A stretch of DNA of 64,000 bases, taken from positions 385,957 through 449,956 of the forward strand of contig CAKQUE010000001.1 of assembly GCA_934277435.1 (NCBI GenBank). The letters are read 5' to 3'. The notes beneath the pieces are model-generated. The model did no database searches, was not told where the DNA came from, and saw nothing but the letters and a program-made list of their open reading frames with translations. Made by a program: the position numbers and the translations under genes. The stretch comes from an uncultured Alphaproteobacteria bacterium. Lineage in GTDB: Bacteria > Pseudomonadota > Alphaproteobacteria > RF32 > CAG-239. Positions 1 to 64,000 of the stretch are shown here, one piece after another; position 1 is the stretch's first letter, and every line of letters starts with the position of its first letter.

Positions 1-99
1 ATTATATCTGCCGTGGCCGGCTTAATTTTTCATGTTTGAAGACTTGAAATTTAAGTCTTTAGATTATACAGTATAAAAAAATTTAGGGAGATGATTGTT

Positions 100-1122
100 A
101 TGAGCGAGCAAAATACAGTTTATGATGTGGTTGGAATCGGTAACGCTATTGTAGATGTTTTGGCTAAAGTCGGCGATACTTTTTTGAAAGAGCGCAATTT
201 GACTAAAGGCTGCATGACATTGGTGGAAGCGGCAGATGCTGGTAAAATTTATAATGATATTATTCCGGAACGTGAAGTTTCCGGCGGCTCGGCGGCAAAC
301 ACGGTTGCCGGTATGGCGTCGCTGGGTGCGGATTGTGCGTTTATCGGTAAAGTTCATGATGATGAATTGGGACAGGTTTTTAAACGCGATATCGGCGCCG
401 CCGGTATTGACTGCTTTACATCACCGCTGGAAGAAGGTCCGGCGACCGGACGCAGTATTGTTTTGGTAACGCCTGATGCGCAGCGCTCTATGTTTACATA
501 TTTAGGGGCTTCGCGCAAACTTTCTGTGGAAGATATTGATGAAAAGCTTATCAGCGAATCTAAAATAATTTTTATTGAAGGTTATTTATGGGACGAACCA
601 ATGGCGCATGAAGCGGTTTTAAAAGCTTGTGAACTGGCTCACAAATATGGGCGTGAAGTTGCATTTACGGTTTCTGACCGTTATTGTGTTTCTTCTCATC
701 GTGACCATATGTTGGATTTGATAAAAAATCATGTGGACTTGCTTTTTGCCAATGAAATGGAACTTAAGGCCTTGTTTGAAATCGAAGATTTTGCCGCGGC
801 ATTGGATATGATAAAACCAATGGTTAAAATTGCTGCTATAACCAGAGATTCCCGCGGCTCGGTAGTGGTAAACGGACGAGTCAAAATTTTTGTAGAAGCC
901 GAACCTGTAAAACCGGAAACTGTTGTGGATTCTACCGGTGCCGGAGATTTATATGCGGCAGGATTTTTATTTGGTTTGGTTAATAAACGCAGCCTTGGTA
1001 CTTGCGCGATGATTGGCGGTATTGCCGCATCCGAAATTATCAGCCATTACGGAGCAAGGCCGGAAGTTTCTTTGCGAGGATTTGTTCGCAATAAATTATT
1101 GCAATATGGCAAAAGATTTTAG
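100..1122 (+). CDS. PfkB-family carbohydrate/adenosine kinase
   Basis: N-terminal GG motif (VGIGNAIVD) and C-terminal PfkB signature DSTGAGDLYAAGF. GGGAG RBS 10 nt upstream of the ATG at 100; the ORF track begins at 91 in the same frame. Confidence 0.8.
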   Translation: MSEQNTVYDVVGIGNAIVDVLAKVGDTFLKERNLTKGCMTLVEAADAGKIYNDIIPEREVSGGSAANTVAGMASLGADCAFIGKVHDDELGQVFKRDIGAAGIDCFTSPLEEGPATGRSIVLVTPDAQRSMFTYLGASRKLSVEDIDEKLISESKIIFIEGYLWDEPMAHEAVLKACELAHKYGREVAFTVSDRYCVSSHRDHMLDLIKNHVDLLFANEMELKALFEIEDFAAALDMIKPMVKIAAITRDSRGSVVVNGRVKIFVEAEPVKPETVVDSTGAGDLYAAGFLFGLVNKRSLGTCAMIGGIAASEIISHYGARPEVSLRGFVRNKLLQYGKRF

Positions 1123-1130
1123 TAAGCAGA

Positions 1131-1176
1131 AATAAAAAAATATAAAGCCTGTTTGTTATACAGGCTTTATATTTTT
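1131..1176. terminator. Bidirectional rho-independent terminator between convergent genes
   Basis: Stem aaagcctgt / acaggcttt with a 7-nt loop, flanked by an A-run on one side and a T-run on the other. Confidence 0.7.
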
Positions 1177-1768
1177 AGAGTTCTTTTCGCGCTGATAGAG
1201 CCAATTGAATTGTTCCGTCATCCATATAATCAAGTTCTGCTCCAAGCGGAATGCCTTGAGCCAAAGTCGTGACCTTGACCGGAAATTCTTTGAGGCGCGA
1301 CAAAAGATAATGCGCTGTAATCTGACCGTCAATCGTTGCCGGCAGAGCTAAAATAACTTCTTTAATCACGCCGCTGGGCAAACGGGCAAACAGACCTTCT
1401 ACGTTTAAATCGTCAGGAGTAACACCATCAAGAGCCGAAAGTATGCCTCCTAAAACATGATATTGACCGCGATAAAGTCCGACTCTTTCCATTGCCCATA
1501 AGTCGGCAACATCTTGCACGACGCAGACTGTTTCTTTATCACGGGTGGTATCTTGGCAAACAGAGCATGGCTCTTGAGTGTCAAAATTACCGCATATCGG
1601 ACATTTTTTTACATTGTCTGCTACTTCTTGCAAAGCAGTGATTAAAGGTAAAAGAGCTGTTTCTTTCTTTTTTAAAAGCTGCAAAACAATCCGCCGCGCC
1701 GAACGTGTGCCCAAAGCCGGTAGCTTGGCGATAATCTTAGTCAGCTTTTCAATTTCTTTCCCTTGCAC
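1175..1768 (-). CDS. recR: Recombination protein RecR
   Basis: C4 zinc finger (CPICGN...CSVC) and Toprim domain. Conserved dnaX-ybaB-recR order. Confidence 0.95.
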   Translation of the reverse strand: MQGKEIEKLTKIIAKLPALGTRSARRIVLQLLKKKETALLPLITALQEVADNVKKCPICGNFDTQEPCSVCQDTTRDKETVCVVQDVADLWAMERVGLYRGQYHVLGGILSALDGVTPDDLNVEGLFARLPSGVIKEVILALPATIDGQITAHYLLSRLKEFPVKVTTLAQGIPLGAELDYMDDGTIQLALSARKEL

Positions 1769-1783
1769 GATAATGCCTCGATT

Positions 1784-2104
1784 TTAGAACGGAAGTTTCA
1801 AACCGCCCAAACCAACGCCGTTGGTGGCTTCTTTCATACCTTCTTCCATCATCGCATCAATTTTTTGATGAGCGTCGTTATAAGCTGCAAGAATCAAATC
1901 TTCCAAAACATCAACTTCTTCAGCGTTCATCAACGATTTATCGATACTGATTTTTTTCATTTCAGATTTACCGTTCAATACAACTTTAACCAAATTTCCG
2001 CCGCTAACGCCTTCTTTTTCTTCTTGCGCCAATTTGGCTTGAGTTTCTTGCATTTTACGCTGCATTTGTTGAGCTTGTTTCATAATTCCTTGAATGTTTA
2101 GCAT
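1784..2104 (-). CDS. ybaB: Nucleoid-associated protein YbaB/EbfC
   Basis: About 106 aa. Characteristic MQ-rich N-terminus and GGLGGLKLPF C-terminus. Position between dnaX and recR. Confidence 0.9.
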   Translation of the reverse strand: MLNIQGIMKQAQQMQRKMQETQAKLAQEEKEGVSGGNLVKVVLNGKSEMKKISIDKSLMNAEEVDVLEDLILAAYNDAHQKIDAMMEEGMKEATNGVGLGGLKLPF

Positions 2105-3817
2105 TTAATTATCCTCATCATCATAAGTTTCAGAATTTTCTTCCGGAACAACAAATTCAGCCGCTTCTTCATCTTCGGCGTCTTCAACCGCTTTCCGGAT
2201 AACGGTTTCTATTTTAGCACCACTGAACTCACTTAGTATAGCTTTTACTAAAGGATATTCAGAGATATTTTTTTTGTCGCGTTCCAGCTCTTTGTTTTCT
2301 TTAAAAGCCAGAGTTTCGCCAAGTGGTTCATAATCAATATCTATAACCCACGAAACGCCGGTTTCTTTGGCAAGAAATTTTCGCAAATTAGCAATTAAGT
2401 CTTTATCAGCCTTTTCTGAAAGAGCTATTCGCATTTTTCCGGCGGTAAATTCTTTGAACGACATATCGTTTTTAACGGCGTAAAGCAGCAGCATTTGCCT
2501 TTTGGCGTTTAACAGTTTGACTAATTCTTCTGGAGTGGATAGTTCAAAGCCTTCGCCATCTTCAGTCAGCTCCGAGGCAATATGCGTATTTGTATTTGCT
2601 ATACAGGTACTTGAATTTAGAACAATTTGCGGCTTATTCGCCAAATTATTCACTCTTGATTTTTTTTTTAATTCCTTCAGCAGGTCTGCAGGAGTCGGCA
2701 TATTAGCGGAGTAGGCTATGCGCATCAGTATCATTTCCAGCGCATCTATTTGTACATTGGCGTATTGCAGCTCGCTAATACCTTTTATCAGCATTTGCCA
2801 AATCTTTGAAAGTATACTAATCGGTGCCGCGTTAAGTTTTTTACACATTTCACGGTCATTTTCGCCAACAGATGAATCATTGATATAATCCGGAATGATT
2901 TTTACTTTTGCCAAAAGGTGGGTGATATCAACCAAGTCTTGAATAATCAGCATAGGTGTTGCACCGTCGCTATAAAGCTGATGTAAAATCTGTAAAACTT
3001 CGGCAACGTTGCCTTTAAGCAATTTTTCATACATTGCAAAAGTCTGCTGTCTATCTGCCAAACCCAACATATTTTTAACGGTTGCGTTTTCTATTTTGCC
3101 GTTGCCAAGCACAATAGCTTGGTCTAGCATAGAAAGTCCATCACGCGCCGAACCATCGGCAGCGCGGGCAACCATGTGCAGAGCTTCGTCTTCGGCTTCA
3201 ATATTTTCTGCCGCCAAAACCTTATGAAACAATTTGACTAAAGTTTCTATGCTGATACGCTGCAAATCAAAACGTTGGCAGCGAGAGAGAATAGTAACCG
3301 GTACTTTGCGGATTTCGGTGGTGGCAAAAATAAACATTACATGAGCAGGCGGCTCTTCCAAAGTTTTTAGCAGAGCATTGAAAGCACTTTTAGAAAGCAT
3401 ATGAACTTCGTCAATAATGTACACTTTGTAGCGAGCCATGGTTGGCTTATAACGCACACCGTCTAGGATTTCGCGCATATCGTCGACACCGGTTTTGGAG
3501 GCGGCATCAAGCTCAATTACGTCTATATGGCGGTCAGCGGCAATGGCTTTACAGTTTTCGCATTCTCCGCAAGGGTGAATTGTCGGGCCTCCTTTGCCGT
3601 CCGGACCAGTGCAATTTATGGCGCGGGCAATTAAGCGTGCAGTAGTGGTTTTACCGACACCGCGAATTCCGGTCAAAATATAGGCATGATGCAGGCGATT
3701 ATTTTGAATGGCGTTGGTTAGTGTTTGCACAAGCGCGTCTTGTCCAAGCAAATCTTCAAAAGTCTGCGGACGATATTTACGAGCCAAAGCTACATATTGC
3801 GTGTTGTTATCAGCCAT
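2105..3817 (-). CDS. dnaX: DNA polymerase III subunit gamma/tau
   Basis: AAA+ Walker A GIRGVGKTT, zinc module CGECENC, Walker B/DEVHML motifs. 570 aa. Confidence 0.95.
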   Translation of the reverse strand: MADNNTQYVALARKYRPQTFEDLLGQDALVQTLTNAIQNNRLHHAYILTGIRGVGKTTTARLIARAINCTGPDGKGGPTIHPCGECENCKAIAADRHIDVIELDAASKTGVDDMREILDGVRYKPTMARYKVYIIDEVHMLSKSAFNALLKTLEEPPAHVMFIFATTEIRKVPVTILSRCQRFDLQRISIETLVKLFHKVLAAENIEAEDEALHMVARAADGSARDGLSMLDQAIVLGNGKIENATVKNMLGLADRQQTFAMYEKLLKGNVAEVLQILHQLYSDGATPMLIIQDLVDITHLLAKVKIIPDYINDSSVGENDREMCKKLNAAPISILSKIWQMLIKGISELQYANVQIDALEMILMRIAYSANMPTPADLLKELKKKSRVNNLANKPQIVLNSSTCIANTNTHIASELTEDGEGFELSTPEELVKLLNAKRQMLLLYAVKNDMSFKEFTAGKMRIALSEKADKDLIANLRKFLAKETGVSWVIDIDYEPLGETLAFKENKELERDKKNISEYPLVKAILSEFSGAKIETVIRKAVEDAEDEEAAEFVVPEENSETYDDEDN

Positions 3818-3835
3818 TCTTTTCTAAACTCATTA

Positions 3836-3925
3836 AGGCGAAGGGACTTAGACCTTGTACAGACCGTTACGGCTGCTTTCTTCCGAACCTGACCGAGTTG
3901 GCGGTTTTCCAACCCTAAGCCCTTC
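3836..3925 (-). ncRNA. ffs: Signal recognition particle RNA (small 4.5S type)
   Basis: Minus-strand transcript contains GGUCAGGUUCGGAAGAAAGCAGCC, matching the conserved SRP domain IV motif. The 5' segment GAAGGGCUUAGGG pairs with the 3' segment CUAAGUCCCUUC. It lies immediately upstream of dnaX, the usual position. Confidence 0.8.
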
Positions 3926-3984
3926 ATTAATAAATACCCTTTCATAATGGGCAAAATTACATATTTTGCAAGCAAAAAATAAAC

Positions 3985-5346
3985 TTATTGCACGTTTAAC
4001 AAAATCTGGCGCAGCTCATCGGCGTTTTTGCCATAAATTTGCGGCATATAAAAATCGGAAACACCACTTTGCGCATAAGCCGGATTTGCTGAATAAAATT
4101 TATTAGATGCGGCTTCAATTAGCTGCGGACCATTAGCCGTAACTTTTACTATATCCAGACCATGCTCATTTTTTCCGTTAGCAAAAATTCGGAAAGCGCC
4201 GCTCAAACCATAGAAACCGTCAAGCGAAGTTATGGATTCTTTTAGGTAATCTTTATCTTTGTGCGATAAGGCAGAAGACAAAGCCACGGCGTCATAAGCG
4301 AAAATGCTGAGGTCGTTTGAACGTTGATTGAACATATCATAATATTTTTGCTTATAAATAGCCAAACGCGACATAGGCATTATCGGATAAACAGCCCCGT
4401 ATAGTTCTGTTTCTTTGCTTAGGTTGGTGTTGCCCCAAACAGAAGTGCCTAAAAACAAAACTTCGGGCGCAGAAACATCGTAATAGCTAAACATAGAGGT
4501 TATAGCTTTTAAGCGGTTTCCAAATTCCGGAACCAGTAGAGCGTCAAAATCCAAAGGTGCGATTTCTTCTTCTGTTTGTTCTTCTTTTTTGTCGTTAGGT
4601 TTTGTTTTTTGCTGCGAGGCGGTAACACGGGCCGAACCGGTTATTTGCGCCGCTAAATTAGTAAAATCCATACTGTTTGGAGCATAGAAACCAACTTTAA
4701 CAATAGATGCACCGTGCAGTTGAGCAGCGTTTATGGCTGCTTTAAACATATTGATACCGCTTTGGCTGTCCGGCAGCATAATAGCCAGTTTCATACGTCC
4801 TTGCGATACGGCATAGCGGATAATGCGTTCAATTTGCTCTTCATTTAACAAGCCCATAGTATAGACGCCATCTTGTAAAACATTGGGCGCGGTAGAAAAA
4901 GAAATTACCGGAATGTCGGCGCTTTTAGCCGGCTCGGTAATAGCAGAAACTTCTTCACCCAACAGCGGGCCGACAATTAAGTCGCTTTTAGCGTTAACGG
5001 CGTTTTCAACAGCAATGCGAGCGCCGCTTGTTGTACCTTTTGTATCATAAAATTGGACAACCAGATTGTTGTTATTGATGTCGCCTATAGCCATCATGGC
5101 GGCGTTTTTCATATTTTGCCCAGTATCACTTACTTTACCGCTTAAAGGTAATAGCATTGCGACTCGAAAACTATCGGAATTGCCCAAATCAATATGTGAA
5201 TAATCAGTTGTTTCCACCATATTTTGCGGAATACTGTTTTGGTAGTCAAAAGTTTGCTGTGGCATAGAGCCGGAATGCTGAAGCAAACTGCAGCCGGCAA
5301 GGGCAAACGATAAAAGTAGGGCGTTGATTTTTTTTAACACTTGCAT
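3985..5346 (-). CDS. LppC/LpoA-family periplasmic lipoprotein (penicillin-binding protein activator-like)
   Basis: Signal peptide with lipobox LAGC. Periplasmic-binding-protein-like fold. Divergent from rsmI and adjacent to yraN, as in the E. coli rsmI-lpoA-yraN locus. Confidence 0.5.
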   Translation of the reverse strand: MQVLKKINALLLSFALAGCSLLQHSGSMPQQTFDYQNSIPQNMVETTDYSHIDLGNSDSFRVAMLLPLSGKVSDTGQNMKNAAMMAIGDINNNNLVVQFYDTKGTTSGARIAVENAVNAKSDLIVGPLLGEEVSAITEPAKSADIPVISFSTAPNVLQDGVYTMGLLNEEQIERIIRYAVSQGRMKLAIMLPDSQSGINMFKAAINAAQLHGASIVKVGFYAPNSMDFTNLAAQITGSARVTASQQKTKPNDKKEEQTEEEIAPLDFDALLVPEFGNRLKAITSMFSYYDVSAPEVLFLGTSVWGNTNLSKETELYGAVYPIMPMSRLAIYKQKYYDMFNQRSNDLSIFAYDAVALSSALSHKDKDYLKESITSLDGFYGLSGAFRIFANGKNEHGLDIVKVTANGPQLIEAASNKFYSANPAYAQSGVSDFYMPQIYGKNADELRQILLNVQ

Positions 5347-5405
5347 TTTTCCTCAAAATATAAAACAATATCTAGAGTAATAATGCTTAAACTTGTTTTT
5401 GTAAA

Positions 5406-6248
5406 GTGAATTTGATGTTAAAAAGCGGTCTTTATTTGATTTCTACGCCAATCGGCAATTTGCAGGATATCTCTCAGCGGGCTTTAGACGTGTTGAATGA
5501 AGCTCCGATTGTTGCTTGTGAAGATACCAGAATGACAAAAAAACTTTTTTCGCTGTTGGGATTGCCGCTGCATAAAAAGTTTATTACTTATCAGGATCAT
5601 AATGAAGAGCAGCAGGCTCAACAGCTGATTGATATAATTAACGAAGGCAATGTTATGGCTTTGGTTAGCGATGCCGGTGCGCCATTGATTTCGGACCCCG
5701 GTTACAAGCTGGTTAGTAAGTGCCGCGAGCAGGGAGTTTATGTTACGGCGGTTCCGGGGGCGTGCGCGGTTATCACGGCTCTACAGCTATCCGGTTTGCC
5801 GACGAATCGTTTTTTATTTGCCGGATTTATCCCAAACAAAGACAAGGCGAGGGCAGATTTGTTTAAGGAGCTGAAAAACATCAACACTACGCTGATTTTT
5901 TATGAAACAGCACCGCGTTTGTTAAAAACTTTGGAACAGGCGGCGGAGATTTTTGGCGGCCGCAAAATTTCGGTTATCCGCGAGCTGACTAAAATGTATG
6001 AAGAAGTGCAAACAGGCAGTTTTGCTATGGTGCAAGCTCATTTTGAAGAAAACGAACCGAAAGGCGAGTTTGTGTTTATTGTCGCGCCGCCGGAAGAACC
6101 TCAATACTCAGTTGCCGATGTTCGTGAACTGTTGGCAAAACGCTTGCAGGAAACATCGCTGAAAACTGCGGTTAAAGAATTGTCAGAGCAATTCGGATTA
6201 AATAAAAATGAAGTATACGCTTTGGCGTTAGAGTTGAAAAATGAATAA
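5406..6248 (+). CDS. rsmI: 16S rRNA (cytidine1402-2'-O)-methyltransferase
   Basis: Tetrapyrrole-methylase fold motifs (LYLISTPIGN, VACEDTR, GAPLISDPG). Confidence 0.9.
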   Translation: MNLMLKSGLYLISTPIGNLQDISQRALDVLNEAPIVACEDTRMTKKLFSLLGLPLHKKFITYQDHNEEQQAQQLIDIINEGNVMALVSDAGAPLISDPGYKLVSKCREQGVYVTAVPGACAVITALQLSGLPTNRFLFAGFIPNKDKARADLFKELKNINTTLIFYETAPRLLKTLEQAAEIFGGRKISVIRELTKMYEEVQTGSFAMVQAHFEENEPKGEFVFIVAPPEEPQYSVADVRELLAKRLQETSLKTAVKELSEQFGLNKNEVYALALELKNE

Positions 6249-6597
6249 TTACCGCAGCGGTAAATGGGCGGAATTTTTAGCGCGTTTGTATTTGCGGCTG
6301 CATGGTTATCGGATTGTGGCCAAAAATATTATTGTCGGACGCGGAACAACAGCCGGCGAGATAGATATTATTGCCTGCAAGCATAAATGTTTGGTTTTTG
6401 TTGAGGTAAAAAAGCGCCGCACTTTAGATGAAGCCGCATATGCTATTACGCTCAAACAAAGGCAGAGATTGATTAGAGGCGCTGCGGTTTTTGTGGGTAA
6501 TCAGCCACAATATAGAGGTTATGATATTCGCTTTGACGCCGTGTTGGTCAAGCTGCCGTTTTCGATAAGACACTTGCAAAACGCTTGGACCGATTAA
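6241..6597 (+). CDS. yraN: YraN-family (UPF0102) endonuclease
   Basis: About 118 aa with conserved GE-D-I...VEVK core. Overlaps the rsmI stop. Confidence 0.85.
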   Translation: MNNYRSGKWAEFLARLYLRLHGYRIVAKNIIVGRGTTAGEIDIIACKHKCLVFVEVKKRRTLDEAAYAITLKQRQRLIRGAAVFVGNQPQYRGYDIRFDAVLVKLPFSIRHLQNAWTD

Positions 6598-7383
6598 TCA
6601 CAAGCCGGTAAAACGGGCAATTTTTTGCCCCATGGTTTGCGGCAAATGAGCAAGGTTTATATGTTTTTGAATCAGTGAAGTATCATAGTCGGTTTTGGTA
6701 CGTAACTGGTAGCGCAGTTCAATTCCAGTGCCGGCGGTGTAGTCGTTTTCCGGCAAAAAGCTTTTGACTTTGATAAACGGCGCTTGGTGGTCTTGCAGCA
6801 TTTGCACCGGATTGCGCAAAATATTTTCTTGTTTAAATGTGCGAATATAGCTGTTGCCGATAAAACCTTGTTCGGTTAAAAGCGGAGTTAACTCCATTTC
6901 ACAATTGTGTGCGTCATAAGCAAACGGAACGGAGCGCCAAAATTTGTGAAACTGGGCGTTTTTTATAACATCTTGAGAGAAGGCCATGCAATAGCTGTGG
7001 AGGTGAAAATGACTTTCATAGTCGGAAGTGGCACTCCAAAAGTCATAGCCTTTGCGTTCCATGGAGCGGAAAAAATCTTCTAAATTATATAAAGGACCAT
7101 AGACACTGTCATTGCATAAAATTAATTCATCGTATTTTTCTAGTTTTTCCCAGCCTAATTTAGCAATCAGATATTGCCAACAGCCAAAATCTTTGAGCGG
7201 CATATGCTGGGAATAAAACATTTGGGTATATGGTGCAATTTTGAACAATTCATCGGGCGGAAAACGTCCGTTACCCATAAAATATACCTCACTGATTTTG
7301 GATAGTTCTTTAATTAAATAAACCACATAGTCTTGGATTTTGTTGTCTTTATCATAGCCGGCAAATAAACAAATACGACGCAT
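6598..7383 (-). CDS. Putative polysaccharide biosynthesis protein, rhamnan-synthesis-F (RgpF)-like
   Basis: N-terminal ICLFAGYDKDNKIQDYVVYLIKEL resembles the RgpF family N-terminus. No signal peptide. Recalled from memory, not searched. Confidence 0.4.
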   Translation of the reverse strand: MRRICLFAGYDKDNKIQDYVVYLIKELSKISEVYFMGNGRFPPDELFKIAPYTQMFYSQHMPLKDFGCWQYLIAKLGWEKLEKYDELILCNDSVYGPLYNLEDFFRSMERKGYDFWSATSDYESHFHLHSYCMAFSQDVIKNAQFHKFWRSVPFAYDAHNCEMELTPLLTEQGFIGNSYIRTFKQENILRNPVQMLQDHQAPFIKVKSFLPENDYTAGTGIELRYQLRTKTDYDTSLIQKHINLAHLPQTMGQKIARFTGL

Positions 7384-7545
7384 TTTATCTTCCTTTCAAA
7401 TTGTGTGTGCATAAAGATAGTGGCAAAGAATCTGATTTAAAGTGAATTTAATAAAAATAAATCTGTGGTTGAGGTTGCAATATGGCTTGAAAAATAAAAT
7501 TTGGTATGTTAATTATAAAAATGATGTGAATTTTGGAGAAAATAA

Positions 7546-7887
7546 ATGATTGAAATGCCGGAAAATCTGGTGGAAATGGCCTTAAAAACTATGGGCGACC
7601 GCTGGAAAGTAATGATTATTCAAGAATTGATGGACGGCACCAAACGCTTTGGCGAAATCAAAAAAGAGCTTGGCGATATAACGCAGAAGGTTTTGACTTC
7701 TAATTTGCGTGCGTTGGAAGAAAAAGGAATTTTAATCCGTACCGTATATGCGCAAATTCCGCCGAAAGTTGAATATACACTGACTAATTTGGGCTATAAT
7801 TTGAAGCCGGTGCTTGATTCTATGCGCGCTTGGGCCGAAGAATATTATAACCAGAATATGAAACCTTTGTTGCCGGATATGGCTTAG
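7546..7887 (+). CDS. HxlR-type winged-helix transcriptional regulator
   Basis: 113 aa. HxlR signature (RW..MII.EL..G..RF.E) followed by a wing. Confidence 0.8.
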   Translation: MIEMPENLVEMALKTMGDRWKVMIIQELMDGTKRFGEIKKELGDITQKVLTSNLRALEEKGILIRTVYAQIPPKVEYTLTNLGYNLKPVLDSMRAWAEEYYNQNMKPLLPDMA

Positions 7888-7900
7888 GTTTATGATATTT

Positions 7901-7929
7901 GTAAAATAGAAAGACCGCCTAATGGCGGT
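7901..7929 (+). terminator. Rho-independent terminator
   Basis: aaagaccgcc-taat-ggcggtcttt followed by a T-run. Confidence 0.75.
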
Positions 7930-8031
7930 CTTTTTGTCAGTGATATAAATATAATTGCATAAAACAACGTTTTTTTACACCGTTTGAACAGATATTATGG
8001 ATTACGAGGGGTTGAAGTTCGTATTATATTT

Positions 8032-9171
8032 TTAACGCGGCTTATCAGAGATATATTCCTTTACTAATTGGCTGTTTAGCTTATTAGGTTGCTTCGGTGT
8101 CTTAGACTTATTTTCTTGAATGGGGTCTGTTCTTTCTGCTGTTCTTTCTGTTCTTTCTGCTGTTCTTTCTGTTCTTTCTGTTCTTTCTGTTTTTAGTTTA
8201 TTATGAAAATTAGTTAAATGTTCGGATACAGTTCTTTGAATTTGAGCTTGTTCCAAAGAAGCAATTAATGGTTTTTCGCCGCGGTGTGTGGCATTGATAT
8301 ATGTCGCTCTGCCGGCTTCGATTTCTTTTACCAGCGACTCCATTTTTTCAGAATCATTTTTTATTATAAAATCAAAATGCCACTTAGCCGACCATCTATT
8401 ATAATCTTCTTCTGACCTAAACATAATAAGCTGACCGTTATGTTGCATAACATCTTTAGGAGTAACTTCTTGGTGATGAACAACTTTAACATCTCCGGCC
8501 GCGGTATATTCAGTAATATTTCCCTGTTTATCAATTTCAGGCTTAAAATTCTCGCCATCCAAAATAAAAATATGTCCTTTTTTAGCTCCGCTTTCAAAAT
8601 CGGCAAAACGTGTTTCACAGCCTATTAAAATCGGATGATTTTCTTCACTATAATTTATGCTGTAACTGCATTTCTTTAATGCGTAAGCATAGCTGCCGTC
8701 TTGCGGAACAGGCACGCCTTTTTCATCAAAAACGGGTTGATTGTTGTCATCAGTTTTAGATGGAATACCAAAAACACGTTCCGGAATACCAAGTTCCTTT
8801 TGTAAATCTGCCCCCATCGGATAACCGGCTTCCATCAAAACTTCATAAGTCTCTTTGCCAGCTGTTTCAGGGTGATTTTTTCTATAGCTATCAACAAATT
8901 TCTGTTGCAAATCTTTGATTGCGTCCAATTCATTTTGTGTTTCTTTCGGAAAAGCCGGCAGCATCATTTCGGCGTCGCCGAGTTTTGCCTCCGGATGTTT
9001 TTTAGCATAAATATCCTTAAAAGTTTGTTCATCAACGTGTGTACCATGCACAATATATTTAGCTTTTTTTATTCCTTTGCGCTTTTGTGTTTGTTCTTGA
9101 TTAACTTTTGTGAGTACTGCTTTTATATCTTGCAAAAGTTTTTGGATTTCCGGTGAATAATTTTTTTCCAT
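8032..9171 (-). CDS. Hypothetical protein with C-terminal TER/TAER tandem repeats
   Basis: 379-aa ORF with no recognisable family. The C-terminus is encoded by 9-nt tandem repeats. No signal peptide. Confidence 0.55.
   Translation of the reverse strand: MEKNYSPEIQKLLQDIKAVLTKVNQEQTQKRKGIKKAKYIVHGTHVDEQTFKDIYAKKHPEAKLGDAEMMLPAFPKETQNELDAIKDLQQKFVDSYRKNHPETAGKETYEVLMEAGYPMGADLQKELGIPERVFGIPSKTDDNNQPVFDEKGVPVPQDGSYAYALKKCSYSINYSEENHPILIGCETRFADFESGAKKGHIFILDGENFKPEIDKQGNITEYTAAGDVKVVHHQEVTPKDVMQHNGQLIMFRSEEDYNRWSAKWHFDFIIKNDSEKMESLVKEIEAGRATYINATHRGEKPLIASLEQAQIQRTVSEHLTNFHNKLKTERTERTERTAERTERTAERTDPIQENKSKTPKQPNKLNSQLVKEYISDKPR
8126..8190. repeat. In-frame 9-nt tandem repeat (ttctttctg) with occasional 3-nt inserts
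   Basis: Direct reading shows ctgttctttctg repeated about six times. It encodes TERTERTERTAERTERTAERT. Confidence 0.85.
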
Positions 9172-9333
9172 GACGCAAATTCCTTGTTAATATTACATAC
9201 ATTATACGTCTTTTTGTCTAACAAGTCAAGGAGAACCTGCTTTTCAATAACCACCACAGATTGGTACCCGGTTAATCACTGCTTAAAGCTATAAAATTCT
9301 GCTTGATGACATAAATGACCATAAATTTTAGCA

Positions 9334-9375
9334 TTAAAGCAATGCTGCCTACATACACTGGCAACATTGCTTTAA
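9334..9375 (-). terminator. Possible terminator hairpin downstream of the 9398..10765 gene
   Basis: Perfect 11-bp inverted repeat ttaaagcaatg / cattgctttaa. The flanking T-run is weak. Confidence 0.3.
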
Positions 9376-9397
9376 TAAAACACATAGTTTGCCGTTA

Positions 9398-10765
9398 TTA
9401 TTTTTCTATGCCAGACATTTTTTGAGTTGTTGTAACCTTTTCTGATGACAACCCTCGGTTCTGCTTTTGTCTTTCATCTTCTGTTCGCGCAAACATGTTA
9501 CCAAAAGTACCTTTTTTTTCAACTTTGTTATAATAAGCTTTAAAACTTTCATCAGTAATTTTAATCTTTTCTTCTCTCATTAAACATTCAACTACGCGAT
9601 TTCTATTAATTGGAGTATCCGTAACATATTGTTTAAAAGCTTTTTCCATAGGCATTTTTTCAGCGTTTTCCAAATCATTATATAATTGTTTCTGCAACTC
9701 TTTGTTTTGACGCCACTCTTGAGGATTAGCCTGTTTATCGCTTGATATTTTATCAAAGATTGCTCCAGCCAGCACACGCCCTCTTATACTATGCTTTCCT
9801 ATCAATTTAGCCAAACTTTGAGGCATTTTCGGACAAATTCTCCAAGCTTTGCAACAATCTGATAATGTATGTTCATTTTCTATACGATCTTTTGATATTA
9901 CTAAACCGCCGTTATTAACAGCCTTAGCAATAGTTTGTCCAAAATTCATCATTTTTTGTGATTCATCAAGATATTTCATTGGACGCAATATAACTTTAAT
10001 CGGATTAACAAGAGGATTATCCAATTCTGGCTTAGCCTTTAAAATATAATCCAAAGCTTTGGAGGCAGCTGATAAAGAATATTCGGTATTTTTCGGTGAT
10101 TTTAGAGCTTTCATAAATATTTCAAATCTAGAATCTAACAATTCAGGTTTATATCTAGCTATATCGCCAAATGCACCATAAACTCTATCTAAGTGGTTTC
10201 CGTAAAAATCCTCTGAGGATTTTTTAAATCTATTAACAATAGTCTCCGGCGCCACACCATCAGCTTTTACCACTCTACCAACAGCTTTTTGGGCATATTT
10301 TTCTAATGAATTAGTCCCATCTTTATGCGAGTTTGAAGTTTCAATAATTGTATCAATAGCTTCATCCTTATAATCCCTCCCATAATGTTCATCATTTACA
10401 AAAGTCCAAGACACAGAATTAGTACCTAAAACTTTATATGCTTCAGCAAGAGAAGAGGCATCATTTTTAGGTGATTTCATAGCCAGCATAAAGGTCTTAA
10501 ATGCGGAATCCAACGCTAACTTTCCTTCGGAAACAGCTATTATTTCTCCCAACGCGCGGTAATCAACGCTTAAACTTTGCGGATTACATTCTGCTGCTTC
10601 CACTCTCCCCTTAATTTCATCAATTTCTTTCTGCGGATCTTCTTCATCAAATCCTTCAAATCCTAAAGAATCTTTCTCATCATCAGAATGATACTTATTA
10701 TATTGATCATTATAATACGCATCTTCTTTATTTAAATATTCAAAATAATCATTCACATCAAACAT
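9398..10765 (-). CDS. Hypothetical protein with two internal repeat modules
   Basis: 455 aa, acidic N-terminus. Repeats DSAFKTFMLAMKSPKND... and DSRFEIFMKALKSPKNT.... No known family recognised. Confidence 0.55.
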   Translation of the reverse strand: MFDVNDYFEYLNKEDAYYNDQYNKYHSDDEKDSLGFEGFDEEDPQKEIDEIKGRVEAAECNPQSLSVDYRALGEIIAVSEGKLALDSAFKTFMLAMKSPKNDASSLAEAYKVLGTNSVSWTFVNDEHYGRDYKDEAIDTIIETSNSHKDGTNSLEKYAQKAVGRVVKADGVAPETIVNRFKKSSEDFYGNHLDRVYGAFGDIARYKPELLDSRFEIFMKALKSPKNTEYSLSAASKALDYILKAKPELDNPLVNPIKVILRPMKYLDESQKMMNFGQTIAKAVNNGGLVISKDRIENEHTLSDCCKAWRICPKMPQSLAKLIGKHSIRGRVLAGAIFDKISSDKQANPQEWRQNKELQKQLYNDLENAEKMPMEKAFKQYVTDTPINRNRVVECLMREEKIKITDESFKAYYNKVEKKGTFGNMFARTEDERQKQNRGLSSEKVTTTQKMSGIEK

Positions 10766-10902
10766 TTTACATTCCCCTTGATTTACGTTTATTTAGTGCC
10801 ATTTTATACTTTTTTCAAATTTTTGTCAATTTTTTTCTAACGCAGAGGCAGCTTGCAAAAAAATAAAAACGCCACAATGTTTTACTCTGTTTAAGTATTC
10901 AG

Positions 10903-11295
10903 CTATTTTTCAATAATTACCACGGCTTGAGCAAACGGATAGTCGTCGCTCAAAGTTACAAAAGTCTGTGCGGTAACGCTGAGTTTTTGCAAATATGTAA
11001 AAGCCATGCCTCTGATCAACAATTCCGGCTTGCCTAAATCAGTGTGTAGAATTTGAATATCTTTTAGAAAAATGCCGTCACGAAAACCGGTGCCCAATGC
11101 TTTGACAAAAGCCTCTTTGGCGGCGTAGGCTTTCGCCAAACGGCAAGCCAGTTCCTTATAGGTGATGGCTCCGCGTGAATCCAATTCTTCAAGTTCTTCA
11201 TCTCCCATGATTTTTTGTTTGAAACGTTCTAAAAATTGCGGAGATTTTGCAATTCGTTCAATGTTTATGATGTCACAGCCTAAACCTAAAATCAT
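10903..11295 (-). CDS. acpS: Holo-[acyl-carrier-protein] synthase
   Basis: 130 aa. GxGxDI motif (LGLGCDIINIERI). Downstream of spoT as in many alphaproteobacteria. Confidence 0.9.
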   Translation of the reverse strand: MILGLGCDIINIERIAKSPQFLERFKQKIMGDEELEELDSRGAITYKELACRLAKAYAAKEAFVKALGTGFRDGIFLKDIQILHTDLGKPELLIRGMAFTYLQKLSVTAQTFVTLSDDYPFAQAVVIIEK

Positions 11296-11312
11296 TGTGG
11301 TGGTCCTTTTTT

Positions 11313-13451
11313 CTATTTGTTGGCACGAGAAACATAACTGATTGATTTTGCCGATTTCAAGGCTGTTACCAAGTTATTCAGCTGTTCCACGTTTTTAACT
11401 TCTATATCCAGCAAAATTTCAAAATAGCTCAAAGTACGGTAAGTAATGTTGAGGTTTATAATGTTGGAATTGGCTTTTGCCACAATGTTAGCCACATCGG
11501 CCAGCGCCCCAGGCTCATTGCTAATCATTAATTTCAAACGCGCGGTGTGTTTTTCGTTTTCGGCGTCTGCGCCCCAATCAATATCGAGCCAGCGTTCTGG
11601 TTCTTTTTCATAATTTTTGAGCGACGGACAATCTAAAGTGTGAACAGTCACGCCTTTACCGGTGGTCACAATACCAACAATTCTATCTCCTGGGACAGGG
11701 TGGCAGCAGCCGGCAAAATGCACGGCCATACCGTCAATCAGCCCACGGATTTTTAGGGCGTCTTTTTTCGCCTGTTCTTTTTTGAATACCGGCAGCTTGA
11801 TGGAACTTACCATTTTTTCGAGTTTGGATTGTTTATAGGCCGGATGTACGGCGCGCAACACGTCCCAACCGGTAACCAATCCTTCGCCTACTTTGGCATA
11901 AATATCGTCTACGGTTTCGGCTTCAAAATTAGAAAGAACATTGACCAAACCTTTTTCGGTAAACTCCTGTTCTTCCTGCTTAAACAGCTTTTCTAAAATT
12001 TCCTTGCCCAGTGTAATAAACTGCTCACGTTTATTGATACGGACATAGCGGCGGATTGCGGCTTTAGCCTTGCCAGTCACAACAAATCTGTCCCATTCTA
12101 GAGAAGGGTGTTGATTTTTTGCAGTTAAAACTTCCACTTGGTCGCCGTTTTGCAAAATGGTGCGTAGCGGTTTGATTTCTCCGTTAATTTTGGCGCCAAC
12201 GCAGGTGTCCCCCACATTAGAGTGCACAGCATAAGCAAAGTCAACCGGTGTTGAACCAACAGGCAGACCAATTAAATCGCCTTTTGGGGTAAAACAAAAA
12301 ACTTGGTCGTTGTACATTTCAAGCTTGGTGTTTTCCAAAAATTCATCAGGATTTTGCGCTTGATCCAAAATTTCCAGCAGCTCGCGAATCCAGCGGAAGT
12401 TTTTGCCTTCGGTGCGCTGTCCTTGTTTGTATGCCCAGTGTGCAGCTACACCTTTTTCATTGACTTCGTGCATTTCATATGTACGGATTTGCACTTCAAT
12501 CCGCACATCATAAGGGCCGATTACGCCGGTGTGCAAAGATTGGTAACCGTTTGGTTTTGGCGTAGAAATATAGTCTTTGAAACGGCGCGGCACCATGTGG
12601 TATTTACTATGGATAATGCCTAAAGCCTGATAGCAGTCCGCCACGGTATCAACACAGATGCGAAATGCCATAATATCGGAAAGCTGCTCGAAAGAAGCGT
12701 TTTTCAGCTGCATTTTGCGCCAAATAGAATACGGCGATTTTTCGCGTCCGGTGATGGTGCAGTGCACGCCGTTGTCAGCCATGTCTTTTTCCAGCTGCTT
12801 AATAATTTTCGGCACAATGTCATTGCCTTGCTCACGCAAAAAATTCAAACGGGCGACAATGGAGTCATGCGCGTCTTTATATAGTTCGGCAAAAGCGATT
12901 TCATCCATTTCTTCTTTGACTTCTTGCATACCGATACGTTCTGCCAGCGGGGCGTAAATATCCAAGGTTTCTTTGGCAATGCGGGCACGTTTTTCCGGCG
13001 GGCAAAAGTGCAGCGTGCGCATATTATGCAAACGGTCGGCCAGTTTAATCAGCAGCACGCGGATATCTTCCGACATGGCCAAAAGCAGCTTGCGGAAATT
13101 TTCGGCCTGTTTGCTGGAGCCGGATTTTTGTTCTATCATGGCTAATTTTGTCAGACCGTCAACCAGTTGAGCCACCTGATCGCCAAATAAATTGCGGATT
13201 TCATCAAGTGTGGTGTCGGTATCTTCCACCGTATCATGCAGCAATGCGGCAATAATAGATGCGCTATCAAGTTTGAATTTAGTCAGAATACCGGCGACTT
13301 CTATTGGATGAGAATAGTATGGATCGCCAGAAGTGCGCAGTTGCGAACCATGTTTTTTTAGGGCAAAAACATAGGCGCGGTTTAAAGCGTCCTCATCGGC
13401 GTAAGGATCATAAGATTTTACTAAATCAACAAGTTCATACTGTCTTAACAT
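11313..13451 (-). CDS. spoT: Bifunctional (p)ppGpp synthetase/hydrolase Rel/SpoT
   Basis: HD hydrolase motif (HDTVEDT), RelA/SpoT synthetase domain, TGS and ACT domains. 712 aa. Confidence 0.95.
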   Translation of the reverse strand: MLRQYELVDLVKSYDPYADEDALNRAYVFALKKHGSQLRTSGDPYYSHPIEVAGILTKFKLDSASIIAALLHDTVEDTDTTLDEIRNLFGDQVAQLVDGLTKLAMIEQKSGSSKQAENFRKLLLAMSEDIRVLLIKLADRLHNMRTLHFCPPEKRARIAKETLDIYAPLAERIGMQEVKEEMDEIAFAELYKDAHDSIVARLNFLREQGNDIVPKIIKQLEKDMADNGVHCTITGREKSPYSIWRKMQLKNASFEQLSDIMAFRICVDTVADCYQALGIIHSKYHMVPRRFKDYISTPKPNGYQSLHTGVIGPYDVRIEVQIRTYEMHEVNEKGVAAHWAYKQGQRTEGKNFRWIRELLEILDQAQNPDEFLENTKLEMYNDQVFCFTPKGDLIGLPVGSTPVDFAYAVHSNVGDTCVGAKINGEIKPLRTILQNGDQVEVLTAKNQHPSLEWDRFVVTGKAKAAIRRYVRINKREQFITLGKEILEKLFKQEEQEFTEKGLVNVLSNFEAETVDDIYAKVGEGLVTGWDVLRAVHPAYKQSKLEKMVSSIKLPVFKKEQAKKDALKIRGLIDGMAVHFAGCCHPVPGDRIVGIVTTGKGVTVHTLDCPSLKNYEKEPERWLDIDWGADAENEKHTARLKLMISNEPGALADVANIVAKANSNIINLNITYRTLSYFEILLDIEVKNVEQLNNLVTALKSAKSISYVSRANK

Positions 13452-13472
13452 CGAGCGTTATCCTGTTTCTAA

Positions 13473-13518
13473 ATACAAAAAAAGCAAAACATAAATAATA
13501 TATAATACGTTTTGCTTT
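13473..13518 (-). terminator. Hairpin between rpoZ and spoT (terminator or attenuator)
   Basis: Stem aaagcaaaac / gttttgcttt, with a T-run on the minus strand. Confidence 0.45.
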
Positions 13519-13545
13519 ATGAAATGTTAATTTTTTCGATGAAGA

Positions 13546-14022
13546 TTATAAATCGTCATCATCTCCCATACTATCGTCCAATGAGTCATCGCCCAAATCG
13601 GCGTCATCGTCAAAGTCAATGTCTGCGGTGTCCGAATCGAGATTTAAGTCAGCGTCATCATCGCCGCCGTGAACTTGCATAGAATCACTTAAATCTTCGT
13701 CGCTAATCATATCGCTGGAGAATTGACCGTCCATATCTGCCAATTCTTTTTCTGCCGCCAGAATTTCAACTTCTTCATCTTCCGGTTCTTCTACTTCAAC
13801 ATATTTTTGCTGACCCATAACCAAAGATTTTTGCAAGTCTTCAATACTAACTTTATTTTCGGCGATTTCACGCAAAGCAACAACAGAGTTTTTATCATTG
13901 TCGCGGTCTACGCAAAGCGGAGAGCCTGCAGCAATATCTCTTGCGCGTTGTGCCGCAACCATTACCAAGTCATAGCGGTTAGGAATCTTATCAATACAAT
14001 CTTCAACAGTAACTCTAGCCAT
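13546..14022 (-). CDS. rpoZ: RNA polymerase omega subunit with long acidic C-terminal tail
   Basis: N-terminus [30 protein letters not shown] is the canonical omega fold. The last 70 aa or so are poly-D/E. Confidence 0.9.
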
Positions 14023-14107
14023 TTTACATACCTTATTATTTAAAAGTTTTTCTGTTTAGAGTTTATACAAACTATCTGCTGTAAATGCAAGGATTTTTTT
14101 AATAAAT

Positions 14108-15355
14108 TTACGGCATAACCAGCGGAGAGCCCAAAATATTGGCGTTGAAAGGCAAAAGCTTTTCTCTTAGTCGGTCTACTTCAGGTCTTATGGCAGCAAT
14201 GTTTTCCGGCGTGCTGTCAAACATTTGTATGACCGCTTCAATAAAATATTTGTGGGTTTGTCTTTCTTGAGGAGTGTAATAAGAAAATTGATTTATCATT
14301 TTGTAGGCGTAGCCTTTTTTCAAAAGATTTAAGGTGGTGGTGTAGGCGTTGTTTTGACTGGCGGCGCGAAAAGCTTTTAGCGTTTTGTCGCAGGTGTAGG
14401 CCCAATCATCAAGCCCAAACGCCTGTGTGCCAATAACTTGTTGAAACTCGCTGCGGAGTCCTAGCCATTTTACTTTACGGGCAATGCTTTGGCACGGATT
14501 TACGGCGCTTTTTAAAAATGACACATTTTTATCAATACCGTTTTTTTCGTCCCAATAAGATATTAGTCCGCCGATGGCAATAAAATCTATTTCATGGCGG
14601 CCGCTGCGTTGAAAATTCTGTAATCCGTCCAGAGTATCAATAAAGGCGGAAACATCAGCGGTGGAGAGTGGAGTGTTTTGGTCTGCGTTATAATGGCGAT
14701 AATTGTTCTTTTCTTTTTTTTGCGGAGCATTCAAAGCAAAATCTTGGGCAGGTACTTTTTCTGCCAATCGGTCTAAAAATGCTCTTTTGATGCGGACAGC
14801 CGGTATGTTTGGACGATGGCTTGATGGTTGCGGAAATTCTAGAGAGCCGGTATTTTCGCCAAAAATCTGCGGCATTAGATAGATATACAGTTCTGGTGAA
14901 ACAAATTCTATGTTTGGTATTTGGGATAACTTGGAGGCTATGCGTTTAGGAAATTGGTGTTTTGTACCTTTTATCCCCGGTAAGTCCAAAATTTTTCCCG
15001 ATAAGCCAGGAACTTTGTATAGCATTGGACCGATATACGGATAAAAAACCGGCGGAATACGTTTCAGTTCTTGTAATAATTTTTCTTCATCGGCACTGCT
15101 AATGCGTTTTTCGACGTTTCCAAAATATTGAATATTGGCGGAAAATTCTTTATCAAAAACCGGAGGAATATTCCAGCTGAAATCATAATGCCAATCATAA
15201 TCACTAACGCTTTTTCTATATTCTTTTTCTAGTTGCAGCTTGTTGGGAATATTTTCATCTGCCGGAACATCATAGATATGTGCAAATTCTTTGAGCTGGG
15301 CGAGGCAAGGCACATTTATCAGCATTAGGGCGATTATAAAAAAAACAAAGCGCAT
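14108..15355 (-). CDS. Secreted hypothetical protein
   Basis: N-terminal signal peptide (MRFVFFIIALMLINVPCLA). 415 aa. No recognisable domain. Confidence 0.55.
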   Translation of the reverse strand: MRFVFFIIALMLINVPCLAQLKEFAHIYDVPADENIPNKLQLEKEYRKSVSDYDWHYDFSWNIPPVFDKEFSANIQYFGNVEKRISSADEEKLLQELKRIPPVFYPYIGPMLYKVPGLSGKILDLPGIKGTKHQFPKRIASKLSQIPNIEFVSPELYIYLMPQIFGENTGSLEFPQPSSHRPNIPAVRIKRAFLDRLAEKVPAQDFALNAPQKKEKNNYRHYNADQNTPLSTADVSAFIDTLDGLQNFQRSGRHEIDFIAIGGLISYWDEKNGIDKNVSFLKSAVNPCQSIARKVKWLGLRSEFQQVIGTQAFGLDDWAYTCDKTLKAFRAASQNNAYTTTLNLLKKGYAYKMINQFSYYTPQERQTHKYFIEAVIQMFDSTPENIAAIRPEVDRLREKLLPFNANILGSPLVMP

Positions 15356-15489
15356 CTAAAATTCTCCTAGTGTCGTCAGTCTAATTGACATTTATTAAAA
15401 AAAAGTGATGAAGGTCCACTTTTTTATGGACATAAAATAAATAATTTTGTAAACCTTGGAAAGATAATAAAAAAATAAAGGAGTTTGAA

Positions 15490-15945
15490 ATGGCTTGGAC
15501 TGACGAAATGGTTGATAAACTTCGCCAAATGTGGACTGAAGGTAAGACTGCAACTGAAATTGCCAAAGAATTGGGTGTTACAAAAAATTCTATTGTGGGA
15601 AAAGTACACCGTTTGTGTTTGACTGCCAGACCTTCGCCAATTAAATCCAAAGATGAAGAACCGGTTGAAAAAGTAGAAGTTGAAAAAGAAATTCCGGAAG
15701 AAGTTGAAGAAAACGTAGAAGTGGTTGCAGAACCGGTAGAATCTGTAAAACCGGAAAAGACCGAAAAAAAACATAAAAGCAACTGTCATGTAAAGTTGGT
15801 TGAACTTGATAGCCACACTTGCCGTTGGCCGCTGGGCGATCCGCGTGACGAAGATTTTTGCTTTTGTGGCAAAAAAGTCCGTATGGGGCAAACCTATTGC
15901 GAAGAGCATGCCAACATGGCGTATGTTAAAGCCACAAAAAAATAA
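15490..15945 (+). CDS. gcrA: Cell-cycle transcriptional regulator GcrA
   Basis: N-terminus MAWTDEMVDKLRQMWTEGKTATEIAKELGVTKNSIVGKVHRL and C-terminus CRWPLGDP...CEEH are the GcrA signature. AAGGAG RBS. Confidence 0.9.
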   Translation: MAWTDEMVDKLRQMWTEGKTATEIAKELGVTKNSIVGKVHRLCLTARPSPIKSKDEEPVEKVEVEKEIPEEVEENVEVVAEPVESVKPEKTEKKHKSNCHVKLVELDSHTCRWPLGDPRDEDFCFCGKKVRMGQTYCEEHANMAYVKATKK

Positions 15946-16041
15946 TTTGTAAAAAAAATTAAGGAGGTTGGTTTTCAGCCTCTTTTTTTTATAAAATCAA
16001 AGCATATATTTCTCAAAAATTAAAAATAGAGGAAATATGCT

Positions 16042-17184
16042 ATGAAAAAAATTTTTGTTGGGACTTTGGGACTGCTATTGTTGAGCCAAACAGCTAACGC
16101 GATGCAGCCTTCTTTGGGTGAAGATTATTTATCTTTCAAAAATTGGCTGAACAAGGAATATAATCTTGATTACAGTTTAACTTATTCCGTTTTGGGGCAG
16201 CGTACTTCTCCAAGCGGCCGTAACAATGCCGTGCAATCTTATCTGTATCCGTCAATAACATGGACAACGTTTGAAAATGAATACGGCACAGGGGTTTTGA
16301 ATTTTGCGTATAATAGTATTTATTACGGTGGACATTCGGCGGAAGATATTCAAAACCGCAGCGGATTGGTGTCACCGATAAATGATTTTAATGCCTATGA
16401 GCAAAGTTTTGCTGGACTTTATTATACCTATCAATTTCCAAAACAATATAATTGGCTGACTTTGGGTGCAGGTCAATATAATTTGTTTATGTTTGATGGT
16501 ACGGACTATGACGGCAATCAGCAAGTAAATTTTTTGAATTTTTCTTTATCGCAAAACGGCAGCGCCACTTATTCTTCCGCCGGATTAGGCGCCTATTTGC
16601 AAGCGACGCCAGATGATTGGTCGTTTACGGCCGGTTTTCAAGACGCCACCAATATAGAAGCGCCAAGTATTCGGGTTAATCGCCTAAAGAAAAAGCATTT
16701 CACTACGTTTGGGCAAATTGGCTATAATCCGACAATTAAAGGTTTGGGGGCAGGGCAGTATTCGATTATGCTCTATAATCAACCGGCGGTGAAAGAACAG
16801 CCGCAAACGACAAACGGGTGGTCAATCAATATTCAGCAAAGTTTAAACGAAAAATTGGCCGTGTTTGCACGTCTTAACGGAGTTAGCGGACATGTTATTA
16901 CAACAAATCAGACTTATGCAGCTGGTATAGTGTATAATAATCCGTTGGAGCGCAATGAACTAGACCAAATCGGTTTGGCTTATGCTTATAATAAAATTGA
17001 TGAAAAAGCCGTTGGTTCCAAAACATATCATAAAGCCGAACAAATTGTGGAAGCCTATTGGGCTTGGGGAATTTCTAAATGGGCGACAATAACGCCGGAC
17101 TTCCAATTTTATATTAATCCGGCGCTTAATAAAAAGTCAGATTATGGCAGTGTGAGCTCGCTGCGATTGACAGTGTTTTTCTAG
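16042..17184 (+). CDS. Outer-membrane beta-barrel porin (OprB-like candidate)
   Basis: Signal peptide, alternating beta-strand-like pattern, C-terminal ...RLTVFF with terminal Phe. 380 aa. Confidence 0.45.
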   Translation: MKKIFVGTLGLLLLSQTANAMQPSLGEDYLSFKNWLNKEYNLDYSLTYSVLGQRTSPSGRNNAVQSYLYPSITWTTFENEYGTGVLNFAYNSIYYGGHSAEDIQNRSGLVSPINDFNAYEQSFAGLYYTYQFPKQYNWLTLGAGQYNLFMFDGTDYDGNQQVNFLNFSLSQNGSATYSSAGLGAYLQATPDDWSFTAGFQDATNIEAPSIRVNRLKKKHFTTFGQIGYNPTIKGLGAGQYSIMLYNQPAVKEQPQTTNGWSINIQQSLNEKLAVFARLNGVSGHVITTNQTYAAGIVYNNPLERNELDQIGLAYAYNKIDEKAVGSKTYHKAEQIVEAYWAWGISKWATITPDFQFYINPALNKKSDYGSVSSLRLTVFF

Positions 17185-17205
17185 TTGAAATCTTTATAAA
17201 TAAAA

Positions 17206-17243
17206 ATACCGGCTGTTAATTAGTCGGTATTTTCATTTTTTTG
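17206..17243 (+). terminator. Rho-independent terminator
   Basis: ataccggctg...tagtcggtat hairpin followed by a T-run. Confidence 0.6.
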
Positions 17244-17304
17244 CTTTACTTTAGGTAAAAAATAGAGGATTACTAGACCTACAATATTTTTTTGTAATTT
17301 TGAG

Positions 17305-17841
17305 GTGGATATGTTAAAATTTAGACACATGTTATTTGTGTTAGCCTTGGCCGGCTGTACTTCTTCAGAAGTAAAAATGATGCCAGGGATTGTACCGAAC
17401 ACGGCAAAAGAAAAACAAGTGGTGAAAGTTATGCCTAATAATATTATCGGTGAAGTTGAACCAATTTATTTACTGCCGATGAAATCTCCGTTTATGTCAC
17501 GTATTGATACCGGAGCAACTACATCTTCTTTAGATGCCGAAGATATTAAGCCGTTTGAACGTGACGGTCGTAGATGGGTTTCATTTACGGTGGTAAATCG
17601 TGCAACTCAAGAAAAATATACTTTTGAAAAGCCTTTGATTAAAAATGCAAAAATCAAACGAATCGGCGAAAGAGAAAAACGTCCGATGGTAGAAATGGAA
17701 GTGCGTATGGGCAAAGACGTTTTCAGAGCAAACTTTACAATTGCCGAGCGTGAAAAGTTTGAATATCAGACTTTGGTGGGGCGAAATGTGCTTTATGGTC
17801 GTGCCATTGTTGATGTGACATTATCAAACACCCTGAAATAG
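17305..17841 (+). CDS. Retropepsin-like (clan AA) aspartic protease lipoprotein
   Basis: Lipobox LAGC. Catalytic-type motif IDTGATTS. About 178 aa. First gene of the three-gene cassette. Confidence 0.6.
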   Translation: MDMLKFRHMLFVLALAGCTSSEVKMMPGIVPNTAKEKQVVKVMPNNIIGEVEPIYLLPMKSPFMSRIDTGATTSSLDAEDIKPFERDGRRWVSFTVVNRATQEKYTFEKPLIKNAKIKRIGEREKRPMVEMEVRMGKDVFRANFTIAEREKFEYQTLVGRNVLYGRAIVDVTLSNTLK

Positions 17842-17888
17842 GGCAAAAGGCAGAAATTTCTGCCGATTTTTGTTTAAGGATTTGAACT

Positions 17889-19424
17889 ATGCTTAGAAAA
17901 ATTATTTCTGTTCGCGGAATTTTGACCTTGCTGTTGTTATTGTCGGTTGTAGCTGCCGCAGCGGCTACATATTATAAGATTGTTTATTGGGGATTCAGTT
18001 TCCGTCCGCAGGAACGTACAGATGTGTGGACGGTAGATGCTCATGTTTCATTTAAGCCGACAGGTGACCCGATAGAAGTTTCGCTTTCTACACCGCGAAT
18101 CAGCAAAGAATATAAAATTTTGAGCGCCGATGTGGTGGCTCCGGGGTATGAAGTTAATACCGATGAAAAAAATCATCGTGTGATAATGAAGTCTGCCGCT
18201 CGTGTTGTAAAGCAAGATGTTTATTACCGTATTATGATTTATGATAATGAAGATACCAGTGGTAAGGAAGTCAGCGATAGACCTGCTGATGTAAAAATTC
18301 GCTATGATGATGAACAGCAAGAAGAAATGGTGAAAGCCATTTGGACTTTGGCCGAGGCTAAAGATGGCGAAACCAAGGCTCAGCGTTTAATTTCCGTTTT
18401 GAATGAGCAGCCGTTGGCGCCTGAGGTAGATTCATTTTTACCGGTACAGAAAAATCCGCAGATTATGGCGGAAAAAATTATTTTTTTATTGAATGCTAAA
18501 AAAATTCCGGCTCGTGTGGTGCGCGGAGTTAAACTTAGTGAAAATAAAAGAGCCACCGGCGCCGATTTAATGGTTGAAGCCTATGAAGGTTCTAAATGGA
18601 AAATCTATGATATTAATACCGGAAAATCAGGCTTGCCGAAAAGCTTTGTGATTTTTCAACGCGGTGGAAATTCTCTTTTAGACGTTGCCGGCGGCTATGA
18701 TTCCAAAGTTAAGTTTTCGGTTATAAAATCGGTTGTTTCTTCATTTAAAATGGCTGGCAGCCGCGCTAAATATGAAAACAGCCGCTGGTTTGACTTTACG
18801 ATTTATAATTTACCGTCTTTGGAACAGAACACTTTGAAGTGGTTGATGATTTTTCCTTTGGGGATTTTATTGATTGTGCTGATGCGTAACGTTATTGGTA
18901 TTCAAACTATGGGTACGTTTACGCCAATGTTGATTTCTATGTCTTTGGTTAAAACCGGATTTCTCCCAGGGTTGGTGTGTTTTGGGCTGATTATCGGAAT
19001 CGGTTTGTTAATCCGCACCATGCTGACACGCTTGAATTTGTTGCTGGTACCAAGAATTTCATCGGTGGTTATCTGCGTGATTTTAATTATGCAGATGCTG
19101 ACGATTATGGGTTACCAATATAACTTCAGCATTGCTTCTTCAGCCGTGTTTTTCCCGATTATTATTACGGCGTGGATTATTGAACGCGCGTCTATCACTT
19201 GGGAAGAAGAAGGCGTTAAAAACGCAGTTCGTCAGATAGTAAACAGTTTGTTTGTGGCGATTGTAACATATGGTGTTATTAGCAACGAATATATCCGCCA
19301 TATTATGTTTGCTTTCAACGAGTGGAATTTGGTGATTTTGTTTGTGGTAATGCTTTTGGGTACATATACTGGTTATCGTTTAACGGAACTGAAAAGATTC
19401 GCGCCGGTAGCAAGGGGGAAATAA
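17889..19424 (+). CDS. Periplasmic transglutaminase-like domain fused to a 7TM membrane domain
   Basis: Signal/anchor sequence, a soluble region of about 300 aa, then seven predicted hydrophobic helices. Tightly linked to the flanking genes. Confidence 0.6.
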   Translation: MLRKIISVRGILTLLLLLSVVAAAAATYYKIVYWGFSFRPQERTDVWTVDAHVSFKPTGDPIEVSLSTPRISKEYKILSADVVAPGYEVNTDEKNHRVIMKSAARVVKQDVYYRIMIYDNEDTSGKEVSDRPADVKIRYDDEQQEEMVKAIWTLAEAKDGETKAQRLISVLNEQPLAPEVDSFLPVQKNPQIMAEKIIFLLNAKKIPARVVRGVKLSENKRATGADLMVEAYEGSKWKIYDINTGKSGLPKSFVIFQRGGNSLLDVAGGYDSKVKFSVIKSVVSSFKMAGSRAKYENSRWFDFTIYNLPSLEQNTLKWLMIFPLGILLIVLMRNVIGIQTMGTFTPMLISMSLVKTGFLPGLVCFGLIIGIGLLIRTMLTRLNLLLVPRISSVVICVILIMQMLTIMGYQYNFSIASSAVFFPIIITAWIIERASITWEEEGVKNAVRQIVNSLFVAIVTYGVISNEYIRHIMFAFNEWNLVILFVVMLLGTYTGYRLTELKRFAPVARGK

Positions 19425-19425
19425 G

Positions 19426-20376
19426 ATGTTTGATTTTCTCAAAGGTTTTGTATCGCCACAAAAATTGCGTCAAGCGGGCGTGTTGGGTATGAACGCACGC
19501 AACTATAATATTATTGCCAAATTTAACAAGCGTTCGCTTTATCCGCTGGTTGATGACAAGGTGCAGACTAAAAAGCTGGCAAACAGCATTGATATTAATA
19601 CTCCGCATATGATTGGTATTGTAGAACACCAATATGAAGTTAAAGACCTGCTGCAGCTGATTGAGGGACAGAGCGAGTTTGTGATAAAACCGGCTCATGG
19701 CAGTGAGGGTAAAGGTGTGCTGGTGGTGGCGCATTATGAAAACGGTATATTTACCACGCCGTCTGGAAAAGTATTGACCTTTAAAGAAGTGTATCAGCAT
19801 GTTTCAAATATTTTGAGCGGATTATATAGCTTGGGCGGACAATATGACGTGGCGCTGATTGAAGAACTGGTGCATTTTACCGATGTATTTAAAAACTTTA
19901 GTTACCAAGGGATTCCTGACGTACGCCTGATTGTTTATAAAGGCTATCCGGCTTTGGCAATGACCAGACTGGCAACCAAAGAATCTGCCGGCCGTGCTAA
20001 TTTGCACCAAGGAGCTGTCGGAGTCGGTTTGTCTATCAAAACCGGCAAAGCTGTGCAAGCCGTTAGCCACAATCTGCCGATTGCTTTACATCCCGATACC
20101 GGCGCCGATTTAATGCAGCTGCAAGTACCGCTATGGAAAGAACATCTGTTGATTGGAGCACAGGCGTATGAAATGACCGGACTTGGTTACTTGGGGGCGG
20201 ATATCGTTTTAGACCGCGACCGCGGACCGATGATGCTGGAATTAAACGCGCGTCCGGGGCTTTCTGTCCAGATTGCTAACGGTATTGGACTGCAGCCGAT
20301 TTTGCAAAAAATAGAAGAAACTTATCCAAAAGATTTGACGCCGCAAGAAAGAGTTGAGTTTGTCTTGAATAATTAA
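19426..20376 (+). CDS. RimK-related ATP-grasp alpha-L-glutamate-ligase-like protein
   Basis: ATP-grasp motifs (FVIKPAHGSEGKGVLV, LELNARPG). Start 2 nt after the upstream stop. Confidence 0.7.
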   Translation: MFDFLKGFVSPQKLRQAGVLGMNARNYNIIAKFNKRSLYPLVDDKVQTKKLANSIDINTPHMIGIVEHQYEVKDLLQLIEGQSEFVIKPAHGSEGKGVLVVAHYENGIFTTPSGKVLTFKEVYQHVSNILSGLYSLGGQYDVALIEELVHFTDVFKNFSYQGIPDVRLIVYKGYPALAMTRLATKESAGRANLHQGAVGVGLSIKTGKAVQAVSHNLPIALHPDTGADLMQLQVPLWKEHLLIGAQAYEMTGLGYLGADIVLDRDRGPMMLELNARPGLSVQIANGIGLQPILQKIEETYPKDLTPQERVEFVLNN

Positions 20377-20421
20377 AGACGACTTCCTAAATAGGATATT
20401 AGAAATGAAAGGAAGTAAAAA

Positions 20422-21027
20422 ATGACTGATTTATTAGGTAAATCTGATACAAAACATATTGAAAAACCAAACACCAAGCATTTGGAAAATAAAGAAACAA
20501 AAAAGCTGGGAATGAGCGATACTCGTGCAAAGAAAATTAAACATTCTTACAATGTTAAAGATGCAGAAAACGCGTTGCTTTTGAAAACTAAAAACGGGGA
20601 CATCGTTATTGAAATGTTTCCAAATGACGCTCCAAACCATGTTGCTCGTATAAAAGAACTTGTGCGTGACGGTTTTTATAACGGCTTAAAATTTCACCGT
20701 GTAATAGATGGTTTTATGGCGCAAACCGGAGATCCGCGCGGTAATGGTACCGGTGGCAGCGGTAAAAAGCTGAAAGCCGAGTTTAACCGCAATCGTCATA
20801 CTCGCGGCACGGTTTCTATGGCGCGGGCGATGGATCCGGACTCTGCTGATAGCCAATTCTTTATCTGTTTTGCTGATTGTCCATGGCTTGATGGCCAATA
20901 CACCATCTGGGGACAGGTGACTTCCGGTATGGAATATGTTGACCAAATTAAGCGAGGTTCCGGTTCAAACGGAATGGTTGCCGAACCGGATGTGATTGTG
21001 TCTATGTCTGTCATCGCAGATATATAG
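20422..21027 (+). CDS. ppiB: Cyclophilin-type peptidyl-prolyl cis-trans isomerase
   Basis: FHRVIDGFMAQTGDP and WLDGQYTIWGQV motifs. N-terminal basic extension. Confidence 0.9.
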   Translation: MTDLLGKSDTKHIEKPNTKHLENKETKKLGMSDTRAKKIKHSYNVKDAENALLLKTKNGDIVIEMFPNDAPNHVARIKELVRDGFYNGLKFHRVIDGFMAQTGDPRGNGTGGSGKKLKAEFNRNRHTRGTVSMARAMDPDSADSQFFICFADCPWLDGQYTIWGQVTSGMEYVDQIKRGSGSNGMVAEPDVIVSMSVIADI

Positions 21028-21400
21028 GGGAACTCGTCTAATGGTCTACTACTTTTAACTTTTTGTGCTTGTGTACCTCATTGTACACGGCGCAAAAAAG
21101 TTAATGCGTATTAGCCTCATTATCCAAGTCCCTGCGAGTTTGTGCCGGTTGCAGCAATAAGCAGCCGGTTTTTCTTATGTACTAGTTTGTACACTGCGCA
21201 AAAATCTTACTTCGCATTGAGCTCATTATCCGAGTTTCTTAAGAGCAAGAGCAATGCGAATAACGGCACATCTAAAGGCAATTTACGTTCGTTCAGAAAA
21301 TTCATGTACTTCTATGTACACTAGGATTTTCTTCAGAACTAGAGTTGCCTTTATCTGTACCATTATTCGCATTGCTTTATATGATTGTCACTGTTTTGTT
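21028..21400. repeat. Array A of the intergenic repeat family (about 3 units)
   Basis: Each unit has TGTAC-N6-TGTACA, then GCGCAAAAA..., then the hairpin GCCGGTTGC-loop-GCAGCCGG plus a T-run. Near-identical to 32190..32470. It starts with GGAACTCGTCTA directly after the ppiB stop. Confidence 0.85.
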
Positions 21401-21456
21401 TTTAGTTTGTGCCGATTGCAATAAAAATCTTAAAGAATGTTTTTTGTACAAAATTC

Positions 21457-21485
21457 TTGATATTTGGCAAAAACGTTATATAATC
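21457..21485 (+). promoter_or_regulatory. Sigma70-like promoter (TTGATA-16-TATAAT)
   Basis: Near-consensus hexamers upstream of the 21527 ORF. Confidence 0.5.
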
Positions 21486-21526
21486 ACTACATCATTTATA
21501 TTATTCATTTTTTAAATTATTATTTT

Positions 21527-22243
21527 ATGGAACATGTTAATCATTTTGCCGAGACTAATGCCGATGACAAATTAAAATCTATGATTTTTGATTGTATATC
21601 TGGTACATCGCTTGGAGTTTATGATGCCGAAAAGGTTATTTTACAGCTGCCGATTTGTGCCAGAGCTCCGCTTTTGGCCTTGTATTTTATGAGAATACGA
21701 GGAATTGAGAAGGATTGTACAGATAAACATCTTCGTTTTGTGCTGCTGTTGTCTTTGTTTCAGGTCGCCGTGCGGATTTTTGAACGCCATGTGCTTTACG
21801 GTACTTCAAATCGCTTTATTGGAACTGACCGTTTTGATAACAAAAATGTGAAACAGCTTATTACAAATTTGGGAATAAGACAGCAAACCAACACTTTTGA
21901 GCTGGATTCGGTTATTGACAACAATCCTTATTACAAAGAGGTTTTGTATGAAGTGAAGCATAATAATGCTCTCCTCAACTGCAATGTAAAAGCGACAATA
22001 TCTGATTATTTTGTAAAGAAAGTTATGCAATTTGTTGCTTTGTATGCTCAGGATGTGCGAACTTTTTATTCTATGGATGTGCAAACTTTTTATGTGCGTA
22101 CTAATCCATTGGTTTGCGATGAACAATTGTATAAACAATCTTGGATAAAATTCAAGCTACTGACTGTTAAAAGCTTGTTTTTCGTGAATGATTTGAGTGA
22201 AGAAGAGTTTGCTGAATTTTTTGAAAATTACAGCTTGCGTTAA
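21527..22243 (+). CDS. Hypothetical protein
   Basis: ORF with an ATG start at 21527. The 21464 start offered by the ORF track is a TTG. No recognised family. Confidence 0.5.
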   Translation: MEHVNHFAETNADDKLKSMIFDCISGTSLGVYDAEKVILQLPICARAPLLALYFMRIRGIEKDCTDKHLRFVLLLSLFQVAVRIFERHVLYGTSNRFIGTDRFDNKNVKQLITNLGIRQQTNTFELDSVIDNNPYYKEVLYEVKHNNALLNCNVKATISDYFVKKVMQFVALYAQDVRTFYSMDVQTFYVRTNPLVCDEQLYKQSWIKFKLLTVKSLFFVNDLSEEEFAEFFENYSLR

Positions 22244-22507
22244 AAATAAATCCCTTGTTTCTAAAATATAGAAACTGGGGATTTAATTTTTTTAGAATCC
22301 GAAAAATTAATAAAACTTTACATTGTGAATTATTTGAAAAAAAATTTTATAAGGCTATCTGATTGTTTTTTCATTGGCTTTTATTTTTATCTATATATTT
22401 TGTACGAACAAAAGTAGAACAGTTAATAAAATACTAAAAAATCCCATTGAAACCCATAAATTACCATGATATACCATAAATAAGAATTAACCCGAAAGGA
22501 ATCTGAC

Positions 22508-22975
22508 ATGAGAAAAGTTTTTCTCTTTATGGATACCATAACCAACAAAGTAGACGCGAAAGGTCGCGTTTCTTTGCCGTCAGATTATCGCGCAATTGTT
22601 AAAGAATTATCAACAGAGATTGTTTGCTATCGCAGCTTGAGTGCGCCTTGTATTGAAGGTTGCTTGGAGGATTCTTTGGATAAGCTGGCAACAGAAATTG
22701 AAAATTCTACAGATTTCTTTTCGGAAACTCAGGACAATTTAACTAATTTGATTTTTGGCGATGCTAAGCGTTTTCCGTTTGATAGCACAGGGCGAATCGT
22801 TTTGACCGAAAAATTATTGCAGCATGCCGGAATTACGGATTCGGCTGTTTTTGTGGGTAAAGGTCGTAAATTTCAAATTTGGAATCCAGAAAATTGGGCA
22901 AAAGAAGAGGCTCGCATCAGAGCCGAAGTGCTGAAAAACCGCCCAGTGTTAAAGCAAAACAGGGAGGCTGAATAA
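22508..22975 (+). CDS. mraZ: Transcriptional regulator MraZ
   Basis: Two MraZ repeats (DAKGRVSLP and DSTGRIVL). First gene of the dcw cluster. Confidence 0.9.
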   Translation: MRKVFLFMDTITNKVDAKGRVSLPSDYRAIVKELSTEIVCYRSLSAPCIEGCLEDSLDKLATEIENSTDFFSETQDNLTNLIFGDAKRFPFDSTGRIVLTEKLLQHAGITDSAVFVGKGRKFQIWNPENWAKEEARIRAEVLKNRPVLKQNREAE

Positions 22976-22976
22976 T

Positions 22977-23891
22977 ATGCCTGAAATCAGACAAAAACAT
23001 ATTCCTGTGATGCTGCAAGAGGTTTTGACTGCTCTAAAGCCGCAAAAAGGCGAAATTTATGTTGATGCAACGTTTGGTAACGGCGGCTATACAAAGGCAA
23101 TCTTAGAAAATACCGATTGTAAAGTTATTGCCTTAGACCGTGATCCAACTGTGAAAATACGCGTTAACGAATTTAAAAATATGTATGGCGACCGTTTTGA
23201 GTTTAGGGCTGGACAATTTGGTGATTTTGCTGATTTGGTGCCAGAAAAAATCAATGGCGCTGTATTTGATATCGGTGTGTCTTCTATGCAGCTAGATGAG
23301 GCTGAACGTGGGTTCTCATTCAGTAAAGAGGGTGCTTTGGATATGCGGATGTCGCAAAATGGAATATCGGCAAAAGATATTGTCAATAGCTATGATGAAG
23401 AGGCGCTGGCGGATTTGATTTATCAATATGGCGAAGAACGCAAATCACGGCAAATTGCTAAGCGAATCGTGGAATATCGCCAAAATAAAAAAATTGAAAC
23501 CACAACGGAATTAGCCGAAATTATATATTCGGTTATTCATAAAAAATTTGGCGAGATAGACCCAGCAACCAGAACTTTTCAAGCTCTGCGTATAGCCGTC
23601 AATGATGAATTGGGCGAACTTTCGCGCGGTCTATCTGGCGCGGCTAACCGTTTACAAAAAAACGGACGGCTGGTGGTGGTCGATTTTCATTCTTTAGAAG
23701 ATAGAATCGTAAAGAATTTTTTCAAAGAGAACGGAGGCAAGCGGATTCGGGTTTCTAAATACGCGCCGGAATTGCTGCAAGATGAGCATCTGTTTGCCGA
23801 AGTTTCTAAAGTTATTATGCCAACTGCGGAAGAATGCGGAAAAAATCCGCGCGCCCGCTCGGCAAAACTGAGATATGCGATAAGGGGATAG
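22977..23891 (+). CDS. rsmH: 16S rRNA (cytosine1402-N4)-methyltransferase
   Basis: HIPVML start, SAM-binding DATFGNGGY, DIGVSSMQLD. Confidence 0.95.
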   Translation: MPEIRQKHIPVMLQEVLTALKPQKGEIYVDATFGNGGYTKAILENTDCKVIALDRDPTVKIRVNEFKNMYGDRFEFRAGQFGDFADLVPEKINGAVFDIGVSSMQLDEAERGFSFSKEGALDMRMSQNGISAKDIVNSYDEEALADLIYQYGEERKSRQIAKRIVEYRQNKKIETTTELAEIIYSVIHKKFGEIDPATRTFQALRIAVNDELGELSRGLSGAANRLQKNGRLVVVDFHSLEDRIVKNFFKENGGKRIRVSKYAPELLQDEHLFAEVSKVIMPTAEECGKNPRARSAKLRYAIRG

Positions 23892-23894
23892 GAT

Positions 23895-24263
23895 ATGGGC
23901 AGTATCAAAACGGCAATGGTGGTTCTGTGGCTGACGTTTTTCTTGTTTTTAGCAGTTGGTTCTTCGGTGCTGAAAAATCAGGTGCAAGGATTGGAGCGCC
24001 GTCTGGCAACCATTAATGATAATATCCAAAAAGATATTCAGGATATTCACGTTTTGAAAGCTCAATGGAGTTTATATAACACTCCTGACCGTTTACAGAA
24101 ATTGGCTTATGAACAATTATCTTTAGAAAAAGCAAAACCTGAACAAATTATTAACTATTCTGCATTACATTTCAATTATGAAGATGATACAGCCGAAGGG
24201 AAAGTTTCACCAAACAAAAAAGCTTTGACAACTTTGGTAAAAGCAGAGGTAAAAAAGAAATAA
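23895..24263 (+). CDS. ftsL: Cell division protein FtsL (alphaproteobacterial type)
   Basis: Single TM helix, coiled-coil region, position between rsmH and ftsI. Confidence 0.65.
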   Translation: MGSIKTAMVVLWLTFFLFLAVGSSVLKNQVQGLERRLATINDNIQKDIQDIHVLKAQWSLYNTPDRLQKLAYEQLSLEKAKPEQIINYSALHFNYEDDTAEGKVSPNKKALTTLVKAEVKKK

Positions 24264-24264
24264 A

Positions 24265-26037
24265 ATGGGGTTCAATGTAAGTTTTTCTAAGAAAAATACG
24301 GAGCGTTTTTATCTCCCAGGACAGGAGATAAAGTTTTCGCGCGGTATGATTTCGCAGAAAATATTTGCATCGGACGGCGACAATGTGATGGTGTGTCGAA
24401 CCAGAATTTGGCTGGCAATGCTTTTGTTTGCCGCTTGTTATTGTGTTTTGGCGGCGCGTGTTACCTATGTTTGTTTGGGGCATGGGATTAGTATTGATAC
24501 CGCAGTGGCCGATTCTTTGGGTGATGAAGAAGTTATTCATTTTAAAAATCCGGTTAAACGCGCCGATATCATGGATAGAAATGGTGAAATTCTGGCGACT
24601 TCATTGCCGACAGTCAATTTGTTTGCCAATACTAAATTAATTAAAAATCCGCAAGATGTGGCGGAAAAGCTTAATGTTATTTTTCCAGAAATTTCATATG
24701 AGCGTTTGAATGAGCTTTTAAGCCGTAAAAAGAGCTTTGTTTATTTGAAAAGAAATTTATCACCGTCGCAGCAGTCGCAGGTTAATGCTTTGGGTGTTCC
24801 GGGGTTGGAATTTGAAAATTGTGAAAAACGTATATATCCGCATAATAATTTATTTGCTCATGTGCTAGGAAATACCAGCGTTGACAATAAAGGCGTTTCC
24901 GGTTTGGAACGCTATATGGATGAGCGCTTGACCACTTCTACCAAACCGGTGAAATTATCGGTTGATTTAGGTATTCAAAACACAATCCGAGCTGAACTTG
25001 AAGCCGGAGTTGCACATTTTAAAGCCGAAGGCGCGGCGGCAATTTTGATGGATGTTAACACCGGACAAATAGTGGCTATGACATCTGTGCCGGATTTTGA
25101 CCCTAATAAAAGTCTGAAAGTTGCCGATAGAGCAATGTTTAACTTTGCCACCAAAGGCGTTTATGAGGCTGGTTCGGTGTTCAAAGTATTTAATACGGCA
25201 ATGTGTTTGGACAGCGGCAAAATAGATGTCAATAGCCGCTTTGATACTTCTAAGCCGATTTATTTTGGTCGCGCCAGAGTTTCTGACCCGCATGGCTCGC
25301 ATAAAATGCTGACACCGGAAGATATTTTAGTGGAGTCGTCAAATATTGGTTCAACGTTGGAGGTTATGCAGGTTGGCAAGCAGTATCAACGTGAGTTTTT
25401 CCAAAAAATAAATATGGATAAATCTTTAAGCGATTTTGAAGTGATAGAAACTGCTAAGCCTCTGTTTTTATCTGAAAAACGTTGGAGTGAACATACAATG
25501 GCCACAATTAGTTACGGCTATGGTATTTCAACCACGCCGCTGCATATTATTTCGGCCTTTTCGGCCATTGTGAACGGCGGAATTTATAATGAACCGACTC
25601 TGCTGGCAAACAGCAAAAAACAGGGTAAGAGAATCGTTTCTAGCGAAACATCAGAAAAAATGCGTTCGTTGCTGCGCGCGGTTGTGGTTAGGGGAACAGG
25701 TCGCCGTGCTAATGTTGACGGCTATCAGGTGTTTGGCAAAACCGGAACGGCAGATAAATTGGTTAACGGCCGCTATGACCATAAGAAAAGTATTTCAACT
25801 TTTGTTTCCGGATTTCCGGCATCTAATCCAAAGTATGCGCTTTTGGTGGTTTTTGATGACCCCAAAGGCTTGAAAGAAACATTTAACCATACCGAAGCAG
25901 GTTGGAACGCTGTGCCGACAGCCAAAAATATTATTACCGCGGTTGCCCCGCAGCTAAATATTAAAGCTGATTTTGATTTGGAAAAGCAAAAGAGCATTGT
26001 CGATGCCGCATATAAACAAAAAAAATTGGCAAAATAG
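24265..26037 (+). CDS. ftsI: Peptidoglycan D,D-transpeptidase FtsI (PBP3)
   Basis: SxxK (GSVFK), SSN (ESSNIG), KTGT motifs and an N-terminal TM anchor. Exact start is uncertain (24265 or the downstream Met near 24346). Confidence 0.9.
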   Translation: MGFNVSFSKKNTERFYLPGQEIKFSRGMISQKIFASDGDNVMVCRTRIWLAMLLFAACYCVLAARVTYVCLGHGISIDTAVADSLGDEEVIHFKNPVKRADIMDRNGEILATSLPTVNLFANTKLIKNPQDVAEKLNVIFPEISYERLNELLSRKKSFVYLKRNLSPSQQSQVNALGVPGLEFENCEKRIYPHNNLFAHVLGNTSVDNKGVSGLERYMDERLTTSTKPVKLSVDLGIQNTIRAELEAGVAHFKAEGAAAILMDVNTGQIVAMTSVPDFDPNKSLKVADRAMFNFATKGVYEAGSVFKVFNTAMCLDSGKIDVNSRFDTSKPIYFGRARVSDPHGSHKMLTPEDILVESSNIGSTLEVMQVGKQYQREFFQKINMDKSLSDFEVIETAKPLFLSEKRWSEHTMATISYGYGISTTPLHIISAFSAIVNGGIYNEPTLLANSKKQGKRIVSSETSEKMRSLLRAVVVRGTGRRANVDGYQVFGKTGTADKLVNGRYDHKKSISTFVSGFPASNPKYALLVVFDDPKGLKETFNHTEAGWNAVPTAKNIITAVAPQLNIKADFDLEKQKSIVDAAYKQKKLAK

Positions 26038-26232
26038 CGACCTTTGGCAGTTATTTTGGCATAAAAACAAAAAATATGCACAAATTTTATAAATAATCGC
26101 ATTTTTTTTATTTTTGTTATTGAAAAATTTACAAATATTTCTTAAATTACCAACTGTATTAGTTGTTATGCAATTAAATAAACGTTTGTAGAAATGCAAA
26201 CAAAATGTAAAAAACCATATGGAGAAAATAAA

Positions 26233-26697
26233 ATGAAAAAACTTTTAAGTTTGTTCTGCGCACTTGTTGCTTTGTCTGGCTGCTCTACTTTTGGCGCTGA
26301 CGGTGGCTTGTTCAGCGGTGCTGACTGCGAATCAAGATTGGCTCGTGACTTTGTAGAAAATACAACAGACACAGTATTCTTCGCATTTGATAGTTCTTCT
26401 TTGTCTGCAGAAGCTCAAGCTGCTTTGGATACTCAAGTTGCTTGGTTGAAGAAACATGACGATGTAAACGTTATTGTTCAAGGTCACTGCGATGACAGAG
26501 GTACTCGTGAATACAACTTGGCTTTGGGTGAACGCCGTGCCAACGCTGTAAAACAATACTTGGTATCTCAAGGTATTGAAGAAAGCAGAATTTCTACAAT
26601 TTCTTACGGTAAAGAAAGACCAGCTGTTTTGGGTAACAACGAAGCTGCTTGGGCTCAGAACCGTCGTGCAATTACAGTTGTTAGCGCAGCTGAATAA
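26233..26697 (+). CDS. pal: Peptidoglycan-associated lipoprotein Pal
   Basis: Lipobox LSGC. OmpA-like domain (NVIVQGHCDDRGTREYNLALGERRANAV). GGAG RBS before the ATG at 26233. Confidence 0.9.
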   Translation: MKKLLSLFCALVALSGCSTFGADGGLFSGADCESRLARDFVENTTDTVFFAFDSSSLSAEAQAALDTQVAWLKKHDDVNVIVQGHCDDRGTREYNLALGERRANAVKQYLVSQGIEESRISTISYGKERPAVLGNNEAAWAQNRRAITVVSAAE

Positions 26698-26721
26698 TCA
26701 GACAGTTTGATTACCAAATAT

Positions 26722-26754
26722 AAAGGCGCTGCCGAATCGGTGGCGCCTTTTTTG
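26722..26754 (+). terminator. Rho-independent terminator after pal
   Basis: aaaggcgc-loop-gcgccttt followed by tttt. Confidence 0.8.
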
Positions 26755-26855
26755 TGTGTTGCGCCTATTTATAGAATAAACTTGACAGAGTCTATTGTTT
26801 TACTTATAGTCAACGCACTTAGCAATTATTTATGGTATAATTAAATTTACTTATT

Positions 26856-27839
26856 ATGGAAACAAAATTTGAAACTCTTTCTCACGATGCTGTTTTGGGA
26901 GAAATGAAAATGTGGTATGACAACGGTTGCAGAAAGTACGCAGATTATGAAACGCTGTGGCAAATGTTCCGCACTGTTGTTGCCTCAAGCAGTTATGGTT
27001 CTTCCGAATTTGGCGGTCCGGTTTGGATTATGGATTTCAGCCTTGCAAATCTTAAAAAACTTTTTCCTGATAATCCGTGGCTGGAAGCTATGGAAAAGGA
27101 AAAAAATATGTACGTCACCGCTGGAAAGGCTCTAAATCTGGCTAAATTTTCTGAGTGGTTTAAGTTCCGCGCAGAAAGTATGACTAAATTTTTGGGTTTG
27201 GGCAATGTTATCATTAAATATGAAACTGTTGCCGGTGAAGCGGTTATTTTGTATAGCTGGGGTGCTTTTTTGGATGCCGTAGAAAGTGTTGTTAGTGGCG
27301 TGGTAGAACGCCTTAGCTTTGGGTTGATGATTAAGTGGAATTTTTCTTTGCGCGAAAGCGAAGCCGTACGCAAAGGTAAGTTCTTTACCTGTCTAAACAC
27401 CGCTACTATGGTCAAAAAATATCCATGCGTTTCAGAAGATGCGGACGATGTTAAACACAGCGATGTTTATGGCGATGTTTATCGCTTAAAGCATTTTAGT
27501 TTGACAAAGGGCTATGTTGTTCCCGAGACTATTCCTGAAAAAATCTTGATGTTGGTCATCAATGATTTGATGGAAGGTATCGCTGAGGGATATGGCTGCG
27601 GGTTGGATAACAGTAGTTTGGTTTGTCCTTATCCCCACCTAAAGTATGATAAGTATCTTGACAGCATCGGAAGATGTGGACACCACTTTAAAACGACAAC
27701 CGATGTGTTCCGCTGGAGAAGAAAAGACTTTAGCATCGAGGAAATCAAAGTCGACTTGCCGAAGATTGATGAAAAATACGGCGAATTTTGGCATCGTCAG
27801 TTCCCGCCGAAACAAAATTGGCGCGAATTGAAAGACTAA
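26856..27839 (+). CDS. Hypothetical cytoplasmic protein inserted between pal and cpoB
   Basis: 327-aa ORF with no signal peptide and several Cys pairs. Flanked by strong terminators on both sides. Confidence 0.55.
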   Translation: METKFETLSHDAVLGEMKMWYDNGCRKYADYETLWQMFRTVVASSSYGSSEFGGPVWIMDFSLANLKKLFPDNPWLEAMEKEKNMYVTAGKALNLAKFSEWFKFRAESMTKFLGLGNVIIKYETVAGEAVILYSWGAFLDAVESVVSGVVERLSFGLMIKWNFSLRESEAVRKGKFFTCLNTATMVKKYPCVSEDADDVKHSDVYGDVYRLKHFSLTKGYVVPETIPEKILMLVINDLMEGIAEGYGCGLDNSSLVCPYPHLKYDKYLDSIGRCGHHFKTTTDVFRWRRKDFSIEEIKVDLPKIDEKYGEFWHRQFPPKQNWRELKD

Positions 27840-27860
27840 GTGTTCGTTTGTATATCGTTA

Positions 27861-27894
27861 AAAAAAAAGACTGCTTTTTTGCAGTCTTTTTTTG
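27861..27894 (+). terminator. Rho-independent terminator
   Basis: aaagactgc-tttttt-gcagtcttt followed by tttt. Confidence 0.8.
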
Positions 27895-27959
27895 TACTTG
27901 TACTAAGATAAAAAATATTTTATAAATAAGCTATGTTTAGAATTTTTAGGAGACATTTT

Positions 27960-28937
27960 ATGAAATCAGCAGCTTATTCTTTATTTTTTAGCGGTTTGTT
28001 GTTGGCTGTTCCGGCAATGGCAAATTCGGATATGCAAAAAGATATAGAAGATTTGCGTGAAGATTTAATGGTGTTGCAGCGTCAAATTTATCGCGGTGTA
28101 GGTAATACAGGTGAAGTTTCAAAATCAACAACCGTTACTCAAAATCAAGAGGCGGCTGGAAATGTACAGGTTAAAATAGGTGAATATGATGAAACAATCC
28201 GCAAAGTTAACGGCCGTATGGATACATTGGAATATCAGGTAAAACAGCTGGAAAATAAGCTTGATAAAATAAACCGCGATATGGAAATCCGTTTTAAAAT
28301 ATTGGAAGGACGTCCGGTTCCGGCAAATTTGAGCGCGCCAACACCAACAATTCCAACTACATACGATGCTCCGGTGGCCTCTGGTGCGTCTAAGGCTGTA
28401 ACCGGAGATGGTATTCAGGGCGATGATTTAGCTCCGATTGCTGGTTCTAATGTGGCAGCTCCAAAGAATCTTCCTGCCGGCGGCGATGGTGCCCCGCAGC
28501 CGCTGATTACAGATGTTGCCGAGGCTAAACCGGCGGCAAATTCTCAATCTAAATCAGCAGATGAAATTTATGCCAACGGGATGGAAGCGCTGAACGGTGG
28601 ATTGTATGACGAAGCAGAGATGGCTTTTCAGCAGATATTAACACAATCGCCAAACGATAAGCTGGCTGGTAACGCTCAATATTGGTTGGGCGAAACCTAT
28701 TTAAAACGCGGAGATTATTCAAAGGCTATTGTGGCTTTTAAAAACGGTTATGAAAAATATAAAAACGGTAACAAGGCTCCGGATAGCTTGTTTAAGTTAG
28801 GGCTTACATTTAAGGCGCAAAAAGATAATCAAAAAGCTTGTATTGTATTATCAAGCTTTAAAGCTGAGTTTCCAAAAGCTAATGCAGATTTGGCTAAACG
28901 AGTGCAAGCAGAAGCGTCTAAACTCGGGTGCAAATAG
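27960..28937 (+). CDS. cpoB: Cell division coordinator CpoB (YbgF), TPR protein
   Basis: Signal peptide, N-terminal coiled coil, C-terminal TPR (YWLGETYLKRGDYSKAIVAFKNGYEKY). Position downstream of pal. Confidence 0.8.
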   Translation: MKSAAYSLFFSGLLLAVPAMANSDMQKDIEDLREDLMVLQRQIYRGVGNTGEVSKSTTVTQNQEAAGNVQVKIGEYDETIRKVNGRMDTLEYQVKQLENKLDKINRDMEIRFKILEGRPVPANLSAPTPTIPTTYDAPVASGASKAVTGDGIQGDDLAPIAGSNVAAPKNLPAGGDGAPQPLITDVAEAKPAANSQSKSADEIYANGMEALNGGLYDEAEMAFQQILTQSPNDKLAGNAQYWLGETYLKRGDYSKAIVAFKNGYEKYKNGNKAPDSLFKLGLTFKAQKDNQKACIVLSSFKAEFPKANADLAKRVQAEASKLGCK

Positions 28938-30001
28938 TGGAAGAACTGTTTGCTAAATATCAAATTAAAGATGAAGTCGTGGCAGTTGGTGTTTCCGGCG
29001 GGGCGGATTCCTTGGCGCTTGTTTTGCAAGCGGCTGAAGAATTAGCCGTGTTTGGGCGAAAAGTTGTGGCATTGACTGTGGATCATGGCTTGCGTCCTAC
29101 CTCACGTCTGGAAGCTGAATATGTGGCCGGATTAATGCAGAAATATGGTATTGAACACCATATTTTAACTTGGACGGGAAAAAAGCCAACAACCGGAATA
29201 GAAGAGGCGGCGCGGCAAGCCAGATATGCGCTTATTGCCGAGTGGTGCAGCCAAAATAATGTACATGTTTTGCTAACGGCTCATCATGCCAAAGACCAAG
29301 CCGAGACATTTTTGATGCGTCTGCAACGCGGCAGCGGTTTGGAAGGGTTGTGCGGTATCCGAGAATATAGCGTTCGCGATGGATTAGTTATTTTGCGTCC
29401 TTTGTTAGCTATAAATCCTGAAAATCTACGTGATTATCTGCGACAGCGTGCTATTGTGTGGGTGGAGGACGAATCCAACCGCGATACAACTTTTTTGCGC
29501 GGAAAAATACGCCAATATTTACCGGAACTGACAGAAAACATTGGTATAAATATTGAAAAAATCTGTAATGCCGTGCATAATTTGCAAAGTGCTGAAGATT
29601 ATATTGAACAGCAGCTGGATTTGTTGCTGGCGCATGATGTGATATGGGATTTTGGTACTGTTTGCCGTTTTAGATATATGGACTATTTGAGCTGGCATAA
29701 AGAAATGAAATTCAGAGTGCTGGCGCGTTTGTGTCGCCGCGAGTATATTCCCCGCGCCGAGAGAGTTTTGGCTTTGGTAAACGCTTTGAATACGATGCCT
29801 TTTACGGGGGCGACTCTGGGGGGGCGAGAGATTATTTTGGCGTATGACTGGGTTTGGGTTGTACCTGAAAGAATATCTAAAAGAGTGCAAAGCCGCAAAT
29901 TGTGGGCAGAATTTGTGCGGCAACATCCTTTGTATAAAAACATAAAGATGCCCCATAAAGCCAAGTTGGCGATATTACAAAAAGTCGGAGTAAAAAAATA
30001 A
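28928..30001 (+). CDS. tilS: tRNA(Ile)-lysidine synthetase
   Basis: PP-loop SGGADS. Position after pal-cpoB as in other alphaproteobacteria. GTG start overlapping the cpoB stop. Confidence 0.9.
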   Translation: MQIVEELFAKYQIKDEVVAVGVSGGADSLALVLQAAEELAVFGRKVVALTVDHGLRPTSRLEAEYVAGLMQKYGIEHHILTWTGKKPTTGIEEAARQARYALIAEWCSQNNVHVLLTAHHAKDQAETFLMRLQRGSGLEGLCGIREYSVRDGLVILRPLLAINPENLRDYLRQRAIVWVEDESNRDTTFLRGKIRQYLPELTENIGINIEKICNAVHNLQSAEDYIEQQLDLLLAHDVIWDFGTVCRFRYMDYLSWHKEMKFRVLARLCRREYIPRAERVLALVNALNTMPFTGATLGGREIILAYDWVWVVPERISKRVQSRKLWAEFVRQHPLYKNIKMPHKAKLAILQKVGVKK

Positions 30002-30969
30002 TGATTTATGGCAGCTTGTCGGAAATCGCAGATAAGTTTGAAGTGTTTTTGTTTGACGCCTATGGAGTGTTTTGGAACGGTGACGGATTTTATAAAAACA
30101 GCAAAGAAACAATGCAAAAACTGGTGGCGGAAGGGAAAACCGTGGTTGTTGTTTCTAATGCGACATTGCTGCACGATGATATGGTAACTTCGTATCAGCG
30201 TAAAAATCTGCTTGAGGGCCGAGATTATACTTTTATAGTAAGTTCCGGAGAAGTTCTCAGACAAGATTTAATAGATAAAAAGCTGAATTTTGTCGGCAAT
30301 AAATTTTATACTATCGGAGCCAAACATGAAAAGATGTTTGCCGGCACAATTTATCAATCGGTAGAAAATTTGAACGATGCCGATTTTGTGTTTTGCGGCG
30401 TACCATTTTTGATGGCGGAAGATATAGCAAAATATCCAAAGTACAAACACAGTTTTTTACCGGCGAAAGCAGATGAAAACGGCGATATTGTTTTTTGGGA
30501 TAGCACAATAACCGAACCGTTTGTAGAAATTGTAAAAAAGGTGACCAAGTTGAGATTGCCTGCGCTAAATGCTAATCCGGATTATTTAGCGCAAGAAGGA
30601 CATCCTTTGGCAACGGAAAAAGCTCCGCAGTTTGTGGTGCGCAATGGCACAATCGCCGAAATGTTGCGGCAAAGGGGTAGTAATGTTATTGAATATGGTA
30701 AGCCGCACGCAAATATTTATGATTATGTTTTTGCAAAACTGCAGAAAATCGGCAAAATGACGGATAAAGAAAAAATATGTATGGTTGGAGATACGGTGCG
30801 GACAGATATCAAAGGCGCTGTAAATTCTGGTATAGCCCCCATTTTGTGTGTGCAAACCGGAGTTACCGCGCTTGAACTTTATAAGGGGAATACGGTTAAA
30901 AACCTTTGCGAAAGCGAAAATATTGATGTAAAACAAATAATAGAGATTAACAGCGTCGGAGGAGAATGA
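30001..30969 (+). CDS. HAD-superfamily hydrolase, subfamily IIA-like
   Basis: N-terminal FDAYGVFW nucleophile motif. C-terminal GDTVRTDIKGA (motif IV region). Confidence 0.65.
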   Translation: MIYGSLSEIADKFEVFLFDAYGVFWNGDGFYKNSKETMQKLVAEGKTVVVVSNATLLHDDMVTSYQRKNLLEGRDYTFIVSSGEVLRQDLIDKKLNFVGNKFYTIGAKHEKMFAGTIYQSVENLNDADFVFCGVPFLMAEDIAKYPKYKHSFLPAKADENGDIVFWDSTITEPFVEIVKKVTKLRLPALNANPDYLAQEGHPLATEKAPQFVVRNGTIAEMLRQRGSNVIEYGKPHANIYDYVFAKLQKIGKMTDKEKICMVGDTVRTDIKGAVNSGIAPILCVQTGVTALELYKGNTVKNLCESENIDVKQIIEINSVGGE

Positions 30970-31403
30970 TGGCGTTTGAGTTAGTGCCGGGGTTGGCGGC
31001 AAAAGATTATGTGACCGATTTGAAATTGTGCCGAGTATTGTTTGAAGATAACAAATATTATCCGTGGATTTTTTTGGTTCCGATGAAAGAAAATACCAAA
31101 AATATGACCAATTTAAGTATGGATGAACGGTTTCAGCTGATGAGAGAAATTGCGCTGGCCGAAAAAGTTATGATGTCGCTGTTTCCGTGTGACCAAGACA
31201 ATGTGGCGATGATTGGTAATATGACGCCTCAGCTGCATGTGCATGTGGTTTGCCGCAAAAAAGGCGACCCAGATTGGCCTGGGACGGTTTGGAATTCGGC
31301 AACAGCCAAATATGAACCGGCGGAAAAAGAAAAAATTATTGCAAGAATCCGCCAAGCAATCAACGAAGAAATACAAAATCCAATTTATCAAATTTCTAAA
31401 TAA
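30966..31403 (+). CDS. HIT-family protein
   Basis: Histidine triad HVHVV. About 145 aa. Overlapping start/stop (ATGA) with the upstream gene. Confidence 0.7.
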   Translation: MMAFELVPGLAAKDYVTDLKLCRVLFEDNKYYPWIFLVPMKENTKNMTNLSMDERFQLMREIALAEKVMMSLFPCDQDNVAMIGNMTPQLHVHVVCRKKGDPDWPGTVWNSATAKYEPAEKEKIIARIRQAINEEIQNPIYQISK

Positions 31404-31415
31404 AAGGACATAAAA

Positions 31416-32189
31416 ATGAGTAGAGTAATTACTTTAATGCCGGTTAGATTAGCCGCAACCAGACTGCCTAACAAACCTTTGCGCGTGATTAATGGTAAAA
31501 CTATGGTACAGCGCGTTTATGAAAATGTAAAAAAAGCATTGAACACCGATATAGCCATTGCTGCCGGTGACCAAGCTATTGTGGACGAATGCACAAAATT
31601 TGGCGCTAAGGCAATTTTAACCGACCCAAATTTGCCAAGTGGCACGGATAGAATTGCCGCCGCTTTGAAAGAGCTTGATCCGGACGGTTCAAAATATGAT
31701 ATTGTTGTTGATTTTCAAGGCGACAATATCAATGTTGACCCTAAAGTTACATTGCCATTGATAGAAATGGTGGAACGTACCGGCTGCGATATTGCCACCT
31801 GCGGTATGCTGATTAAAACCGAAGAAGACAAAAACAATCCTAATGTGGTAAAAATCATTATGGGACTGAAAGAAGGCGAAAAAGAAGCTCGTTGTCTATA
31901 CTTTACCCGTGCGACGGCGCCTTATACTCGCAATCCGGAAAAATGCCCGAATCAAGATTTATATTATCACATCGGTATTTATGTTTTTAAAGCAGCTTCT
32001 TTGCATAAAATGGTTTCACTTCCTACTGGTGTGTTGGAAAAACGTGAGGCCTTAGAGCAACTGCGCGCTCTGGAAAATGGTATGGAAGTTCGCGCTATGT
32101 TGGTTGACAACATTAAACTTGTTCCCGAAGCTCCGGCGGATATAAATACGGAAGAGGATTTGGCGAATGCTCTTCCTTATATAAAATAA
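31416..32189 (+). CDS. kdsB: 3-deoxy-manno-octulosonate cytidylyltransferase (CMP-Kdo synthetase)
   Basis: MPVRLAATRLPNKPL start and typical KdsB length and motifs. Confidence 0.9.
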   Translation: MSRVITLMPVRLAATRLPNKPLRVINGKTMVQRVYENVKKALNTDIAIAAGDQAIVDECTKFGAKAILTDPNLPSGTDRIAAALKELDPDGSKYDIVVDFQGDNINVDPKVTLPLIEMVERTGCDIATCGMLIKTEEDKNNPNVVKIIMGLKEGEKEARCLYFTRATAPYTRNPEKCPNQDLYYHIGIYVFKAASLHKMVSLPTGVLEKREALEQLRALENGMEVRAMLVDNIKLVPEAPADINTEEDLANALPYIK

Positions 32190-32470
32190 TGGAACTCGTC
32201 TAGCTGGTATCTGCTGGGGATTTTTGCGCTCGTGTACTAATCTGTACACGTCGCTTAAAAATTCCGTCGCATCTACGCACGCTATCCGAGTTTCTGAGAG
32301 TTAGTGCCGGTTGCCTTAAAGCAGCCGGTTTTTCTTGTGTACCACTTTGTACACGTCGCAAAAAAGTTAATGCGTATTAGCCTCATTATCCTAGTTTCTG
32401 CAAGCTTGTGCCGGTTGCAGCAATAAGCAGCCGGTTTTCTTATGTACTAGTTTGTACATAGCGATACCAA
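32190..32470. repeat. Array B of the intergenic repeat family (about 2.5 units)
   Basis: Starts with GGAACTCGTCTA immediately after the kdsB stop. Units share TGTAC-N6-TGTACA, GCGCAAAAAAGTTAATGCGTATTAGCCTCATTATCC and the GCCGGTTGC hairpin plus T-run with array A. Confidence 0.85.
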
Positions 32471-32480
32471 TACAGGTTGC

Positions 32481-32520
32481 AACAAAAAAAACAGCCCTTA
32501 ATTAAAGGACTGTTTTTTTG
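32481..32520. terminator. Bidirectional terminator
   Basis: A-run, then the hairpin acagccctt / aaggactgt, then a T-run. Confidence 0.65.
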
Positions 32521-32525
32521 TTAGA

Positions 32526-33023
32526 TTACGCTGGTGCTTCTGCACCTTCGCTTGTTTCAGCAACCGTGGCTGGATTTTTTTCTTCGGCTTTACGCTCGGA
32601 AGAATAAATTCCATAGTCGCGCGCTCCGCTGACAGTCAAAAGAATGCTTAGAGCAGACAAAAGTCCCTCCCATTCTACTGGTCGAACATTAAAGTATGGA
32701 GATACAATAAAATTATTGCTATACCCCAGAACCAAAATCCAGCCAATAGCAGGAATCCAGAACTTGTTACTCAACTCACGACCACCAGCCGTCGCGTTAA
32801 TAGCTTTTTGCAACGGACCTAAATAGCGGAATCTCTGCAACACTATGTCGCGGGCGCCGCCAAGTCCAATCACAATACTAAATGTCAAAATCAACTGATA
32901 CCAGTCGATAATTCGACAATCAAAATACGGAGCCAATGCGCAGTTGTGAAAGAAACCATACGCAATAACCACTCCTAACGCTGGAATCCACATACGGGAT
33001 TTCTTGACTTTAATCTTAATCAT
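32526..33023 (-). CDS. Small membrane protein with internal 2x (2-TM) duplication
   Basis: Repeats WIPALGVV...SPYF...GARD and WIPAIGWI...SPYF...GARD. Downstream of the pilin genes on the same strand. Confidence 0.5.
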   Translation of the reverse strand: MIKIKVKKSRMWIPALGVVIAYGFFHNCALAPYFDCRIIDWYQLILTFSIVIGLGGARDIVLQRFRYLGPLQKAINATAGGRELSNKFWIPAIGWILVLGYSNNFIVSPYFNVRPVEWEGLLSALSILLTVSGARDYGIYSSERKAEEKNPATVAETSEGAEAPA

Positions 33024-33138
33024 ACTAAAAAAAATATAAAGATTAATAATTTTCTTCCTAAGATTTAAAATACGCCATATGGCCTATTTTGTCAAGGGAT
33101 TATTGTTAATTTGTCTATATTTTTTAGCATTTTCTGTT

Positions 33139-33774
33139 CTAAAATGCCCAAATCGCAATGGCGCAAGTGTTGTTTGTACCGCAGTTGCATGCGTTGGCTA
33201 TAGTTGTTATGGGCATATCCTTATTATAGCAAATAGCAAAATCATTGTCTGAAGTTTCGCATTTTGCGGCTGAGGAATATTGGGTATAGCCTGAAATTTT
33301 AGAAGTACTGTTTGGATTGTTTGAACCGGAGGCAACCAAAATAGTTTTGGGACCGCCCAAACCTTTACTCAAAATTTGGATGCAAGCATCGCGGGACAGA
33401 GATTTCAGCTCAACTATAACACCTTTGTCTGTTGGGGTTAAACCATAAAGTTCTTTTGCCGAACCAACTCTAACTTCACCGCCGTAAACGTGAGTAACCT
33501 TGCCGCTGGAGTTAATCATTTCATCTGGAATAATTTTCATTTTTTTTGCAGATGTGTTATTTAAGCCGGTGTATTTACCGCCTTGACGCAACCCGATGCT
33601 TTTGGCGTTGGCAATAATAGTGCCGATTTGTTCAACAATGTTGTTAACCTTGTAGGCGTCCATGGCTTTACTGAAACCATTGATGCCGCCAACGCTCAGC
33701 ACGCCGATAATTGCCAGCACACCCAGCATTTCTATCATTGAACGACCTTGTTCAAATTTATTGATATTCATCAT
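33139..33774 (-). CDS. Type IV pilin (paralog 1)
   Basis: Prepilin leader ...FEQG^RSMIEMLGVLAIIGVLSVGGI with Glu at +5. C-terminal disulfide loop CNCGTNNTC. Confidence 0.8.
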   Translation of the reverse strand: MMNINKFEQGRSMIEMLGVLAIIGVLSVGGINGFSKAMDAYKVNNIVEQIGTIIANAKSIGLRQGGKYTGLNNTSAKKMKIIPDEMINSSGKVTHVYGGEVRVGSAKELYGLTPTDKGVIVELKSLSRDACIQILSKGLGGPKTILVASGSNNPNSTSKISGYTQYSSAAKCETSDNDFAICYNKDMPITTIANACNCGTNNTCAIAIWAF

Positions 33775-33789
33775 TTGCAGAATTCCTTA

Positions 33790-34398
33790 TTAGTTAAATT
33801 TTAAAGCTACAATACAAGAGTTAGAAGATGAGCAGTTGCAGCCTTTTGCTGCGTCAACAGGCGACATTGGGGTTTTCTCTGCCGGTAATATGGCATATTT
33901 TTTAGCAGCATTAATATCTCCAGCACCATCATCAAGTAAATCTGTCTTAAAATTTTGTTTGTCACCAACGCCAATCATTTGGAAAGTAGAACTCTTGGTG
34001 CCCCAATCTTGAGTGGCTAAATAAATACAAGCAACTTTAGGCAGTCCATTATAAGATATTATATATGACATATCTGTAGGTGTAATTTTTATATTTCCGT
34101 GGAATAGATTTGTTAAAGTTCCATTGCTAGCATTGGCAATCGCTTCTTTAGGAATAGCGCCGAATTTGATGGCAGCTTTGTTGTCTAATCCGTCATAAGA
34201 CGCAACTTCGGAACCGACAGCAGAAAGTTTTGCGGCAATAGCGTTGATTTGTTCATAAGTCTGGGTGATTTTATAACGTTCAAGCATTTGCGAAAAGGCG
34301 GCTATGCCCCCCACGCTTAAAACGCCGACAATCGCTAAAACACCAAGCATTTCTATCATAGAACGACCGGTCATATTCGATAATTTATTATAATTCAT
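33790..34398 (-). CDS. Type IV pilin (paralog 2)
   Basis: Same leader, G^RSMIEMLGVLAIVGVLSVGGI. C-terminal CNCSSSNSC. AGGAGG RBS before the ATG at 34398. Confidence 0.8.
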   Translation of the reverse strand: MNYNKLSNMTGRSMIEMLGVLAIVGVLSVGGIAAFSQMLERYKITQTYEQINAIAAKLSAVGSEVASYDGLDNKAAIKFGAIPKEAIANASNGTLTNLFHGNIKITPTDMSYIISYNGLPKVACIYLATQDWGTKSSTFQMIGVGDKQNFKTDLLDDGAGDINAAKKYAILPAEKTPMSPVDAAKGCNCSSSNSCIVALKFN

Positions 34399-34472
34399 AA
34401 TATCCTCCTGTTTGCTATTTTTGTAACACGTATGCAAGCTGGCGTCAAGCTATATTAAGGCGGAGATAAGTA

Positions 34473-35732
34473 TCAAATTTTTGGCAGCGTCACCATAAAT
34501 GTAGAGCCTTTGCCAAATTTGCTGTCCACAGTGATTTTGCCGTTATATTTTTGCACGATGTCTTTAGCCAGAGCCAAGCCCAGACCAAATCCTCCGCTTT
34601 GGCGATTGCGGCTTTTATCGGCGCGGTAAAAACGTTCAAATATATGGGGTATATCCTCATTTTTTATGCCGCGGCCTTGGTCAGAAACCTCAATTTTCAG
34701 ATTATGTTCATTTTCTGAAACCTTGAGGGAAATATCTTTGTCGCTGGGTGTGTATTTTAGCGCGTTGTCAAGCAATATGGTCAGCAAACGTTCCAAATGC
34801 TGTGCCGACATTTTTATTTTTGCTTTTGCGGGGCAAATCACTTTGATTGGATGTTGCCGTTCTTGATGAACCGTATTCAAACGTTCGGTCAAAGGTTTGA
34901 TGATGTTGGCAATATCGATTTCTGAAACCGCGGTGTTTTTAGTGTTTTCCAAACGAGTAAGTGCCAGTAGGTTTTCAATAAGTTCGGACATATTTTTGGT
35001 TTCATCGCGCATAACCTGCAGCGCCTTGGCATTTTGCGGCTGCTGTTGCAATATTTCGGTGTAAGTCAGCAATACGCTGAGAGGAGTTTTTAGCTCGTGT
35101 GAAGCGTCGGAAACAAATTCTTTTTGTTTGTTATAGGCCTCCTGCAAAGGTTTTACGGCGTTGTTAGAAATTAAATAAGCGGTGAGAATCGAGAGCAAGC
35201 ACAAAAGACCAACCAAAATTAAACCATAGCTTTTATAGCGGTGAGTGACATAAATATACGGTGTGACATTGAGCAAAGCAACTACTTGATATTTGTCGCC
35301 GCTGGGTTCATCAATCCAGCTTTGGGACAAGGCTACAAAGCGCCAGCGCTCGCCGTTGTTTTTGATTTTAACTGTTTTGATTTCTCCGTCTTTTCCCTGC
35401 CACTTGGTCATTTTTTGCGTCAGAATATTACCGGTTTCTCCGGCTGGTTGTTCTAAGCGGCGCATTTGTCCGTTTACAAAGCCATACGAGAAAAAATGCA
35501 GGGCGTTATTGCTTGCGGCGACGGCTATTCTTTCCGGCTTGAATGCGAGTTCGGCGGCTTCTTGCTTAAATTCAAAAACTTCTTCTTGCAAATAGTCATA
35601 AAGGCTTGAAGATATTACATTTTTAGAAATAATGCGATAGGTGGCGTATCCGCCCAAAAATATGAGCAAGGACACGCTGAATAATATTAGCGAATAGCGA
35701 ATTAAAAGTTTATGTTTTAAGGCGTCTATCAT
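34473..35732 (-). CDS. Sensor histidine kinase (PmrB/BasS-like)
   Basis: Two TM helices flanking a periplasmic domain. H-box HELKTPL. G-boxes in the HATPase_c domain. Confidence 0.85.
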   Translation of the reverse strand: MIDALKHKLLIRYSLILFSVSLLIFLGGYATYRIISKNVISSSLYDYLQEEVFEFKQEAAELAFKPERIAVAASNNALHFFSYGFVNGQMRRLEQPAGETGNILTQKMTKWQGKDGEIKTVKIKNNGERWRFVALSQSWIDEPSGDKYQVVALLNVTPYIYVTHRYKSYGLILVGLLCLLSILTAYLISNNAVKPLQEAYNKQKEFVSDASHELKTPLSVLLTYTEILQQQPQNAKALQVMRDETKNMSELIENLLALTRLENTKNTAVSEIDIANIIKPLTERLNTVHQERQHPIKVICPAKAKIKMSAQHLERLLTILLDNALKYTPSDKDISLKVSENEHNLKIEVSDQGRGIKNEDIPHIFERFYRADKSRNRQSGGFGLGLALAKDIVQKYNGKITVDSKFGKGSTFMVTLPKI

Positions 35733-36418
35733 TTGAGTTCCAGCATATATCCAATGTTTTTGAGCAGGTTTATTTGGATGTTATCTTGCCAGATTTTAAG
35801 CTTTTTGCGCAAATTGTAAATATAAGAATCCAAATTGGCGCTGCTGATTTCGGGATTATTGCCCCAAACTTTGTCAAAAAGTGTTTCGCGCAAAATAGTC
35901 TTATCATGGTTTACAAAAAGAATCTGCAATATTTTAAATTCGGTTTTAGAAAAATTAAGCGTTTTCTTGCCGTTGCTCAAGGTATTTTGCGCGCAATCCA
36001 AAACATAGCCGTCGGCTTCAAACAAGCTGTCGACATAAGGTTTGTTTTTGCGGCGCAGCACAGCGTGAATACGCGCTTTTAGCTCGCGGATTTCAAAAGG
36101 TTTGGTAATATAATCATCGGCCCCAACTTCCAGAGCCTGCACACAATCATCAAGCTCGGATTTGGCGGTTAAAAATATGATGCCGCCGCTGTAGTGTCCT
36201 TTTTTGATATCTCTAAGCCATTTGCATACTTCCAAACCAGAAAGCTCAGGCAGCATCCAATCCAAAAGCACCACATCATATTGCGAAGTTCCGTATTTAA
36301 TTTCTTCAATAGCTTCGGTTCCGGTTGTTGCCAAATTTACCTCATAACCGTCAATTTCAAGCAGGGTTTTGATGCCTTGTCCTAAATTAATATCGTCTTC
36401 AACCAATAAAATATGCAT
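35729..36418 (-). CDS. OmpR-family response regulator (PmrA/BasR-like)
   Basis: Receiver domain (LLVEDD...D...LDWMLP). Winged-helix C-terminus. Overlaps the kinase start. ATG at 36418 with a GGGAGA RBS. Confidence 0.85.
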   Translation of the reverse strand: MHILLVEDDINLGQGIKTLLEIDGYEVNLATTGTEAIEEIKYGTSQYDVVLLDWMLPELSGLEVCKWLRDIKKGHYSGGIIFLTAKSELDDCVQALEVGADDYITKPFEIRELKARIHAVLRRKNKPYVDSLFEADGYVLDCAQNTLSNGKKTLNFSKTEFKILQILFVNHDKTILRETLFDKVWGNNPEISSANLDSYIYNLRKKLKIWQDNIQINLLKNIGYMLELK

Positions 36419-36466
36419 AAAGTTATCTCCCAAAACATAGTTTATGTTGTTTTTATTAAGAACTCA

Positions 36467-36540
36467 ATCTGAAAGTTATCTGAGAGAATTTAATTTTTAT
36501 CTGAAAAATTTTTTAGATTCTTTCAGATTGTTTTCAGATT
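36467..36540. promoter_or_regulatory. Phased direct repeats ATCTGAAA / TTTCAGAT in the divergent intergenic region
   Basis: ATCTGAAA at 36467 and ATCTGAGA at 36478 are 11 bp apart. A further ATCTGAAA at 36499. TTTCAGAT at 36521 and 36532 are 11 bp apart in the opposite orientation. This is an OmpR/PhoB-type box architecture. Confidence 0.5.
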
Positions 36541-36579
36541 AGCGTTTTAATTTTGCCAATGTACCAACAGGAGGACAAA

Positions 36580-36858
36580 TTGAAGATAAAAAGAATAAGT
36601 ATAAAATCATCAACATTAATTTGCTTGGTTGCCCTATACTTTGCAACGGTTTTAAACTTGTCGTTTTGGTGCTACATAACACATTATATCCAAATTGACA
36701 ATCCGATGATGTTGATGTTTGCTTTTTCCCTTGGCATATTTATATTTGTTCCGCTGTATGCGTTGTTCAATCTTTTGATTTGTCCTCATGTTGGTAAACT
36801 GATGACAATAATATTACTTTTAGGTGGCGGTTGCTGCCAATTATCAAATGTTAGCTGA
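36580..36858 (+). pseudogene. N-terminal fragment of an EptA-like phosphoethanolamine transferase (truncated remnant)
   Basis: The 92-101 aa membrane ORF aligns by eye to the EptA N-terminal TM domain (KRISIKSS..LNLSFW.....ILLLGGGCCQ versus E. coli KRPSLNLL..LNIAFF...FILVGAAAQY). There is no room for the sulfatase domain. AGGAGG precedes a TTG start at 36580. Confidence 0.45.
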
Positions 36859-36893
36859 CGGCATATATAGAGTTGGCAAGGTTATAAAGTAAA

Positions 36894-36966
36894 TCCCCGC
36901 AAAACAACAGAACATATATCTTATTCCTTCTGGATATATGTTTTGTTGGCGGGGACGTTTTTTTTG
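36894..36966. terminator. Long stem-loop with T-run (bidirectional terminator)
   Basis: tccccgcaaaacaacagaacatatatc pairs with gatatatgttttgttggcgggga, then a T-run of 9. Confidence 0.65.
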
Positions 36967-36969
36967 CGT

Positions 36970-38115
36970 CTAGTCTTTGATTTTGCGGCTCATAAACAGC
37001 AAGTACAGCGCGCATAATATCATTACGGCGACAGCTCCGTGCTGGTTGTTGACAAAGTCGGAGGCAATACCCATCAACAGCGGAAATACGGTGCCGCCGA
37101 AAATACCCATAATCATCAAGCCGGAAACCTCATTACCGTGACGCGGCATGGTTTTGAGAGCTTGCGAAAAAACAACCGGAAAAATATTTGCGTTGCCGTA
37201 GCCAATGCAGGCAATGCAAATATACAGCAGTTCTTTACTGTTGAATAAAAAGATGCCGATAAGGGCAAAAAACATCAAAATCACACTGCCTAAAAAATAT
37301 TTATGGTTGGAGTATTTGGCTAAAATATAGGCGCCGCTAAAACTGCCAATGGTGCGGAAAAAGAAATATATGCTAGTGGCATAGCCGGCTTGTTCCAAAG
37401 TCCAGCCCAGTTTTTGCATAAGCAGTTTCGGGGTGGTTACATTAGTGCCAACGTCAAGCCCAACATGGCACATCACCGCCATAAAACAAAGAAAAATTGT
37501 TCCGTTGCCTAAAAGCATGGCACATTCTTTGAAGCCCGAAGTTTTGCCAACTTCCGTTTCTTCTATTTTTTCGCGTGACAATAAAACAAACGCCAAGACA
37601 GTTTCGGCTAAAAAGAACGGAAACAGCACTTGCCATTTGCCAAAGTGAATAGCACCCCAGCCGGCGAGAATCGGTGCTACAAATGAAGCTGTGGCTTTAA
37701 CAAACTGTCCAAAGGTGAGGGCGCTGGACATTTTATCTTTGGCGACAATGTTCGAAACAAGCGGATTTAGTGAAACTTGCATAATGGTGTTGCCAATACC
37801 CAATAAAGAAAATGAAATCATAATGATTATCATATTGTAGTCAAATATCGGCAAAAGCAAAGCCAGCATAGTGATGGCCAAGCTCAGCAGCACGGTTTTA
37901 CGGCGTCCGATTTTGTTCATCAGCAGACCTGTCGGAACTGAAAAAATCAAAAACCAAAAAAATGTCATTGATGTAAACAAGTTTGCCATTGTGTCGGAAA
38001 GGGCAAAATCGACTTTGACATAGTTGGTGGCTATGCCGACAAAGTCGACGGCGCCCATGGCAAAAAAGGCGAACATAATTGGTATCAGTTTTTTGAACAT
38101 ATCCGTTTTAATCAT
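36970..38115 (-). CDS. MFS transporter (sugar/FucP-like)
   Basis: 12 predicted TM helices. MFS motif NKIGRRKTVL. Adjacent to a sugar kinase gene. Confidence 0.8.
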   Translation of the reverse strand: MIKTDMFKKLIPIMFAFFAMGAVDFVGIATNYVKVDFALSDTMANLFTSMTFFWFLIFSVPTGLLMNKIGRRKTVLLSLAITMLALLLPIFDYNMIIIMISFSLLGIGNTIMQVSLNPLVSNIVAKDKMSSALTFGQFVKATASFVAPILAGWGAIHFGKWQVLFPFFLAETVLAFVLLSREKIEETEVGKTSGFKECAMLLGNGTIFLCFMAVMCHVGLDVGTNVTTPKLLMQKLGWTLEQAGYATSIYFFFRTIGSFSGAYILAKYSNHKYFLGSVILMFFALIGIFLFNSKELLYICIACIGYGNANIFPVVFSQALKTMPRHGNEVSGLMIMGIFGGTVFPLLMGIASDFVNNQHGAVAVMILCALYLLFMSRKIKD

Positions 38116-38135
38116 GGCTATTCTCCTATTACAGG

Positions 38136-38993
38136 TTATTCATATTTTGGCCAAGCGCCGCTTTTGGTGCAGACAAACGCCGCAGTGGCAACAGCTTGTT
38201 TGTGGGCTTCGCGCATGGACTTTCCGGTTAGCAAGCCCATAACGAATCCGGCAGAAAAAGAATCGCCGGCGCCAACTGTGTCGGCAACTTTGACTTTGGG
38301 CGTATCCAAATAAGATTTTTCGCCGTTGGCCGCATAAACAATGCTGTATTTTTCTCCGGCAGTAAAAATCAGATAGCGCAAATCGTATTTTTTTATAAAC
38401 CAATGGCAAATGTCTTCATCAGAGAGATTGAGTTCAAATAGTTTTTGCACTTTAACCATTTCTTCGTCATTGATTTTGAAAACGTTGGCTTCTTGCAAAA
38501 GCTCGTCAATCAGTTCTTTGGAAAAATAGTTGCTGCGCAAATTGACATCAAACAACTTAAAGGCTTTTTGCGGTGCGTGTTTTAAAAGAGTCAGAACCGA
38601 AGCTCTGGTTTGCGGCGAGCGCAGCGCCAACGTGCCAAAACAAACGGCGTCGGCTTTTTCCACCACGGCTATTTCTTTTGGTGTGACGGCCAAATGGTCC
38701 CAAGCAACACCCTCAACAATGGTATAAGTCGGAATACCGTTGTTCAGCTCAATTTCAACAACGCTGGTGGGGTAGTCGTTGCGTTCCAGCACATGGTGAA
38801 TGTGGCTTTTTTCCAGTTCAGCAATGATTTCGTCGCCCAAAGCGTCTTTACCAACCGCGCTGATGGCGTAACCGTCGGCGCCGAGCTGAGTGGCGTTATA
38901 AACAAAATTAATCGGCGCTCCGCCGGCACGCTTGCCTTTTGGCAGCATATCCCACAGAAGTTCGCCGATTCCTACAACAACAGGTTTGCTCAT
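38136..38993 (-). CDS. PfkB-family sugar kinase (fructokinase-like)
   Basis: GG motif and DTVGAGDSFSAGF signature. 285 aa. Confidence 0.85.
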   Translation of the reverse strand: MSKPVVVGIGELLWDMLPKGKRAGGAPINFVYNATQLGADGYAISAVGKDALGDEIIAELEKSHIHHVLERNDYPTSVVEIELNNGIPTYTIVEGVAWDHLAVTPKEIAVVEKADAVCFGTLALRSPQTRASVLTLLKHAPQKAFKLFDVNLRSNYFSKELIDELLQEANVFKINDEEMVKVQKLFELNLSDEDICHWFIKKYDLRYLIFTAGEKYSIVYAANGEKSYLDTPKVKVADTVGAGDSFSAGFVMGLLTGKSMREAHKQAVATAAFVCTKSGAWPKYE

Positions 38994-39084
38994 CTTTGCC
39001 TCCTTTGCTAATAATATAGTTTTAATTTAGCATATTTTAAGTAAAAATCCAATAAAAAAAGGCGGAGAAAAACACCGCCAAAAT

Positions 39085-39660
39085 CTAAAACAAGCCGCCG
39101 TCAATGCGCCATGCGCCGTCATAAACCAAATGAAACACCGCGCAATTTTCTATTTTGCCAAAATCAAAGTGCAGATAGTTCAAAAGACTGCCCATTGTGC
39201 CGCCGTGAATAGCTACGCCGATGACGTTATAAGGTGTTTGCCTCAGGTCTTCTATTTGTCGCCAAACTCTTTCGAGCGCGGCTTGTTTGCTTTCGCCGTC
39301 GGGGTAGGCGATGTTCCAAACTTCTGGATTGCTCCAGTTGTTGTAGACATCAGGATATTTTTCGGCGAGTTCTGATTGCAGCATACCTTCGGCGCGGCCA
39401 TAAAAACATTCTTGTAAATCATCTTTGATAATAAGCGGACAATGCAGTGTTTTTGCCACGGTTTGCGCCGTTTGCACCGCTCTTTTAAGCGGGCTGGAAA
39501 AAATGATATCTAAATTGCACTGAGCCAGTTTTTGCGCCAAAGCGATTGCTTGTTCTTGGCCTTTGGCTGTCAATTCCATATCTATGCCGGAACCTTGCTG
39601 CCGGTGTTGCAGGTTAAATTCGGTTTCGCCGTGGCGGAAAATATAAAAATCTTTACGCAT
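39085..39660 (-). CDS. Histidine phosphatase family protein (phosphoglycerate-mutase-like)
   Basis: RHGETEFN catalytic motif. About 191 aa. Confidence 0.85.
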   Translation of the reverse strand: MRKDFYIFRHGETEFNLQHRQQGSGIDMELTAKGQEQAIALAQKLAQCNLDIIFSSPLKRAVQTAQTVAKTLHCPLIIKDDLQECFYGRAEGMLQSELAEKYPDVYNNWSNPEVWNIAYPDGESKQAALERVWRQIEDLRQTPYNVIGVAIHGGTMGSLLNYLHFDFGKIENCAVFHLVYDGAWRIDGGLF

Positions 39661-39663
39661 GGA

Positions 39664-40143
39664 TTAGAGCGCTTTCAAGCCGACTTTGTGCGCCACAATG
39701 CGGAAAACTTTTTCTTCATCTTCCGGAGTTAATATGCCATAAAGCGGCAGACAAAACGGGGTAAAGTCGCCATTGTGTTTTTGTAAAAAGTTGTATTTGT
39801 AATCAATGCCTTTTTTAGGAATAAGCACAATTACACGGCGTTTTTTGCCGCAACAAGTAACCATGCGTTCTTCGGCAATTTCAATATCTTTCCACGCCAC
39901 CGGATTGGTATGGTCAATTTTGATGGTGTCGTCGGTGATAACCGCCATAATTTGTTTGGTGGCGTATTTATAAATCCAAATTAAAAGAGTTGCCGTCAGC
40001 AGCCCAAACAAAACCTGAAACTCCCACCAATAAGCGTAGGATTTGCTGCAGAACAGACAAGAACAAAGTGCCGCCAACACAAGGATATTCAAGACTAACC
40101 AAACATAGTTTTTTTTGAAATGGTAATAAATAATTTCATTCAT
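39664..40143 (-). CDS. Hypothetical membrane protein
   Basis: Two N-terminal TM helices and a soluble C-terminal domain of about 90 aa. Only 3 nt before the phosphatase gene, so likely co-transcribed. Confidence 0.5.
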   Translation of the reverse strand: MNEIIYYHFKKNYVWLVLNILVLAALCSCLFCSKSYAYWWEFQVLFGLLTATLLIWIYKYATKQIMAVITDDTIKIDHTNPVAWKDIEIAEERMVTCCGKKRRVIVLIPKKGIDYKYNFLQKHNGDFTPFCLPLYGILTPEDEEKVFRIVAHKVGLKAL

Positions 40144-40253
40144 AATAGCCGCCTTTCAAATATTTTATCCAAAACAAGTATATATTATTTTGCGCGTGAA
40201 GGTAAAGTAAAAAATGAAGCTGTTTTTCGATAAATTTATTAATTTAAGTATAT

Positions 40254-40284
40254 AAAAAAATACCGTTTTGCAACGGTATTTTTG
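40254..40284. terminator. Terminator downstream of pilin paralog 3
   Basis: ataccgtt-ttgc-aacggtat hairpin with A-run and T-run flanks. Confidence 0.7.
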
Positions 40285-40314
40285 TGAACTAATGTAATTT
40301 TTGCTGTAAGGAAA

Positions 40315-40974
40315 TCAGTAGTATTTCCACAAAATAGAGCATGTGTTACCTTTATCGCAGTTGCATGCTTTAGCAGCTTGAGTAACTTGCATCGGTACAG
40401 CTAATGTTGTATTTCCTGGCATAGCTATAGAATCACCATCTTCTTTTTTTGCTGAGGCAGAGCCAATATAAACTGTATCCAAGCTGTCATCGCGTGCAGT
40501 TGGAGCAGCAGTTGCTGTGGCATTGCCTTTTACTTCGATAGCAATCAAACCAGAAGAATAGCCAGAACCCCAGTCGTTGGTAGCTAAAGTGATGCAAGCT
40601 TCACGTGATAATTGTGTGAATTCAATTACGAATGCTTTTGTGTCGCCATCCACAGTACTGTCAGCTTCATTGATAAATACAGGACCGTTAAACGCATTTG
40701 TCAGAGTTCCGGCAGTGGCATCTGTAACCAATTCGTCTGGTACAACACCCATAGATACAGCATTGGCATTGTCTAAATCTGTATAAGTATTTTGCTGAGC
40801 ATACAAGGTTTTGATGTTGGCAACCAACATAGAAACATTATCAGAAACTTTATTTGTTTTGAATTTGTTCATAGCTTTTGAATAGCCGGCAATACCACCA
40901 ACAGACAATACACCGATGATGGCCAATACACCCAGCATTTCAATCATGGAACGACCAGATTCATTTACTCTCAT
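40315..40974 (-). CDS. Type IV pilin (paralog 3)
   Basis: Leader MRVNESG^RSMIEMLGVLAIIGVLSVGGI. C-terminal CNCDKGNTC. AGGAGA RBS. Confidence 0.8.
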   Translation of the reverse strand: MRVNESGRSMIEMLGVLAIIGVLSVGGIAGYSKAMNKFKTNKVSDNVSMLVANIKTLYAQQNTYTDLDNANAVSMGVVPDELVTDATAGTLTNAFNGPVFINEADSTVDGDTKAFVIEFTQLSREACITLATNDWGSGYSSGLIAIEVKGNATATAAPTARDDSLDTVYIGSASAKKEDGDSIAMPGNTTLAVPMQVTQAAKACNCDKGNTCSILWKYY

Positions 40975-41175
40975 TGTTTTTCTCCTAAAAATTATATGTA
41001 TAAGGGTCTCCTAAACCCGTTGTAGAATTATACTTGAACAAGCCTCCTAAACTTGTTCAATAGCAACATACTGCTTAATTCTTTCAAAATTATTAATATC
41101 ACAAATTTTTGTTTTTCGCAATACGACAAGCGGTATATTACTTTAGTAATAGTTTGCTACTGAGGTGGCTTGATA

Positions 41176-41208
41176 ATAAAAAAAGCCGTCTAAAAAGACG
41201 GCTTTCAA
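41176..41208 (-). terminator. Terminator after tRNA-Arg
   Basis: aaagccgtc-taaaaa-gacggcttt hairpin. Confidence 0.7.
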
Positions 41209-41214
41209 GCTTGT

Positions 41215-41291
41215 TGGCGCGCTCCGGGCGATTCGAACGCCCGACCCACAGCTTAGAAGGCTGTTGCTCTATCCTGCTGAGCTAGGAGCGC
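41215..41291 (-). tRNA. tRNA-Arg (anticodon TCT)
   Basis: Cloverleaf folded by hand. Acceptor GCGCUCC/GGAGCGC. Anticodon loop CUUCUAA. T-loop UUCGAAU. Encoded CCA. Confidence 0.9.
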
Positions 41292-41434
41292 AATAACATA
41301 CGATGCATCATAAGTCGCACAAAAAATGTTAGTTGTCAATAAATAAAATAAATTATTTTTTTATTTTTTGTGTTGCATTTTAGACAAATTTGAGTTATGG
41401 TCAAAAAGATTTCGAATTTTTAATTTAATTATTT

Positions 41435-41764
41435 ATGGCAGAAAATTTAGTCAACTGTTTTGTTAACTTCTCCGAGGGTGTTAATGGTTTCTCTTCTGAG
41501 GAACGTTCTGAGATTTCTAAGGCCTTCCGCAAAGATCTGAAGGCTTACAAAGTCAGCGGCGCAATCATGAAAATTGTCGAAAGCGCCAGCAACAAGGTTC
41601 CTGTGTACATCAATGTGATGTGTCAGCAATGCCGAAAGAAAAAATTTGTCACAGAGTTCGAAGAGGAATGTTCTCGCCTTCGTCGCCTTTATGCGCGCAC
41701 TCGCCCAGAGGTGGCCTTGAAAATACGACATCTCCATGATGTCGTGATTGACAGCTTGAAGTAA
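41435..41764 (+). CDS. Hypothetical protein
   Basis: 109-aa ORF between tRNA-Arg and rpmJ, followed by a strong terminator. No recognised family. Confidence 0.4.
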   Translation: MAENLVNCFVNFSEGVNGFSSEERSEISKAFRKDLKAYKVSGAIMKIVESASNKVPVYINVMCQQCRKKKFVTEFEEECSRLRRLYARTRPEVALKIRHLHDVVIDSLK

Positions 41765-41784
41765 GGCTGTTCTTAGTAAAAGTT

Positions 41785-41821
41785 AAGCACTGGTTTTGAT
41801 AATGGAACCAGTGCTTTTTTG
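41785..41821 (+). terminator. Rho-independent terminator
   Basis: aagcactggtt-loop-aaccagtgctt followed by tttt. Confidence 0.8.
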
Positions 41822-41835
41822 TGTGCCTAATTTTA

Positions 41836-41870
41836 AAAAATAAAAAAGGCTCTCGCTAGAGAACCTTTTG
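41836..41870 (-). terminator. Terminator downstream of rpmJ
   Basis: aaaggctctc-gcta-gagaaccttt with a T-run on the minus strand. Confidence 0.55.
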
Positions 41871-41884
41871 AATTGTGCCTTAGA

Positions 41885-42010
41885 TTAACCCTGACGAGCT
41901 TTCAGCTTCGGGTTCTTTTTATTAATCACATAAACGCGACCTTTACGACGAACTACTTTACAGTCCTTATCACGTTCTTTTTTAGATTTTAACGAACTGA
42001 AACATTTCAT
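41885..42010 (-). CDS. rpmJ: 50S ribosomal protein bL36 (zinc-independent type)
   Basis: Hand translation gives [41 protein letters not shown] (41 aa). The [11 protein letters not shown]...KARQG core is the bL36 signature. Below the 60-aa cutoff of the ORF track. Confidence 0.8.
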
Positions 42011-42168
42011 TTTTCTTATCCTTTACAAAACATTTTGAGCGCAAAATAAGCTATTTATCGGCAAATGTCAACCTATTTTTTTGCGTATTTGTATAAAATT
42101 AAGATATCTTTTATTTTTTAATCATATATCATATTAAAAATTAACTTTTTTATAAAAGGATTTGATAG

Positions 42169-42723
42169 ATGAAAAAGCTGTGTTTTTTAGCGGTGGCAAT
42201 GTGCTTTTGCGCCGTCGAAGTTTGGGCGGCTAAGCCGATATCTTATATGGATGAAATTCGCCAGCTTGGATATGTGGCCGGTCAGGGCTTGGCTTGCCGC
42301 GCTCGCAAATATCATCAATACGAGCTTTTGGCGCGCGCTTTGCTGGTGACAAAATCGCCAAACGACAAGGCGCAAAAAGAAGCTATGGTGGCATATAATG
42401 AGGCTAAAATAACTTCTATGTCGGCTGTTTTTGCGCAGGATTATGCCGGTTGTGATAGTATTGTGCATGATTTTAATCAACAAAAAATATTTAACAGCGT
42501 GCTTTATGCCGATGGTAAAATAAAGCTTTATGACGGCAAAATGTTGACCCCGCGTAAACTTTATGACGCTTCAAGCCTTTATAAAAAAGACCCTAATATA
42601 TATGATAATGCCTATGCTACATATAAAAAAGCTCTTGCAAAGGCCGAAAAAAACAGGCAGAATGCCAAAAAATTAGAATTTCGTGACGCTAATTATAGCC
42701 GTTACGCCGACCAATTTAATTAA
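42169..42723 (+). CDS. Secreted hypothetical protein
   Basis: Signal peptide MKKLCFLAVAMCFCAVEVWA. Lys-rich C-terminus. 184 aa. Confidence 0.5.
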   Translation: MKKLCFLAVAMCFCAVEVWAAKPISYMDEIRQLGYVAGQGLACRARKYHQYELLARALLVTKSPNDKAQKEAMVAYNEAKITSMSAVFAQDYAGCDSIVHDFNQQKIFNSVLYADGKIKLYDGKMLTPRKLYDASSLYKKDPNIYDNAYATYKKALAKAEKNRQNAKKLEFRDANYSRYADQFN

Positions 42724-42738
42724 ATATAGGAGATTATA

Positions 42739-44418
42739 ATGGCTTCGTACCAATATATTTTTGTTATGCAAAATTTGACCAAAGTTCTACCGGGGGGAAG
42801 AGAATTATTTAAAAATATCACACTCTCATTTTTTCCGGGGGCAAAAATTGGTGTATTGGGTGTTAACGGCGCTGGTAAATCTACACTTTTGAAAATTATG
42901 GCCGGAATCGATAAAGATTTTAGCGGTGAGGCTTGGGCTGCAGATGGAGTTAAAATTGGCTATTTGGAACAAGAACCACAGCTGGACCCAAATAAGAATG
43001 TTATGCAAAATGTGATGGACGGTTTAGGAGAAACTCAAAGTCTGTTGCAGCGTTTTGAAGAGGTGTCGGCAAAATTTGCTGAGCCGATGACCGATGATGA
43101 AATGAATGCTCTAATCGAAGAACAAGCAGAATTGCAAGAAAAAATCGATGCTTGCGGCGGTTGGGATATTGAACGCACTGTGCAAATAGCTATGGACGCT
43201 TTACGCTGTCCGCCGGCTGAAGCCGATGTAACAAAACTTTCCGGCGGTGAAAAACGCCGCGTGGCTCTTTGCCGCTTGTTGTTGCAAAAACCAGACTTGC
43301 TGCTTTTGGATGAGCCGACAAACCATTTGGACGCCGAATCGGTGGCATGGCTGGAACATCACCTCAAAGATTATAACGGAACCGTTGTTATGGTAACGCA
43401 TGACCGCTACTTTTTGGATAATGTTACCGGTTGGATTCTGGAGCTTGACCGCGGGCAGGGTATTCCGTATGAAGGAAACTATACTTCTTGGTTGGAACAA
43501 AAGGAAAAACGTTTGGCTCAAGAAGCGCGTGAAGAAAACGCCCGTCAGCGTACTTTGGCGTTGGAGCTGGAATGGATTCATAAAAATCCTAAAGCTCGTC
43601 AAGCTAAGTCTAAGGCGCGTATTAATGCCTATGACGAATTACTCTCGCAAGCCGGACGCGAAAAAATCAGTACTGCTCATATCAATATTCCAATGACCGA
43701 ACGTTTGGGTGATTTGGTGATTGAAGCCAACCACATCAGCAAAGCGTTTGGCGACAAAGTTTTGATTGATGATTTGTCGTTTAGAATCCCTAAAGGAGCT
43801 ATTGTTGGTATTATTGGACCAAACGGCGCTGGTAAAACAACTTTGTTTAGAATGATTACAGGTCAGGAAAAACCAGATTCCGGAGAAATTCGAATCGGAG
43901 ATTCGGTGGATTTGGGGTATGTTGACCAATCTCGTGATGAACTGAATCCAGATAAAAATATTTGGGAAGAAATTTCTGATGGTTTGGATATGATTCAGCT
44001 GGGGAAAAATGAGGTATCGTCAAGAGCTTATGTGGGACAGTTCAATTTTAAGGGCGCAGATCAGCAAAAGAAAGTCGGGCAGCTTTCCGGCGGTGAACGC
44101 AATCGCGTGCATTTGGCAAAAATGCTGCGCAAAGGCGCTAATGTGATTCTATTGGACGAACCGACTAATGATTTGGATGTTGATACGCTGCGTTCATTGG
44201 AAGAAGGTATAAACAACTACCCAGGCTGTGTTTTGGTTACATCGCACGATCGCTGGTTTTTGGATAGACTTGCCACCCATATTTTGGCGTATGAGGATAA
44301 TGGTCATGTGGAATGGTTTGAAGGCAACTTTGAAGACTATGAAAAAGATAAAAAAGCTCGTTTGGGTGAAGATGCTTGCAATCCGCATCGTATTCGTTAT
44401 AAAAAGCTGGAACGTTAG
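42739..44418 (+). CDS. ettA: ABC-F translational throttle ATPase EttA
   Basis: Two ABC cassettes (Walker [10 protein letters not shown] and GPNGAGKTT, signature LSGGE twice), an inter-domain linker, about 555 aa. Confidence 0.9.
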
Positions 44419-44486
44419 CCGAAAAATTTTATATAAAACGTTATAATGTTTGAATTGTGCTCATATAATCCATAAATATTGATTAT

Positions 44487-44903
44487 ATGAGCATAGCTAA
44501 CAATTTTAGAACCGTGTTAAAATACGCTCAGAATAAGGAGTGTATGATGGTTGTAGCTGATTCTGACTATATTGTTTTATTGGGTAGTAAAATTGCCAGA
44601 TTGCGTAAAATGCAAGGTTTGAACCAGTTTGAATTTGCTGATAAATGCGGTAAAATGGTTAATACTATTTCTAAAATTGAAAGAGGTATTGGCGATCCGC
44701 GCTTGTCTACACTGATTAATATTGCCGAAGCTTTGAATATTTCAGTAACAGAGCTTTTGGATAGTCATTTTATTAGTCCGGCTATGAGCAGAATGACTGG
44801 TGCAGAAAATGTGGATTCTGCCATTGATGGTCTTTTGTTGCAGTGTGATGATGAAACTAAAGCTGTTGTATTGTCATTGCTGCAGCTGTTGGTGAAAAAA
44901 TAA
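44487..44903 (+). CDS. XRE-family helix-turn-helix transcriptional regulator
   Basis: HTH_3 pattern (LRKMQGLNQFEFADKCGKMVNTISKIERG). The real start is probably an internal Met. Confidence 0.65.
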   Translation: MSIANNFRTVLKYAQNKECMMVVADSDYIVLLGSKIARLRKMQGLNQFEFADKCGKMVNTISKIERGIGDPRLSTLINIAEALNISVTELLDSHFISPAMSRMTGAENVDSAIDGLLLQCDDETKAVVLSLLQLLVKK

Positions 44904-44965
44904 TCAAAGCAATTAATTTTTTTATAACTTTTTTACTCTGTCCCCAACTTTAACGATGAACCAGC

Positions 44966-45242
44966 TTGTGTCAAACCCGCTTTTTCGCGGCTTCTTATCC
45001 CTTGATACTTCACCAACAAAAAAAAGCCACCATAAAGGTGGCTTTACTGTTGGTGAGCTCGGTGGGATTACTCCACTTCGTTTCGTTCACTGCGCTCATA
45101 GGCATTGCCTACCGGCACACTCCCGTGCGCCTTTCGCTTGTGTCAAACCCGCTTTTTCGCGGCTTCTTAGCCCTTGATACTTCACCAACAAAAAAAGCCA
45201 CCATAAAGGTGGCTTTACTGTTGGTGAGCTCGGTGGGATTCG
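44966..45242. repeat. Tandem direct repeat (2 x ~102 bp) containing the tRNA-Lys 3' end plus flank
   Basis: 44966..45068 and 45141..45242 are near-identical. Each ends in tggtgagctcggtgggatt (tRNA 3' end) and carries the hairpin aaagccacc-ataa-ggtggcttt. Confidence 0.85.
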
Positions 45243-45297
45243 AACCCGCGACCCTTTGATTAAAAGTCAAATGCTCTACCGACTGAGCTACGAACTC
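45222..45297 (-). tRNA. tRNA-Lys (anticodon TTT)
   Basis: Hand-folded. Acceptor GAGUUCG/CGAGCUC. Anticodon loop CUUUUAA. T-loop UUCGAAU. CCA encoded. Confidence 0.85.
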
Positions 45298-45451
45298 GCT
45301 TAACGAGTATGCTTATATTAGATAAAATTATGGAAGTCAATAGAAAAAATAAAAAAAGTTAAAAAAAATGAATTTGGTGTTTATTTATTAAGATTTATAT
45401 GTTAGTATTTCATAAAATTTGATGAAAACTTTTGTTTTGTAGAGGTTATGT

Positions 45452-45772
45452 ATGACTATTAGCAATGAAATTGGGCAAAAAGGCAGATATAGTATTTTGC
45501 AAAATGCTAAAGGTGAGATTATGTTGATGATGGATAGCCGCGCCGGTGGTCCGGAAAATCCGCGCTTTATTTATGATGGCGGAGAAAAGGCTTTGCTTTA
45601 TCGCTCTCAGGAAAGTTCTGTTGCGTTCAATAACATTGATAAAGACGCACGTTTGCCATTGAAAGCTGTTTCGGAAATTTTGGTTGTCGAAATTGAAAAT
45701 GATGATGTTGAACGTGAATATATTGTTCCTGTTCGTTTGGTTAAAAACGTTCAAAGTCTAATCATTTCTTAG
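45452..45772 (+). CDS. Hypothetical small soluble protein
   Basis: 106-aa ORF immediately upstream of the NuoL-like gene. It is not NuoK-like, since it is not hydrophobic. Confidence 0.45.
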   Translation: MTISNEIGQKGRYSILQNAKGEIMLMMDSRAGGPENPRFIYDGGEKALLYRSQESSVAFNNIDKDARLPLKAVSEILVVEIENDDVEREYIVPVRLVKNVQSLIIS

Positions 45773-45788
45773 TTGCTGCAGGCTCAAA

Positions 45789-47474
45789 ATGATTGCAGAT
45801 ACGACATTTCTGTTAATTGTTATGGCCGTTTTGAGCAGCTTGAAGGTTGGAGTAAAATCAGACAAGTTTATCTCTTGGCTGATTTTTCTGTTTGTAGCAG
45901 GTATTTTTGTATATTTTCTGCAACATAGCCATGTGACTGAAACTACGGTGTTTTCTTTTGTTTGGAATAGTTCGCCAAGCGGAAATATTATGGTCGATAT
46001 TGTTTCAAACTCATATAATTGTCAGCTGATTTTTCCGTTTTTTTTGATGACGTTAATGGCTATCGGCTATAATAATGTCTTCCGCTATGAGGAGCGGCGC
46101 GGGCTTTTTGACGCCGTTATGCTGTTTAATTTAACGGCTTTGATAATGATGATTACCAGCAACAATTTAGTGCAATTGCTTTCTGGGCTTTTTGTTGTGG
46201 ATATTATGGCTTTGCTGATTATAAAAGATGTCGAAAAATCAAAATATTACGCTACATTTAATTTAATTGCCGATATGATGTTGTTTACGGTTTTGGCCGT
46301 GGTGAATTGTCAGTTAGAATCGTTGGATTTGCGGCAAATTATTGAATATAACAAAATTGGATTTCATCAAGATTTTGTAGCTATTGTTGGGTTGTCGGCG
46401 GTATTTATAAAATTTGGCTTGGTGCCTTTTCATGGCAGCATGCTGCGGTTGAAAGACATTCGTTATCATCGTTTGCAGAATGTTTTGTTTTTGACTTCTC
46501 CAGCTTCGGCTTTGATATTGCTGCAAAAATTTTATCCTTTATGGCAAAGTTCTTTATATTTTTTACCAGTTTTACAGGCCGGTTGTGTTTTAGGTTTAGT
46601 GTGGGGATTGGTGCTTTTTGCCATGGGAGAAAGCCTAAAGCTCAAGACAATCTATTGGCAAATGTTTTTTAACTCGATTTTAGTTTTGTTGTTAGCCGAT
46701 AAAAAGGTTGTATGGTCGGAAAATTTTTCAATTTTGCTGGTATGTCAGTATTTGTGCATCAGTTTATGGTATTTTTTGTATTATAATGCGAATCGGTGTG
46801 CAAGTTTATTAAAGCTAAAAAGCTACTGTGTACAAAGACATCTATCCTGCTATATTGTGTGGTGTATATTTCTTTTGGTTTGGACTGCCGAAATTGTGCA
46901 GATATTTTATCTAAAAACTGAAATTAATGGCTATTTGGCAATTTTATGGGCTGTGCCGGCTTGGGTGATGGCTCAGGTGTTTCATTTGTTTTGTGTTAAC
47001 AACAAATCTTCGGAAGCCAAAAAAATAATGGCTCAGCCTAAATTGATGTTTTGGCTGTTGTCGTTTGGGGTTGTTGCTTTGGTTTTGGTAACCACCAAAC
47101 CTATATTTTTCAATATAGATATAAAATTTGTTTGTTTGCCGTTGTTTGTTTTTGTTGTTGCTACATTTATGCCGGTTGCAAACTTTATGTATAAGATATA
47201 TGCCAACAATTGGATTCAAGAAAATGATGTGTTTCAGCGAATATATCATTTTATGATTGTGGAGCCAATACAATGGTGCGGGCGCGTGCTGGCGGTTTTG
47301 ATAGATAGAATGCTGGTAGAAAAAATGATTGTCGGCGCTGCTTCTTTGGGCTTGCAAGGCGCGGTTAGACTGTTTAGAAATATCCATTATAATCGGTTTT
47401 GGGGTGGAATCATTATGTTGCTGCTTTTGGTGCTGTTATTGACGTTGTCTTTCCACAATGGGAGAATAAACTAA
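45789..47474 (+). CDS. Complex I antiporter-like subunit, NuoL-like (highly divergent)
   Basis: Polytopic membrane protein of 561 aa. Gene order L-M-N-birA-rnj is typical of the end of the alphaproteobacterial nuo operon. Sequence conservation is weak. Confidence 0.5.
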   Translation: MIADTTFLLIVMAVLSSLKVGVKSDKFISWLIFLFVAGIFVYFLQHSHVTETTVFSFVWNSSPSGNIMVDIVSNSYNCQLIFPFFLMTLMAIGYNNVFRYEERRGLFDAVMLFNLTALIMMITSNNLVQLLSGLFVVDIMALLIIKDVEKSKYYATFNLIADMMLFTVLAVVNCQLESLDLRQIIEYNKIGFHQDFVAIVGLSAVFIKFGLVPFHGSMLRLKDIRYHRLQNVLFLTSPASALILLQKFYPLWQSSLYFLPVLQAGCVLGLVWGLVLFAMGESLKLKTIYWQMFFNSILVLLLADKKVVWSENFSILLVCQYLCISLWYFLYYNANRCASLLKLKSYCVQRHLSCYIVWCIFLLVWTAEIVQIFYLKTEINGYLAILWAVPAWVMAQVFHLFCVNNKSSEAKKIMAQPKLMFWLLSFGVVALVLVTTKPIFFNIDIKFVCLPLFVFVVATFMPVANFMYKIYANNWIQENDVFQRIYHFMIVEPIQWCGRVLAVLIDRMLVEKMIVGAASLGLQGAVRLFRNIHYNRFWGGIIMLLLLVLLLTLSFHNGRIN

Positions 47475-48883
47475 TGCCGGAATTAATATTGGTTATGATG
47501 TTGTTGCCGTTAGTTGGGTGCTTATTTGTGTTGTCGGCACCAGACAACAAGACAAATGCCTATAGTGTGGCATTTTTTACGTTAGTTACCAATCTTATTG
47601 TTATTTTGCGCTTGTTTTCGTTACTGGACATTAATTCTTCTGCGCTATCATTTGGTTTTGAATATCAGTGGCTGGAAAACTACAAGCTTAATTTATATTT
47701 TGGTGTCGATGCGTTTTCTTTGTTATTGATTATGGCTGTTTATTTGGCTTTGATTATCGGTTTGGCCGGACTAAATCAAAATGCCCGAAAAAATAAAATG
47801 CTGCTGTTGCTGATGCTATATTTTACCAGCAACATAACGGCGTTTTTTACTGCCGGAGATTTGCTTTCATTCTATGTGTTTTTTGCAGGTATGTTGATAC
47901 CGTTGTTTATGTTGATAGGTTATTGCGGCAATGCCAAAAAAATCCAAATTTTATATCGATTTTTTATGTATAATTTTGTTGGAATTTTATTTTTATTGGC
48001 CGCCTCTCTGATTTTATTGAAATTTTATCACGGCAATGTCCGGCTAGAAGAAATTGCGCTGGTAGACATGGCGCCGCGAGTCGGAATTTTAGTGTGGTCG
48101 GTTGTTTGTCTGGCTTTTATTTCCCGCATTCCGGTTTGGCCGTTTCACTCATGGATTGCTTCAGTAAGTATAAATATTAAGAATCCGCTGGTTTATATTA
48201 TGGTTGATATAATGCCGCTAACCGGATTGTATGGTTTTGCGCGGTTTTGGCCTTTGGCTGTGCCTGATAGTATCAGCCTATATCTGCCCTTTATTGAGAT
48301 TTTTACGGTTTTGACTATGTTGTTTTTAGCCCTTATAGGCTTAGTCAGCCGAGAATTTATGTATAAGCTGTTTTCATATTCCACTGTTTATTATTTGTTC
48401 TTTTTGTTGGCGGTTATTTTGCCGGTTGACACGCTGAAAATGAATATAGCGTATTCATTATTTATATTTTTGATAGTTACGTCATCTTTGGCGGTTTTGG
48501 ATTTGCAATTTGAAGAAAAATGTCGGCAGCAGACTTGCGGATATCGTGGAATTTTAGCTTATATGCCGCGTTTTTCTTTTGTGATGTCATTTTTTGTGTT
48601 GACTGCGGTTGGTTTGCCGATATCCTCTTTGTTTTGGAATAATTTTGTGCTGATTTCCGAAATTTTTAGAGAGAGTTTTGGCGTAGGTTTGTGGGTTATG
48701 GCGGCTTTGTTATTGGTGGCGCTGGGTTTGTTGCATGAATTATATGTGATGCGTGATTTGAAACAGCATGAAACTAAGGCGGAAAACATCGAAGATTTGT
48801 CGCCTAGACAGCAAATATTCTTGGCTGGAGTTGTTGCAATTTTGTTTCTGTCGTTTTTTAATCCTCTGTGGTTTATTTTTTAG
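47474..48883 (+). CDS. Complex I antiporter-like subunit, NuoM-like (divergent)
   Basis: The segment FFAGMLIPLFMLIGYCG resembles the NuoM TM5 region. ATG overlaps the upstream stop (TAATG). Confidence 0.55.
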   Translation: MPELILVMMLLPLVGCLFVLSAPDNKTNAYSVAFFTLVTNLIVILRLFSLLDINSSALSFGFEYQWLENYKLNLYFGVDAFSLLLIMAVYLALIIGLAGLNQNARKNKMLLLLMLYFTSNITAFFTAGDLLSFYVFFAGMLIPLFMLIGYCGNAKKIQILYRFFMYNFVGILFLLAASLILLKFYHGNVRLEEIALVDMAPRVGILVWSVVCLAFISRIPVWPFHSWIASVSINIKNPLVYIMVDIMPLTGLYGFARFWPLAVPDSISLYLPFIEIFTVLTMLFLALIGLVSREFMYKLFSYSTVYYLFFLLAVILPVDTLKMNIAYSLFIFLIVTSSLAVLDLQFEEKCRQQTCGYRGILAYMPRFSFVMSFFVLTAVGLPISSLFWNNFVLISEIFRESFGVGLWVMAALLLVALGLLHELYVMRDLKQHETKAENIEDLSPRQQIFLAGVVAILFLSFFNPLWFIF

Positions 48884-48892
48884 GAGAAAAAA

Positions 48893-50317
48893 ATGGTCGA
48901 AAATATATTATATCTTTCTCCGGTATGGATTTTAGGACTCGGCGTTTTGACGCTTTTGTTTTGTTATGCGCGGGAAAGTTCGGTTAGCTTGGTTTTTCGG
49001 CTGGCAAAAATTTTTGCATCTTTAGGCTGGGCTACGGCCGTAATTTTTTATAACCGTTCGGCTTTTCCTGAAATTATGAGCGCCAACGCCTATACGATTT
49101 TATTTATAAATCTAATGTTTTTTGCAATGTGTGCTACATTGTTCCTGTCTAAAAAGTGGTATGCTAGTATGAATATGACAGGGGCGCTGTTTTGCTGTGG
49201 ATTGCTGCTATCCGGTGTTTCTGGCGTTTTGTTGGTAACTTCGCATAATTTGGGATTGACGGCCGCCGCGGTGTTATTGCTGTTATTTTCAAATTATTTG
49301 CTTTTTATACATGCGGACAAGCGAAAAGATATTTATTTAAGCAGCCAGCTTTATGCTTTTTCAGCGGTTGTGGCGGCAGTATTGCTGATGGTTTGTGTTG
49401 GATTTTTATATTGGCAGAATCCAAGTTTAGACTATGATGTGCTGAGTCATTATTTTGAAAACGGAGCCGAAAAAAACGTATTGTTTTTAATGGCAGCGGC
49501 TTTGGTTTTGATTTTTGTATTTTTATTGGGTTTGTCGCCTTTGCATTTTTGGTATACTGAAACCACCGGACAAATCGTGCTGCCCGTATTCAGCTATTTT
49601 ACATTAGTTCCGGTGGGCATCTGCTGGGCGGCTTTTATAAAACTCAACGCCCACGTGCTGTCGGCTATGGAATCAAGTTTGACTTTGTTATATCAGGGAT
49701 TGGCCTTGTTATCATTATTTATGGGAGCTATTGGGGCTTGCAGCGGTAAAAATATCCGCAAAATTTTTGCTTTTGGAGTGGTCTATCAACAGGGAATAGT
49801 GTTTTTGATTTTGCAAAGACTAACACCGGATGCATTAAATACGGCTTTTATATATATGTTTGTATATTTATTGGCCATGTATGGTGTATGCGCTTGTCTA
49901 TATGGGCTTAAAAATAAAGGAGAATATTTGTTTATGCTCAGTGACTTTGAAGGAGCTGCTTTTCGGCGTCCATATATTGCGGCGACGATGACCATATTTT
50001 TGTTTTCGCTGATTGGTTTTCCGCCGTTTTTGGGATTTTTAGGGCTTTTTTCAGTTGTAAACGATTTAATTCAACATCATAATATTTTTCAGCTGGGATT
50101 ATTGTTTATAGCTTTACTGATTTTATCTTACGCATATTTGCAAATAATCAAAACTATGTATTTTGAAAACAGCAATATCGCTTTTGATCGAGCCGATAGG
50201 GGAATTTATCTGGCAATTATGCTGACCGTACTGCTGATGATTTTGATAATGTTGCAGCCGCATTATTTGATACAAGATTTGGAATGGATTTTGGAAGGTG
50301 CTTTGACATGGCAATAG
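48893..50317 (+). CDS. Complex I antiporter-like subunit, NuoN-like (divergent)
   Basis: About 14 predicted TM helices. Position directly before birA. GGAG RBS. Confidence 0.5.
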   Translation: MVENILYLSPVWILGLGVLTLLFCYARESSVSLVFRLAKIFASLGWATAVIFYNRSAFPEIMSANAYTILFINLMFFAMCATLFLSKKWYASMNMTGALFCCGLLLSGVSGVLLVTSHNLGLTAAAVLLLLFSNYLLFIHADKRKDIYLSSQLYAFSAVVAAVLLMVCVGFLYWQNPSLDYDVLSHYFENGAEKNVLFLMAAALVLIFVFLLGLSPLHFWYTETTGQIVLPVFSYFTLVPVGICWAAFIKLNAHVLSAMESSLTLLYQGLALLSLFMGAIGACSGKNIRKIFAFGVVYQQGIVFLILQRLTPDALNTAFIYMFVYLLAMYGVCACLYGLKNKGEYLFMLSDFEGAAFRRPYIAATMTIFLFSLIGFPPFLGFLGLFSVVNDLIQHHNIFQLGLLFIALLILSYAYLQIIKTMYFENSNIAFDRADRGIYLAIMLTVLLMILIMLQPHYLIQDLEWILEGALTWQ

Positions 50318-51045
50318 CAGATAAATGGGGTTATTATTTATTTGATGAAGTTGGCAGTACTAATGATGTTATAAAAGATTATTGTGGCGAATCCGGCAAA
50401 TATGTGGCGGTGGTTGCGGAATCTCAAACTTTGGGACGCGGCAGATTGGGGCGCAATTGGAAAAGTCCAAAAGGAAATTTATTTTTTTCTTTGGCGTTTG
50501 AGTATGAATTGCAACGGGCTGGAGAATTGGCGTTTGCGGCTTCGCTGAGTCTGTTGCAGACGGTTAAAAAAATTGCTCCGTTTGCCGATATAAAATTGAA
50601 ATGGCCGAATGATGTGTTGTTAAATAATGCAAAAATGAGCGGAATTTTGCTTGAAAAAGGTCCTGAAAAGTATATGATTATCGGTATAGGCGTTAATGTG
50701 GCCGCCAGTCCGGAAATTGATAACGCCGTTTATAAGATTACATCACTGGCCGATGCGGGGATAAAAATAGAAGCGCTAAAGCTGTTGCGCCTGTTTATAG
50801 AAAGTTTTTCGCAGAATTTGAGCTTACTGCAAACTAATGGTTTTGCGGTTCTGCGCGAGGAATGGCTCGAAAATGCCAAAAATTTGGGGAAAGAAATTAC
50901 TGTTCGCCAAAGTGGCAAAGAAGAAAAAGGTATTTTTGCCGGAATAGATGAAAATGCCGCGTTGTTGTTAAAAACGCCTGCCGGTACAAAACGAATATTG
51001 GCGGGAGATGTGTTTTTTGAAGAGATGAATAAAAAAGATGAGTGA
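50308..51045 (+). CDS. birA: Biotin--[acetyl-CoA-carboxylase] ligase (group I, no DNA-binding domain)
   Basis: GRGRLGRNW...G motif. The ATG at 50308 has a GGAAGG RBS. Overlaps the NuoN-like end. Confidence 0.85.
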   Translation: MAIADKWGYYLFDEVGSTNDVIKDYCGESGKYVAVVAESQTLGRGRLGRNWKSPKGNLFFSLAFEYELQRAGELAFAASLSLLQTVKKIAPFADIKLKWPNDVLLNNAKMSGILLEKGPEKYMIIGIGVNVAASPEIDNAVYKITSLADAGIKIEALKLLRLFIESFSQNLSLLQTNGFAVLREEWLENAKNLGKEITVRQSGKEEKGIFAGIDENAALLLKTPAGTKRILAGDVFFEEMNKKDE

Positions 51046-52702
51046 ATTTAAAAAAGAAGGAATTTATTTTTTGCCTTTGGGCGGAGCCGATGAAATCGGG
51101 ATGAATATGTATATGTATGCGGTTGACGGCAAGATAATTGTGGTTGATGCCGGTTACGGCTTTTTATTGGACGATTATCCAGGAATGGAGTTGGCTTATG
51201 CTTCGCCGGAATTTTTGGACGCATATAAAGACGATATCGAAGGTTTGTTTATTACGCACGGGCATGAAGACCATTTGGGGGCTATCGCACAAATTTGGCC
51301 GCATTTGCAGTGTCCGGTTTATGCAATGGATTTTACTTTGGGATTGATTAAATCTCGTTTGGCGGAATTTAAAATGGAAGATGTAGTTCCATTGGTTTCG
51401 GTAAATCAGCAAAGAACAGTAGAGTTGCCTAATTTTAGCGTTGAGTTTATCTCAATTGCGCATTCGGTGCCGCAGACCTGTGCTTTGGCTATCCGCACAA
51501 AATACGGCAACATATTGCATGCAACCGATTGGCGTTTTGATGATGAGGCGCTTTCTATGCTGCCAACAGATTTTGACGCTCTAAAAAAACTTGCGGATGA
51601 AGGCGTTTCGATGTTGGTTTGCGATTCAACCAATATTATGGTGGATAAAAAATCACCGTCAGAAGCAGAAGTGCGCAAAAGTTTGATGGAAATTATTCCG
51701 CAAATTGAAGGTGGTTTGATTGTAACTTGTTTTGCGTCTAATCTGATGCGTTTAGAAAGTTTGATTTTGGCGGCCGACAAAGCCGGAAGAACTCCGGTGC
51801 TGTTGGGGCGTACATTAATTAATAATATAAAAATAGCCAAAGAATGCGGCTATTTACAAGATTTGCCGCCTGTTCACACTATGGAGGAAGCAAAGGATAT
51901 TCCAGCGGATAAAGCGCTTTATATTTGTACCGGTTCACAGGCAAATTATCGTAGCGCGTTGAGTATTATTGCAAACGGCGAAAGCAAATATATAAAGCTG
52001 GATAATTCGGATACGATTATTTTCTCGTCTAAGATGATTCCGGGAAATGAAGATAAAATCGAACGTATGCAAGATAAATTGGTAGCGCAGGGAGCAACAG
52101 TAATTACTGATGAAACTGAGTTGGTTCATACTTCTGGACACGCTGGCCGCGAAGATTTGAAACGTATGTATGATTTATTGAAACCGGCTGTGGTGCTACC
52201 GGTACATGGAGATAAAAAGTTTATTCGCGAACATAAGCGTTTTGCCTTGAGCTGCGGTATTAAAGAAGTTTTTTCGGCGCGTAATGGCGATATGTGTTTG
52301 CTGCACAACAATCATATTGAACTTTTGGAACAAGTTTTTAGCGATATTATTGGTTGGGATAGAAACCGTCCGGTTTCGCTTGGTTCTCAACTGATTAAAA
52401 ACCGCCGCCGTATAGCATTTAATTGCAGTATGTTTATCAGTGCCGTAATTAAAGATAAAAAGTTGCTGGACTTGCAGATGTCGTCTATTGATATTTTGGA
52501 AGAAAATGATTGGGATAAATTGGCTGACGAAATTTTGGCAACAGTTAAACCGCTGATAGAGAAAAAATTGCTTGAATGTGAAAATCATACGCAAATAGAA
52601 GATTTTATCCGCGGGCAGATTCGCCGCCGCGTTTTTGCGGCAACCGAGATTAAACCGGTGACATTGTTGCATGTGGCATTTTTGGATAATGAATCAGAAT
52701 AA
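51038..52702 (+). CDS. rnj: Ribonuclease J
   Basis: Metallo-beta-lactamase motif HGHEDHLGA, beta-CASP region, C-terminal domain. 554 aa. Confidence 0.9.
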   Translation: MSEFKKEGIYFLPLGGADEIGMNMYMYAVDGKIIVVDAGYGFLLDDYPGMELAYASPEFLDAYKDDIEGLFITHGHEDHLGAIAQIWPHLQCPVYAMDFTLGLIKSRLAEFKMEDVVPLVSVNQQRTVELPNFSVEFISIAHSVPQTCALAIRTKYGNILHATDWRFDDEALSMLPTDFDALKKLADEGVSMLVCDSTNIMVDKKSPSEAEVRKSLMEIIPQIEGGLIVTCFASNLMRLESLILAADKAGRTPVLLGRTLINNIKIAKECGYLQDLPPVHTMEEAKDIPADKALYICTGSQANYRSALSIIANGESKYIKLDNSDTIIFSSKMIPGNEDKIERMQDKLVAQGATVITDETELVHTSGHAGREDLKRMYDLLKPAVVLPVHGDKKFIREHKRFALSCGIKEVFSARNGDMCLLHNNHIELLEQVFSDIIGWDRNRPVSLGSQLIKNRRRIAFNCSMFISAVIKDKKLLDLQMSSIDILEENDWDKLADEILATVKPLIEKKLLECENHTQIEDFIRGQIRRRVFAATEIKPVTLLHVAFLDNESE

Positions 52703-52776
52703 ATAACATAATATATCATATAAGAATGATGAAAGACTGTGATTTTAAATCATGGTCTTTTTTTTATACAAAAGAC

Positions 52777-52803
52777 TTGACAAACAACCGGGGGGGGTAA
52801 ACT
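52777..52803 (+). promoter_or_regulatory. Candidate promoter with G8 homopolymer in the spacer (TTGACA-15-TAAACT)
   Basis: TTGACA at 52777-52782, then aacaaccgggggggg, then TAAACT. The G8 tract is at 52790-52797. Downstream are a GGAGAA RBS and the ATG at 52836. Confidence 0.4.
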
Positions 52804-52835
52804 GGAGGCGTGAACACTTTATAGGAGAAGTAATT

Positions 52836-53510
52836 ATGATTACCAATGCTGATGCAGAAAAAAAATTTACCTCAAACAATGTTATTGAAGCTGAGCCGAC
52901 GGGTATTCGCCGTGTGATTATTCCAGCTTATGGATTTGCTGGTGCAACTCCTCAAAAAAGACAGGAATGGGGAGCAGACGGACCTTTTATGGAAGATGTT
53001 CAAGGATATAAATTTAATAATCCCAAAGATAATGCTGACCAAATATTAAAAAAGAACGACGGAGTTCTTATTTGCTATGATGCTCCAGGGCGAGTAGATA
53101 AAATTAATAAATATCTAGAAGAAAATCCTAAAACATTTAAAGATGTAGTTCATTTGAAAAAATTCATTTCATTTATGCAACAAGAAACTGGCGATGTGTG
53201 GGATACTGACGTTAATTTTGCGGCCGGCTTAAAAAATGCTCCGGCTAAAGAAGATATTAAACCAGGCAAGGTGTTTACCGGCATAAAAGCAAAAGAAGCG
53301 GTTACAGCTTTTAGGGTAAAAGAAGGTGAACAGTTTGAAGGTGCAGAAGGCACGCCGCAAACTGCAGGTAAAGGTGGTGCCTATGTTATCAAAGATAAAA
53401 GCGGTATAAGAATGATTCAAGCGGCAGAATTTGCTAAGGCTTATACTGTGACCAAGGAACCGCAAAATAATATTAATACGCGTGTAAATTCTACATTGGA
53501 AAATAACTAA
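52836..53510 (+). CDS. Hypothetical protein
   Basis: 225-aa ORF with a good RBS. No recognised family. Confidence 0.5.
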   Translation: MITNADAEKKFTSNNVIEAEPTGIRRVIIPAYGFAGATPQKRQEWGADGPFMEDVQGYKFNNPKDNADQILKKNDGVLICYDAPGRVDKINKYLEENPKTFKDVVHLKKFISFMQQETGDVWDTDVNFAAGLKNAPAKEDIKPGKVFTGIKAKEAVTAFRVKEGEQFEGAEGTPQTAGKGGAYVIKDKSGIRMIQAAEFAKAYTVTKEPQNNINTRVNSTLENN

Positions 53511-53527
53511 AAGAACTATTAGTTAAC

Positions 53528-53567
53528 AAAAAAAATCCCTGTAATTTAAATTACAGGGATTTTTTTG
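53528..53567. terminator. Bidirectional terminator
   Basis: aatccctgtaatt-taa-attacagggatt with A-run and T-run flanks. Confidence 0.8.
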
Positions 53568-54761
53568 TTATTCAAACGAAAACGGCGAAACAAGATAACT
53601 ATTTTGAATTATGTTGTATAGCTCGTTGTATGTTTGCAAATATTGTTGGCGCAATTCAGATGGTTCTGGCGGCAAATTATTAATTTGCTGTGCGACTTTA
53701 TTCAAATTGCTGCGCGAATCGGCAATCAGTTTAACAAACTCGGCTAAGGCTGGTATTTCAGAAAAATCATCAACAAACTCTACAGAATATAGAAATTTTT
53801 GATGATAAACCAAAAAATCTTGACATTTATCCAACAGACAGTCGACATTCAAACGCTTAATATATACATTGGCGTAAAATTGCTTATCTGTGTGTGCATT
53901 TATAATGCACATTTCTGCAGGGTCAACATACGCAAACGTTTCTGTCGGCGTTTCAAAATCCTCGTCTTCTAGCGACATTTGTTTATTTGCTTGCCACATA
54001 TTAAAGATGGAGTGCATATATTCATGTACATTGGCGAGCAAACTGCTTTGGGGTAAAAAGCCGCGTTCAAGGTTCACTCTGTCGTCAAAATACGGCGAAT
54101 TATAGGCAAAAGCCAAACACGTGCGTTCATCTGTAGTCAACTTGGTTTCGTTAGTCTTGGAGGCTTGCAACGCCTGCAAAAAACCATTATAGTCAGCGAT
54201 ATTTATGTATGCTTTCATAATATCTCTGAAAGTGTAGCTATAGATGTCGGCCTTTAGTTTGTCGCCGTATAAACACTCCAGCGTCAATAACAGGTTGCGC
54301 TTTAATTTACTTTCTTTTTCATTTATAGATGCAAAAATAGATTGATAGCGCAAATCCATAGATTCCATCAAGGTTATAACGACTTCATCTTGTAAGTTTA
54401 GAGCCCAGCAATAGGCCGTAATAAGAGCGTCTGAGGATAGAGTTTGCTTAATATTAATTCGGCATATTTGGGAGATTGCTTTTACAAAATCGTACTGCCA
54501 AGGAATTGGAGTATAAAAACGAATCCTGTCGATGGATTTTTGGAATGATTCGTAACTACAATCCACCCATTCGGCCAATTTCCAAAGATTGTCCAAATCA
54601 TCAGTATTCTCGCCAAATTTGAAACAAATTGTTACGTCGTACGTCACCTCTTTCAAATCTGTCAAGAGCAACCCGTGCTGTTGCAATAACATTGTTAAAA
54701 AAATGTATTGCCACAGTTCGTCCTTTTGAAGTAAATGCTTCTTTAAACTGTCTTTGTCCAT
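53568..54761 (-). CDS. Hypothetical protein with an HEXXH motif
   Basis: About 397-aa ORF with HEYMH (zinc-metalloprotease-like motif) and nothing else recognisable. Likely start MDKDSL. Confidence 0.5.
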   Translation of the reverse strand: MDKDSLKKHLLQKDELWQYIFLTMLLQQHGLLLTDLKEVTYDVTICFKFGENTDDLDNLWKLAEWVDCSYESFQKSIDRIRFYTPIPWQYDFVKAISQICRINIKQTLSSDALITAYCWALNLQDEVVITLMESMDLRYQSIFASINEKESKLKRNLLLTLECLYGDKLKADIYSYTFRDIMKAYINIADYNGFLQALQASKTNETKLTTDERTCLAFAYNSPYFDDRVNLERGFLPQSSLLANVHEYMHSIFNMWQANKQMSLEDEDFETPTETFAYVDPAEMCIINAHTDKQFYANVYIKRLNVDCLLDKCQDFLVYHQKFLYSVEFVDDFSEIPALAEFVKLIADSRSNLNKVAQQINNLPPEPSELRQQYLQTYNELYNIIQNSYLVSPFSFE

Positions 54762-54834
54762 AATGATAGGAATAAAATAATGAAACAATAAAATAGAATT
54801 AACGATTTTATTGTTTCACAGTAAGTGTTTTTTG

Positions 54835-55800
54835 TCAAGCGGTAGGAGATATTTTTTTGCGGATAAATTCAGTAAGCTGTTCTGGATTATCCCAAACTAC
54901 AGCGATTTCAAGAACTTTTATATCTTTTTGCAAAAGGTGCGGAATTTTGACATAATCTTTACTGGTGGTATAAACTTCTGCATTGAGTGTTCGAGCTTTT
55001 TCTAAAATTTTATCCAGTTCTTCGCGGCTGTAAAAATGGTGATCCGGAAAATCTATGGTTTCTACCACATTAAATCCCTGTTGGCATAAGGTATGATAAA
55101 ATTTTTGTGGGTGACCAATTCCGGCAAAGGCCACAACATTAGGATTTTCTATATTACAGGTTTGCACTGCTTCGGTATGAGCATAAAAAACGGGTAAGCC
55201 GCTTTTTTCGGCCAGATTGTGTTTGTCTTTGCCCAAAATTACTAAAGCGTCAGCGCGTTTAATGCCGTTGCAAAAAGTTTCGCGCAGTGGACCGGCCGGA
55301 ATTATTTTTCCATTGCCGATACCATAAGTTCCGTCAAAAACCAAAAAGGAAAGATTTTTGCGTAAAGTCGGATTTTGAAAACCATCGTCCATAACAATAA
55401 CATCGGCGCCGTTTCTTATGGCTAATTCCGCACCGGCATAGCGATTGGCGTTTACAACAACCGGAGCTTGCTGTGACAACAACAGCGGCTCATCGCCGAC
55501 TTCGGCTGCCGTGTGCTTTTTGTTGTTAACTATTACATTTTGCAGCTGTCCGCCATAACCACGAGTCACAAAATAGGGGTGATACATTTCAATGCCCAAA
55601 AGTTTAGCAATAGAAATGGAAACCGGTGTTTTTCCAGTGCCGCCGGCGGTAATGTTGCCAACACAGATTACAGGTATTTTAACCTTTTTCGGCTTTACAA
55701 TTTTTAAACGTGCCTGTGTCAAAGCGCCGTACACCCACCCAAGCGGAGCTAATATTTTAGAAATAAAGGAATTTGACTGCCAATATTTAGGTGTTTTCAT
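54835..55800 (-). CDS. lpxK: Tetraacyldisaccharide 4'-kinase
   Basis: P-loop GNITAGGTGKTP. Follows waaA. Start at the ATG at 55800, 11 nt after the waaA stop. Confidence 0.85.
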   Translation of the reverse strand: MKTPKYWQSNSFISKILAPLGWVYGALTQARLKIVKPKKVKIPVICVGNITAGGTGKTPVSISIAKLLGIEMYHPYFVTRGYGGQLQNVIVNNKKHTAAEVGDEPLLLSQQAPVVVNANRYAGAELAIRNGADVIVMDDGFQNPTLRKNLSFLVFDGTYGIGNGKIIPAGPLRETFCNGIKRADALVILGKDKHNLAEKSGLPVFYAHTEAVQTCNIENPNVVAFAGIGHPQKFYHTLCQQGFNVVETIDFPDHHFYSREELDKILEKARTLNAEVYTTSKDYVKIPHLLQKDIKVLEIAVVWDNPEQLTEFIRKKISPTA

Positions 55801-57064
55801 TTTCCATATATCCTTGAATTTTTTCGGCGATACCGTCCAAAACCTTGGCCTCGCTGGTTGCCCAATTGTAGGCAAGGCTGCGTTTTGCTTCTAACAGTTC
55901 TTTATTGCTCAAAAGCTGATCTACCATATCAATCAAATCAACGGTTTCATCAACTTGAATAATACCGTCAGCGCGTTTGGCTCTGTTCATAGCGTCAGTA
56001 AAATTGTGCATATGCGGACCAACAATCACCGCGTCGCGGCATCGTGACGGCTCCATAAAGTTTTGTCCTCCGTGCGGAATTAGAGAACCGCCAATAAACA
56101 CAATCGGGCAAAGTTCATACCAAATTCCCATTTCGCCGATAGTGTCGGCAATATAAACTTCGGTTTCGGGCTGAATCTTTTCATTGGCTGAGCGCAAAGC
56201 CGTTTTCAGCTGATATTTATCTTGCAATATATCGCGTATTTCCACACCTCGGGTTGGATGACGAGGAGCGATAATCGTCAGCAATCCTTCATGTTTGGCA
56301 CTTAGCTCTTTAAGATAACGACCGATTTTTGCTTCTTCATCACTATGAGTCGAACTTACTAACCAAACCGGACGTTCACCGATTTCATCTTGAATTTCTT
56401 TTTTCTTTTCTTCATCTACGGGAATCGGTAGACCGGCATATTTTAAGTTGCCTAAACACATAGCGTCTTTTGCGCCGAGAGCGCGCAAGCGATAAGCGTC
56501 TTCTTCTGATTGTCCCAAACAAGCGGTAAAGCAATCCAAAATTTCTTTAATAACAAAGTCAAATTGCTGCCAGCGTTTGAATGATTTATTAGAAATTCGG
56601 CCGTTTATCAAAATCAAAGGAATGTTGCGGCGTTTAATGGTCGAAAGCATCCCCGGCCAAAATTCGGATTCAAACCAAAGAGCTATTGTTGGCTGCCAAT
56701 GGCGGATAAAACGGGCGGCAAATACCGGATTGTCAATAGGTAAATATTGGTGAAAAGCCCGCTCTGGCAGGCGTTTTGCCATAACTTCCGCCGAAGTGGT
56801 GGTGCCGGTTGTGACCATTACATGGGCATCAGTATATATTTCTAAAAGACGGTTGATTAACGGCAGCATTGAAATTGATTCGCCAACGGACGCGCCGTGC
56901 AGCCATATCAACCTTCCAGCCGGACGTGGTTTGGTTGGGCGTCCGACTCTTTCGTTGAAGCGTTTAACATCTTCTTTGCCAATTTTTTTGCGCTTTTCAA
57001 TGTAGCGGCGAATGACGATTGGGTATAGAGTTCGAACCAAGGTATTATAAATTCCGATAAACAT
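55787..57064 (-). CDS. waaA: 3-deoxy-D-manno-octulosonic acid (Kdo) transferase
   Basis: N-terminal PxGxLIWxHxASVGE motif. 425 aa. Confidence 0.9.
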   Translation of the reverse strand: MFIGIYNTLVRTLYPIVIRRYIEKRKKIGKEDVKRFNERVGRPTKPRPAGRLIWLHGASVGESISMLPLINRLLEIYTDAHVMVTTGTTTSAEVMAKRLPERAFHQYLPIDNPVFAARFIRHWQPTIALWFESEFWPGMLSTIKRRNIPLILINGRISNKSFKRWQQFDFVIKEILDCFTACLGQSEEDAYRLRALGAKDAMCLGNLKYAGLPIPVDEEKKKEIQDEIGERPVWLVSSTHSDEEAKIGRYLKELSAKHEGLLTIIAPRHPTRGVEIRDILQDKYQLKTALRSANEKIQPETEVYIADTIGEMGIWYELCPIVFIGGSLIPHGGQNFMEPSRCRDAVIVGPHMHNFTDAMNRAKRADGIIQVDETVDLIDMVDQLLSNKELLEAKRSLAYNWATSEAKVLDGIAEKIQGYMENENT

Positions 57065-57823
57065 TTATTTTCCTTCTTTTTGATTTTTTTCTGCCAACAT
57101 TTGTTTGCGGCTTTTTTTAGCAACAGTGCCTTGGGGAATATATGGAATGCCCATTTCACGGTCCAATTTCCAAGTCAGTTCATTTAAGGTTGTTTCAATT
57201 TGCAGACGATATTTCTCCAGTTCTTCGGCAGTTGCTTCCGCCGGAATAAAAAACGGTTCTGTAATGCTGTACATTCCACGGCGGAAAGGCAGAGGAACCA
57301 ACATTCTGTCCCAGCTTTTTTCAATAATCTTGGCGCCGGCTATGCTATAGGTGATGCCGATAATCGGCTTGCCGGATTTTTGGGCATAAAAAAGCGGGCT
57401 CATTGTCAATTTCATCCCAGGACCGCGCGGACCGTCAGGAATAATGGCGATGCTGTTGTTTTGCTGTAAATTGCGCATTAGCTCCAACGCAGCTTCGGTA
57501 GAATTTTTATTGGTAGAACCGCTAATGTTGCCAATACCAAATTTTTTGAGGATATTTACAATCAAGCGGCCGTCACGGTGTGGAGAAACCAAAGCGTTTA
57601 ACGGGCGCGATTTGTTCCAAAAATATGGCATTTCCAAGGTGCGACCATGCCAGCCGATAACAATCATGCTGCCGTGTTTATCCAACAGCTCATAAGCCTC
57701 TTTGACGCCGTTAACCTGCCAGCGCGTGGTTAATCCCACAAATTTAAGGTATAGATAAGCCAGATTACCTATAATGGCTTCGCCTTTTTCAGATTTTAAT
57801 AGATTTTTGAGCCAATCTTTCAT
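57065..57823 (-). CDS. DUF374-type lysophospholipid-acyltransferase-like protein
   Basis: Conserved position upstream of waaA in alphaproteobacteria. Acyltransferase-like HxxxxD region (WHGR...DG). Confidence 0.55.
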   Translation of the reverse strand: MKDWLKNLLKSEKGEAIIGNLAYLYLKFVGLTTRWQVNGVKEAYELLDKHGSMIVIGWHGRTLEMPYFWNKSRPLNALVSPHRDGRLIVNILKKFGIGNISGSTNKNSTEAALELMRNLQQNNSIAIIPDGPRGPGMKLTMSPLFYAQKSGKPIIGITYSIAGAKIIEKSWDRMLVPLPFRRGMYSITEPFFIPAEATAEELEKYRLQIETTLNELTWKLDREMGIPYIPQGTVAKKSRKQMLAEKNQKEGK

Positions 57824-57968
57824 TTTTCTTAATTATATTCCGTTATTTGACTTGAAATTAACTACATCATACAGACTTTTTTCTTAAATACAATCTGAAA
57901 AACCAAAATATTAGGTGTTTTTTTACTCTTTTTTATGCTTTAATAGCAGTTAACAGAAAGGAAAAAAG

Positions 57969-59141
57969 ATGAATAGACGCGTTTTGAAACCTGCTCAGCT
58001 GAAAATAGAATTGGAAAAATGTTTGCATTGTGCGGCTAAGCCTTGCTTAAAAGCTTGTCCGGTGCATTGTTCGCCGTGTGACTTTATTGCCGCGGCAAAA
58101 AATGGCGAATGGCAAAAAGCGGCGGAGCTGATTGAAAATCAGAATCCATTGGCGCAAAGTTGTGGATTGATTTGTCCGGATAAGTTTTGCCAAAAAGCCT
58201 GTGTTAGAGCCAATTTGGATAAAGCTATAAAAATTCCGGCAGTGCAGGCGGCAATTATGCAAAAAGCGCGGGACGAAAATATGCCTTTAGCAAATGTAAC
58301 AAATCCAAACGGTCAAAAAGTGGCGGTTATTGGTTCTGGTCCTGCCGGTATTGGCGCCGCGGCGGTGCTGTTGCGGCAGGGTTTTTGTGTGACTATTTTG
58401 GAAAAAAGTAACCAAATCGGCGGAGCGCTTAATTTGATACCGGCAGAGCGGTTGCCACGTGAAGTTATTGCTGCGGATTGGAAAAGAATTGCAGCTAATC
58501 CAAACTTGACGGTAAAACTTAATACTTTGGCTGATGATTATGAAACTTTGCTGGAACAAGGTTTTGAGGCGGTTATTGTTGCGATTGGCGAGCAGACTAG
58601 ACGTATGCTTAATATCGCTGGCGAAGAACTTAGTGTTTCGTATGTGGAATATCTTAGCAATCCGCAAAAGTATCAGACCAATGGTAATGTGGCTGTCGTG
58701 GGCGGCGGTGAAGTGGCGCTCGATTGCGCTTTGACGGCTAAACGGCTTGGCGGAATGGTAGAAATGTTTGTGCGCCGAGGTTTGAGCAATATGCGCATGG
58801 GGTTGGACGATTATGCTGATTTGATTTCAAACGACATCAATGTTACCACCATGACCAGAGTTGCCAAAATAGAAAAGCAAAAAGAAAATTTATTGACAGC
58901 GTATACGATTAAAACTCGTTTTAACACTGACGGAAAATTAGAGGATATTCCAAACACGCAAACTGCGCGGCCGGATTTTTCTTTGATTGTTTTGGCTTTA
59001 GGCAGTAGCTGCCGCGAAAATAAGATAGATAATCCGCGCGTTATTTATGCCGGAGATTGCGTAAACGGCGGTTCAACAGCCGTTGAGGCGGTGGCTTCAG
59101 GTAAAGCGGCGGCACAGAAATTTATGGAACAAATAGCTTAG
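57969..59141 (+). CDS. GltD-family NAD(P)-dependent FAD oxidoreductase (glutamate synthase small-subunit-like)
   Basis: N-terminal Cys cluster region. Dinucleotide-binding VAVIGSGPAG and VAVVGGGEVALD motifs. Confidence 0.7.
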   Translation: MNRRVLKPAQLKIELEKCLHCAAKPCLKACPVHCSPCDFIAAAKNGEWQKAAELIENQNPLAQSCGLICPDKFCQKACVRANLDKAIKIPAVQAAIMQKARDENMPLANVTNPNGQKVAVIGSGPAGIGAAAVLLRQGFCVTILEKSNQIGGALNLIPAERLPREVIAADWKRIAANPNLTVKLNTLADDYETLLEQGFEAVIVAIGEQTRRMLNIAGEELSVSYVEYLSNPQKYQTNGNVAVVGGGEVALDCALTAKRLGGMVEMFVRRGLSNMRMGLDDYADLISNDINVTTMTRVAKIEKQKENLLTAYTIKTRFNTDGKLEDIPNTQTARPDFSLIVLALGSSCRENKIDNPRVIYAGDCVNGGSTAVEAVASGKAAAQKFMEQIA

Positions 59142-60529
59142 TCCACAGGTCCTGTTTCACGCAAATGCTGTTTGATTGCGCCCATCTTCCAGCGTAGAGG
59201 GTCTTTGCTGAATTTGTTGATATAAAAGAAGTAACCGGCGGTCACAAATAATCCGGCAGCGGTCCAAGAAATGGCACTGGCGTAGAATATGCCGGTGTAG
59301 CCCATAACTTTTGCCAAATAAATGGCGGCAAAAATACGGGTTGAAAGCTCAATGAGGCTTGATATAAACGGAACAATCGGTTTGCCCATACCTTGTACAG
59401 TGTTGCGGAAGACAAAAATCAAGCCCAAGAAAAAGTAGAATTGCGTACTGATAATCAGATATTCTTTGCCGATTTTCAAAATGTTGTTGTTGCCGTCGTT
59501 AACGAAAATTCCAATCATATTTTCTCCAACTTCGCGCATTAAAAAGAAACCAAATACGCTCAAGCCGGTAGAAATTAAAAAGGCGTATTTAGCGCCGCGG
59601 CGAATACGTGAAAGCAGACTGGCTCCCCAGTTTTGCGCCGAAAATGTGGCCATGGCCAAACCAATAGCCATTAGCGGCTGAGTTGCCACTTGCTCAATGC
59701 GCAAAGCGGCGGCGAAAGCGGCTATAACTGACGGACCAAAGGAGTTGCATACACCTTGCACAATCAAAATACTAAATGATAGAATGGAAAATTGCAAAGC
59801 CATTGGCACGGCAATATTCAAGTGGTCGCGCATAATCTGCCAGCTGAATTTCATAAAACGGCGTTCAAGACGCAGCAGCGGAAATTTTTTCCACATATAA
59901 ATATAGCATAAAATTACCGAAATTGTGTTTGCAACCAATGTTCCAAAAGCCGAACCGACAACGCCCCATTTGAAATTATTGATAAAAACAAAATTAAGCA
60001 CAATATTAATCAGTGAGGAAAAGACCAGAAAATAAAGCGGGGTTTTGCTGTCACCCAGCGCGCGAATAAAACCTGACAGCAGATTGAAAGTGATAATCAT
60101 TACCGCACTTAAAGAAAGTACAAACATAAACTTGTATGCGTTTGCAAAAATTTCGGCAGGTACGTTCATCAAGTGTAACAGCGGTTTTAGGCTGAATATT
60201 AGACCAAGTGTCATAACAATGCTCAAAGCTAAAGCTGCGACTAGGCTATGAAAAACCGAATATTGTACGCCATCATCGTCATGTGCGCCGAATCGCTGAG
60301 CTGTGACCACGGTTAAACCGCCGGTAAAACCAAAAGCAATCATCAAAAACACCATATAAATAGGTGCTGAGCTGCCGACTGCAGCTAAAGTTTCTGTGCC
60401 GAGCAAACGTCCGACAATTACCATGTCCGAAATTTGATATATTTGTAAAAAGAGGTTGCCCAGCAAAAGCGGAATTGCAAATTTTATAATCAAAGTCAGC
60501 GGATTGCCGGTTGTCAAATCATTAGTCAT
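59138..60529 (-). CDS. MATE-family efflux transporter
   Basis: 12 TM helices. MATE N-terminus (LIIKFAIPLLLGNLFLQIYQISDMVIVGRLLG). ATG at 60529. Confidence 0.85.
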   Translation of the reverse strand: MTNDLTTGNPLTLIIKFAIPLLLGNLFLQIYQISDMVIVGRLLGTETLAAVGSSAPIYMVFLMIAFGFTGGLTVVTAQRFGAHDDDGVQYSVFHSLVAALALSIVMTLGLIFSLKPLLHLMNVPAEIFANAYKFMFVLSLSAVMIITFNLLSGFIRALGDSKTPLYFLVFSSLINIVLNFVFINNFKWGVVGSAFGTLVANTISVILCYIYMWKKFPLLRLERRFMKFSWQIMRDHLNIAVPMALQFSILSFSILIVQGVCNSFGPSVIAAFAAALRIEQVATQPLMAIGLAMATFSAQNWGASLLSRIRRGAKYAFLISTGLSVFGFFLMREVGENMIGIFVNDGNNNILKIGKEYLIISTQFYFFLGLIFVFRNTVQGMGKPIVPFISSLIELSTRIFAAIYLAKVMGYTGIFYASAISWTAAGLFVTAGYFFYINKFSKDPLRWKMGAIKQHLRETGPVD

Positions 60530-60778
60530 CTTTTTTACCTCTTTTTTATTTTCAAATCTTTTAAAATACGTGTGAGTTATAACGCACAAAATTTAAATGT
60601 AAAGAGAAAAAATAATGATTTTTTTGTAAAAACATAGCTTGAAACGAAAAAATATTTGAGCTAATTTTTTGGATATAACAAAAGGTTAATAGATGCAGTG
60701 ATAAAAAAATAAAAAAAATTGAAAAAAATGCTTGCTTTTTGAATTTTTAGCGTGTATAAACATTTTTGTTGATGAGAT

Positions 60779-60854
60779 GGGCGCTTAGCTCAGCTGGAAG
60801 AGCATCTCGTTTACACCGAGAGGGTCGGGAGTTCGAGCCTCTCAGCGCCCACCA
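60779..60854 (+). tRNA. tRNA-Val (anticodon TAC)
   Basis: Hand-folded. Acceptor GGGCGCU/AGCGCCC. Anticodon loop UUUACAC. T-loop UUCGAGC. CCA encoded. Confidence 0.9.
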
Positions 60855-61127
60855 CTTAAATAGCTGCCGCAAGGCAGTTTTTTTGTTTTTAAAGCTTTGA
60901 AGCTCAAACTCCCTCGGGAGTTCGTTTGCATTCGATATAAATTGCTGCGCGCAAAGCTAGTTTGGCTGGCAATTTATGAATGCTGCACCTTTCGTTGAAA
61001 AATATCCATTAAGGGATATTTTTCTGTCTCAAGCCGGTGTCTCAGCGCCCACCACTTAAATAGCTGCCGCAAGGCAGTTTTTTTGTTTTTAAAGCTTTAA
61101 GGCTCAAACTCCATCAGGAGTTCATCG
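60841..61127. repeat. Direct repeat (2 x ~87 bp) of the tRNA-Val 3' end plus downstream flank
   Basis: 60841..60927 and 61041..61127 share ctcagcgcccaccacttaaatagctgccgcaaggcagtttttttgtttttaaagcttt...ctcaaactcc..ggagttc with about 4 mismatches. Each copy contains the terminator ctgcc-gcaa-ggcag plus T7. Confidence 0.85.
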
Positions 61128-61239
61128 TAAAAGTTGGGCAGAGTAAAAAGTTATAAAAAATAGTTCTTTATCTTTACATTTTAATATCAAGAAATTATAT
61201 TTTATGCAGAAATAGTTTTTGTCTTTAGAAGGAGAAAAT

Positions 61240-61764
61240 ATGATGGATAAAAAAGAAAAAATGGAAGCGGCTAAAGAAGAGCATAAATGCTGCTGTAATA
61301 AAAACTGCGATTGCGGTTGTCAAGAGGGTAAAGAATGCACTTGTGGCTGCGGTTGTGGTTGTGGCTGCGGTTGTTGCTGCAAGAAAAAAGTTTTTAAAGT
61401 TTTGGCGGTATTGGTTATCTTTTTGGCTGGTATGGGGTTTCAGGCTTTGTTGCAATGCGGTTTTCGCTGCCCAATGAACAAGCCGCGTCCAATGCCGGTA
61501 CAGATGGCTCCAATTCCGGCGATGCCTATGCCTGCTTATTCTGACGCTCAAGGCGGTGACATCATTATTATTAATACTGATGGTTTAGCCGGTATAGAAA
61601 AGTTTTTGAAGAACAAAGGCTGTTCCAAGGATTGCGGCTGCAAAAAAATAAAACACGACCATGATCATCATTCACACAAAAAAGATAAGCATTCGGAATT
61701 TCACGCAGATAGACATGCTCATATGCCGGAACATGCGCCAATGGCACCGGAAGCGGTTAAATAA
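61240..61764 (+). CDS. Cys-rich / His-rich metal-binding membrane protein (metallothionein-like N-terminus)
   Basis: N-terminal CCCNKNCDCGCQEGKECTCGCGCGCGCGCCC, one TM helix, Met/Pro-rich segment, His-rich C-terminus HDHDHHSH...HADRHAHMPEH. AAGGAG RBS. Confidence 0.65.
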   Translation: MMDKKEKMEAAKEEHKCCCNKNCDCGCQEGKECTCGCGCGCGCGCCCKKKVFKVLAVLVIFLAGMGFQALLQCGFRCPMNKPRPMPVQMAPIPAMPMPAYSDAQGGDIIIINTDGLAGIEKFLKNKGCSKDCGCKKIKHDHDHHSHKKDKHSEFHADRHAHMPEHAPMAPEAVK

Positions 61765-61787
61765 TCTAGAAAAAAATCTAAATTTGA

Positions 61788-61818
61788 GGCTCCCTTACTT
61801 TGCGTGAGGGAGTTTTTT
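61788..61818 (+). terminator. Rho-independent terminator
   Basis: ggctccctt-loop-gtgagggag followed by T7. Confidence 0.7.
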
Positions 61819-61972
61819 TGTGACATTTATATGACAATTTTATAACAAATTTATTTTATGTTTGCTTATTTTACAAGAGTTTGTTAGAATAATTATGGGG
61901 GAGTAGTCCGACTTTATATAAAGTTAGGACTGTATGGTTATATAATTTTAGGAGGCTTTACGATGAGCAAAA

Positions 61973-64000
61973 TGAAGCAAATAGCGGCTTTGACGGCTAT
62001 GCTGGTTGGCGTGATTATGTATGCGTCGCCTGCAAAATGTGCGGTCTGTTTTTTGCCTGATGATGACGGCAGTTGCGGCGGCGGAGATATAGAAATTTCG
62101 GACGGTAGCGGTAGCGATGACGATAAACCGGTAAAAGAATGCAGCGGTTTTACGGTTAGTGCCACAAATTATGACAAGATGAAAGATTGTTTTAATTTTA
62201 CATATTGCACAAAATCAAAAACAAAAGAAGTAGTCTATAAAAAAGGGGGTAAAAAAAGCAATACCCACTGGTATCCTAATTGGAACGCTTGCTGCACAGG
62301 TGGAACAGCCTATGATTTGAGAGAAGGTAAGTGTTGTCCGGCTGGCGGCTGTGTACACGACGAATGTGACGCCCCGAAAGTATGGAGCAGCATTTTGGGT
62401 AACTGCGTATGTCCGGCTGACAGAGAAGAAAATACAACTAGTAATACGTGTTGTCCTGTTGGCGAACACGCAGATGGTGCGATTTGTTGTCCAGATAAAA
62501 AACATAATGAAGGCGGTGAGTGTAAGTGCGACAGTAAATACAATACCGATAAAAATGGTAATTGCGTATTGCCGAATAACTGCACTTATGCCTATCGCCA
62601 AGCTACAACAGCAGATAGCTGTGGTTTAAAACATTTTGAAAATACTACTAAGTGTATGGATAGCATAAATGGCTGTTTGTGTTACACTCAATTGCAGAAA
62701 GTATCATCTGTTTATGCTGGGAGCGCTGGAACTGTTATTCCACTTAACAAAATCAGCAATACGTCTGCAACTTGCATTGATGAAAACAATGTAACTAGAT
62801 ACCAGACAATTTGTCCAGGAACGCCAGAATCAGGATGTACTGATAAAGATAAAGAGTTTAAGCCAAACGGCTGCGTAAGCGATACTTATAACAATGGTTT
62901 TGAAGTTAAGGGTGTTAGATGGGGTGATTGCGTTAAAAAAGAAGAAACCTGCCTTTATGAATATACTATGTTAACGACAAAAGATACAGGCGGAGTCACG
63001 GATATTAGCGGTCAATCACTTAGATATAGTAAGAATTGGAATGATAAGTGTTATAAAGAGGGCCGTAAAATAGAAAAGACTTCTACTTGCTATGGTTATG
63101 AAGGTTCCAATGGTACTTATAGTTGTGGCGGCACTAGTGATGGACCAAAATGCACCAATCCAGGAAGCAGTTGCAAAATTACACAGACTTGCACGATGCG
63201 CTATAATTGTCCAACTCAGGCATCTTGCGGTATAGCGGATAATCCGTCTGTTTATAGTGAAGGTATATTTGTTGGAAGTCACTGGAGCACACCTTATAAC
63301 AGAATAAGTAATGCATCCGCAAGCTGCACAACAATTGATGGAGTAACAAAATATCAAACTATTTGTGAGGGAACTCCTAAACAAAAATGTGATAAAAAAT
63401 TTACACCAAATAACTGCGTAAGTAGTGATTATAGCAACGGTGTTCAAGTCTTGGGTGCAGAGTGGGGAACGTGTGGTTGCGATACAGACAAAGGATATTA
63501 TGATAGCATGGAAACATGCAGAAGTAATGCAAACTCTGACGGCTGTATGACATCCAATATTTATGGTTGCTATCAAACCTGCAAATCCAGAAGAGGGTAT
63601 TTTTCAACCCTAGAAGACTGCAGAGATACAACCTATAGCGTTAGCTGCAATAAAACTGATGATTGTTATGAGAGAAGAATGCAAGGCTTCTTGATTAAAT
63701 ATGAAACAGATTTAAAACTACTAGTAGATTGTCATAGTCCTTATTCTTACACTGTTAGGGTAAATGCGTTCTTAATGGATGTTACTAAAAATAAATATTC
63801 TGGACTAGAAGAAGCAGACAGATACTCTACAACAATTAGCGGAGAAAAACATATAGCTCTGCCTGTAGATACTTCAAAAGGATATCAATATACGGCAGGA
63901 ACCTATTATCTTTGCTACCAAAGCAGCTGTTCATCATCAGGTAGTAATAATCAAAAATGTCCTAATGTTTCTGTAAAATCTGTGCAGTTACTAAAACAAT
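61973..64000 (+). CDS. Very large secreted cysteine-rich repeat protein (5' partial, continues beyond the window)
   Basis: Hand translation from the ATG at 61973 (GGAGG RBS). Signal peptide MSKMKQIAALTAMLVGVIMYASPA. More than 675 aa open to the window end. Over 10% Cys. Internal repeats, for example ...ISNTSATCIDENNVTRYQTICPGTPESGC... and ...ISNASASCTTIDGVTKYQTICEGTPKQKC.... It is missing from the ORF track because there is no stop in the window. Confidence 0.7.

Follow-up and report, generated by a model that had tools for sequence, protein, structure and literature searches.

Three predicted type IVb-class pilin genes of an uncultured alphaproteobacterium belong to a very large, lineage-expanded family

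In silico analysis of a 64,000-nucleotide stretch of DNA (the window) from an uncultured alphaproteobacterium indicates that three of its genes, designated here pilins A, B, and C, code for functional subunits of a type IVb-class pilus and belong to a lineage-specific, greatly expanded gene family of gut and rumen Alphaproteobacteria; we assign this reading a probability of roughly 70%. Their most likely function would be to supply a single pilus machine, encoded elsewhere in the genome, with a choice of interchangeable subunits. The family has apparently not been described so far, and a search of the literature for its leader motif, or for pilins of RF32/CAG-239-type gut Alphaproteobacteria, found no prior description. 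Since a protein in the 90%-identity cluster of pilin B carries the label "hypothetical protein" at NCBI, routine annotation may overlook members of the family.

All three genes are located on the minus strand. Pilin B (33790..34398) is the first gene of a B-A tandem and encodes a 202-aa prepilin with an 11-aa leader and a mature protein of 191 aa with four Cys residues; pilin A (33139..33774), which begins 15 nt past the stop codon of B, encodes a 211-aa prepilin with a 10-aa leader and a mature protein of 201 aa with six Cys residues; and pilin C (40315..40974) encodes a 219-aa prepilin with a 7-aa leader, a mature protein of 212 aa with four Cys residues, and a tail ending in WKYY. The ATG of pilin B at 34398 has a strong ribosome-binding site (AGGAGG) and is a more likely start codon than a TTG at 34437. 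The prepilin leader of the original prediction, G^RSMIEMLGVLAI(I/V)GVLSVGGI (^, predicted cleavage site) with Gly at -1 and Glu at +5, was recovered in all three genes at the coordinates first given; the translated open reading frames begin with MMNINKFEQG^RSMIEMLGVLAIIGVLSVGGI (A), MNYNKLSNMTG^RSMIEMLGVLAIVGVLSVGGI (B), and MRVNESG^RSMIEMLGVLAIIGVLSVGGI (C). The class III signal peptide of type IV pilins is a hydrophilic leader of 6-26 aa with a terminal Gly (PMC4471445). The leaders of A, B, and C (10, 11, and 7 aa) all end in Gly and lie within this range, and in RSMIEMLGVLAIIGVLSVGGI the Glu at +5 falls within about 21 mainly hydrophobic residues after the cleavage site, as the class III definition requires.

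At their C-termini the three pilins read ACNCGTNNTC, GCNCSSSNSC, and ACNCDKGNTC, and a six-frame scan of the window confined both the leader motif and the CNC..C motif to A, B, and C; the sole further match was to CNC and lay in a frame that is not coding. The genes do have constant ends and divergent cores. Identity among the paralogs amounts to 38% overall and 29-30% past residue 30. A CNC-x5-C motif followed by six or seven residues is indeed present in all three proteins, but the Asn varies in orthologues, so that the conserved element is better written CxC (CAC, CSC, CGC). The residues after the last Cys, first taken for a short hydrophobic tail, are there as well, but in the structural model described below they form the last β-strand (residues 212-218) of the fold.

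Assignment of these proteins to the type IV pilins, and specifically to the homologues of type IVb-class major pilins, is supported by Pfam, PDB profile, and Foldseek matches. The Pfam family PilS_N (PF08805) matched A (E = 8.7e-14), B (E = 1.1e-12), and C (E = 6.4e-16) with 48.6-59.1 bits against a cutoff of 22, and Bundlin (PF05307; cutoff 22.3) matched B with 27.3 bits (E = 4.8e-6) and C with 43.9 bits (E = 3.9e-11). When compared with the PDB, an alignment profile matched bundlin (1zwt, E = 5.7e-11), PilS, and TcpA, with 1q5f and 8uhf also among the matching entries, and it aligned Cys127 of pilin C to the Cys in the D-region of these pilins; sequence identity to known type IVb major pilins is 15-20%. 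The fold prediction and the Foldseek search covered pilin C among the three proteins. Its AlphaFold model (pLDDT 82.7, pTM 0.78) retrieved exclusively type IVb major pilins (CofA, TcpA, PilS) as its top 16 PDB matches, with a probability of 1.00 for 15 of them and of 0.98 for an NMR entry of PilS, a best E-value of 2.6e-6, and TM-scores of 0.47-0.66 when normalised to target length; type IVa pilins were not significant in this search. On the strength of these profile and model comparisons, we regard A, B, and C as genuine type IVb-class pilus-subunit genes.

Classical criteria for type IVb pilins are a long prepilin (about 180-200 aa) and a long leader (about 15-30 aa), yet the review that lists them holds such length criteria to be no longer valid (PMC4471445). 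The prepilins studied here, with 202-219 aa, are of the long type IVb kind, whereas their leaders (7-11 aa) are shorter than the classical 15-30 aa (PMC4471445). Generic class III models scored low: Pfam N_methyl reached 12.2-15.5 bits on A, B, and C (cutoff 21.2), and only A (16.4 bits) passed TIGR02532 (cutoff 16.3), which gave B 12.1 and C 12.7 bits. These low scores are probably due to the Arg at +1 and the Met at +3. Since Arg at +1 of pilins is unusual and the generic class III models stay below or barely at threshold, we take prepilin processing as an assumption.

That the three proteins might be pseudopilins of a type II secretion or competence system, the alternative that the original prediction had raised, has a negligible probability in our judgement. 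The class III signal peptide would fit such proteins, and weak NCBIfam matches to PpdD-like proteins and XpsH were found (E = 0.003-0.06), although their scores of about 13-18 bits lie far below the cutoffs (138-160). However, there is no significant match to the GspG-K families, the window contains no gsp genes, and the mature proteins of about 190-212 aa give Pfam and fold matches that are specific for type IVb pilins. The only machinery linked to family members in a relative is moreover a TCP/R64-type type IVb operon (locus L061), which has TcpQ, PilO (PAP_PilO), and a PilT-like ATPase and does not show the T2SS-specific GspC/L/M arrangement, and dozens of copies per genome are unlike any T2SS.

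The present pilins resemble PilS of Salmonella Typhi and plasmid R64, bundlin (BfpA) of EPEC, TcpA of Vibrio cholerae, and CofA of ETEC in their PilS_N and Bundlin matches and in their predicted fold. They also share with known type IVb major pilins a mature size of about 190-212 aa, a variable αβ-loop and D-region, and, with bundlin and PilS, a central Cys that aligns to the D-region disulfide Cys. Arg at +1, found in all 135 family proteins compared, sets them apart, as does the extra Cys pair in the CxC-x5-C cluster. While known type IVb systems have one major pilin inside the operon and are found in enteric Gammaproteobacteria or on their plasmids, the present family occurs as dozens of dispersed paralogs per genome in commensal Alphaproteobacteria.

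A, B, and C belong, by sequence similarity, to a very large, lineage-expanded pilin family with up to dozens of scattered copies per genome. We found at least 7,968 family matches, and when clustered at 50% identity the family comprises no fewer than 7,447 groups, nearly all from alphaproteobacterial MAGs of gut and rumen; the reference genomes contain at least 532 family loci, again nearly all in Alphaproteobacteria MAGs of gut or rumen origin. At least 39 distinct paralogs are present in a single MAG (JAFUSA01), at least 11 in CAKQLP01, and at least nine each in CAKQLF01 and JAGBLF01. Long N-terminal extensions of some family proteins were considered as new domains and rejected, since they resemble translated intergenic repeat elements or longer leaders and are thus gene-calling artefacts; longer basic leaders are apparent on some family members in other genomes.

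Conservation was assessed with 135 unique family proteins from 33 genomes. Mature residues 1-28 are at least 90% conserved in this set, and the median identity of the heads is about 38%. The CxC..C end is not universal; it is found in 42 of the 135 proteins, and 62 have a single Cys within the last 25 residues, while the number of Cys residues is even in 128. Among orthologues of pilin C, which are 64-100% identical, four Cys residues (C127, C204, C206, C212) are invariant in the sequence alignment. By region, their identity is 100%/96% for α1, 87% for the core, 54% for the αβ-loop, and 46% for the D-region, and indels concentrate in the latter two regions.

The pilins evolve far faster than the genes around them: identities between relatives are 68-72% for C, 48-50% for B, and 40-49% for A, compared to 90-98% for the MFS protein, the response regulator, and EttA. 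The B-then-A order of the tandem is kept in L002, L003, and L006. Judged from these comparisons, pilin C is the most conserved paralog type, whereas the best relatives of pilin A in other species are only 40-49% identical. Some paralogs may be minor or tip pilins, or membrane-anchored proteins, rather than polymerising subunits. One rival reading is a division of labour, with C-type proteins as the sole true major subunit; A, B, and the majority of the other paralogs would be minor or tip pilins of low abundance that enter the filament by means of the shared N-terminus and expose alternative adhesive heads at its tip, in the manner of TcpB, CofB, or the variants of R64 PilV. The better conservation of C across species (many orthologue clusters at 68-72%, against 40-50% for A or B) fits this arrangement, as does the presence of two or more C-type genes in relatives (L006, L010), and minor pilins of type IVb systems do have N-termini similar to that of the major subunit. 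On the other hand, the minor pilins known from type IVb systems are much larger, whereas both A and B have the size and domain content of C, carry no extra C-terminal domain, and match Pfam families of major pilins. On balance we consider such a division of labour unlikely.

In agreement with what had been noted before, no pilus, T2SS, or Tad assembly gene is present in the 64 kb. Pfam searches of essentially every open reading frame of the window of at least 120 aa yielded housekeeping genes only and did not find T2SSE, T2SSF, secretin, or Peptidase_A24, and motif scans agree. Assembly genes are seen in relatives. Locus L061 contains a full type IVb operon encoding a TcpQ-like protein, a secretin, PilO (PAP_PilO), T2SSE, T2SSF, and a PilT-like ATPase, flanked by two family pilins with the GRSMIE motif, a linkage that this locus shares with known type IVb systems. 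A24 prepilin peptidases lie near family pilins in two further loci (L052 and L075). The PilT-like ATPase is found widely across the clade and also occurs in CAKQLF01, which encodes an MFS protein with 90% identity to the one in the window; in relatives, the ATPase gene stands alone. Most family pilin copies are orphans, apart from assembly genes, and 77 of the 81 reference-genome loci examined lack any machinery gene.

Leaderless homologues with an ordinary N-terminal TM anchor occur in relatives (L009, L018, L040, L042, L047, and L066), and in two proteins (P0279 and P0346) the pilin head is fused to a protein of roughly 640 aa, so that the head can work outside a filament. Together with the adhesion by membrane-associated pilins that a review on Haloferax notes (PMC4371748), these cases could suggest that many family members are non-filamentous, membrane-anchored or surface-displayed proteins that borrow the class III signal and the peptidase, similar to the Sulfolobus bindosome or to unassembled membrane pilins in adhesion. 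We hold this to be quite improbable as a general explanation, since the strict conservation of the α1-N helix, including Glu at +5, is a signature of filament packing and not of mere anchoring, the variation sits in regions that are exposed on type IV filaments, and in L061 family members stand next to the genes of a full pilus machine.

Multiple divergent pilins with shared ends had been likened to an arrangement for antigenic variation or lectin diversity. Of this proposal, a diversity repertoire is now more plausible than the three genes could at first suggest, because they belong to a family with dozens of copies per genome, but recombination among cassettes as its mechanism is not upheld. 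In Neisseria, the pilS donor copies are promoterless and leaderless and recombine via shared DNA tracts. A programmed variation of this pilE/pilS type by gene conversion, or by site-specific inversion as in the R64 shufflon, with the constant ends serving as tracts, would be in line with constant 5' and 3' gene ends around variable cores, with the position of pilin genes at synteny breakpoints between close relatives (window compared to L006, L025, and L043), and with a few truncated pilin copies in relatives (L040, L054, and L072). On the other side, all three genes are complete and have their own start codons and leaders, and the window contains neither silent cassettes nor any leaderless head cassette, head-like sequence being limited to the three genes themselves. 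The DNA encoding the constant leader and α1-N (A 33683..33754, B 34304-34375, C 40892-40963, minus strand; direct-repeat family D1) is only 75-76% identical: between paralogs, 53-54 of 72 nt and 9-12 of 24 third codon positions agree. Since about half of the third positions differ, the constant leader is kept by selection at the protein level and not by gene conversion. The upstream regions of A, B, and C are unrelated, no sfx-like inverted repeats were found in 32000-41600, and no recombinase is encoded among the open reading frames scanned across the 64 kb. Recombinational variation in this window is thus largely refuted by the sequence data, and we consider programmed variation very improbable.

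The likeness to Neisseria pilE/pilS is therefore one of a multigene pilin repertoire composed of conserved and variable segments; here, the genes are complete, their constant regions have diverged synonymously, and silent cassettes were not found. In the PilV shufflon of R64/IncI plasmids, the Rci recombinase and sfx repeats exchange the C-terminal exons of one minor pilin. This system resembles the present one in that the binding specificity of a type IVb pilus is changed by alternative C-terminal pilin segments, and differs in that here no such repeats or recombinase were found and variation lies between whole genes.

With regard to the genes that surround the pilins, the tandem is followed on the minus strand by a gene for a 165-aa membrane protein (32526..33023) with four predicted TM segments, whose suspected internal duplication is confirmed by an alignment of 52 aa with 37% identity (E = 3e-15). 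Its family comprises 40 clusters, and its holin-like matches are weak and below threshold. Homologues adjoin pilins in all five pilin-centred loci; in an unbiased sample of four distant homologues, however, three lack a pilin next to them, and we rejected the protein as an accessory or obligate partner of the pilins. Directly past its stop codon, a palindromic hairpin with A and T runs on its flanks (32481..32522, no strand assigned; inverted repeat I9) is probably a bidirectional terminator that closes the transcription unit. Directly upstream of pilin B and on the same strand lie the genes of a histidine kinase (34473-35732; Pfam HisKA/HATPase_c) and an OmpR-type response regulator (35729-36433; Response_reg/Trans_reg_C). 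By its position, this two-component system (34473..36433, minus strand) is a possible regulator of the pilins. As a dedicated regulator it was rejected: it is missing beside the B-A tandem in L006 and stands beside a different pilin in L025, and an analysis of neighbour clusters found no recurrent two-component-system family beside pilins.

Since pilin C is directly preceded by a tRNA-Arg(TCT) gene (41215-41291; ARAGORN, Rfam) and a terminator hairpin (41181-41206; terminator scan), together spanning 41181..41291 on the minus strand, it must have its own promoter within 40975-41180. A scan for sigma-70 promoters found no more sites than in shuffled sequence. Downstream of pilin C, on the minus strand, a 159-aa membrane protein (39664..40143) is encoded that has no significant Pfam or PHROG match; tblastn identified homologues in L006, L043, and L041, each adjoining a different family pilin.

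How such a repertoire of interchangeable subunits would work is best illustrated by the archaeon Haloferax volcanii, whose PilA1-PilA6 we regard as the closest known analogue. These six pilins share a near-identical H-domain, their genes are neither linked to the biosynthesis genes nor regulated together with them, a single PilB/PilC machine and a single peptidase serve all of them, and each can act as major pilin, with differences in adhesion (PMC4371748). The present paralogs likewise share a near-identical N-terminal domain and are unlinked to biosynthesis genes; the Haloferax proteins are archaeal and number six copies versus dozens here, and we claim no sequence homology. In the mechanism that we propose, the class III signal peptide would insert the prepilins into the inner membrane, and one A24 prepilin peptidase would cleave after Gly at -1 and leave Arg at +1. 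Because all paralogs share the first 28 or so mature residues, which would form the filament-core helix, each could be polymerised by one type IVb machine from elsewhere in the genome. The putative parts of this machine are a secretin, PilO, a TcpQ-like protein, a platform protein, and two ATPases, one for assembly and a second that is PilT-like. The globular heads vary most in the αβ-loop and in the Cys-bounded D-region, so that the cell could present different surfaces on its pili, also by mixing subunits within them. The paralogs would be differentially expressed, and the likely purpose would be to bind alternative adhesion targets and/or to evade host antibody or phage. Diversity would stem from complete genes that are kept side by side as a standing repertoire and transcribed separately, not from DNA rearrangement. 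Tentatively, and with rather less than even confidence, we suggest that this may be the largest bacterial pilin repertoire: type IVb major-pilin genes by the dozen, all complete and each transcribed on its own, with an invariant helix and an unprecedented Arg at +1, that feed one machine, the choice or mixing of paralogs giving the pilus a new surface (adhesion targets, evasion of IgA or phage) without DNA rearrangement.

Most of what is known about type IVb pili concerns colonisation by enteric pathogens and conjugation. In the uncultured and poorly understood commensals of human and animal guts considered here, homologous pilins make up a dominant gene family. Should the paralogs prove to be interchangeable filament subunits, they would offer a simple and testable model of how one pilus machine can give many surface specificities. 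Their invariant 28-residue assembly helix with its divergent heads is a natural blueprint for engineered display on pili. If our interpretation is true, adhesion or immune evasion would be a major selective pressure on these bacteria.

As originally predicted, the minus strand of the window carries three pilin genes: A (33139-33774; 211 aa), B (33790-34398; 202 aa) and C (40315-40974; 219 aa). Their leaders, comprising 10, 11 and 7 amino acids, respectively, are short and hydrophilic and end in Gly, which is followed by RSMIEMLGVLAI(I/V)GVLSVGGI; this places Glu at position +5 and, unusually, Arg at position +1. Six-frame scans of the 64 kb recovered this leader motif three times, and the predicted conserved tail, CNC-x5-C, in all three genes and once more in a non-coding frame. 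A, B and C are 38% identical to each other overall and 29-30% identical past residue 30. B possesses a strong AGGAGG site 5' of its ATG at 34398, and A, spaced by 15 nt from B, has its own ribosome-binding site. Since a tRNA-Arg(TCT) gene (41215-41291) and its strong terminator (41181-41206) are situated directly upstream of C, this gene must have its own promoter.

The Pfam model PilS_N was matched by all three proteins (E = 1e-12 to 6e-16), and Bundlin was above threshold for B and C. Generic class III motif models scored A, B and C at or below threshold, probably due to Arg+1 and Met+3. A profile built from C, its homologues, A and B matched the solved type IVb pilins bundlin (E = 5.7e-11), PilS and TcpA, and aligned Cys127 of C with their D-region cysteine. 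In the AlphaFold model of C (pLDDT 82.7, pTM 0.78), a long N-terminal helix is followed by a beta-sheet and a final strand, the latter corresponding to the "hydrophobic tail" noticed before. Type IVb major pilins, namely CofA, TcpA and PilS, made up all of the 16 best PDB matches of this model, with a probability of 1.00 in 15 cases and of 0.98 for the NMR entry of PilS; type IVa pilins were not significant among the PDB matches. By homology and by the fold matches of C, A, B and C are therefore type IVb-class pilins, which confirms and refines the original assignment. Their short leaders resemble those of type IVa pilins, but a review no longer regards leader and length as decisive criteria (PMC4471445).

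A word-indexed search gave at least 7,968 matches, some of which, from MAGs of Pseudomonadota, bear the name "type 4 pilus major pilin". An exhaustive search of representatives yielded 7,447 clusters at 50% identity (E <= 1e-3), of which 4,322 also passed E <= 1e-10, and at least 532 loci were confirmed with one genome per GTDB species. Nearly all of the listed loci stem from uncultured Alphaproteobacteria MAGs of human, mouse and ruminant guts. Several listed reference MAGs bear other titles ("[Ruminococcus] gnavus", "Bacteroidaceae bacterium" or "Eubacteriales bacterium" for loci L002, L003, L007, L020, L021, L025, L030 and L043); they contain the alphaproteobacterial pilin family and syntenic housekeeping genes, and their titles probably reflect bin mislabelling. 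In 80 fetched reference-genome loci, the window and a sibling contig, we counted 141 leader-bearing pilin ORFs, with at least 39 distinct paralogs in JAFUSA01, at least 11 in CAKQLP01 and at least nine each in CAKQLF01 and JAGBLF01. The proposed diversity repertoire is thereby strengthened and greatly enlarged. We found no published description of this pilin expansion in the literature.

An alignment of 135 unique pilins (33 genomes) shows at least 90% conservation of mature residues 1-28, with Arg+1 present in every protein; the heads have a median identity of about 38%. The number of cysteines is even in 128 of the 135 proteins; the CxC..C end (42 of 135) marks only some subfamilies.

Recombinational antigenic variation, which the original prediction had considered for paralogs sharing constant ends, is not supported. 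The DNA of the constant leader is identical at 53-54 of 72 nt between A, B and C, third codon positions agree in 9-12 of 24 cases, the C-terminal motifs of A and C are 76% identical at the DNA level, and the upstream regions of the three genes are unrelated. When 134 pilin head domains were searched against the window, they matched only the three complete genes, so that no silent cassettes were found there; neither shufflon-like repeats around the pilins nor a recombinase among the window ORFs scanned was detected. Because the leader DNA and its third positions differ, and since cassettes, repeats and a recombinase were not found, the constant ends are maintained by selection at the protein level and not by gene conversion.

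Counterparts in relatives share 68-72% identity with C, 48-50% with B and 40-49% with A, compared to 90-98% for the neighboring MFS, response regulator and EttA proteins; the pilins thus evolve much faster. Identity among C orthologues is highest in alpha1 (100%/96%) and the core (87%) and drops to 54% (alpha-beta loop) and 46% (D-region), two regions in which indels are also concentrated; this variation sits where type IV filaments are exposed. The position and orientation of the pilin genes relative to conserved neighbors differ among close relatives (window versus L006, L025 and L043), and the genes lie at rearrangement breakpoints when window positions 32526-41000 are compared to these loci. 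L006 has a contiguous C, C', B, A and 165-aa gene, next an inverted block from the MFS gene to a 159-aa gene, and after that another pilin. In L025, ettA has a C-type pilin on its other side, and the response regulator-histidine kinase pair adjoins the 165-aa gene, in inverted orientation, and a different pilin.

Essentially every window ORF of at least 120 aa was scanned against Pfam. The gene content is of the housekeeping type and alphaproteobacterium-like (recR, dnaX, relA/spoT, rpoZ, mraZ, rsmH, ftsI, pal, ybgF, tilS, kdsB, lpxK, kdtA, nuo-like subunits, birA, RNase J and an EttA-like ABC-F protein). Consistent with the predicted absence of nearby assembly genes, neither these scans nor motif scans detected a T2SSE ATPase, T2SSF platform, secretin or A24 peptidase in the window. 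Directly upstream of B lie genes for a histidine kinase and a response regulator of the OmpR type, an adjacency that is not conserved in the relatives' loci.

The 165-aa membrane protein encoded downstream of B-A (32526-33023) does possess the predicted internal duplication (37% identity over 52 aa, E = 3e-15). Its family is small (40 clusters) and has no Pfam domain. Homologues adjoin pilins in L006, L009, L025 and L065, loci that had been picked for containing pilins and are hence biased. Of four distant members sampled irrespective of pilins, three had no adjacent pilin, and the fourth had a pilin tandem 2.6 kb away; a link to the pilins is not supported, and we therefore do not count this protein as part of the pilin system.

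Other features of the window were noted as well. In the stretch between the pilin cluster's end and kdsB (32229-32440), an element with a terminator-like hairpin (GCCGGTTGC...GCAGCCGGTTTT) and a palindrome that contains TGTACA occurs in two tandem copies about 105 nt apart and 80-84% identical. The part with the lowest GC content (0.35; 8032-10765) encodes two large proteins (379 and 455 aa) without a Pfam match, the first with a C-terminal charged ERTERTAERTERTAERT repeat. A 181-aa protein that resembles metal-binding proteins is encoded at 61219-61764; it comprises an extremely Cys-rich stretch (CCCNKNCDCGCQEGKECTCGCGCGCGCGCCCKKK) and a TM segment, and its C-terminus is rich in His. At 17305-20376, genes for a putative ATP-dependent Zn protease and a sugar-transfer-associated ATP-grasp enzyme cluster with one for a 7TM protein to which an inactive transglutaminase is fused.

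Assembly genes were present in only four of 81 fetched reference-genome loci. L061, from the uncultured proteobacterial MAG CASFMW01, is the sole one in which family pilins stand beside a complete type IVb operon (1483-12348), encoding a TcpQ-like protein, a secretin, PilO (PAP_PilO), a 479-aa unknown protein, a T2SSE ATPase, a T2SSF platform, a 207-aa unknown protein, two GRSMIE-leader pilins and a 321-aa PilT-like ATPase. L052 and L075 possess A24 prepilin peptidases 3-7 kb from family pilins, and L010, which belongs to CAKQLF01, a MAG whose MFS protein is 90% identical to that of the window, has a PilT-like ATPase. The PilT-like ATPase is widespread in the clade, usually alone with family pilins nearby. 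Homologous proteins of 317-318 aa (P0122, P0125, P0129, P0143) carry the NCBI name "Flp pilus assembly complex ATPase component TadA", which is probably misleading since the L061 homologue closes a type IVb and not a Tad operon. Clustering of all 1,370 ORFs of the loci revealed no accessory family recurring beside the pilins (largest non-pilin cluster, five members). The rule is thus a single machine encoded at some place in the genome alongside numerous orphan pilins, as presumably also in the genome of the window.

Some pilin-head homologues lack the G|RSMIE leader (L018:4812-5447, L066:838-1470, L009:2481-3194, L040:4810-5517, L042:5457-6116, L047:3093-3812). They start with an ordinary-looking TM helix, keep the head including the CxC..C...LKFY end, and in L018 and L066 directly follow a canonical family pilin on its downstream side; they may represent derivatives that are anchored in the membrane and do not polymerise. 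In the database proteins P0279 (841 aa) and P0346 (869 aa), the C-terminus of a membrane-anchored protein of about 640 aa with putative MORN/YwqK-like repeats recognized by eye is fused to a C-type head that lacks the leader and ends in ...CNCEGQDTCSITWKYF; this suggests that the head can function as a module of its own. In P0261, P0269, P0271, P0275, P0291, P0335, P0375 and in L012, L017, L029 and L038, 100-130 extra N-terminal residues are called; these resemble translated intergenic repeat elements (...LDPRVRLSVTPEYDN..., ...VKPENDxK...). The extended genes have a conserved basic pre-leader (...TRARKFLVDGVQCG|RSM), and P0271 and P0275 contain the leader-encoding segment in two tandem copies. 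The extensions look like gene-calling artefacts or, in some subfamilies, longer type IVb-style leaders.

The data are best explained by a standing repertoire in which type IVb pilin subunits would be interchangeable. With an invariant class III signal, presumably cleaved at G|R, and an invariant alpha1-N helix, every paralog could be processed by one peptidase and one machine. The main rival reading holds that only C-type pilins are structural, the other paralogs being minor or tip pilins. [quoted passage not shown] In such a repertoire, paralogs might be differentially expressed or co-assemble, and their divergent, fast-evolving heads would give rise to pili with differing surfaces that may serve in adhesion or immune evasion.

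Follow-up and report, generated by a model that had tools for sequence, protein, structure and literature searches.

The duplicated end of a lysine tRNA gene in the genome of an uncultured gut alphaproteobacterium belongs, in our reading, to a family of small, structured, tRNA-linked elements that vary in copy number, an explanation that would replace that of an island scar and to which we give a probability of about 0.6. Duplicated tRNA 3' ends are routinely read as the scars of islands, and here such an end is part of a tiny structured module, termed element E, which recurs behind many tRNA genes with one hairpin adapted to the T stem of each. Literature searches returned no described equivalent of E, and the family appears to be undescribed.

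Architecture of the repeat behind tRNA-Lys(UUU)

The window, by which we mean the whole stretch of 64,000 nucleotides that was analysed, has a G+C content of about 40% and carries the tRNA-Lys(UUU) gene on its minus strand (Table 1), so that 'downstream' of the tRNA means towards lower coordinates. A repeat search of the window describes the direct repeat as two adjoining blocks, D1 and D2, present in a proximal and a distal copy whose starts are 172/171 nt apart and which differ by one substitution (T/G at 44998/45170) and by one extra A in an A-run. In the proximal copy, 19 nt of the tRNA 3' end (45222-45240, tRNA positions 58-76), which begin within the T loop, are followed by 86 nt of trailer, and the copy as a whole thereby takes in the terminator and the 5' part of E; the distal copy holds the second set of tRNA positions 58-76 (45051-45069), the repeated terminator and a second unit of E that is truncated. 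The original prediction of a downstream duplication of the tRNA-Lys 3' end together with its flank is borne out, at 19 nt plus 86 nt and a distance of 172 bp, while the spacer between the two copies, which it had put at 72 bp, measures 66 nt (45070-45135). There is no further occurrence of the repeat or of the 66-nt spacer within the window, and shuffled sequences gave 0 matches.

Both copies of the terminator have the G+C-rich hairpin and U run by which intrinsic terminators are recognised, the proximal one directly after the tRNA. In another species (L021) the two arms of this hairpin change together, and both of its terminator copies share that species' own substitutions, which is the pattern of concerted evolution of repeats. 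The arrangement of the window recurs gap-free in two independent assemblies (L005 and L008) and is therefore not an assembly artefact.

Table 1. Coordinates of features at the tRNA-Lys(UUU) locus of the window
Feature	Position	Strand	Basis or content
tRNA-Lys(UUU)	45222-45297	minus	ARAGORN and Rfam tRNA, 72.6 bits
Proximal repeat copy	45136-45240, 105 nt	minus	repeat search, D1 + D2
Distal repeat copy	44964-45069, 106 nt	minus	repeat search, D1 + D2
tRNA-Lys intrinsic terminator hairpin	45194-45216	minus	AAAGCCACC-TTTAT-GGTGGCTTT, then U run; terminator scan
Second terminator hairpin copy	45023-45045	minus	terminator scan
Complete element E	45070-45189	minus	5' leader, E-left hairpin, three-way-junction core, 3' tail
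E-left hairpin	45145-45166	minus	GAAGCCGC-GAAAAA-GCGGGTTT
E core	45070-45135	minus	alignments A1-A3, RNAalifold, pair counts
Second copy of tRNA positions 58-76	45051-45069	minus	AATCCCACCGAGCTCACCA, directly 3' of E core
Truncated second E unit	44964-45017	minus	leader and E-left hairpin (44973-44994) only
Conserved flank X	44904-44963		60 nt after the XRE-family stop codon

The T arm of the window's tRNA-Lys(UUU) reads GCGGG-TTCGAAT-CCCAC. As a separate observation, its stem (GCGGG/CCCAC) contains a C50.A64 mismatch in the window and at all related loci, the tRNA being identical across every related species examined; the same T-stem strand pairs perfectly, with CCGC, in the E hairpin, unlike in the tRNA itself.

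Anatomy of element E

What had been taken for a spacer forms the core of an element that is conserved, non-coding and about 118-120 nt long, the complete copy of which matches its covariance model at 45069-45174 (120.6 bits, E=7e-29). The 3' arm of its first hairpin, E-left, is the 5' strand of the tRNA-Lys T stem with the start of the T loop, and the 5' arm is the complement of this. Within the core a closing helix P1 (GCG/CGC) is accompanied by hairpin 1 at 45114-45131 (GGCGCAC-GGGA-GTGTGCC), hairpin 2 at 45098-45112, a conserved UGAGCGCAGUG at 45088-45098 and a 3' tail at 45070-45087. In the truncated second unit the core is missing and the remainder is joined to flank X at 44963/44964, leaving a partial match to the covariance model at 44923-45002 (35 bits). 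The window holds one full unit and one that is cut off after the E-left hairpin, and part of what was described as duplicated flank is the 5' part of this next, truncated unit.

One unit consists of the copy of tRNA positions 58-76 with its trailer and terminator, followed by E, and the repeat probably marks the boundary of a 172-bp tandem unit of this kind behind tRNA-Lys. The 3' end of E coincides with the start of the tRNA copy from position 58, and for this reason the core looks, on sequence grounds, as if it had been inserted after T-loop position 58 of a partial second copy of the tRNA.

A consensus fold was predicted with RNAalifold from nine diverse units, giving the T-stem hairpin, hairpins 1 and 2, a small hairpin in the 3' tail and a long-range helix; the trimmed model alignment adds a short closing helix and so yields a three-way junction. 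Hairpin 1 has the consensus GGCRCAC-GGGR-GUGYGCC, and hairpin 2 covaries. When 21 distinct sequences were aligned to the model, 98.1% of cells proved to be paired and both sides had changed in 8 pairs, counts that come from an alignment fitted to the model in which many rows are close relatives. The covariation score of 0.33 compares with 0.126 in shuffles (0/500 reach the observed value) and with at most 0.05 when the partners are slid; the covariation of the first hairpin follows the identity of the tRNA. Several pairs are G.U in most or all sequences when read on the tRNA-sense strand, and since these would be C.A on the opposite strand, the fold is specific to the tRNA-sense strand. Strand-specific helices with compensatory changes are the generic marks of a structured RNA, and by this model-fitted alignment E has them.

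Occurrence of E behind other tRNA genes

A scan of metagenomes with a pattern built on hairpin 1, which biases the family towards close variants, returned 14 loci, one of which (L049) is probably a chance match in G+C-rich coding DNA. By the tRNA identities that ARAGORN assigns, E lies at at least six different tRNA genes (Lys-UUU, Lys-CUU, Pro-CGG, His-GUG, Asn-GUU and Ser-GGA), always in the orientation of the tRNA, and the hosts are related uncultured Alphaproteobacteria. Three tandem units stand behind tRNA-Pro(CGG), and in a more distant species (L034, neighbour protein 79% identical) tRNA-Lys is followed by the same architecture, with 3/5 pairs of hairpin 2 in the spacer changed on both sides. 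The E loci score between 40 and 123 bits, and when the window and 504 kb of fetched loci were searched with the model, E turned up only at tRNA-linked places, the window contributing its full and its truncated copy.

The order of parts is shared by these units. In the direction of the tRNA, the tRNA gene is followed by a trailer with the terminator, a short leader and a hairpin of the E-left type, in which the 3' arm is the 5' strand of that tRNA's own T stem plus TT(C/T) and the 5' arm its complement. There follow the linker GAC-N-ACAAGCGAAA, which is invariant, hairpin 1, hairpin 2, UGAGCGCAGUG and a variable tail, and after these a copy of the tRNA from position 58 to CCA, which is decayed in L039 and truncated after the T stem in L045, and then a copy of the terminator, which comes directly after E except in L041 and L050. 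The left junction of E always follows TT(C/U)GA, and the distance from the end of the tRNA to the E core is constant at 88-96 nt. A script check found the exact cognate 5-nt T-stem 5' strand with TT before the core in 9/10 tRNA-linked loci, the tenth (Lys-CUU) having 4/5 cognate T-stem nucleotides, and the T-arm pieces around each E copy always match the neighbouring tRNA.

The neighbours of the E copies are housekeeping genes (LptF/G, T2SSE, DacC, FabH, Na/H exchanger and DHO dehydrogenase), and no integrase, transposase or reverse transcriptase was found among them. The original prediction treated the material between the repeats as what is left of an island; the same conserved structured core is also found behind tRNA-Pro, -His, -Ser, -Asn and -Lys(CUU), where no recombinase accompanies it, and this speaks against that origin. 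Its other suggestion, a very small integrated element, comes close to what is there, namely E.

Some observations on variants stand apart from this account. A type-2 core, with a longer closing helix (GGAU/AUCC), is present in L039, L041, L045 and L050, the helix in the last of these being GGCU/AGCC, a compensatory change. In L041 this type-2 core lies alone among housekeeping genes, with no tRNA upstream. A second structured-looking module of about 170 nt, module M, occurs in tRNA orientation at L039:11320-11447 and L045:780-1010, where it is placed after the copied T-stem strand, at the point at which the E core normally starts; its motifs include GACGACAGGCGAAGG and CCGAGUGACCGAAGC. A search of Rfam 15 with E and module M matched only the tRNA, all other matches being far below gathering scores; the strongest of those that overlap E (SpF41, 34 bits) rests on the tRNA and terminator.

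Alleles at the tRNA-Lys locus

A token map of 27 contigs, running from the tRNA to the fixed flank X, distinguishes at least eight structural alleles among conspecific contigs, with 0, 1 or 2 cores. The core is lacking and only an E-left remnant is left in L006 and L019, and in L004 and L018 with an extra 12-bp deletion; one core with an E-left remnant is found in the window, L002, L005, L008, L010 and L014; one core is joined directly to a sequence Y in L003, L012, L013 and L022; one core is followed by a decaying 19-mer, a flank F2 and Y in L015 and L016; and two cores are present in L017, L020, L023 and L044. Short-read assemblies are the source of the copy numbers, and in L002, L010, L017, L021, L023 and L044 the array is interrupted by N gaps or by the end of a contig; several of the arrays were assembled without gaps, and the differences between alleles are therefore not all artefacts. 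The size polymorphism that the original prediction expected at this locus among isolates is in this way seen among conspecific metagenome contigs.

No virgin site was found among the alleles of this species, all of which keep at least the E-left remnant, and it is because of this remnant that the 'empty' alleles are taken to descend from E-bearing ancestors. Truncation or loss of E is frequent within the species, a pattern more in keeping with a dispensable or selfish element than with an essential RNA.

Islands at the tRNA-Lys gene

The tRNA-Lys gene is also an integration site for islands, as had been foreseen: two occupied states, with islands of 17.65 kb and 22.2 kb, and a decayed remnant are present in conspecific contigs, and with their differing contents these contigs show both the islands and the size polymorphism that were expected. 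The 17.65-kb island lies at tRNA-Lys in L013, L015 and L020 (L009 being part of the same contig as L020) and encodes a tyrosine integrase of 391 aa with Arm-DNA-bind_3 and Phage_integrase domains, together with DUF3800, RhuM, resolvases and variable defence cargo, which is BREX in L015, a methyltransferase system (RM) in L013 and an SNF2/STAND helicase in L020. The junction on its distal side is formed by 50 nt that repeat the 3' half of the tRNA, anticodon arm through CCA; at the proximal end the island gives the intact tRNA a new terminator, and GTAGCACCG repeats are found at both ends. The 22.2-kb island (L014 and L001, which form one contig) carries a large serine recombinase of 552 aa and a type I RM system and is bounded by the 9-nt TTGGTGAGC, which corresponds to the last 8 nt of the tRNA plus one. 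In these alleles (L013-L015 and L020) the 172-bp unit is on the chromosomal side of the island.

The 19-nt boundary of the repeat is used by neither of the islands seen, and as their junctions are of 50 nt and 9 nt, the 19-nt-bounded repeat is not their footprint, a result that removes the basis for regarding the repeat as the attL/attR pair of an excised or decayed island. Decay of an island does explain well a different remnant, that of L046, where flank F2 and a tyrosine-recombinase fragment of 66 aa come after the duplicated tRNA end; a shorter version of this remnant, F2 and then Y, is kept in L015, L016, L020 and L023. The real tRNA and its duplicated 3' end both serve as attachment sites for islands, the duplicated end having been reused in L046 and L015.

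Several features of the islands were noted in passing. In L013, L015 and L020 (at 12.7-21.7 kb), the tyrosine-integrase island has a constant int-DUF3800 head and a cargo that is swapped between strains, with resolvase genes at the swap points. The ORF of the large serine recombinase (L001:3194-4852) crosses the island junction and the tRNA-Lys gene in antisense. At another tRNA that bears E, the tRNA-Ser(GGA) of L047, a close relative carries an island (L051:115-2383) that starts with a 696-aa DUF6538/Phage_integrase protein, and E-bearing tRNAs are accordingly targets of islands elsewhere too.

Origin and spread of the element

The alleles and repeats described above suggest how E could vary in number. 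Unequal homologous recombination between the 105-nt repeats would change the copy number to 0, 1, 2 or more cores, a step supported by the species-specific substitutions that both repeat copies of L021 have in common, and the 'empty' alleles would have arisen from E-bearing ones. The element itself would act as, or be made from, a strand-specific folded nucleic acid, the simplest form of which would be an RNA read in the direction of the tRNA and ended by the duplicated terminator. New tRNA genes might be reached by recombination at the near-universal T-loop GTTCGA, with a trans-acting function for the spread encoded elsewhere and not next to E, and the intact tRNA may be preserved by prior duplication, by the copying of positions 58-76 with the terminator, or by the integration of a small circle through homology.

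A more specific version of this account is offered tentatively, and we think it somewhat unlikely as it stands: E could represent a new class of non-coding element that homes to the T loops of tRNA genes, where the module would land after position 58, carry or create the hairpin complementary to the T stem, and leave the tRNA intact by duplicating positions 58-76 and the terminator. If this were true, the mechanism would be mediated by RNA or by a single strand and would not be that of a classical integrase with sequence-specific arm sites; candidates would be a cDNA of an E-containing pre-tRNA that recombines with the gene, and a nuclease or recombinase that acts in trans with the flanking 19 nt as its guide. 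Searches for circular junctions, for an empty/filled pair at a non-Lys tRNA and for a partner enzyme found none. When an empty site was sought for the E copy at tRNA-Ser, the closest relative (neighbour protein 94% identical) proved to have an integrase island at that tRNA instead, and more distant relatives are without the tRNA at this place.

E might instead be a family of host non-coding RNA genes that derive from the 3' halves of tRNAs, for example as mimics of the T arm and acceptor end, and that were selected and duplicated with the terminator without being mobile or selfish. The strand-specific, covarying structure with its conserved single-stranded linkers, the fixed tRNA orientation and the terminator copy that, outside the two exceptions named, comes directly after each core all agree with such an origin, as does the predicted fold of a single-unit RNA from the window (-45 kcal/mol, z = -2.3). 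It is nonetheless an unlikely explanation to our minds, given that loss, truncation and amplification of E all occur between strains of a single species, that sister species at 87-89% protein identity are without E, that the same core behind different tRNAs requires movement or repeated capture, and that a promoter scan of the window found no convincing promoter in front of E.

A decayed integrative element seems to us slightly less probable still. According to this explanation, a tyrosine-integrase element with its crossover in the T loop brought its own positions 58-76 and subsequently lost its interior, so that attL and attR remained with 150 bp of arm DNA between them. In its favour, intact islands and the L046 remnant (F2 and the 66-aa integrase fragment) prove the locus to be a hot spot, and the last copy of positions 58-76 in L015, L016, L020 and L023 precedes the different flank F2 and is decaying, as would be expected of a displaced original 3' end. 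The T loop is a known crossover sublocation for integrases, and it is there that the repeat starts. Against this, the deletion junction (E-left hairpin, then GAC-N-ACAAGCGAAAGG) is identical in every copy at six tRNA genes, and because independent decay would not give one contiguous junction at all six, a decaying island does not explain E. Moreover, no copy is adjoined by the body of an element or by an integrase, the supposed arm DNA folds into covarying helices, and the hairpin arms match the T stem of each tRNA, a behaviour not to be expected of sequence-specific arm sites.

Plain local tandem duplication by replication slippage, with no element involved, would account for tandem repeats of varying copy number and for an 8-nt microhomology (AATCCCAC) between the tRNA and the L003 junction, and is nevertheless very improbable, as the stretch of 66 nt that separates the copies bears no relation to the tRNA body and is found again, in the same arrangement, behind further tRNA genes of other organisms.

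Further candidate identities were considered and rejected. The spacer is not a decayed tRNA, being unlike the tRNA body and called by neither ARAGORN nor Rfam. By eye the E leader resembled the decayed 5' part of the cognate tRNA (His, Asn and Lys); local alignment with cognate and non-cognate tRNAs and with shuffles showed nothing significant (p = 0.05-0.64), the cognate tRNA usually not being the best match. A hammerhead core (CUGAUGAG...CGAAAC) has no Rfam match, and since 'CUGA' covaries within hairpin 2, E does not contain one. The likeness to the 5' region of tmRNA (GGNUUCGAC...GCGAAA) is matched by no Rfam model, and the boxes of integron attC core sites fit at only 5-6/7 positions. A full-length parent element was sought around L041 and other copies, which have only housekeeping neighbours, and E is absent from phage, plasmid and viral-contig collections.

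Comparison with known systems

The family of tRNA-linked elements that we prefer as the explanation shares features with several known systems. With the attL/attR duplications of islands and with CIMEs it has in common the direct repeat of a tRNA 3' end (positions 58-76, at 45051-45069 in the window) with the intact gene on one side, a hot spot with tandem accretion, and the reuse of the duplicated 3' end (L046 and L015). It differs in that only 66 nt separate the repeats in the window, with no integration genes or remnants of them, that different tRNA loci share the inserted DNA, a module of about 118 nt with a conserved structure, and that the repeat also covers the terminator and has junctions unlike those of the occupying islands. 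CIMEs keep attL and attR and are without integration genes (PMC5704250); under this definition the likeness is a formal one, consisting of two tRNA 3'-end copies without genes between them, and the origin by decay does not apply, as the copies of E at six tRNA genes are contiguous and lack any gene remnant, whereas the F2 remnant of L046, unlike E, does have an integrase fragment.

Like MITEs and the palindrome-associated elements derived from IS200/IS605, E is short, non-coding and rich in hairpins and occupies multiple sites. MITEs differ in their terminal inverted repeats and short target duplications, which E lacks; its ends are not complementary, and the only inverted repeats at E in the window are the terminator and the internal hairpins. 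The constant left junction after a pentanucleotide, TT(C/U)GA, recalls a miniature derived from IS200/IS605, while a comparison with such elements or with a TnpB guide-RNA-like unit shows the hairpins of E to be dissimilar and situated towards the left end, with no transposase within the window. In contrast to MITE-type elements in general, E is strictly oriented with the tRNA, has a long copy of the 3' end of its target as a flank, has one hairpin made of target sequence and has no transposase partner that we could find.

Pseudo-tRNAs such as tRNA-Other of Bacillus cereus (PMC3399842) offer a further parallel, as both are tRNA-derived and non-translational, lie beside an island attachment site and are possibly expressed. 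E keeps only pieces of the T arm and the acceptor 3' end, has a foreign three-way-junction core in the T loop, and occurs in tandem and behind several tRNA species.

Implications

Should E prove to be mobile, it would represent a new way to colonise tRNA genes without destroying them; since the duplicated end does receive islands, it would in addition supply these with further attachment sites. As an RNA gene, E would instead define an unannotated family of tRNA-derived RNAs in abundant uncultured gut Alphaproteobacteria. Arrays of E break short-read assemblies and vary between strains, and could therefore serve as strain markers.

Genomic neighbourhood and flank X

The proteins that flank the locus have identical copies on hundreds of human-gut metagenome contigs. 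Beyond the 3' end of the tRNA, to the left, are an ABC-F protein and an XRE-family HTH gene (44487-44903, plus strand; Pfam HTH_3); beyond its 5' end, to the right, are a 106-aa protein, a 561-aa membrane protein, two Proton_antipo_M proteins, BirA and RNase J. The large ORFs of the window include neither an integrase nor a transposase or reverse transcriptase. On the 5' side of the tRNA the row of genes (106-aa, 561-aa, two Proton_antipo_M, birA, rnj) is constant in all tRNA-bearing relatives examined, and the 3' side varies by species, with an L7/L12 operon in L024-L028, an ankyrin protein in L029, LptF/G in L034 and, without the tRNA, MatE in L035 and L036. The tRNA is thus a real breakpoint, as proposed, on its 3' side, while the 5' side with the nuoLMN-like genes, on which the proposal had rested, is constant; nuoLMN-like genes without nuoA-K were read as a sign of the break, and this row is conserved beside the tRNA with no indication that nuoA-K were lost here.

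The boundary of flank X is fixed across alleles and its partner sequence varies. At least five different sequences are joined to this boundary (GGTTCATCG..., window 44948-44963) in different strains, and some alleles (L011, L017 and L044) have a tandem 18-nt near-copy, GTTCATCGTCAAATTCG and then GGTTCATCGTTAAAG. Where the direct repeat has its distal end (window 44964-44975), strains are polymorphic for an indel of 12 bp (AGCTTGTGTCAA) flanked by AACC repeats, as seen in comparison with L002, L004 and L018. A promoter-like site with 10/12 matches lies on the minus strand (window 44947-44974), formed by TTGACA from the truncated element's hairpin and TAAAGT from flank X, and is directed antisense into the 3' end of the XRE gene.

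Elsewhere, the window contains three PilS/bundlin-type pilin genes (33139-34437 and 40315-40974); the pilin near tRNA-Arg varies from 219 to 235 aa among conspecific contigs, and a pilin gene also follows the decayed integrase fragment in L046. An EptA-like phosphoethanolamine transferase (L011-L020, at about 3.3-3.8 kb) is intact at 535 aa in L020 and split or truncated in other conspecific contigs. A bacterial small SRP RNA is encoded on the minus strand at 3834-3928 of the window (60.7 bits).

Follow-up and report, generated by a model that had tools for sequence, protein, structure and literature searches.

A probable relic of the distal membrane arm of complex I, put to a new use and paired with a small acidic protein, in uncultured Alphaproteobacteria

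Introduction

What do three membrane proteins of the complex I type do when the rest of complex I is not encoded beside them? The question is raised by the window, i.e. the whole 64,000-nucleotide stretch of DNA analysed here, in which three consecutive genes for polytopic membrane proteins stand in the order of nuoL, nuoM and nuoN and are followed by birA and rnj. Their products will be referred to as L-like, M-like and N-like, and the 106-aa protein encoded just before them as hyp106. What drives the antiporter-like subunits of complex I, and what role its lateral helix plays, is still debated. A search of the literature on RF32, CAG-239 and nuoLMN found nothing on a hyp106-L-M-N system.

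Results

Layout of the operon

The three genes belong to a single operon of six close-set genes on the plus strand, with the following features:

45298 to 45451, plus strand: AT-rich spacer separating tRNA-Lys from the first gene, where the operon promoter presumably lies
45452 to 45772, plus strand: hyp106, acidic soluble protein of 106 aa, candidate new subunit or partner
45789 to 47474, plus strand: L-like, polytopic membrane protein of 561 aa, extremely diverged NuoL orthologue
47474 to 48883, plus strand: M-like, NuoM orthologue of 469 aa without charged channel residues
48893 to 50317, plus strand: N-like, NuoN orthologue of 474 aa without charged channel residues
50284 to 51045, plus strand: birA, biotin-protein ligase, ancestral 3' neighbour of nuoN (TIGR00121, PF03099, PF02237)
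51038 to 52702, plus strand: rnj, RNase J, final gene of the operon (TIGR00649, PF22505, PF07521)
52731 to 52761, plus strand: terminator-like hairpin 3' of rnj, with a 14-pair stem and a trailing T run (consensus match only)

The gene junctions measure, in operon order, 16, -1, 9, -34 and -8 nt, a spacing consistent with translational coupling. The first-pass annotation of this DNA had described three coupled membrane genes; their order and their coupling-like junctions stand, but the start of the middle gene needs correction. M-like most likely begins at the ATG at 47474 (469 aa), which overlaps the L-like stop by 1 nt and is also the start in public gene calls, while the 494-aa ORF opening with a TTG at 47399 is probably not the real gene. 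The positions given earlier for the hyp106, L-like, N-like, birA and RNase J ORFs were borne out. The birA ORF overlaps the end of N-like, and public calls start it later, at an ATG around 50308. BirA matches TIGR00121 with 165 bits (cut-off 83) and RNase J matches TIGR00649 with 366 bits, each along with its two Pfam domains listed above.

Upstream, a tRNA-Lys(UUU) gene occupies 45222-45297 on the minus strand, divergent from the operon, and its 3' end is included in a 106-nt tandem repeat; the tRNA recorded in the first pass and this repeat are both real. A promoter-like site at 45300-45328 matches at 9 of 12 positions (consensus match only). Because the upstream tRNA is divergent and the upstream content varies among related loci, the operon probably begins at hyp106.

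The six-gene operon recurs in all of about 45 related loci, down to the most distant family members found, where locus L042 lacks rnj. It is present in 35 species-representative genomes, with most junctions being overlaps or gaps of at most 25 nt. The clade consists of uncultured, host-associated Alphaproteobacteria of the human gut and the rumen.

nuoA-K are missing around the trio

A tblastn search with E. coli and alphaproteobacterial Nuo queries found no nuoA-K in the 64-kb window or in the approximately 45 related loci and their flanks, which extended to at most 10 kb. The lack of nuoA-K upstream of the trio, noticed at the outset, therefore holds well beyond the window. Their absence is likely to be genome-wide, a view supported by a published table of alphaproteobacterial genomes. 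For Azospirillum sp. CAG:239, a gut MAG that may be related, it lists under complex I only a NuoE-like, a NuoF-like and one NuoN-like protein, and oxidases, bc1, complex II and quinone synthesis are all unlisted (PMC6431628, Table S2). That NuoN-like protein (CDB52610; Degli Esposti et al. 2019) shares with the present case a gut origin and an oxidase-free host with a near-empty complex I column. It differs in having been published as an accession only, without operon, residue or 106-aa partner analysis, and possibly belongs to the present family.

Orthology to nuoL, nuoM and nuoN

The canonical order in Rhodobacterales and Geminicoccaceae is nuoJ-K-L-M-N-birA(-coaX-rnj), and each of the three family HMMs scores highest on its cognate canonical subunit. 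Gene order and profile matches together show L-like, M-like and N-like to be positional orthologues of nuoL, nuoM and nuoN, in agreement with the first assignment of the trio and of its birA-rnj synteny.

For M-like and N-like the relationship is readily detected. M-like contains PF00361 (E 2.6e-23) and its best NCBIfam model is NuoM TIGR01972, at 165.1 bits versus a cut-off of 263.8; N-like contains PF00361 (E 8e-23) and its best model is NuoN TIGR01770, at 130.3 bits versus 332.6. Both align over their full length with solved NuoM/ND4 and NuoN/ND2 chains. The M-family HMM gives 172 bits on canonical NuoM and at most 17 on NuoL or NuoN, and the N-family HMM gives 172 bits on canonical NuoN. 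Scores separate the N-like family sharply from canonical NuoN: no family member falls under 281 bits and no canonical NuoN exceeds 81.

L-like of the window matches nothing in Pfam or NCBIfam, and PF00361 was found in only one of 26 L-family members (E 2.5e-6). The best canonical match of the L-family HMM is NuoL. Significance is reached only via alphaproteobacterial NuoL and by profile-profile comparison; against E. coli NuoL alone, neither the direct HMM search nor hhalign was significant. Positions 452-553 of the L-family profile align with residues 596-698 of Paracoccus NuoL, i.e. the lateral helix and TM16 (E 4.6e-5), and L-like has a hydrophobic segment at 532-560; on this alignment L-like retains the lateral helix and the C-terminal TM anchor of NuoL. 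In hhalign the L family matches a canonical NuoN profile (probability 83%, E 9e-6), with K208 placed on Lys-TM7. L-like forms a closed family of 212 representatives, distinct at 50% identity, among 1.84 billion proteins.

Divergence under purifying selection

M-like and N-like of the window are 24-25% identical to their canonical counterparts, versus 56-61% between canonical orders. The same does not apply to their operon neighbours: BirA is 37-39% identical to canonical BirA, two canonical orders sharing 34%, and RNase J retains 61-97% identity across the related loci. Since BirA and RNase J are not unusually diverged, rapid evolution is confined to L, M and N. The unusual divergence of the trio, which had been suggested from the window alone, is thus genuine.

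The three ORFs are nevertheless intact and of near-constant length in about 45 lineages, down to 30% identity. Their dN/dS values are low (0.06-0.13 for L, 0.03-0.06 for M and 0.04-0.09 for N), whereas that of birA is higher (0.1-0.3), and L-like stays below 0.25 in all its parts. These values show the coding sequences of L-like, M-like and N-like to be under purifying selection. Conservation is poor in the second half of L-like (residues ~311-470). Close species differ more in L-like than in the rest, and recombination was considered as the cause; nucleotide identity declines gradually, without sharp borders, and a faster evolution of this second half is therefore the simpler reading.

Loss of the charged central axis

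In the M family (n = 34), the residue equivalent to E144 is Ala in 30 members and never acidic; K234 is replaced by Arg (34/34), K265 by Leu (33/34), H348 by Phe (34/34) and E407 by Asn (34/34). An alignment to Arabidopsis Nad4 (7aqw_M) independently confirms the replacements of E144, K234, K265 and E407. The TM5 motif FFAGMLIPLF, singled out by the first-pass annotation, does carry an Ala in place of the universally conserved Glu (E. coli NuoM E144), and the two independent alignments agree on it. In the N family (n = 34), E133, K217, K247 and K395 give way to variable, mostly hydrophobic residues, while as a control the equivalents of these four are conserved in 67 of the 67 nearest canonical NuoN/MrpD proteins. 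Aromatic residues, Gly and Pro are invariant at many positions of M-like and N-like, as is typical where packing constrains a sequence. Because the ionisable residues of their central axis are lost, neither can be a canonical proton channel.

L-like differs from its two partners. In its charged axis Lys-TM7 (K208) is the sole canonical residue kept, three of the four being lost, the TM12 Lys among them. In an ungapped motif alignment with E. coli NuoL, E144 corresponds to F135, with an invariant Asp (D138) at +3, and H254 to L244, with an invariant Lys (K247) at +3. D162 is the NuoL-type Asp of TM6. D138, D162, K208 and K247 are all invariant and all lie within predicted membrane segments.

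The channel Lys and Glu residues are thus not conserved after proper alignment, and the trio is therefore not an ordinary nuoLMN.

A constant partner, hyp106

In every related locus having upstream sequence, hyp106 lies directly 5' of L-like. No other protein of the membrane module is as well conserved: hyp106 keeps 60-94% identity across loci where L-like shows only 30-58%, and has a dN/dS of 0-0.05. It has no Pfam or NCBIfam match. AlphaFold gave a useless model from the single sequence (pLDDT 37.5); the AF2 model built with an alignment is beta-rich (pLDDT 84.4, pTM 0.78), and the fold was unmatched in searches of PDB and BFVD. The protein has a pI of 4.97 and contains no Cys, His or Trp. 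Descent from nuoK or nuoJ was also considered and rejected: hyp106 has no similarity to Nuo subunits, and none of the frames of 44900-45800 contains a vestige of nuoJ or nuoK. Judged by its strict co-occurrence with the trio and by its conservation, hyp106 is not a bystander gene, a point that the first pass had missed. It could still be an unrelated gene merely using the promoter of the essential birA-rnj operon.

Discussion

We consider that L-like, M-like and N-like are probably what is left of the distal membrane arm of complex I, still functional but put to a new use, and working without the redox and quinone modules. The strong conservation of the trio and its constant pairing with hyp106, despite the loss of the pumping residues, make it probable that this relic does a new job.

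Several traits of the distal arm are kept: the L-M-N order with birA and rnj downstream, as in canonical alphaproteobacterial nuo operons, and in L-like the lateral helix, the terminal TM anchor and Lys-TM7. Others are not: L-like has 561 aa versus 613-717 in canonical NuoL, hyp106 is always encoded directly upstream, nuoA-K adjoin none of the loci, and the charged central axis is gone from M and N and three-quarters lost in L-like. In the clade ancestor, nuoA-K would have been removed from the nuo operon, leaving nuoL, nuoM and nuoN in front of birA-rnj, and a new gene, hyp106, would have filled the slot directly 5' of nuoL. The three proteins would still lie next to one another in a single complex, in the manner of complex I, with the lateral helix and the C-terminal anchor of L-like holding them together. 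M-like and N-like, from whose central hydrophilic axis all the ionisable residues have been lost, would be inert structural partners. L-like, which keeps K208, D162 and the register-shifted D138 and K247 where M and N have lost their axis, would be the only module still binding or conducting an ion (H+ or Na+). No way out is apparent for a half-channel that lacks the TM12 Lys, so that ion transport by L-like is by no means certain. The acidic, cofactor-free hyp106 would bind the membrane proteins at their cytoplasmic side, as a partner or regulator of L-like.

Dedicated soluble partners on the cytoplasmic face are known for other antiporter-like subunits, in the CO2-uptake module NDH-1MS of cyanobacteria (NdhD3/NdhF3 with the soluble CupA/CupS) and in DabA/DabB. 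These pairs offer a conceptual precedent for hyp106, by resemblance only: hyp106 resembled nothing in the sequence and fold searches and lacks Cys and His that could bind a metal, no DabA is present here, and the antiporter-like subunits of those systems retain their channel residues.

A bolder version of this reading, which we offer tentatively, is that hyp106 and L/M/N form an undescribed four-subunit membrane machine. In it the canonical charge relay would have been discarded in two modules and rebuilt register-shifted in L-like (D138, D162, K208, K247), and it would be gated or driven by a soluble protein instead of quinone chemistry. It would be the first stand-alone offshoot of complex I's pumping arm with such a history.

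Among the alternatives, the one that survives best, although we find it rather unlikely, is a purely structural membrane scaffold without ion handling, which would for example tether hyp106 or other proteins, the charges of L-like serving folding or contacts. The invariant packing residues of M and N, without an ionisable axis, would suit such a role, as would the strong constraint on hyp106, the most constrained component of the module, and the missing TM12 Lys of L-like, which leaves no canonical exit half-channel. Against it, four invariant intramembrane charges in L-like would be costly unless used, and two of them reappear one helical turn from the lost canonical ones, which resembles a rebuilt charge network.

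It is improbable that the trio is the ordinary membrane arm of a complete complex I, whose nuoA-K have moved elsewhere and whose divergence comes from nothing more than the rapid evolution of a reduced genome in a host-associated bacterium. Other Alphaproteobacteria with reduced genomes (Rickettsiales) are known to have split nuo operons, and positional and profile orthology would fit this view. But M and N lack the universally conserved and required Glu-TM5, Lys-TM7, Lys-TM8 and Lys/Glu-TM12, the trio scores far under the NCBIfam cut-offs, and BirA and RNase J, encoded in the same operon, have not followed its divergence. In NuoL, E144 and K229 are functionally required in complex I (PMC4938563). 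The published table moreover credits a gut alphaproteobacterial MAG with one NuoN-like protein and no quinone pathway (PMC6431628, Table S2).

Recruitment into an Mrp-type antiporter or a Dab-type CO2-hydrating complex, one of two options first offered for this locus, has very little in its favour. Stand-alone PF00361 proteins outside complex I are usually of the Mrp, Dab, Hyf or Mbh type, and N-like has weak secondary matches to the MrpD model (78 bits versus a cut-off of 542). In Mrp (Mnh/Pha), NuoL-like and NuoN/M-like modules stand side by side without a redox module, as here, and MrpA also bears a lateral helix. However, no locus has a gene for MrpB, C, E, F or G or for a hydrogenase subunit in its operon or flanks, and PF10070 (DabA) was not found among the operon proteins or neighbours of any locus examined. 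The best matches are NuoM and NuoN, with Mrp far below cut-off, and the Lys and Glu conserved in 67/67 canonical NuoN/MrpD proteins, on which Mrp and Dab modules depend, are gone.

Finally, the other option first offered, that these are decaying remnants, pseudogenes in the making after the loss of complex I, could invoke the lost catalytic residues, the invisibility of L-like to Pfam and its poorly conserved second half, and is hardly credible given constant, intact ORFs in about 45 lineages, a dN/dS of 0.03-0.13 that lies below that of birA, and 212 distinct 50%-identity clusters.

The repurposed relic that we favour presents a case in which evolution has deleted the modules for redox and quinone chemistry along with the greater part of the charge relay, yet the trio, its lateral helix and a new partner are under strong selection throughout the clade. 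If ions are still moved by the complex, it represents the machinery in a minimal form with no redox part; if they are not, large membrane proteins of this type have a second, non-pumping role. Should the four-subunit machine be real, it would be a natural experiment on antiporter-like subunits and a lateral helix without an attached redox module, and a counterpart, among bacteria, of the partly retained complex I in the mitochondria-related organelles of anaerobes. hyp106 and L-like, 'hypothetical' in databases, gain a context linked to function. The locus shows how an alphaproteobacterial complex I may be dismantled on the way to anaerobic life, which bears on the loss of respiration in anaerobic mitochondria.

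The trio occupies the slot of nuoL, nuoM and nuoN

Six closely packed genes on the + strand (junctions of 16, -1, 9, -34 and -8 nt, in order) encode a 106-aa protein (hyp106), three membrane proteins (L-like, M-like and N-like), BirA and RNase J. The operon and its borders are as follows.

45222-45297, - strand: tRNA-Lys(UUU), bordering the operon on one side
45452-45772, + strand: hyp106, 106 aa
45789-47474, + strand: L-like, 561 aa
47474-48883, + strand: M-like, 469 aa from an ATG overlapping the L stop, the start chosen by the public gene calls
48893-50317, + strand: N-like, 474 aa
50284-51045, + strand: birA, clear Pfam/NCBIfam identity
51038-52702, + strand: rnj (RNase J), clear Pfam/NCBIfam identity
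52731-52761: terminator-like hairpin beyond rnj, the other border

The gene order is nuoG..H-I-..-J-K-L-M-N-birA-coaX-rnj in a canonical Rhodobacterales genome and nuoI-J-K-L-M-N-birA on a Geminicoccaceae contig. Thus the trio occupies the exact nuoL, nuoM, nuoN slot. PF00361 is present in M-like and N-like, whose top models are NuoM (165 bits vs a curated cut-off of 263.8) and NuoN (130 bits vs 332.6) respectively; L-like and hyp106 have no match in Pfam or NCBIfam. With the family HMMs the top canonical subunit is NuoM for M and NuoN for N (172 bits each), and NuoL for L (23 bits). Positions 452-553 of the L-family profile align (E 4.6e-5) with the part of Paracoccus NuoL that forms its lateral helix and final transmembrane helix, the L-family core aligns to the canonical NuoN profile with 83% probability, and PF00361 is still matched by 1/26 L-family members.

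The window BirA shares 37-39% of its residues with canonical alphaproteobacterial BirA, roughly what two canonical orders share with each other (34%). In contrast, the window M and N proteins are 24-25% identical to their canonical counterparts, against 56-61% between canonical orders, and L-like is essentially unalignable to canonical L, for which the value between orders is 47%. The acceleration is confined to L, M and N.

The operon occurs in uncultured gut Alphaproteobacteria

The L-like family occurs in 35 species-representative genomes, all of uncultured Alphaproteobacteria from human gut, rumen or other animal guts. When 1.84 billion cluster representatives were searched exhaustively with the profile, only 212 members came up at E<=1e-3; canonical NuoL proteins are thus outside the reach of the L-like profile. 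The N-like family is just as sharply bounded: members score at least 281 bits and the next matches, canonical NuoN, at most 81 bits. Two operon carriers (L006 and L009) bear the record names “Bacteroidaceae bacterium” and “uncultured Eubacteriales bacterium”, labels that probably reflect mislabelled or contaminated bins. The related locus L042 (GCA_964370255.1) encodes at 7570-10881 (-) a 1103-aa product with LptF/LptG permease (PF03739) and LptD (PF04453) domains, which is either an inner-membrane/outer-membrane LPS-transport fusion or a gene-calling artefact.

The first-pass annotation offered decay after a break-up of complex I as one reading of the trio. This is excluded: the order hyp106-L-M-N-birA-rnj is found in 35/35 loci, the ORFs being intact and hardly varying in length, and dN/dS (Nei-Gojobori, close genome pairs with dS < 1 only) is low, at 0.06-0.13 for L, 0.03-0.06 for M, 0.04-0.09 for N and 0-0.05 for hyp106. 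The operon's other genes gave 0.1-0.3 (birA) and 0.02-0.03 (rnj), and residues 311-470 of L-like, its least conserved part, 0.05-0.25. The most distant family members found keep the same arrangement, except one without rnj. Between the window and three related loci (L009, L014 and L005) protein identity is 96-97% for rnj and 92-94% for hyp106, yet 55% for L-like. Over the second half of the L-like gene (46500-47350, residues ~240-520) nucleotide identity falls gradually to 0.41-0.59, and no sharp identity borders were seen in this gene in these comparisons.

The canonical channel residues are mostly replaced

The families were aligned to E. coli NuoM and NuoN and the key residues, carried by helices TM5, TM7, TM8 and TM12, were checked.

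Fate of the canonical channel residues
M-like, E144 (TM5): Ala in 30/34, acidic in none
M-like, K234 (TM7): Arg in 34/34
M-like, K265 (TM8): Leu in 33/34
M-like, H322: Tyr
M-like, H348: Phe
M-like, E407 (TM12): Asn in 34/34
N-like, E133, K217, K247 and K395: variable, for the most part hydrophobic residues
L-like, NuoL E144 (TM5): invariant Phe135, with an invariant Asp138 at +3
L-like, NuoL K229 (TM7): retained as invariant Lys208
L-like, NuoL H254 (TM8): Leu244, invariant across the 26-sequence family alignment, with an invariant Lys247 at +3
L-like, TM12 Lys: absent

A phmmer alignment of M-like with Arabidopsis Nad4 (7aqw_M) agreed independently on the replacements, H348 excepted. As a control, E133, K217, K247 and K395 are kept in 67/67 of the nearest canonical NuoN/MrpD proteins. 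In L-like, D138, D162, K208 and K247 lie inside predicted membrane segments. NuoL E144 and K229 are universally conserved and needed for complex I activity (PMC4938563). The divergence beyond usual complex I subunits noted at first pass is real; channel residues are replaced in M and N and mostly in L. That the trio would be an ordinary nuoLMN, as its position and closest profiles could suggest, is very unlikely, since these residues are not conserved on alignment to the E. coli subunits.

In the four most distant loci (L042, L043, L046 and L047) M-like retains a Glu at TM5, facing the invariant Arg at TM7, whereas in the window's clade this position is Ala or Thr. K265 and E407 of M-like are already gone in these loci, and N-like is already blank. 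Charge-residue degeneration is graded across lineages, and the TM5 Glu of the distant M-like proteins suggests that the charge relay was dismantled stepwise, nuoA-K having left the operon earlier.

The remaining complex I genes are absent locally

The absence of nuoA-K upstream, remarked at first pass, was borne out: tblastn searches with the full set of E. coli Nuo subunits and with alphaproteobacterial NuoH-K gave no match, either in the window or in the fetched loci. This absence is local, the fetched loci being family loci with 10-kb flanks. For “Azospirillum sp. CAG:239”, a near-complete gut MAG, a published table lists under complex I only a NuoE-like, a NuoF-like and a single NuoN-like protein; it has no entry for oxidases, bc1, complex II or genes of quinone synthesis, and includes [FeFe]-hydrogenase, PFO and PFL (PMC6431628, Table S2; see also PMC4967309). 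CAG:239 is possibly a related lineage, and this inventory matches what the window's clade would be expected to show.

The window outside the operon carries ordinary chromosomal genes (dnaX, relA/spoT, rsmH, ftsI, tilS, kdsB, lpxK, waaA), and no respiratory genes were found in the rest of its 64 kb, which derive from a metagenomic assembly. A GltD/NfnB-like NAD(P)H oxidoreductase subunit with a PF14691 4Fe-4S domain and PF07992 (57969-59141, +) fits an anaerobic, ferredoxin-based metabolism. Three paralogues with PilS/bundlin-type (type IVb pilin) domains, uncommon in Alphaproteobacteria, may be linked to gut colonisation (33139-33774, 33790-34437 and 40315-40974, all -); two are side by side, adjoining a two-component system (34473-36433). 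An inactive-transglutaminase/7TM protein (PF14400 and PF14402; 17889-19424, +) is encoded just ahead of a sugar-transfer-associated ATP-grasp enzyme (PF14397; 19426-20376, +), a conserved, functionally uncharacterised two-gene system.

Next to the operon, a tandem direct repeat of ~106 nt (44964-45069 and 45136-45240, copies 98-100% identical, 172-nt spacing) comprises in each copy the final 19 nt of tRNA-Lys(UUU) and its downstream terminator hairpin (AAAGCCACC...GGTGGCTTT). The copies are only ~66 nt apart, so no island lies between them; the repeat resembles either a local duplication or a scar left where an element was excised from a tRNA attachment site. Directly past the rnj terminator, a 252-aa ORF (52752-53510, +), whose start is overlapped by the hairpin, has no family in Pfam or NCBIfam and, among the fetched loci, a match in the window's own assembly only.

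hyp106, a candidate partner of the membrane proteins

Initially taken for an unrelated hypothetical gene, hyp106 turns out to be better conserved than any other protein of the membrane module. Its identity across loci is 60-94%, vs 30-58% for L, 37-80% for M and 29-69% for N, and it lies directly upstream of L-like wherever upstream sequence exists, most distant loci included. Homologues, all at least 50% identical, are confined to this clade, and the full-length ones have no Pfam domain. The protein is soluble and acidic (pI 4.97), without Cys, His or Trp. Its AlphaFold model, computed with an alignment, is confident and beta-rich (pLDDT 84.4, pTM 0.78) and has no Foldseek match in PDB or BFVD. 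Kinship of hyp106 with a Nuo subunit was rejected, no similarity to any of them being found. The DNA holds no trace of nuoJ or nuoK remnants.

A probable functional relic of the distal arm of complex I

We consider it reasonably probable that the trio, descended from the distal arm of complex I, is still functional and independent of redox chemistry, its assembly into one complex and any activity being putative. M and N would be inert structural modules, in L the charge cluster would be rebuilt in part and the lateral helix intact, and hyp106 would be a new soluble partner. The main alternative to ion handling by L-like is a purely structural scaffold, compatible with the losses in M and N; with Lys208 retained and two charged residues invariant at +3 in L-like, we hold it to be rather unlikely. 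Recruitment to an Mrp- or Dab-like function, the other early proposal, has no support, since its partner genes are missing from these loci and the residues it needs are lost. In databases the proteins are annotated as “hypothetical” or under the generic name “proton-conducting transporter membrane subunit”. We found neither the operon nor its residue losses nor hyp106 described in any paper; what comes closest is one accession termed “NuoN-like” in a supplementary table (PMC6431628, Table S2). For this functional descendant of the distal arm, we favour that L-like may still bind or conduct ions, and that hyp106 would regulate or use this.

Follow-up and report, generated by a model that had tools for sequence, protein, structure and literature searches.

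Organisation of the locus

The locus lies in a 64-kb stretch of DNA from an uncultured gut alphaproteobacterium, referred to here as the window. It comprises a gene for a conserved 224-aa protein preceded by a promoter-like sequence with a run of eight G (G8). The original prediction had described a G8 within a 15-nt spacer between TTGACA and TAAACT, and re-reading the sequence confirmed both hexamers, the spacer, the tract and all their coordinates. The features of the region are as follows.

51038-52702, + strand: ribonuclease J gene, 554 aa (Pfam RNase_J_b_CASP, 9.7e-34; also RMMBL and Lactamase_B)
52731-52765, + strand: RNase J intrinsic terminator, made up of a 14-pair hairpin and a T8 tail at 52758-52765 (terminator scan and RNA fold)
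52763-52776, + strand: A/T-rich block TTTATACAAAAGAC directly 5' of the -35 hexamer, seen on comparing the window with L049 and L038, which have another upstream gene; possibly an UP-like element
52777-52782, + strand: -35 hexamer TTGACA, a perfect consensus match
52783-52797, + strand: putative promoter spacer of 15 nt, AACAACCGGGGGGGG, consisting of AACAACC and G8
52790-52797, + strand: G8 homopolymer at the 3' end of the spacer; the variable element
52798-52803, + strand: -10 hexamer TAAACT, 33 nt 5' of the ATG at 52836
52804-52812, + strand: block GGAGGCGTG separating the -10 hexamer from the conserved leader, variable in an alignment of 22 unique 5' regions; presumed discriminator and transcription-start region
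52813-52835, + strand: leader AACACTTTATAGGAGAAGTAATT, conserved in the same alignment; contains the Shine-Dalgarno sequence AGGAG (52823-52827)
52836-53510, + strand: gene for the conserved 224-aa protein, the putatively controlled gene (80 homologues, conserved start, dN/dS)
53568-54788, - strand: convergent neighbour, 406 aa, without a Pfam, PHROG or PADLOC family

The RNase J gene is outside the putative switch and forms the 5' boundary of the region. Its terminator hairpin is the sole strong structure in the region by RNA folding, and the G tract is unpaired. TTGACA begins 12 bases past the T-run of this terminator. Since the terminator insulates the 224-aa gene from RNase J, the 224-aa gene needs its own promoter. 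Downstream of TAAACT, a stretch of ~20 nt leads to the AGGAG and then to the start codon at 52836-52838. A known RNA element or leader structure was rejected, as the leader and 5' region matched no Rfam family and RNA folding returned only the upstream terminator. The convergent 406-aa neighbour had a single match, a sub-threshold one to the NCBIfam model WD_0964 (E = 0.017).

Evidence for the putative promoter

A generic promoter scan allows spacers of 16-18 nt only and for this reason missed the 15-nt TTGACA/TAAACT site. The evidence for the site is comparative. At 13 more distant orthologous loci from GTDB genomes (L005, L010-12, L015-16, L021-24, L028, L030 and others), a -35-like hexamer is followed after exactly 17 nt by TAnnnT in the same place, and many of these 13 promoters carry TG two bases 5' of the -10. 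Among 61 contigs of close relatives, the -35 TTGACA is invariant in 59, the other two being P0005-lineage contigs with TTAACA. The -10 reads TAAACT, TAAAAT or TAGAAT depending on the lineage. These relatives vary in the 9 nt that follow the -10 and share a conserved leader that includes the Shine-Dalgarno sequence. Conserved hexamers, a variable block after the -10 and a conserved leader make up the usual pattern of a promoter.

The genomic context of the gene differs between lineages. RNase J and the 406-aa hypothetical gene flank the gene and its promoter block in the window lineage, and a 283-aa hypothetical gene and recR/ybaB/dnaX flank them in the P0007 and P0009 lineages (L038-L057). In this different neighbourhood, the P0007/P0009 sequences resemble the window from TTTATACAAAA onwards, a point just 5' of the -35; the promoter block travels with the gene. 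Between-lineage conservation starts at the A/T-rich block 52763-52776 even where the upstream gene is a different one. From these sequence comparisons we infer that TTGACA and TAAACT form the promoter actually used. A repeat tract situated between a recognisable -35 and -10 upstream of a gene is what characterises phase-variable promoters of the porA/opc/hif type, and this arrangement is found here.

Start codon and position of the tract

In a 32-sequence alignment, the N-termini of the homologues align at 52836 as M-I-(T/N/D/S), apart from two sequences with unrelated longer N-termini and one that is truncated. Because the N-termini are conserved there, ATG 52836 is the true start. Longer gene calls (P0002, P0003, P0005 and P0093) begin at the TTG of the -35 or at the position matching 52752. 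They are confined to sequences whose tract length happens to leave the reading frame open, and the extension shows no conservation at the protein level. The original prediction had allowed that an in-frame start at 52752 would turn the tract into codons (PGG); with the M-I-(T/N/D/S) start conserved at 52836, this option was rejected. Phase variation by frameshifting in an intragenic homopolymer was also rejected, as the tract is outside the translated frame. Being 5' of the conserved start codon, the tract can act on transcription only.

The G8 run within the window

The G8 is the longest run of G or C in the window, whose G+C content is 40%. A first-order Markov model predicts 0.35 G/C runs of at least 8 in 64 kb, and the run on its own is not significant. 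Runs of G or C of at least 6 are under-represented in the window (4 observed against 7.8 expected from dinucleotide frequencies). Perfect TTGACA hexamers with TAnnnT 13-20 nt downstream occur as 9 pairs on both strands of the window, and the only G8 of the window falls within one of them. It is the position of the G8, rather than its existence, that is unusual. There is no other G/C tract of 8 or more in the 64-kb window, and no sign there of a genome-wide set of switches.

Two further observations concern homopolymers in the window. A/T runs of 6-10 are abundant, with ~135-137 for each base. The second-longest G/C run is a G7 at 29818-29824, which lies inside a 357-aa ORF (28928-30001) and could be a frameshift-prone site.

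Tract length among related strains

We compared the tract in the 61 contigs of close relatives, which were obtained by exact-protein look-ups, one GTDB scan and one pattern scan of JGI metagenomes. The JGI scan returned 36 loci, of which 3 were relevant and the others were unrelated promoters that matched by chance. The comparison data are metagenome assemblies (ENA, Logan), and the polymorphism described here is between samples. Uninterrupted tracts ranged from G6 to G9, giving spacers of 14 nt (9 contigs), 15 nt (11 contigs) and 16 nt (6 contigs). The uninterrupted alleles are listed by lineage.

Window lineage, CC followed by G8: window, L001, L002, L111; spacer 15 nt
Window lineage, CC followed by G7: L003, L112; spacer 14 nt
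Window lineage, T followed by G7: L109, L110, L113, L114; spacer 14 nt
P0001 lineage, T followed by G8: L031-L033; spacer 15 nt
P0001 lineage, T followed by G9: L004; spacer 16 nt
P0003 lineage, G9 with the -10 TAAAAT: L034; spacer 16 nt
P0007 lineage, CTC followed by G6, G7 or G8: 3, 3 and 4 samples; spacers 14, 15 and 16 nt, respectively
P0009 lineage, G8: L041; spacer 15 nt

A C+G9 allele in the window lineage is also indicated by the extended gene call P0093. L001 and L002, which come from the same assembly, both have G8. Contigs of the window and P0001 lineages combine an identical protein with different tract lengths. In ten samples of the P0007 lineage, also encoding an identical protein, tract length was the only difference between positions -112 and +840 relative to the ATG. 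Two or three lengths were present on each of two downstream haplotypes of this lineage, showing that the length change recurred.

The remaining 35 contigs have an interrupted tract or no tract. Of their spacers, 24 measure 16 nt and 11 measure 15 nt, and none is 14 nt. The 15-nt alleles of this group are GGGGAAGG, GGGGAGGG, GGGAAGGG and GGGGGAGG; those at 16 nt are TGGGAGGGGG, TAGAGGGAGG, TAGAGTGAGG, TAGAGGGAAT, TAGAGGAAGG, TGGTGGAGGA, AATAATCGCAAAAAGG and AACATTTTTGGAAGGG. No length variation was observed within any lineage with an interrupted or absent tract. In the subset of contigs scored for it, 8/18 uninterrupted tracts had a length that was off-modal for their lineage, compared to 0/30 interrupted ones (Fisher p = 1.2e-4). 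The T8 located ~25 nt upstream served as an internal homopolymer control and was T8 in 27/29 related contigs. Across 15 of these contigs, the G tract takes three lengths. None of the close-relative contigs reaches the 17 nt of the distant orthologues.

The tract is thus polymorphic in length among close strains with constant flanks, as is characteristic of the porA/opc/hif type. The comparison among strains that had been proposed to check the switch reading gave G6-G9 in pure tracts, with the interrupted tracts and the T8 stable. Because length change is confined to uninterrupted tracts, it supports the prediction of a slippage-prone element.

Two side observations were made in the course of this comparison. 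In the P0009 lineage (L038-L047, L092), the 8-nt tract is of constant length and carries G/A substitutions at positions 4-6, with five alleles in 11 contigs. Among the ten contigs with an identical P0009 protein, 3 of the 12 variable sites in ~1740 nt fall in the 8-nt tract (Fisher p = 1.4e-5). Such changes may mark a substitution hotspot, or they may 'lock' a tract that was slippery. The second observation is a separate, independent G8 at ~2970-3003 of L011, an orthologue with 61% amino-acid identity from a mouse-gut MAG (CAJTMA010000006.1). That G8 is at the Shine-Dalgarno position (AAATGGGGGGGGAAGTATCATG); by a rough estimate, ~0.02 such runs are expected in the ~3.8 kb of orthologue upstream sequence inspected.

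The 224-aa protein

All 80 homologues of the 224-aa protein come from uncultured gut or rumen Alphaproteobacteria. An AlphaFold2 model of the protein had a pLDDT of 90 and a pTM of 0.79, and a Foldseek search with this model returned no match at an E of 0.001 or better in PDB or BFVD. Searches of Pfam, NCBIfam, PHROGs and PADLOC gave sub-threshold noise only, and a sequence profile search of PDB gave nothing. A profile search of 1.8 billion representatives identified 65 remote relatives. In some long relatives the core (residues ~55-212) forms the C-terminal end or part, and the other domains are Metallophos, adenosine deaminase or RamC_N+VRP3. These fusion partners are a lead rather than an assignment and point to no single function. 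No signal peptide or surface-protein feature was found in the 224-aa product, which looks cytoplasmic. The original prediction had drawn a parallel to fimbrial and surface-protein genes, and this did not hold for a product without a Pfam, NCBIfam, PHROG or PADLOC family or a fold match.

The gene is under strong purifying selection, including in lineages whose dominant allele is 14 nt. Close lineages gave dN/dS values of 0.04-0.11 against the window, and distant lineages 0.12-0.19. Even where synonymous sites are saturated between lineages, the promoter block and the tract are retained. Between the window and L049 (dS 1.3), the coding sequence is 82% identical and third codon positions 59%, compared to 88% for the 5' region. 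The 5' region is more similar than neutral sites would have stayed, which argues that the G-rich spacer is maintained.

A candidate promoter-spacer switch

We propose, with a probability of roughly 0.65, that the G8 is an expression switch of the porA type, in which a poly-G tract in the promoter spacer controls the 224-aa gene. The G8 would be a hypermutable simple-sequence repeat within the spacer of a sigma-70-type promoter. Slipped-strand mispairing at replication would add or remove a G and so shift the distance between TTGACA and TAAACT in steps of 1 nt, altering the contact of RNA polymerase with the two hexamers. Transcription would be up with a 16-nt spacer, down with the 15 nt of the window and nearly off with 14 nt, and the change would be heritable and reversible, as for the porA poly-G. 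Tracts of G6-G9 are at the short end of those that switch at a high rate in Neisseria and Campylobacter. Within a population, switching would be fast enough for phase variation, and adaptive. This shortness counts against a switch, as do the lack of surface features in the 224-aa product, unlike most classical phase-variable genes, the absence of a further G/C tract of 8 or more from the window, and the fact that the close relatives stop short of 17 nt.

The assignment of expression states to spacer lengths draws on the general behaviour of sigma-70 spacers and on the relatives with fixed lengths. Native sigma-70 spacers of E. coli are 15-21 bp long; in synthetic libraries, spacers of 16-17 bp are the strongest and those of 12-14 bp are suboptimal (PMC8695583). 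By this rule, and from the relatives fixed at 16 or 15 nt, we infer that spacer length sets expression in this organism as well. The non-slippery relatives are mostly at 16 nt, so the window allele is one G short of the usual state. The gain of one or two G had been predicted to bring the spacer to its optimal length, and this fits, as G9 gives 16 nt, the main fixed length of the non-slippery relatives. Expression is probably reduced with the 15-nt allele of the window and probably almost off with the 14-nt alleles. The non-slippery P0009-type lineage (11 contigs) is fixed at 15 nt, so the 15 nt of the window is evidently compatible with function and not necessarily 'off'.

Alternative explanations of the length variation

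The first alternative is that slippage at the tract is neutral or mildly harmful, making it a mutational hotspot rather than a selected switch, that G-to-A interruptions remove it and that any effects on expression are incidental. Interrupted tracts of fixed length in the P0009-type, P0005, P0084 and P0088 lineages are in line with this, as are the commonest variants in the species cluster of the window, P0083 (77 contigs) and P0084 (53 contigs), neither of which has an uninterrupted tract. One G8 in 64 kb is also within chance, and the 224-aa product is not that of a typical contingency gene. However, uninterrupted tracts occur in at least four lineages separated by a dS of 0.4-1.3, over which eight neutral sites would diverge, and the window otherwise has fewer G/C runs than expected. 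That the gene is under purifying selection despite dominant 14-nt alleles fits reversible silencing better than decay. On balance, we regard an unselected hotspot as unlikely.

A second explanation assigns the G- or purine-rich 3' half of the spacer a role in binding or structure, as a regulator operator or as a rigid G/C block affecting promoter melting or the response to supercoiling, and treats length change as a tolerated side effect. Consistent with such a role, interrupted alleles are still rich in purines and G at the same place (AGAGGGAGG, GGGAGGGGG and GGGGAAGG), and between distant lineages the 5' region as a whole has diverged less than silent sites. Spacer sequence alone can also shift promoter strength ~10-fold (PMC8695583). 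In contrast, four versions of the block exist among four P0088 contigs with an identical protein, and in the P0009 lineage three of its 8 nt are variable; so many substitutions between very close strains are unlike a sequence-specific operator. Furthermore, the P0083 and P0004 lineages have A/T-rich sequence in place of the block, and no inverted or direct repeat typical of operators was found in the promoter region. Collectively, these observations make a binding or structural element improbable as the explanation.

It is highly improbable that the homopolymer has a constant true length and that sequencing or assembly errors account for the differences. All data are contig-level metagenome assemblies (ENA, Logan), and poly-G is a known problem on two-colour Illumina instruments. 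However, G7-G9 is short enough for reliable Illumina consensus calls, G6, G7 and G8 each recur in at least three independent samples of the P0007 lineage, T+G7 recurs in four assemblies from different pipelines, the T8 ~25 nt upstream stays constant across these contigs, and the 35 interrupted spacers keep a single length within each lineage.

Comparison with known phase-variable systems

Repeat-mediated phase variation is well documented in the pathogens Neisseria, Haemophilus, Campylobacter and Helicobacter. Work on gut commensals has focused on invertible promoters and methylation. To our knowledge, repeat-mediated phase variation has not been described in uncultured gut Alphaproteobacteria, and our literature search found no report of it in this group.

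The closest parallel to the proposed switch is porA of Neisseria meningitidis, whose poly-G tract is ~G9-G11; the tract here is shorter, at G6-G9, and its spacers are 14-16 nt and never 17. In the porA work of van der Ende et al. 1995, as summarised in section 3.2 of PMC3899988, a poly-G tract likewise lies between the -35 and -10 of a sigma-70-type promoter, the gain or loss of a single G alters the spacer, and strains differ in tract length. The same section describes the porA transcript level as tracking the number of G between the -10 and -35. The two loci also differ in setting: porA belongs to a mucosal pathogen and encodes an outer-membrane porin; the present gene belongs to an uncultured alphaproteobacterium that is a gut commensal, and its product looks cytoplasmic and has an unknown fold.

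In hifA/hifB of Haemophilus influenzae, the distance from -35 to -10 similarly depends on the repeat number (van Ham et al. 1993, as cited in PMC3899988 and PMC11868660), and section 3.2 of PMC3899988 gives transcription of both genes as tracking the number of TA repeats. In contrast to the mononucleotide tract and single gene of the present locus, hifA/hifB has a dinucleotide repeat that changes in 2-nt steps within overlapping divergent promoters of two genes. Poly-G/C tracts of Campylobacter and Helicobacter (PMC8437040, PMC2823697) resemble the G8 in being slippage-prone poly-G of ~8-10 nt, and they act as heritable, reversible switches, as proposed here; they are mostly intragenic and act by frameshift, whereas the tract here is upstream of the start codon.

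The mechanism itself is textbook, and the gain is one of scope, not of principle. The locus offers a ready test case for finding such switches in metagenomes, because public assemblies alone show the shifts between 14, 15 and 16 nt with the interrupted-tract and T8 controls constant. The gene belongs to an orphan family that is strongly conserved and has a novel predicted fold, and its expression is probably costly in some conditions. A stronger version of the proposed switch, which we put forward only tentatively, is that the 224-aa protein is the product of a true contingency gene, for example in interaction with phage or host, and that the spacer is under diversifying selection. Tracts would be built, switched between 14 and 16 nt and then 'locked', by G-to-A substitutions or by promoter exchange through recombination, and the G8 of L011 would follow the same pattern. 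If true, this would be the first simple-sequence contingency locus in this commensal group and would give a handle on the function of the orphan family.

Promoter history

The histories of the promoter and of the gene disagree when positions 52760-52835 of the window are compared to L095, L103 and L049. In the P0083 lineage (L095), identity to the window is 95% for the coding sequence and only 68% for the 5' region. This suggests that promoter alleles were exchanged or replaced. A different kind of change was found in L094 at ~330-360, in a P0083-type promoter: a 13-nt tandem duplication, in which AAAAAGGTAAAATG is present twice, doubles the -10 hexamer. The duplication is present in one of nine otherwise identical contigs.
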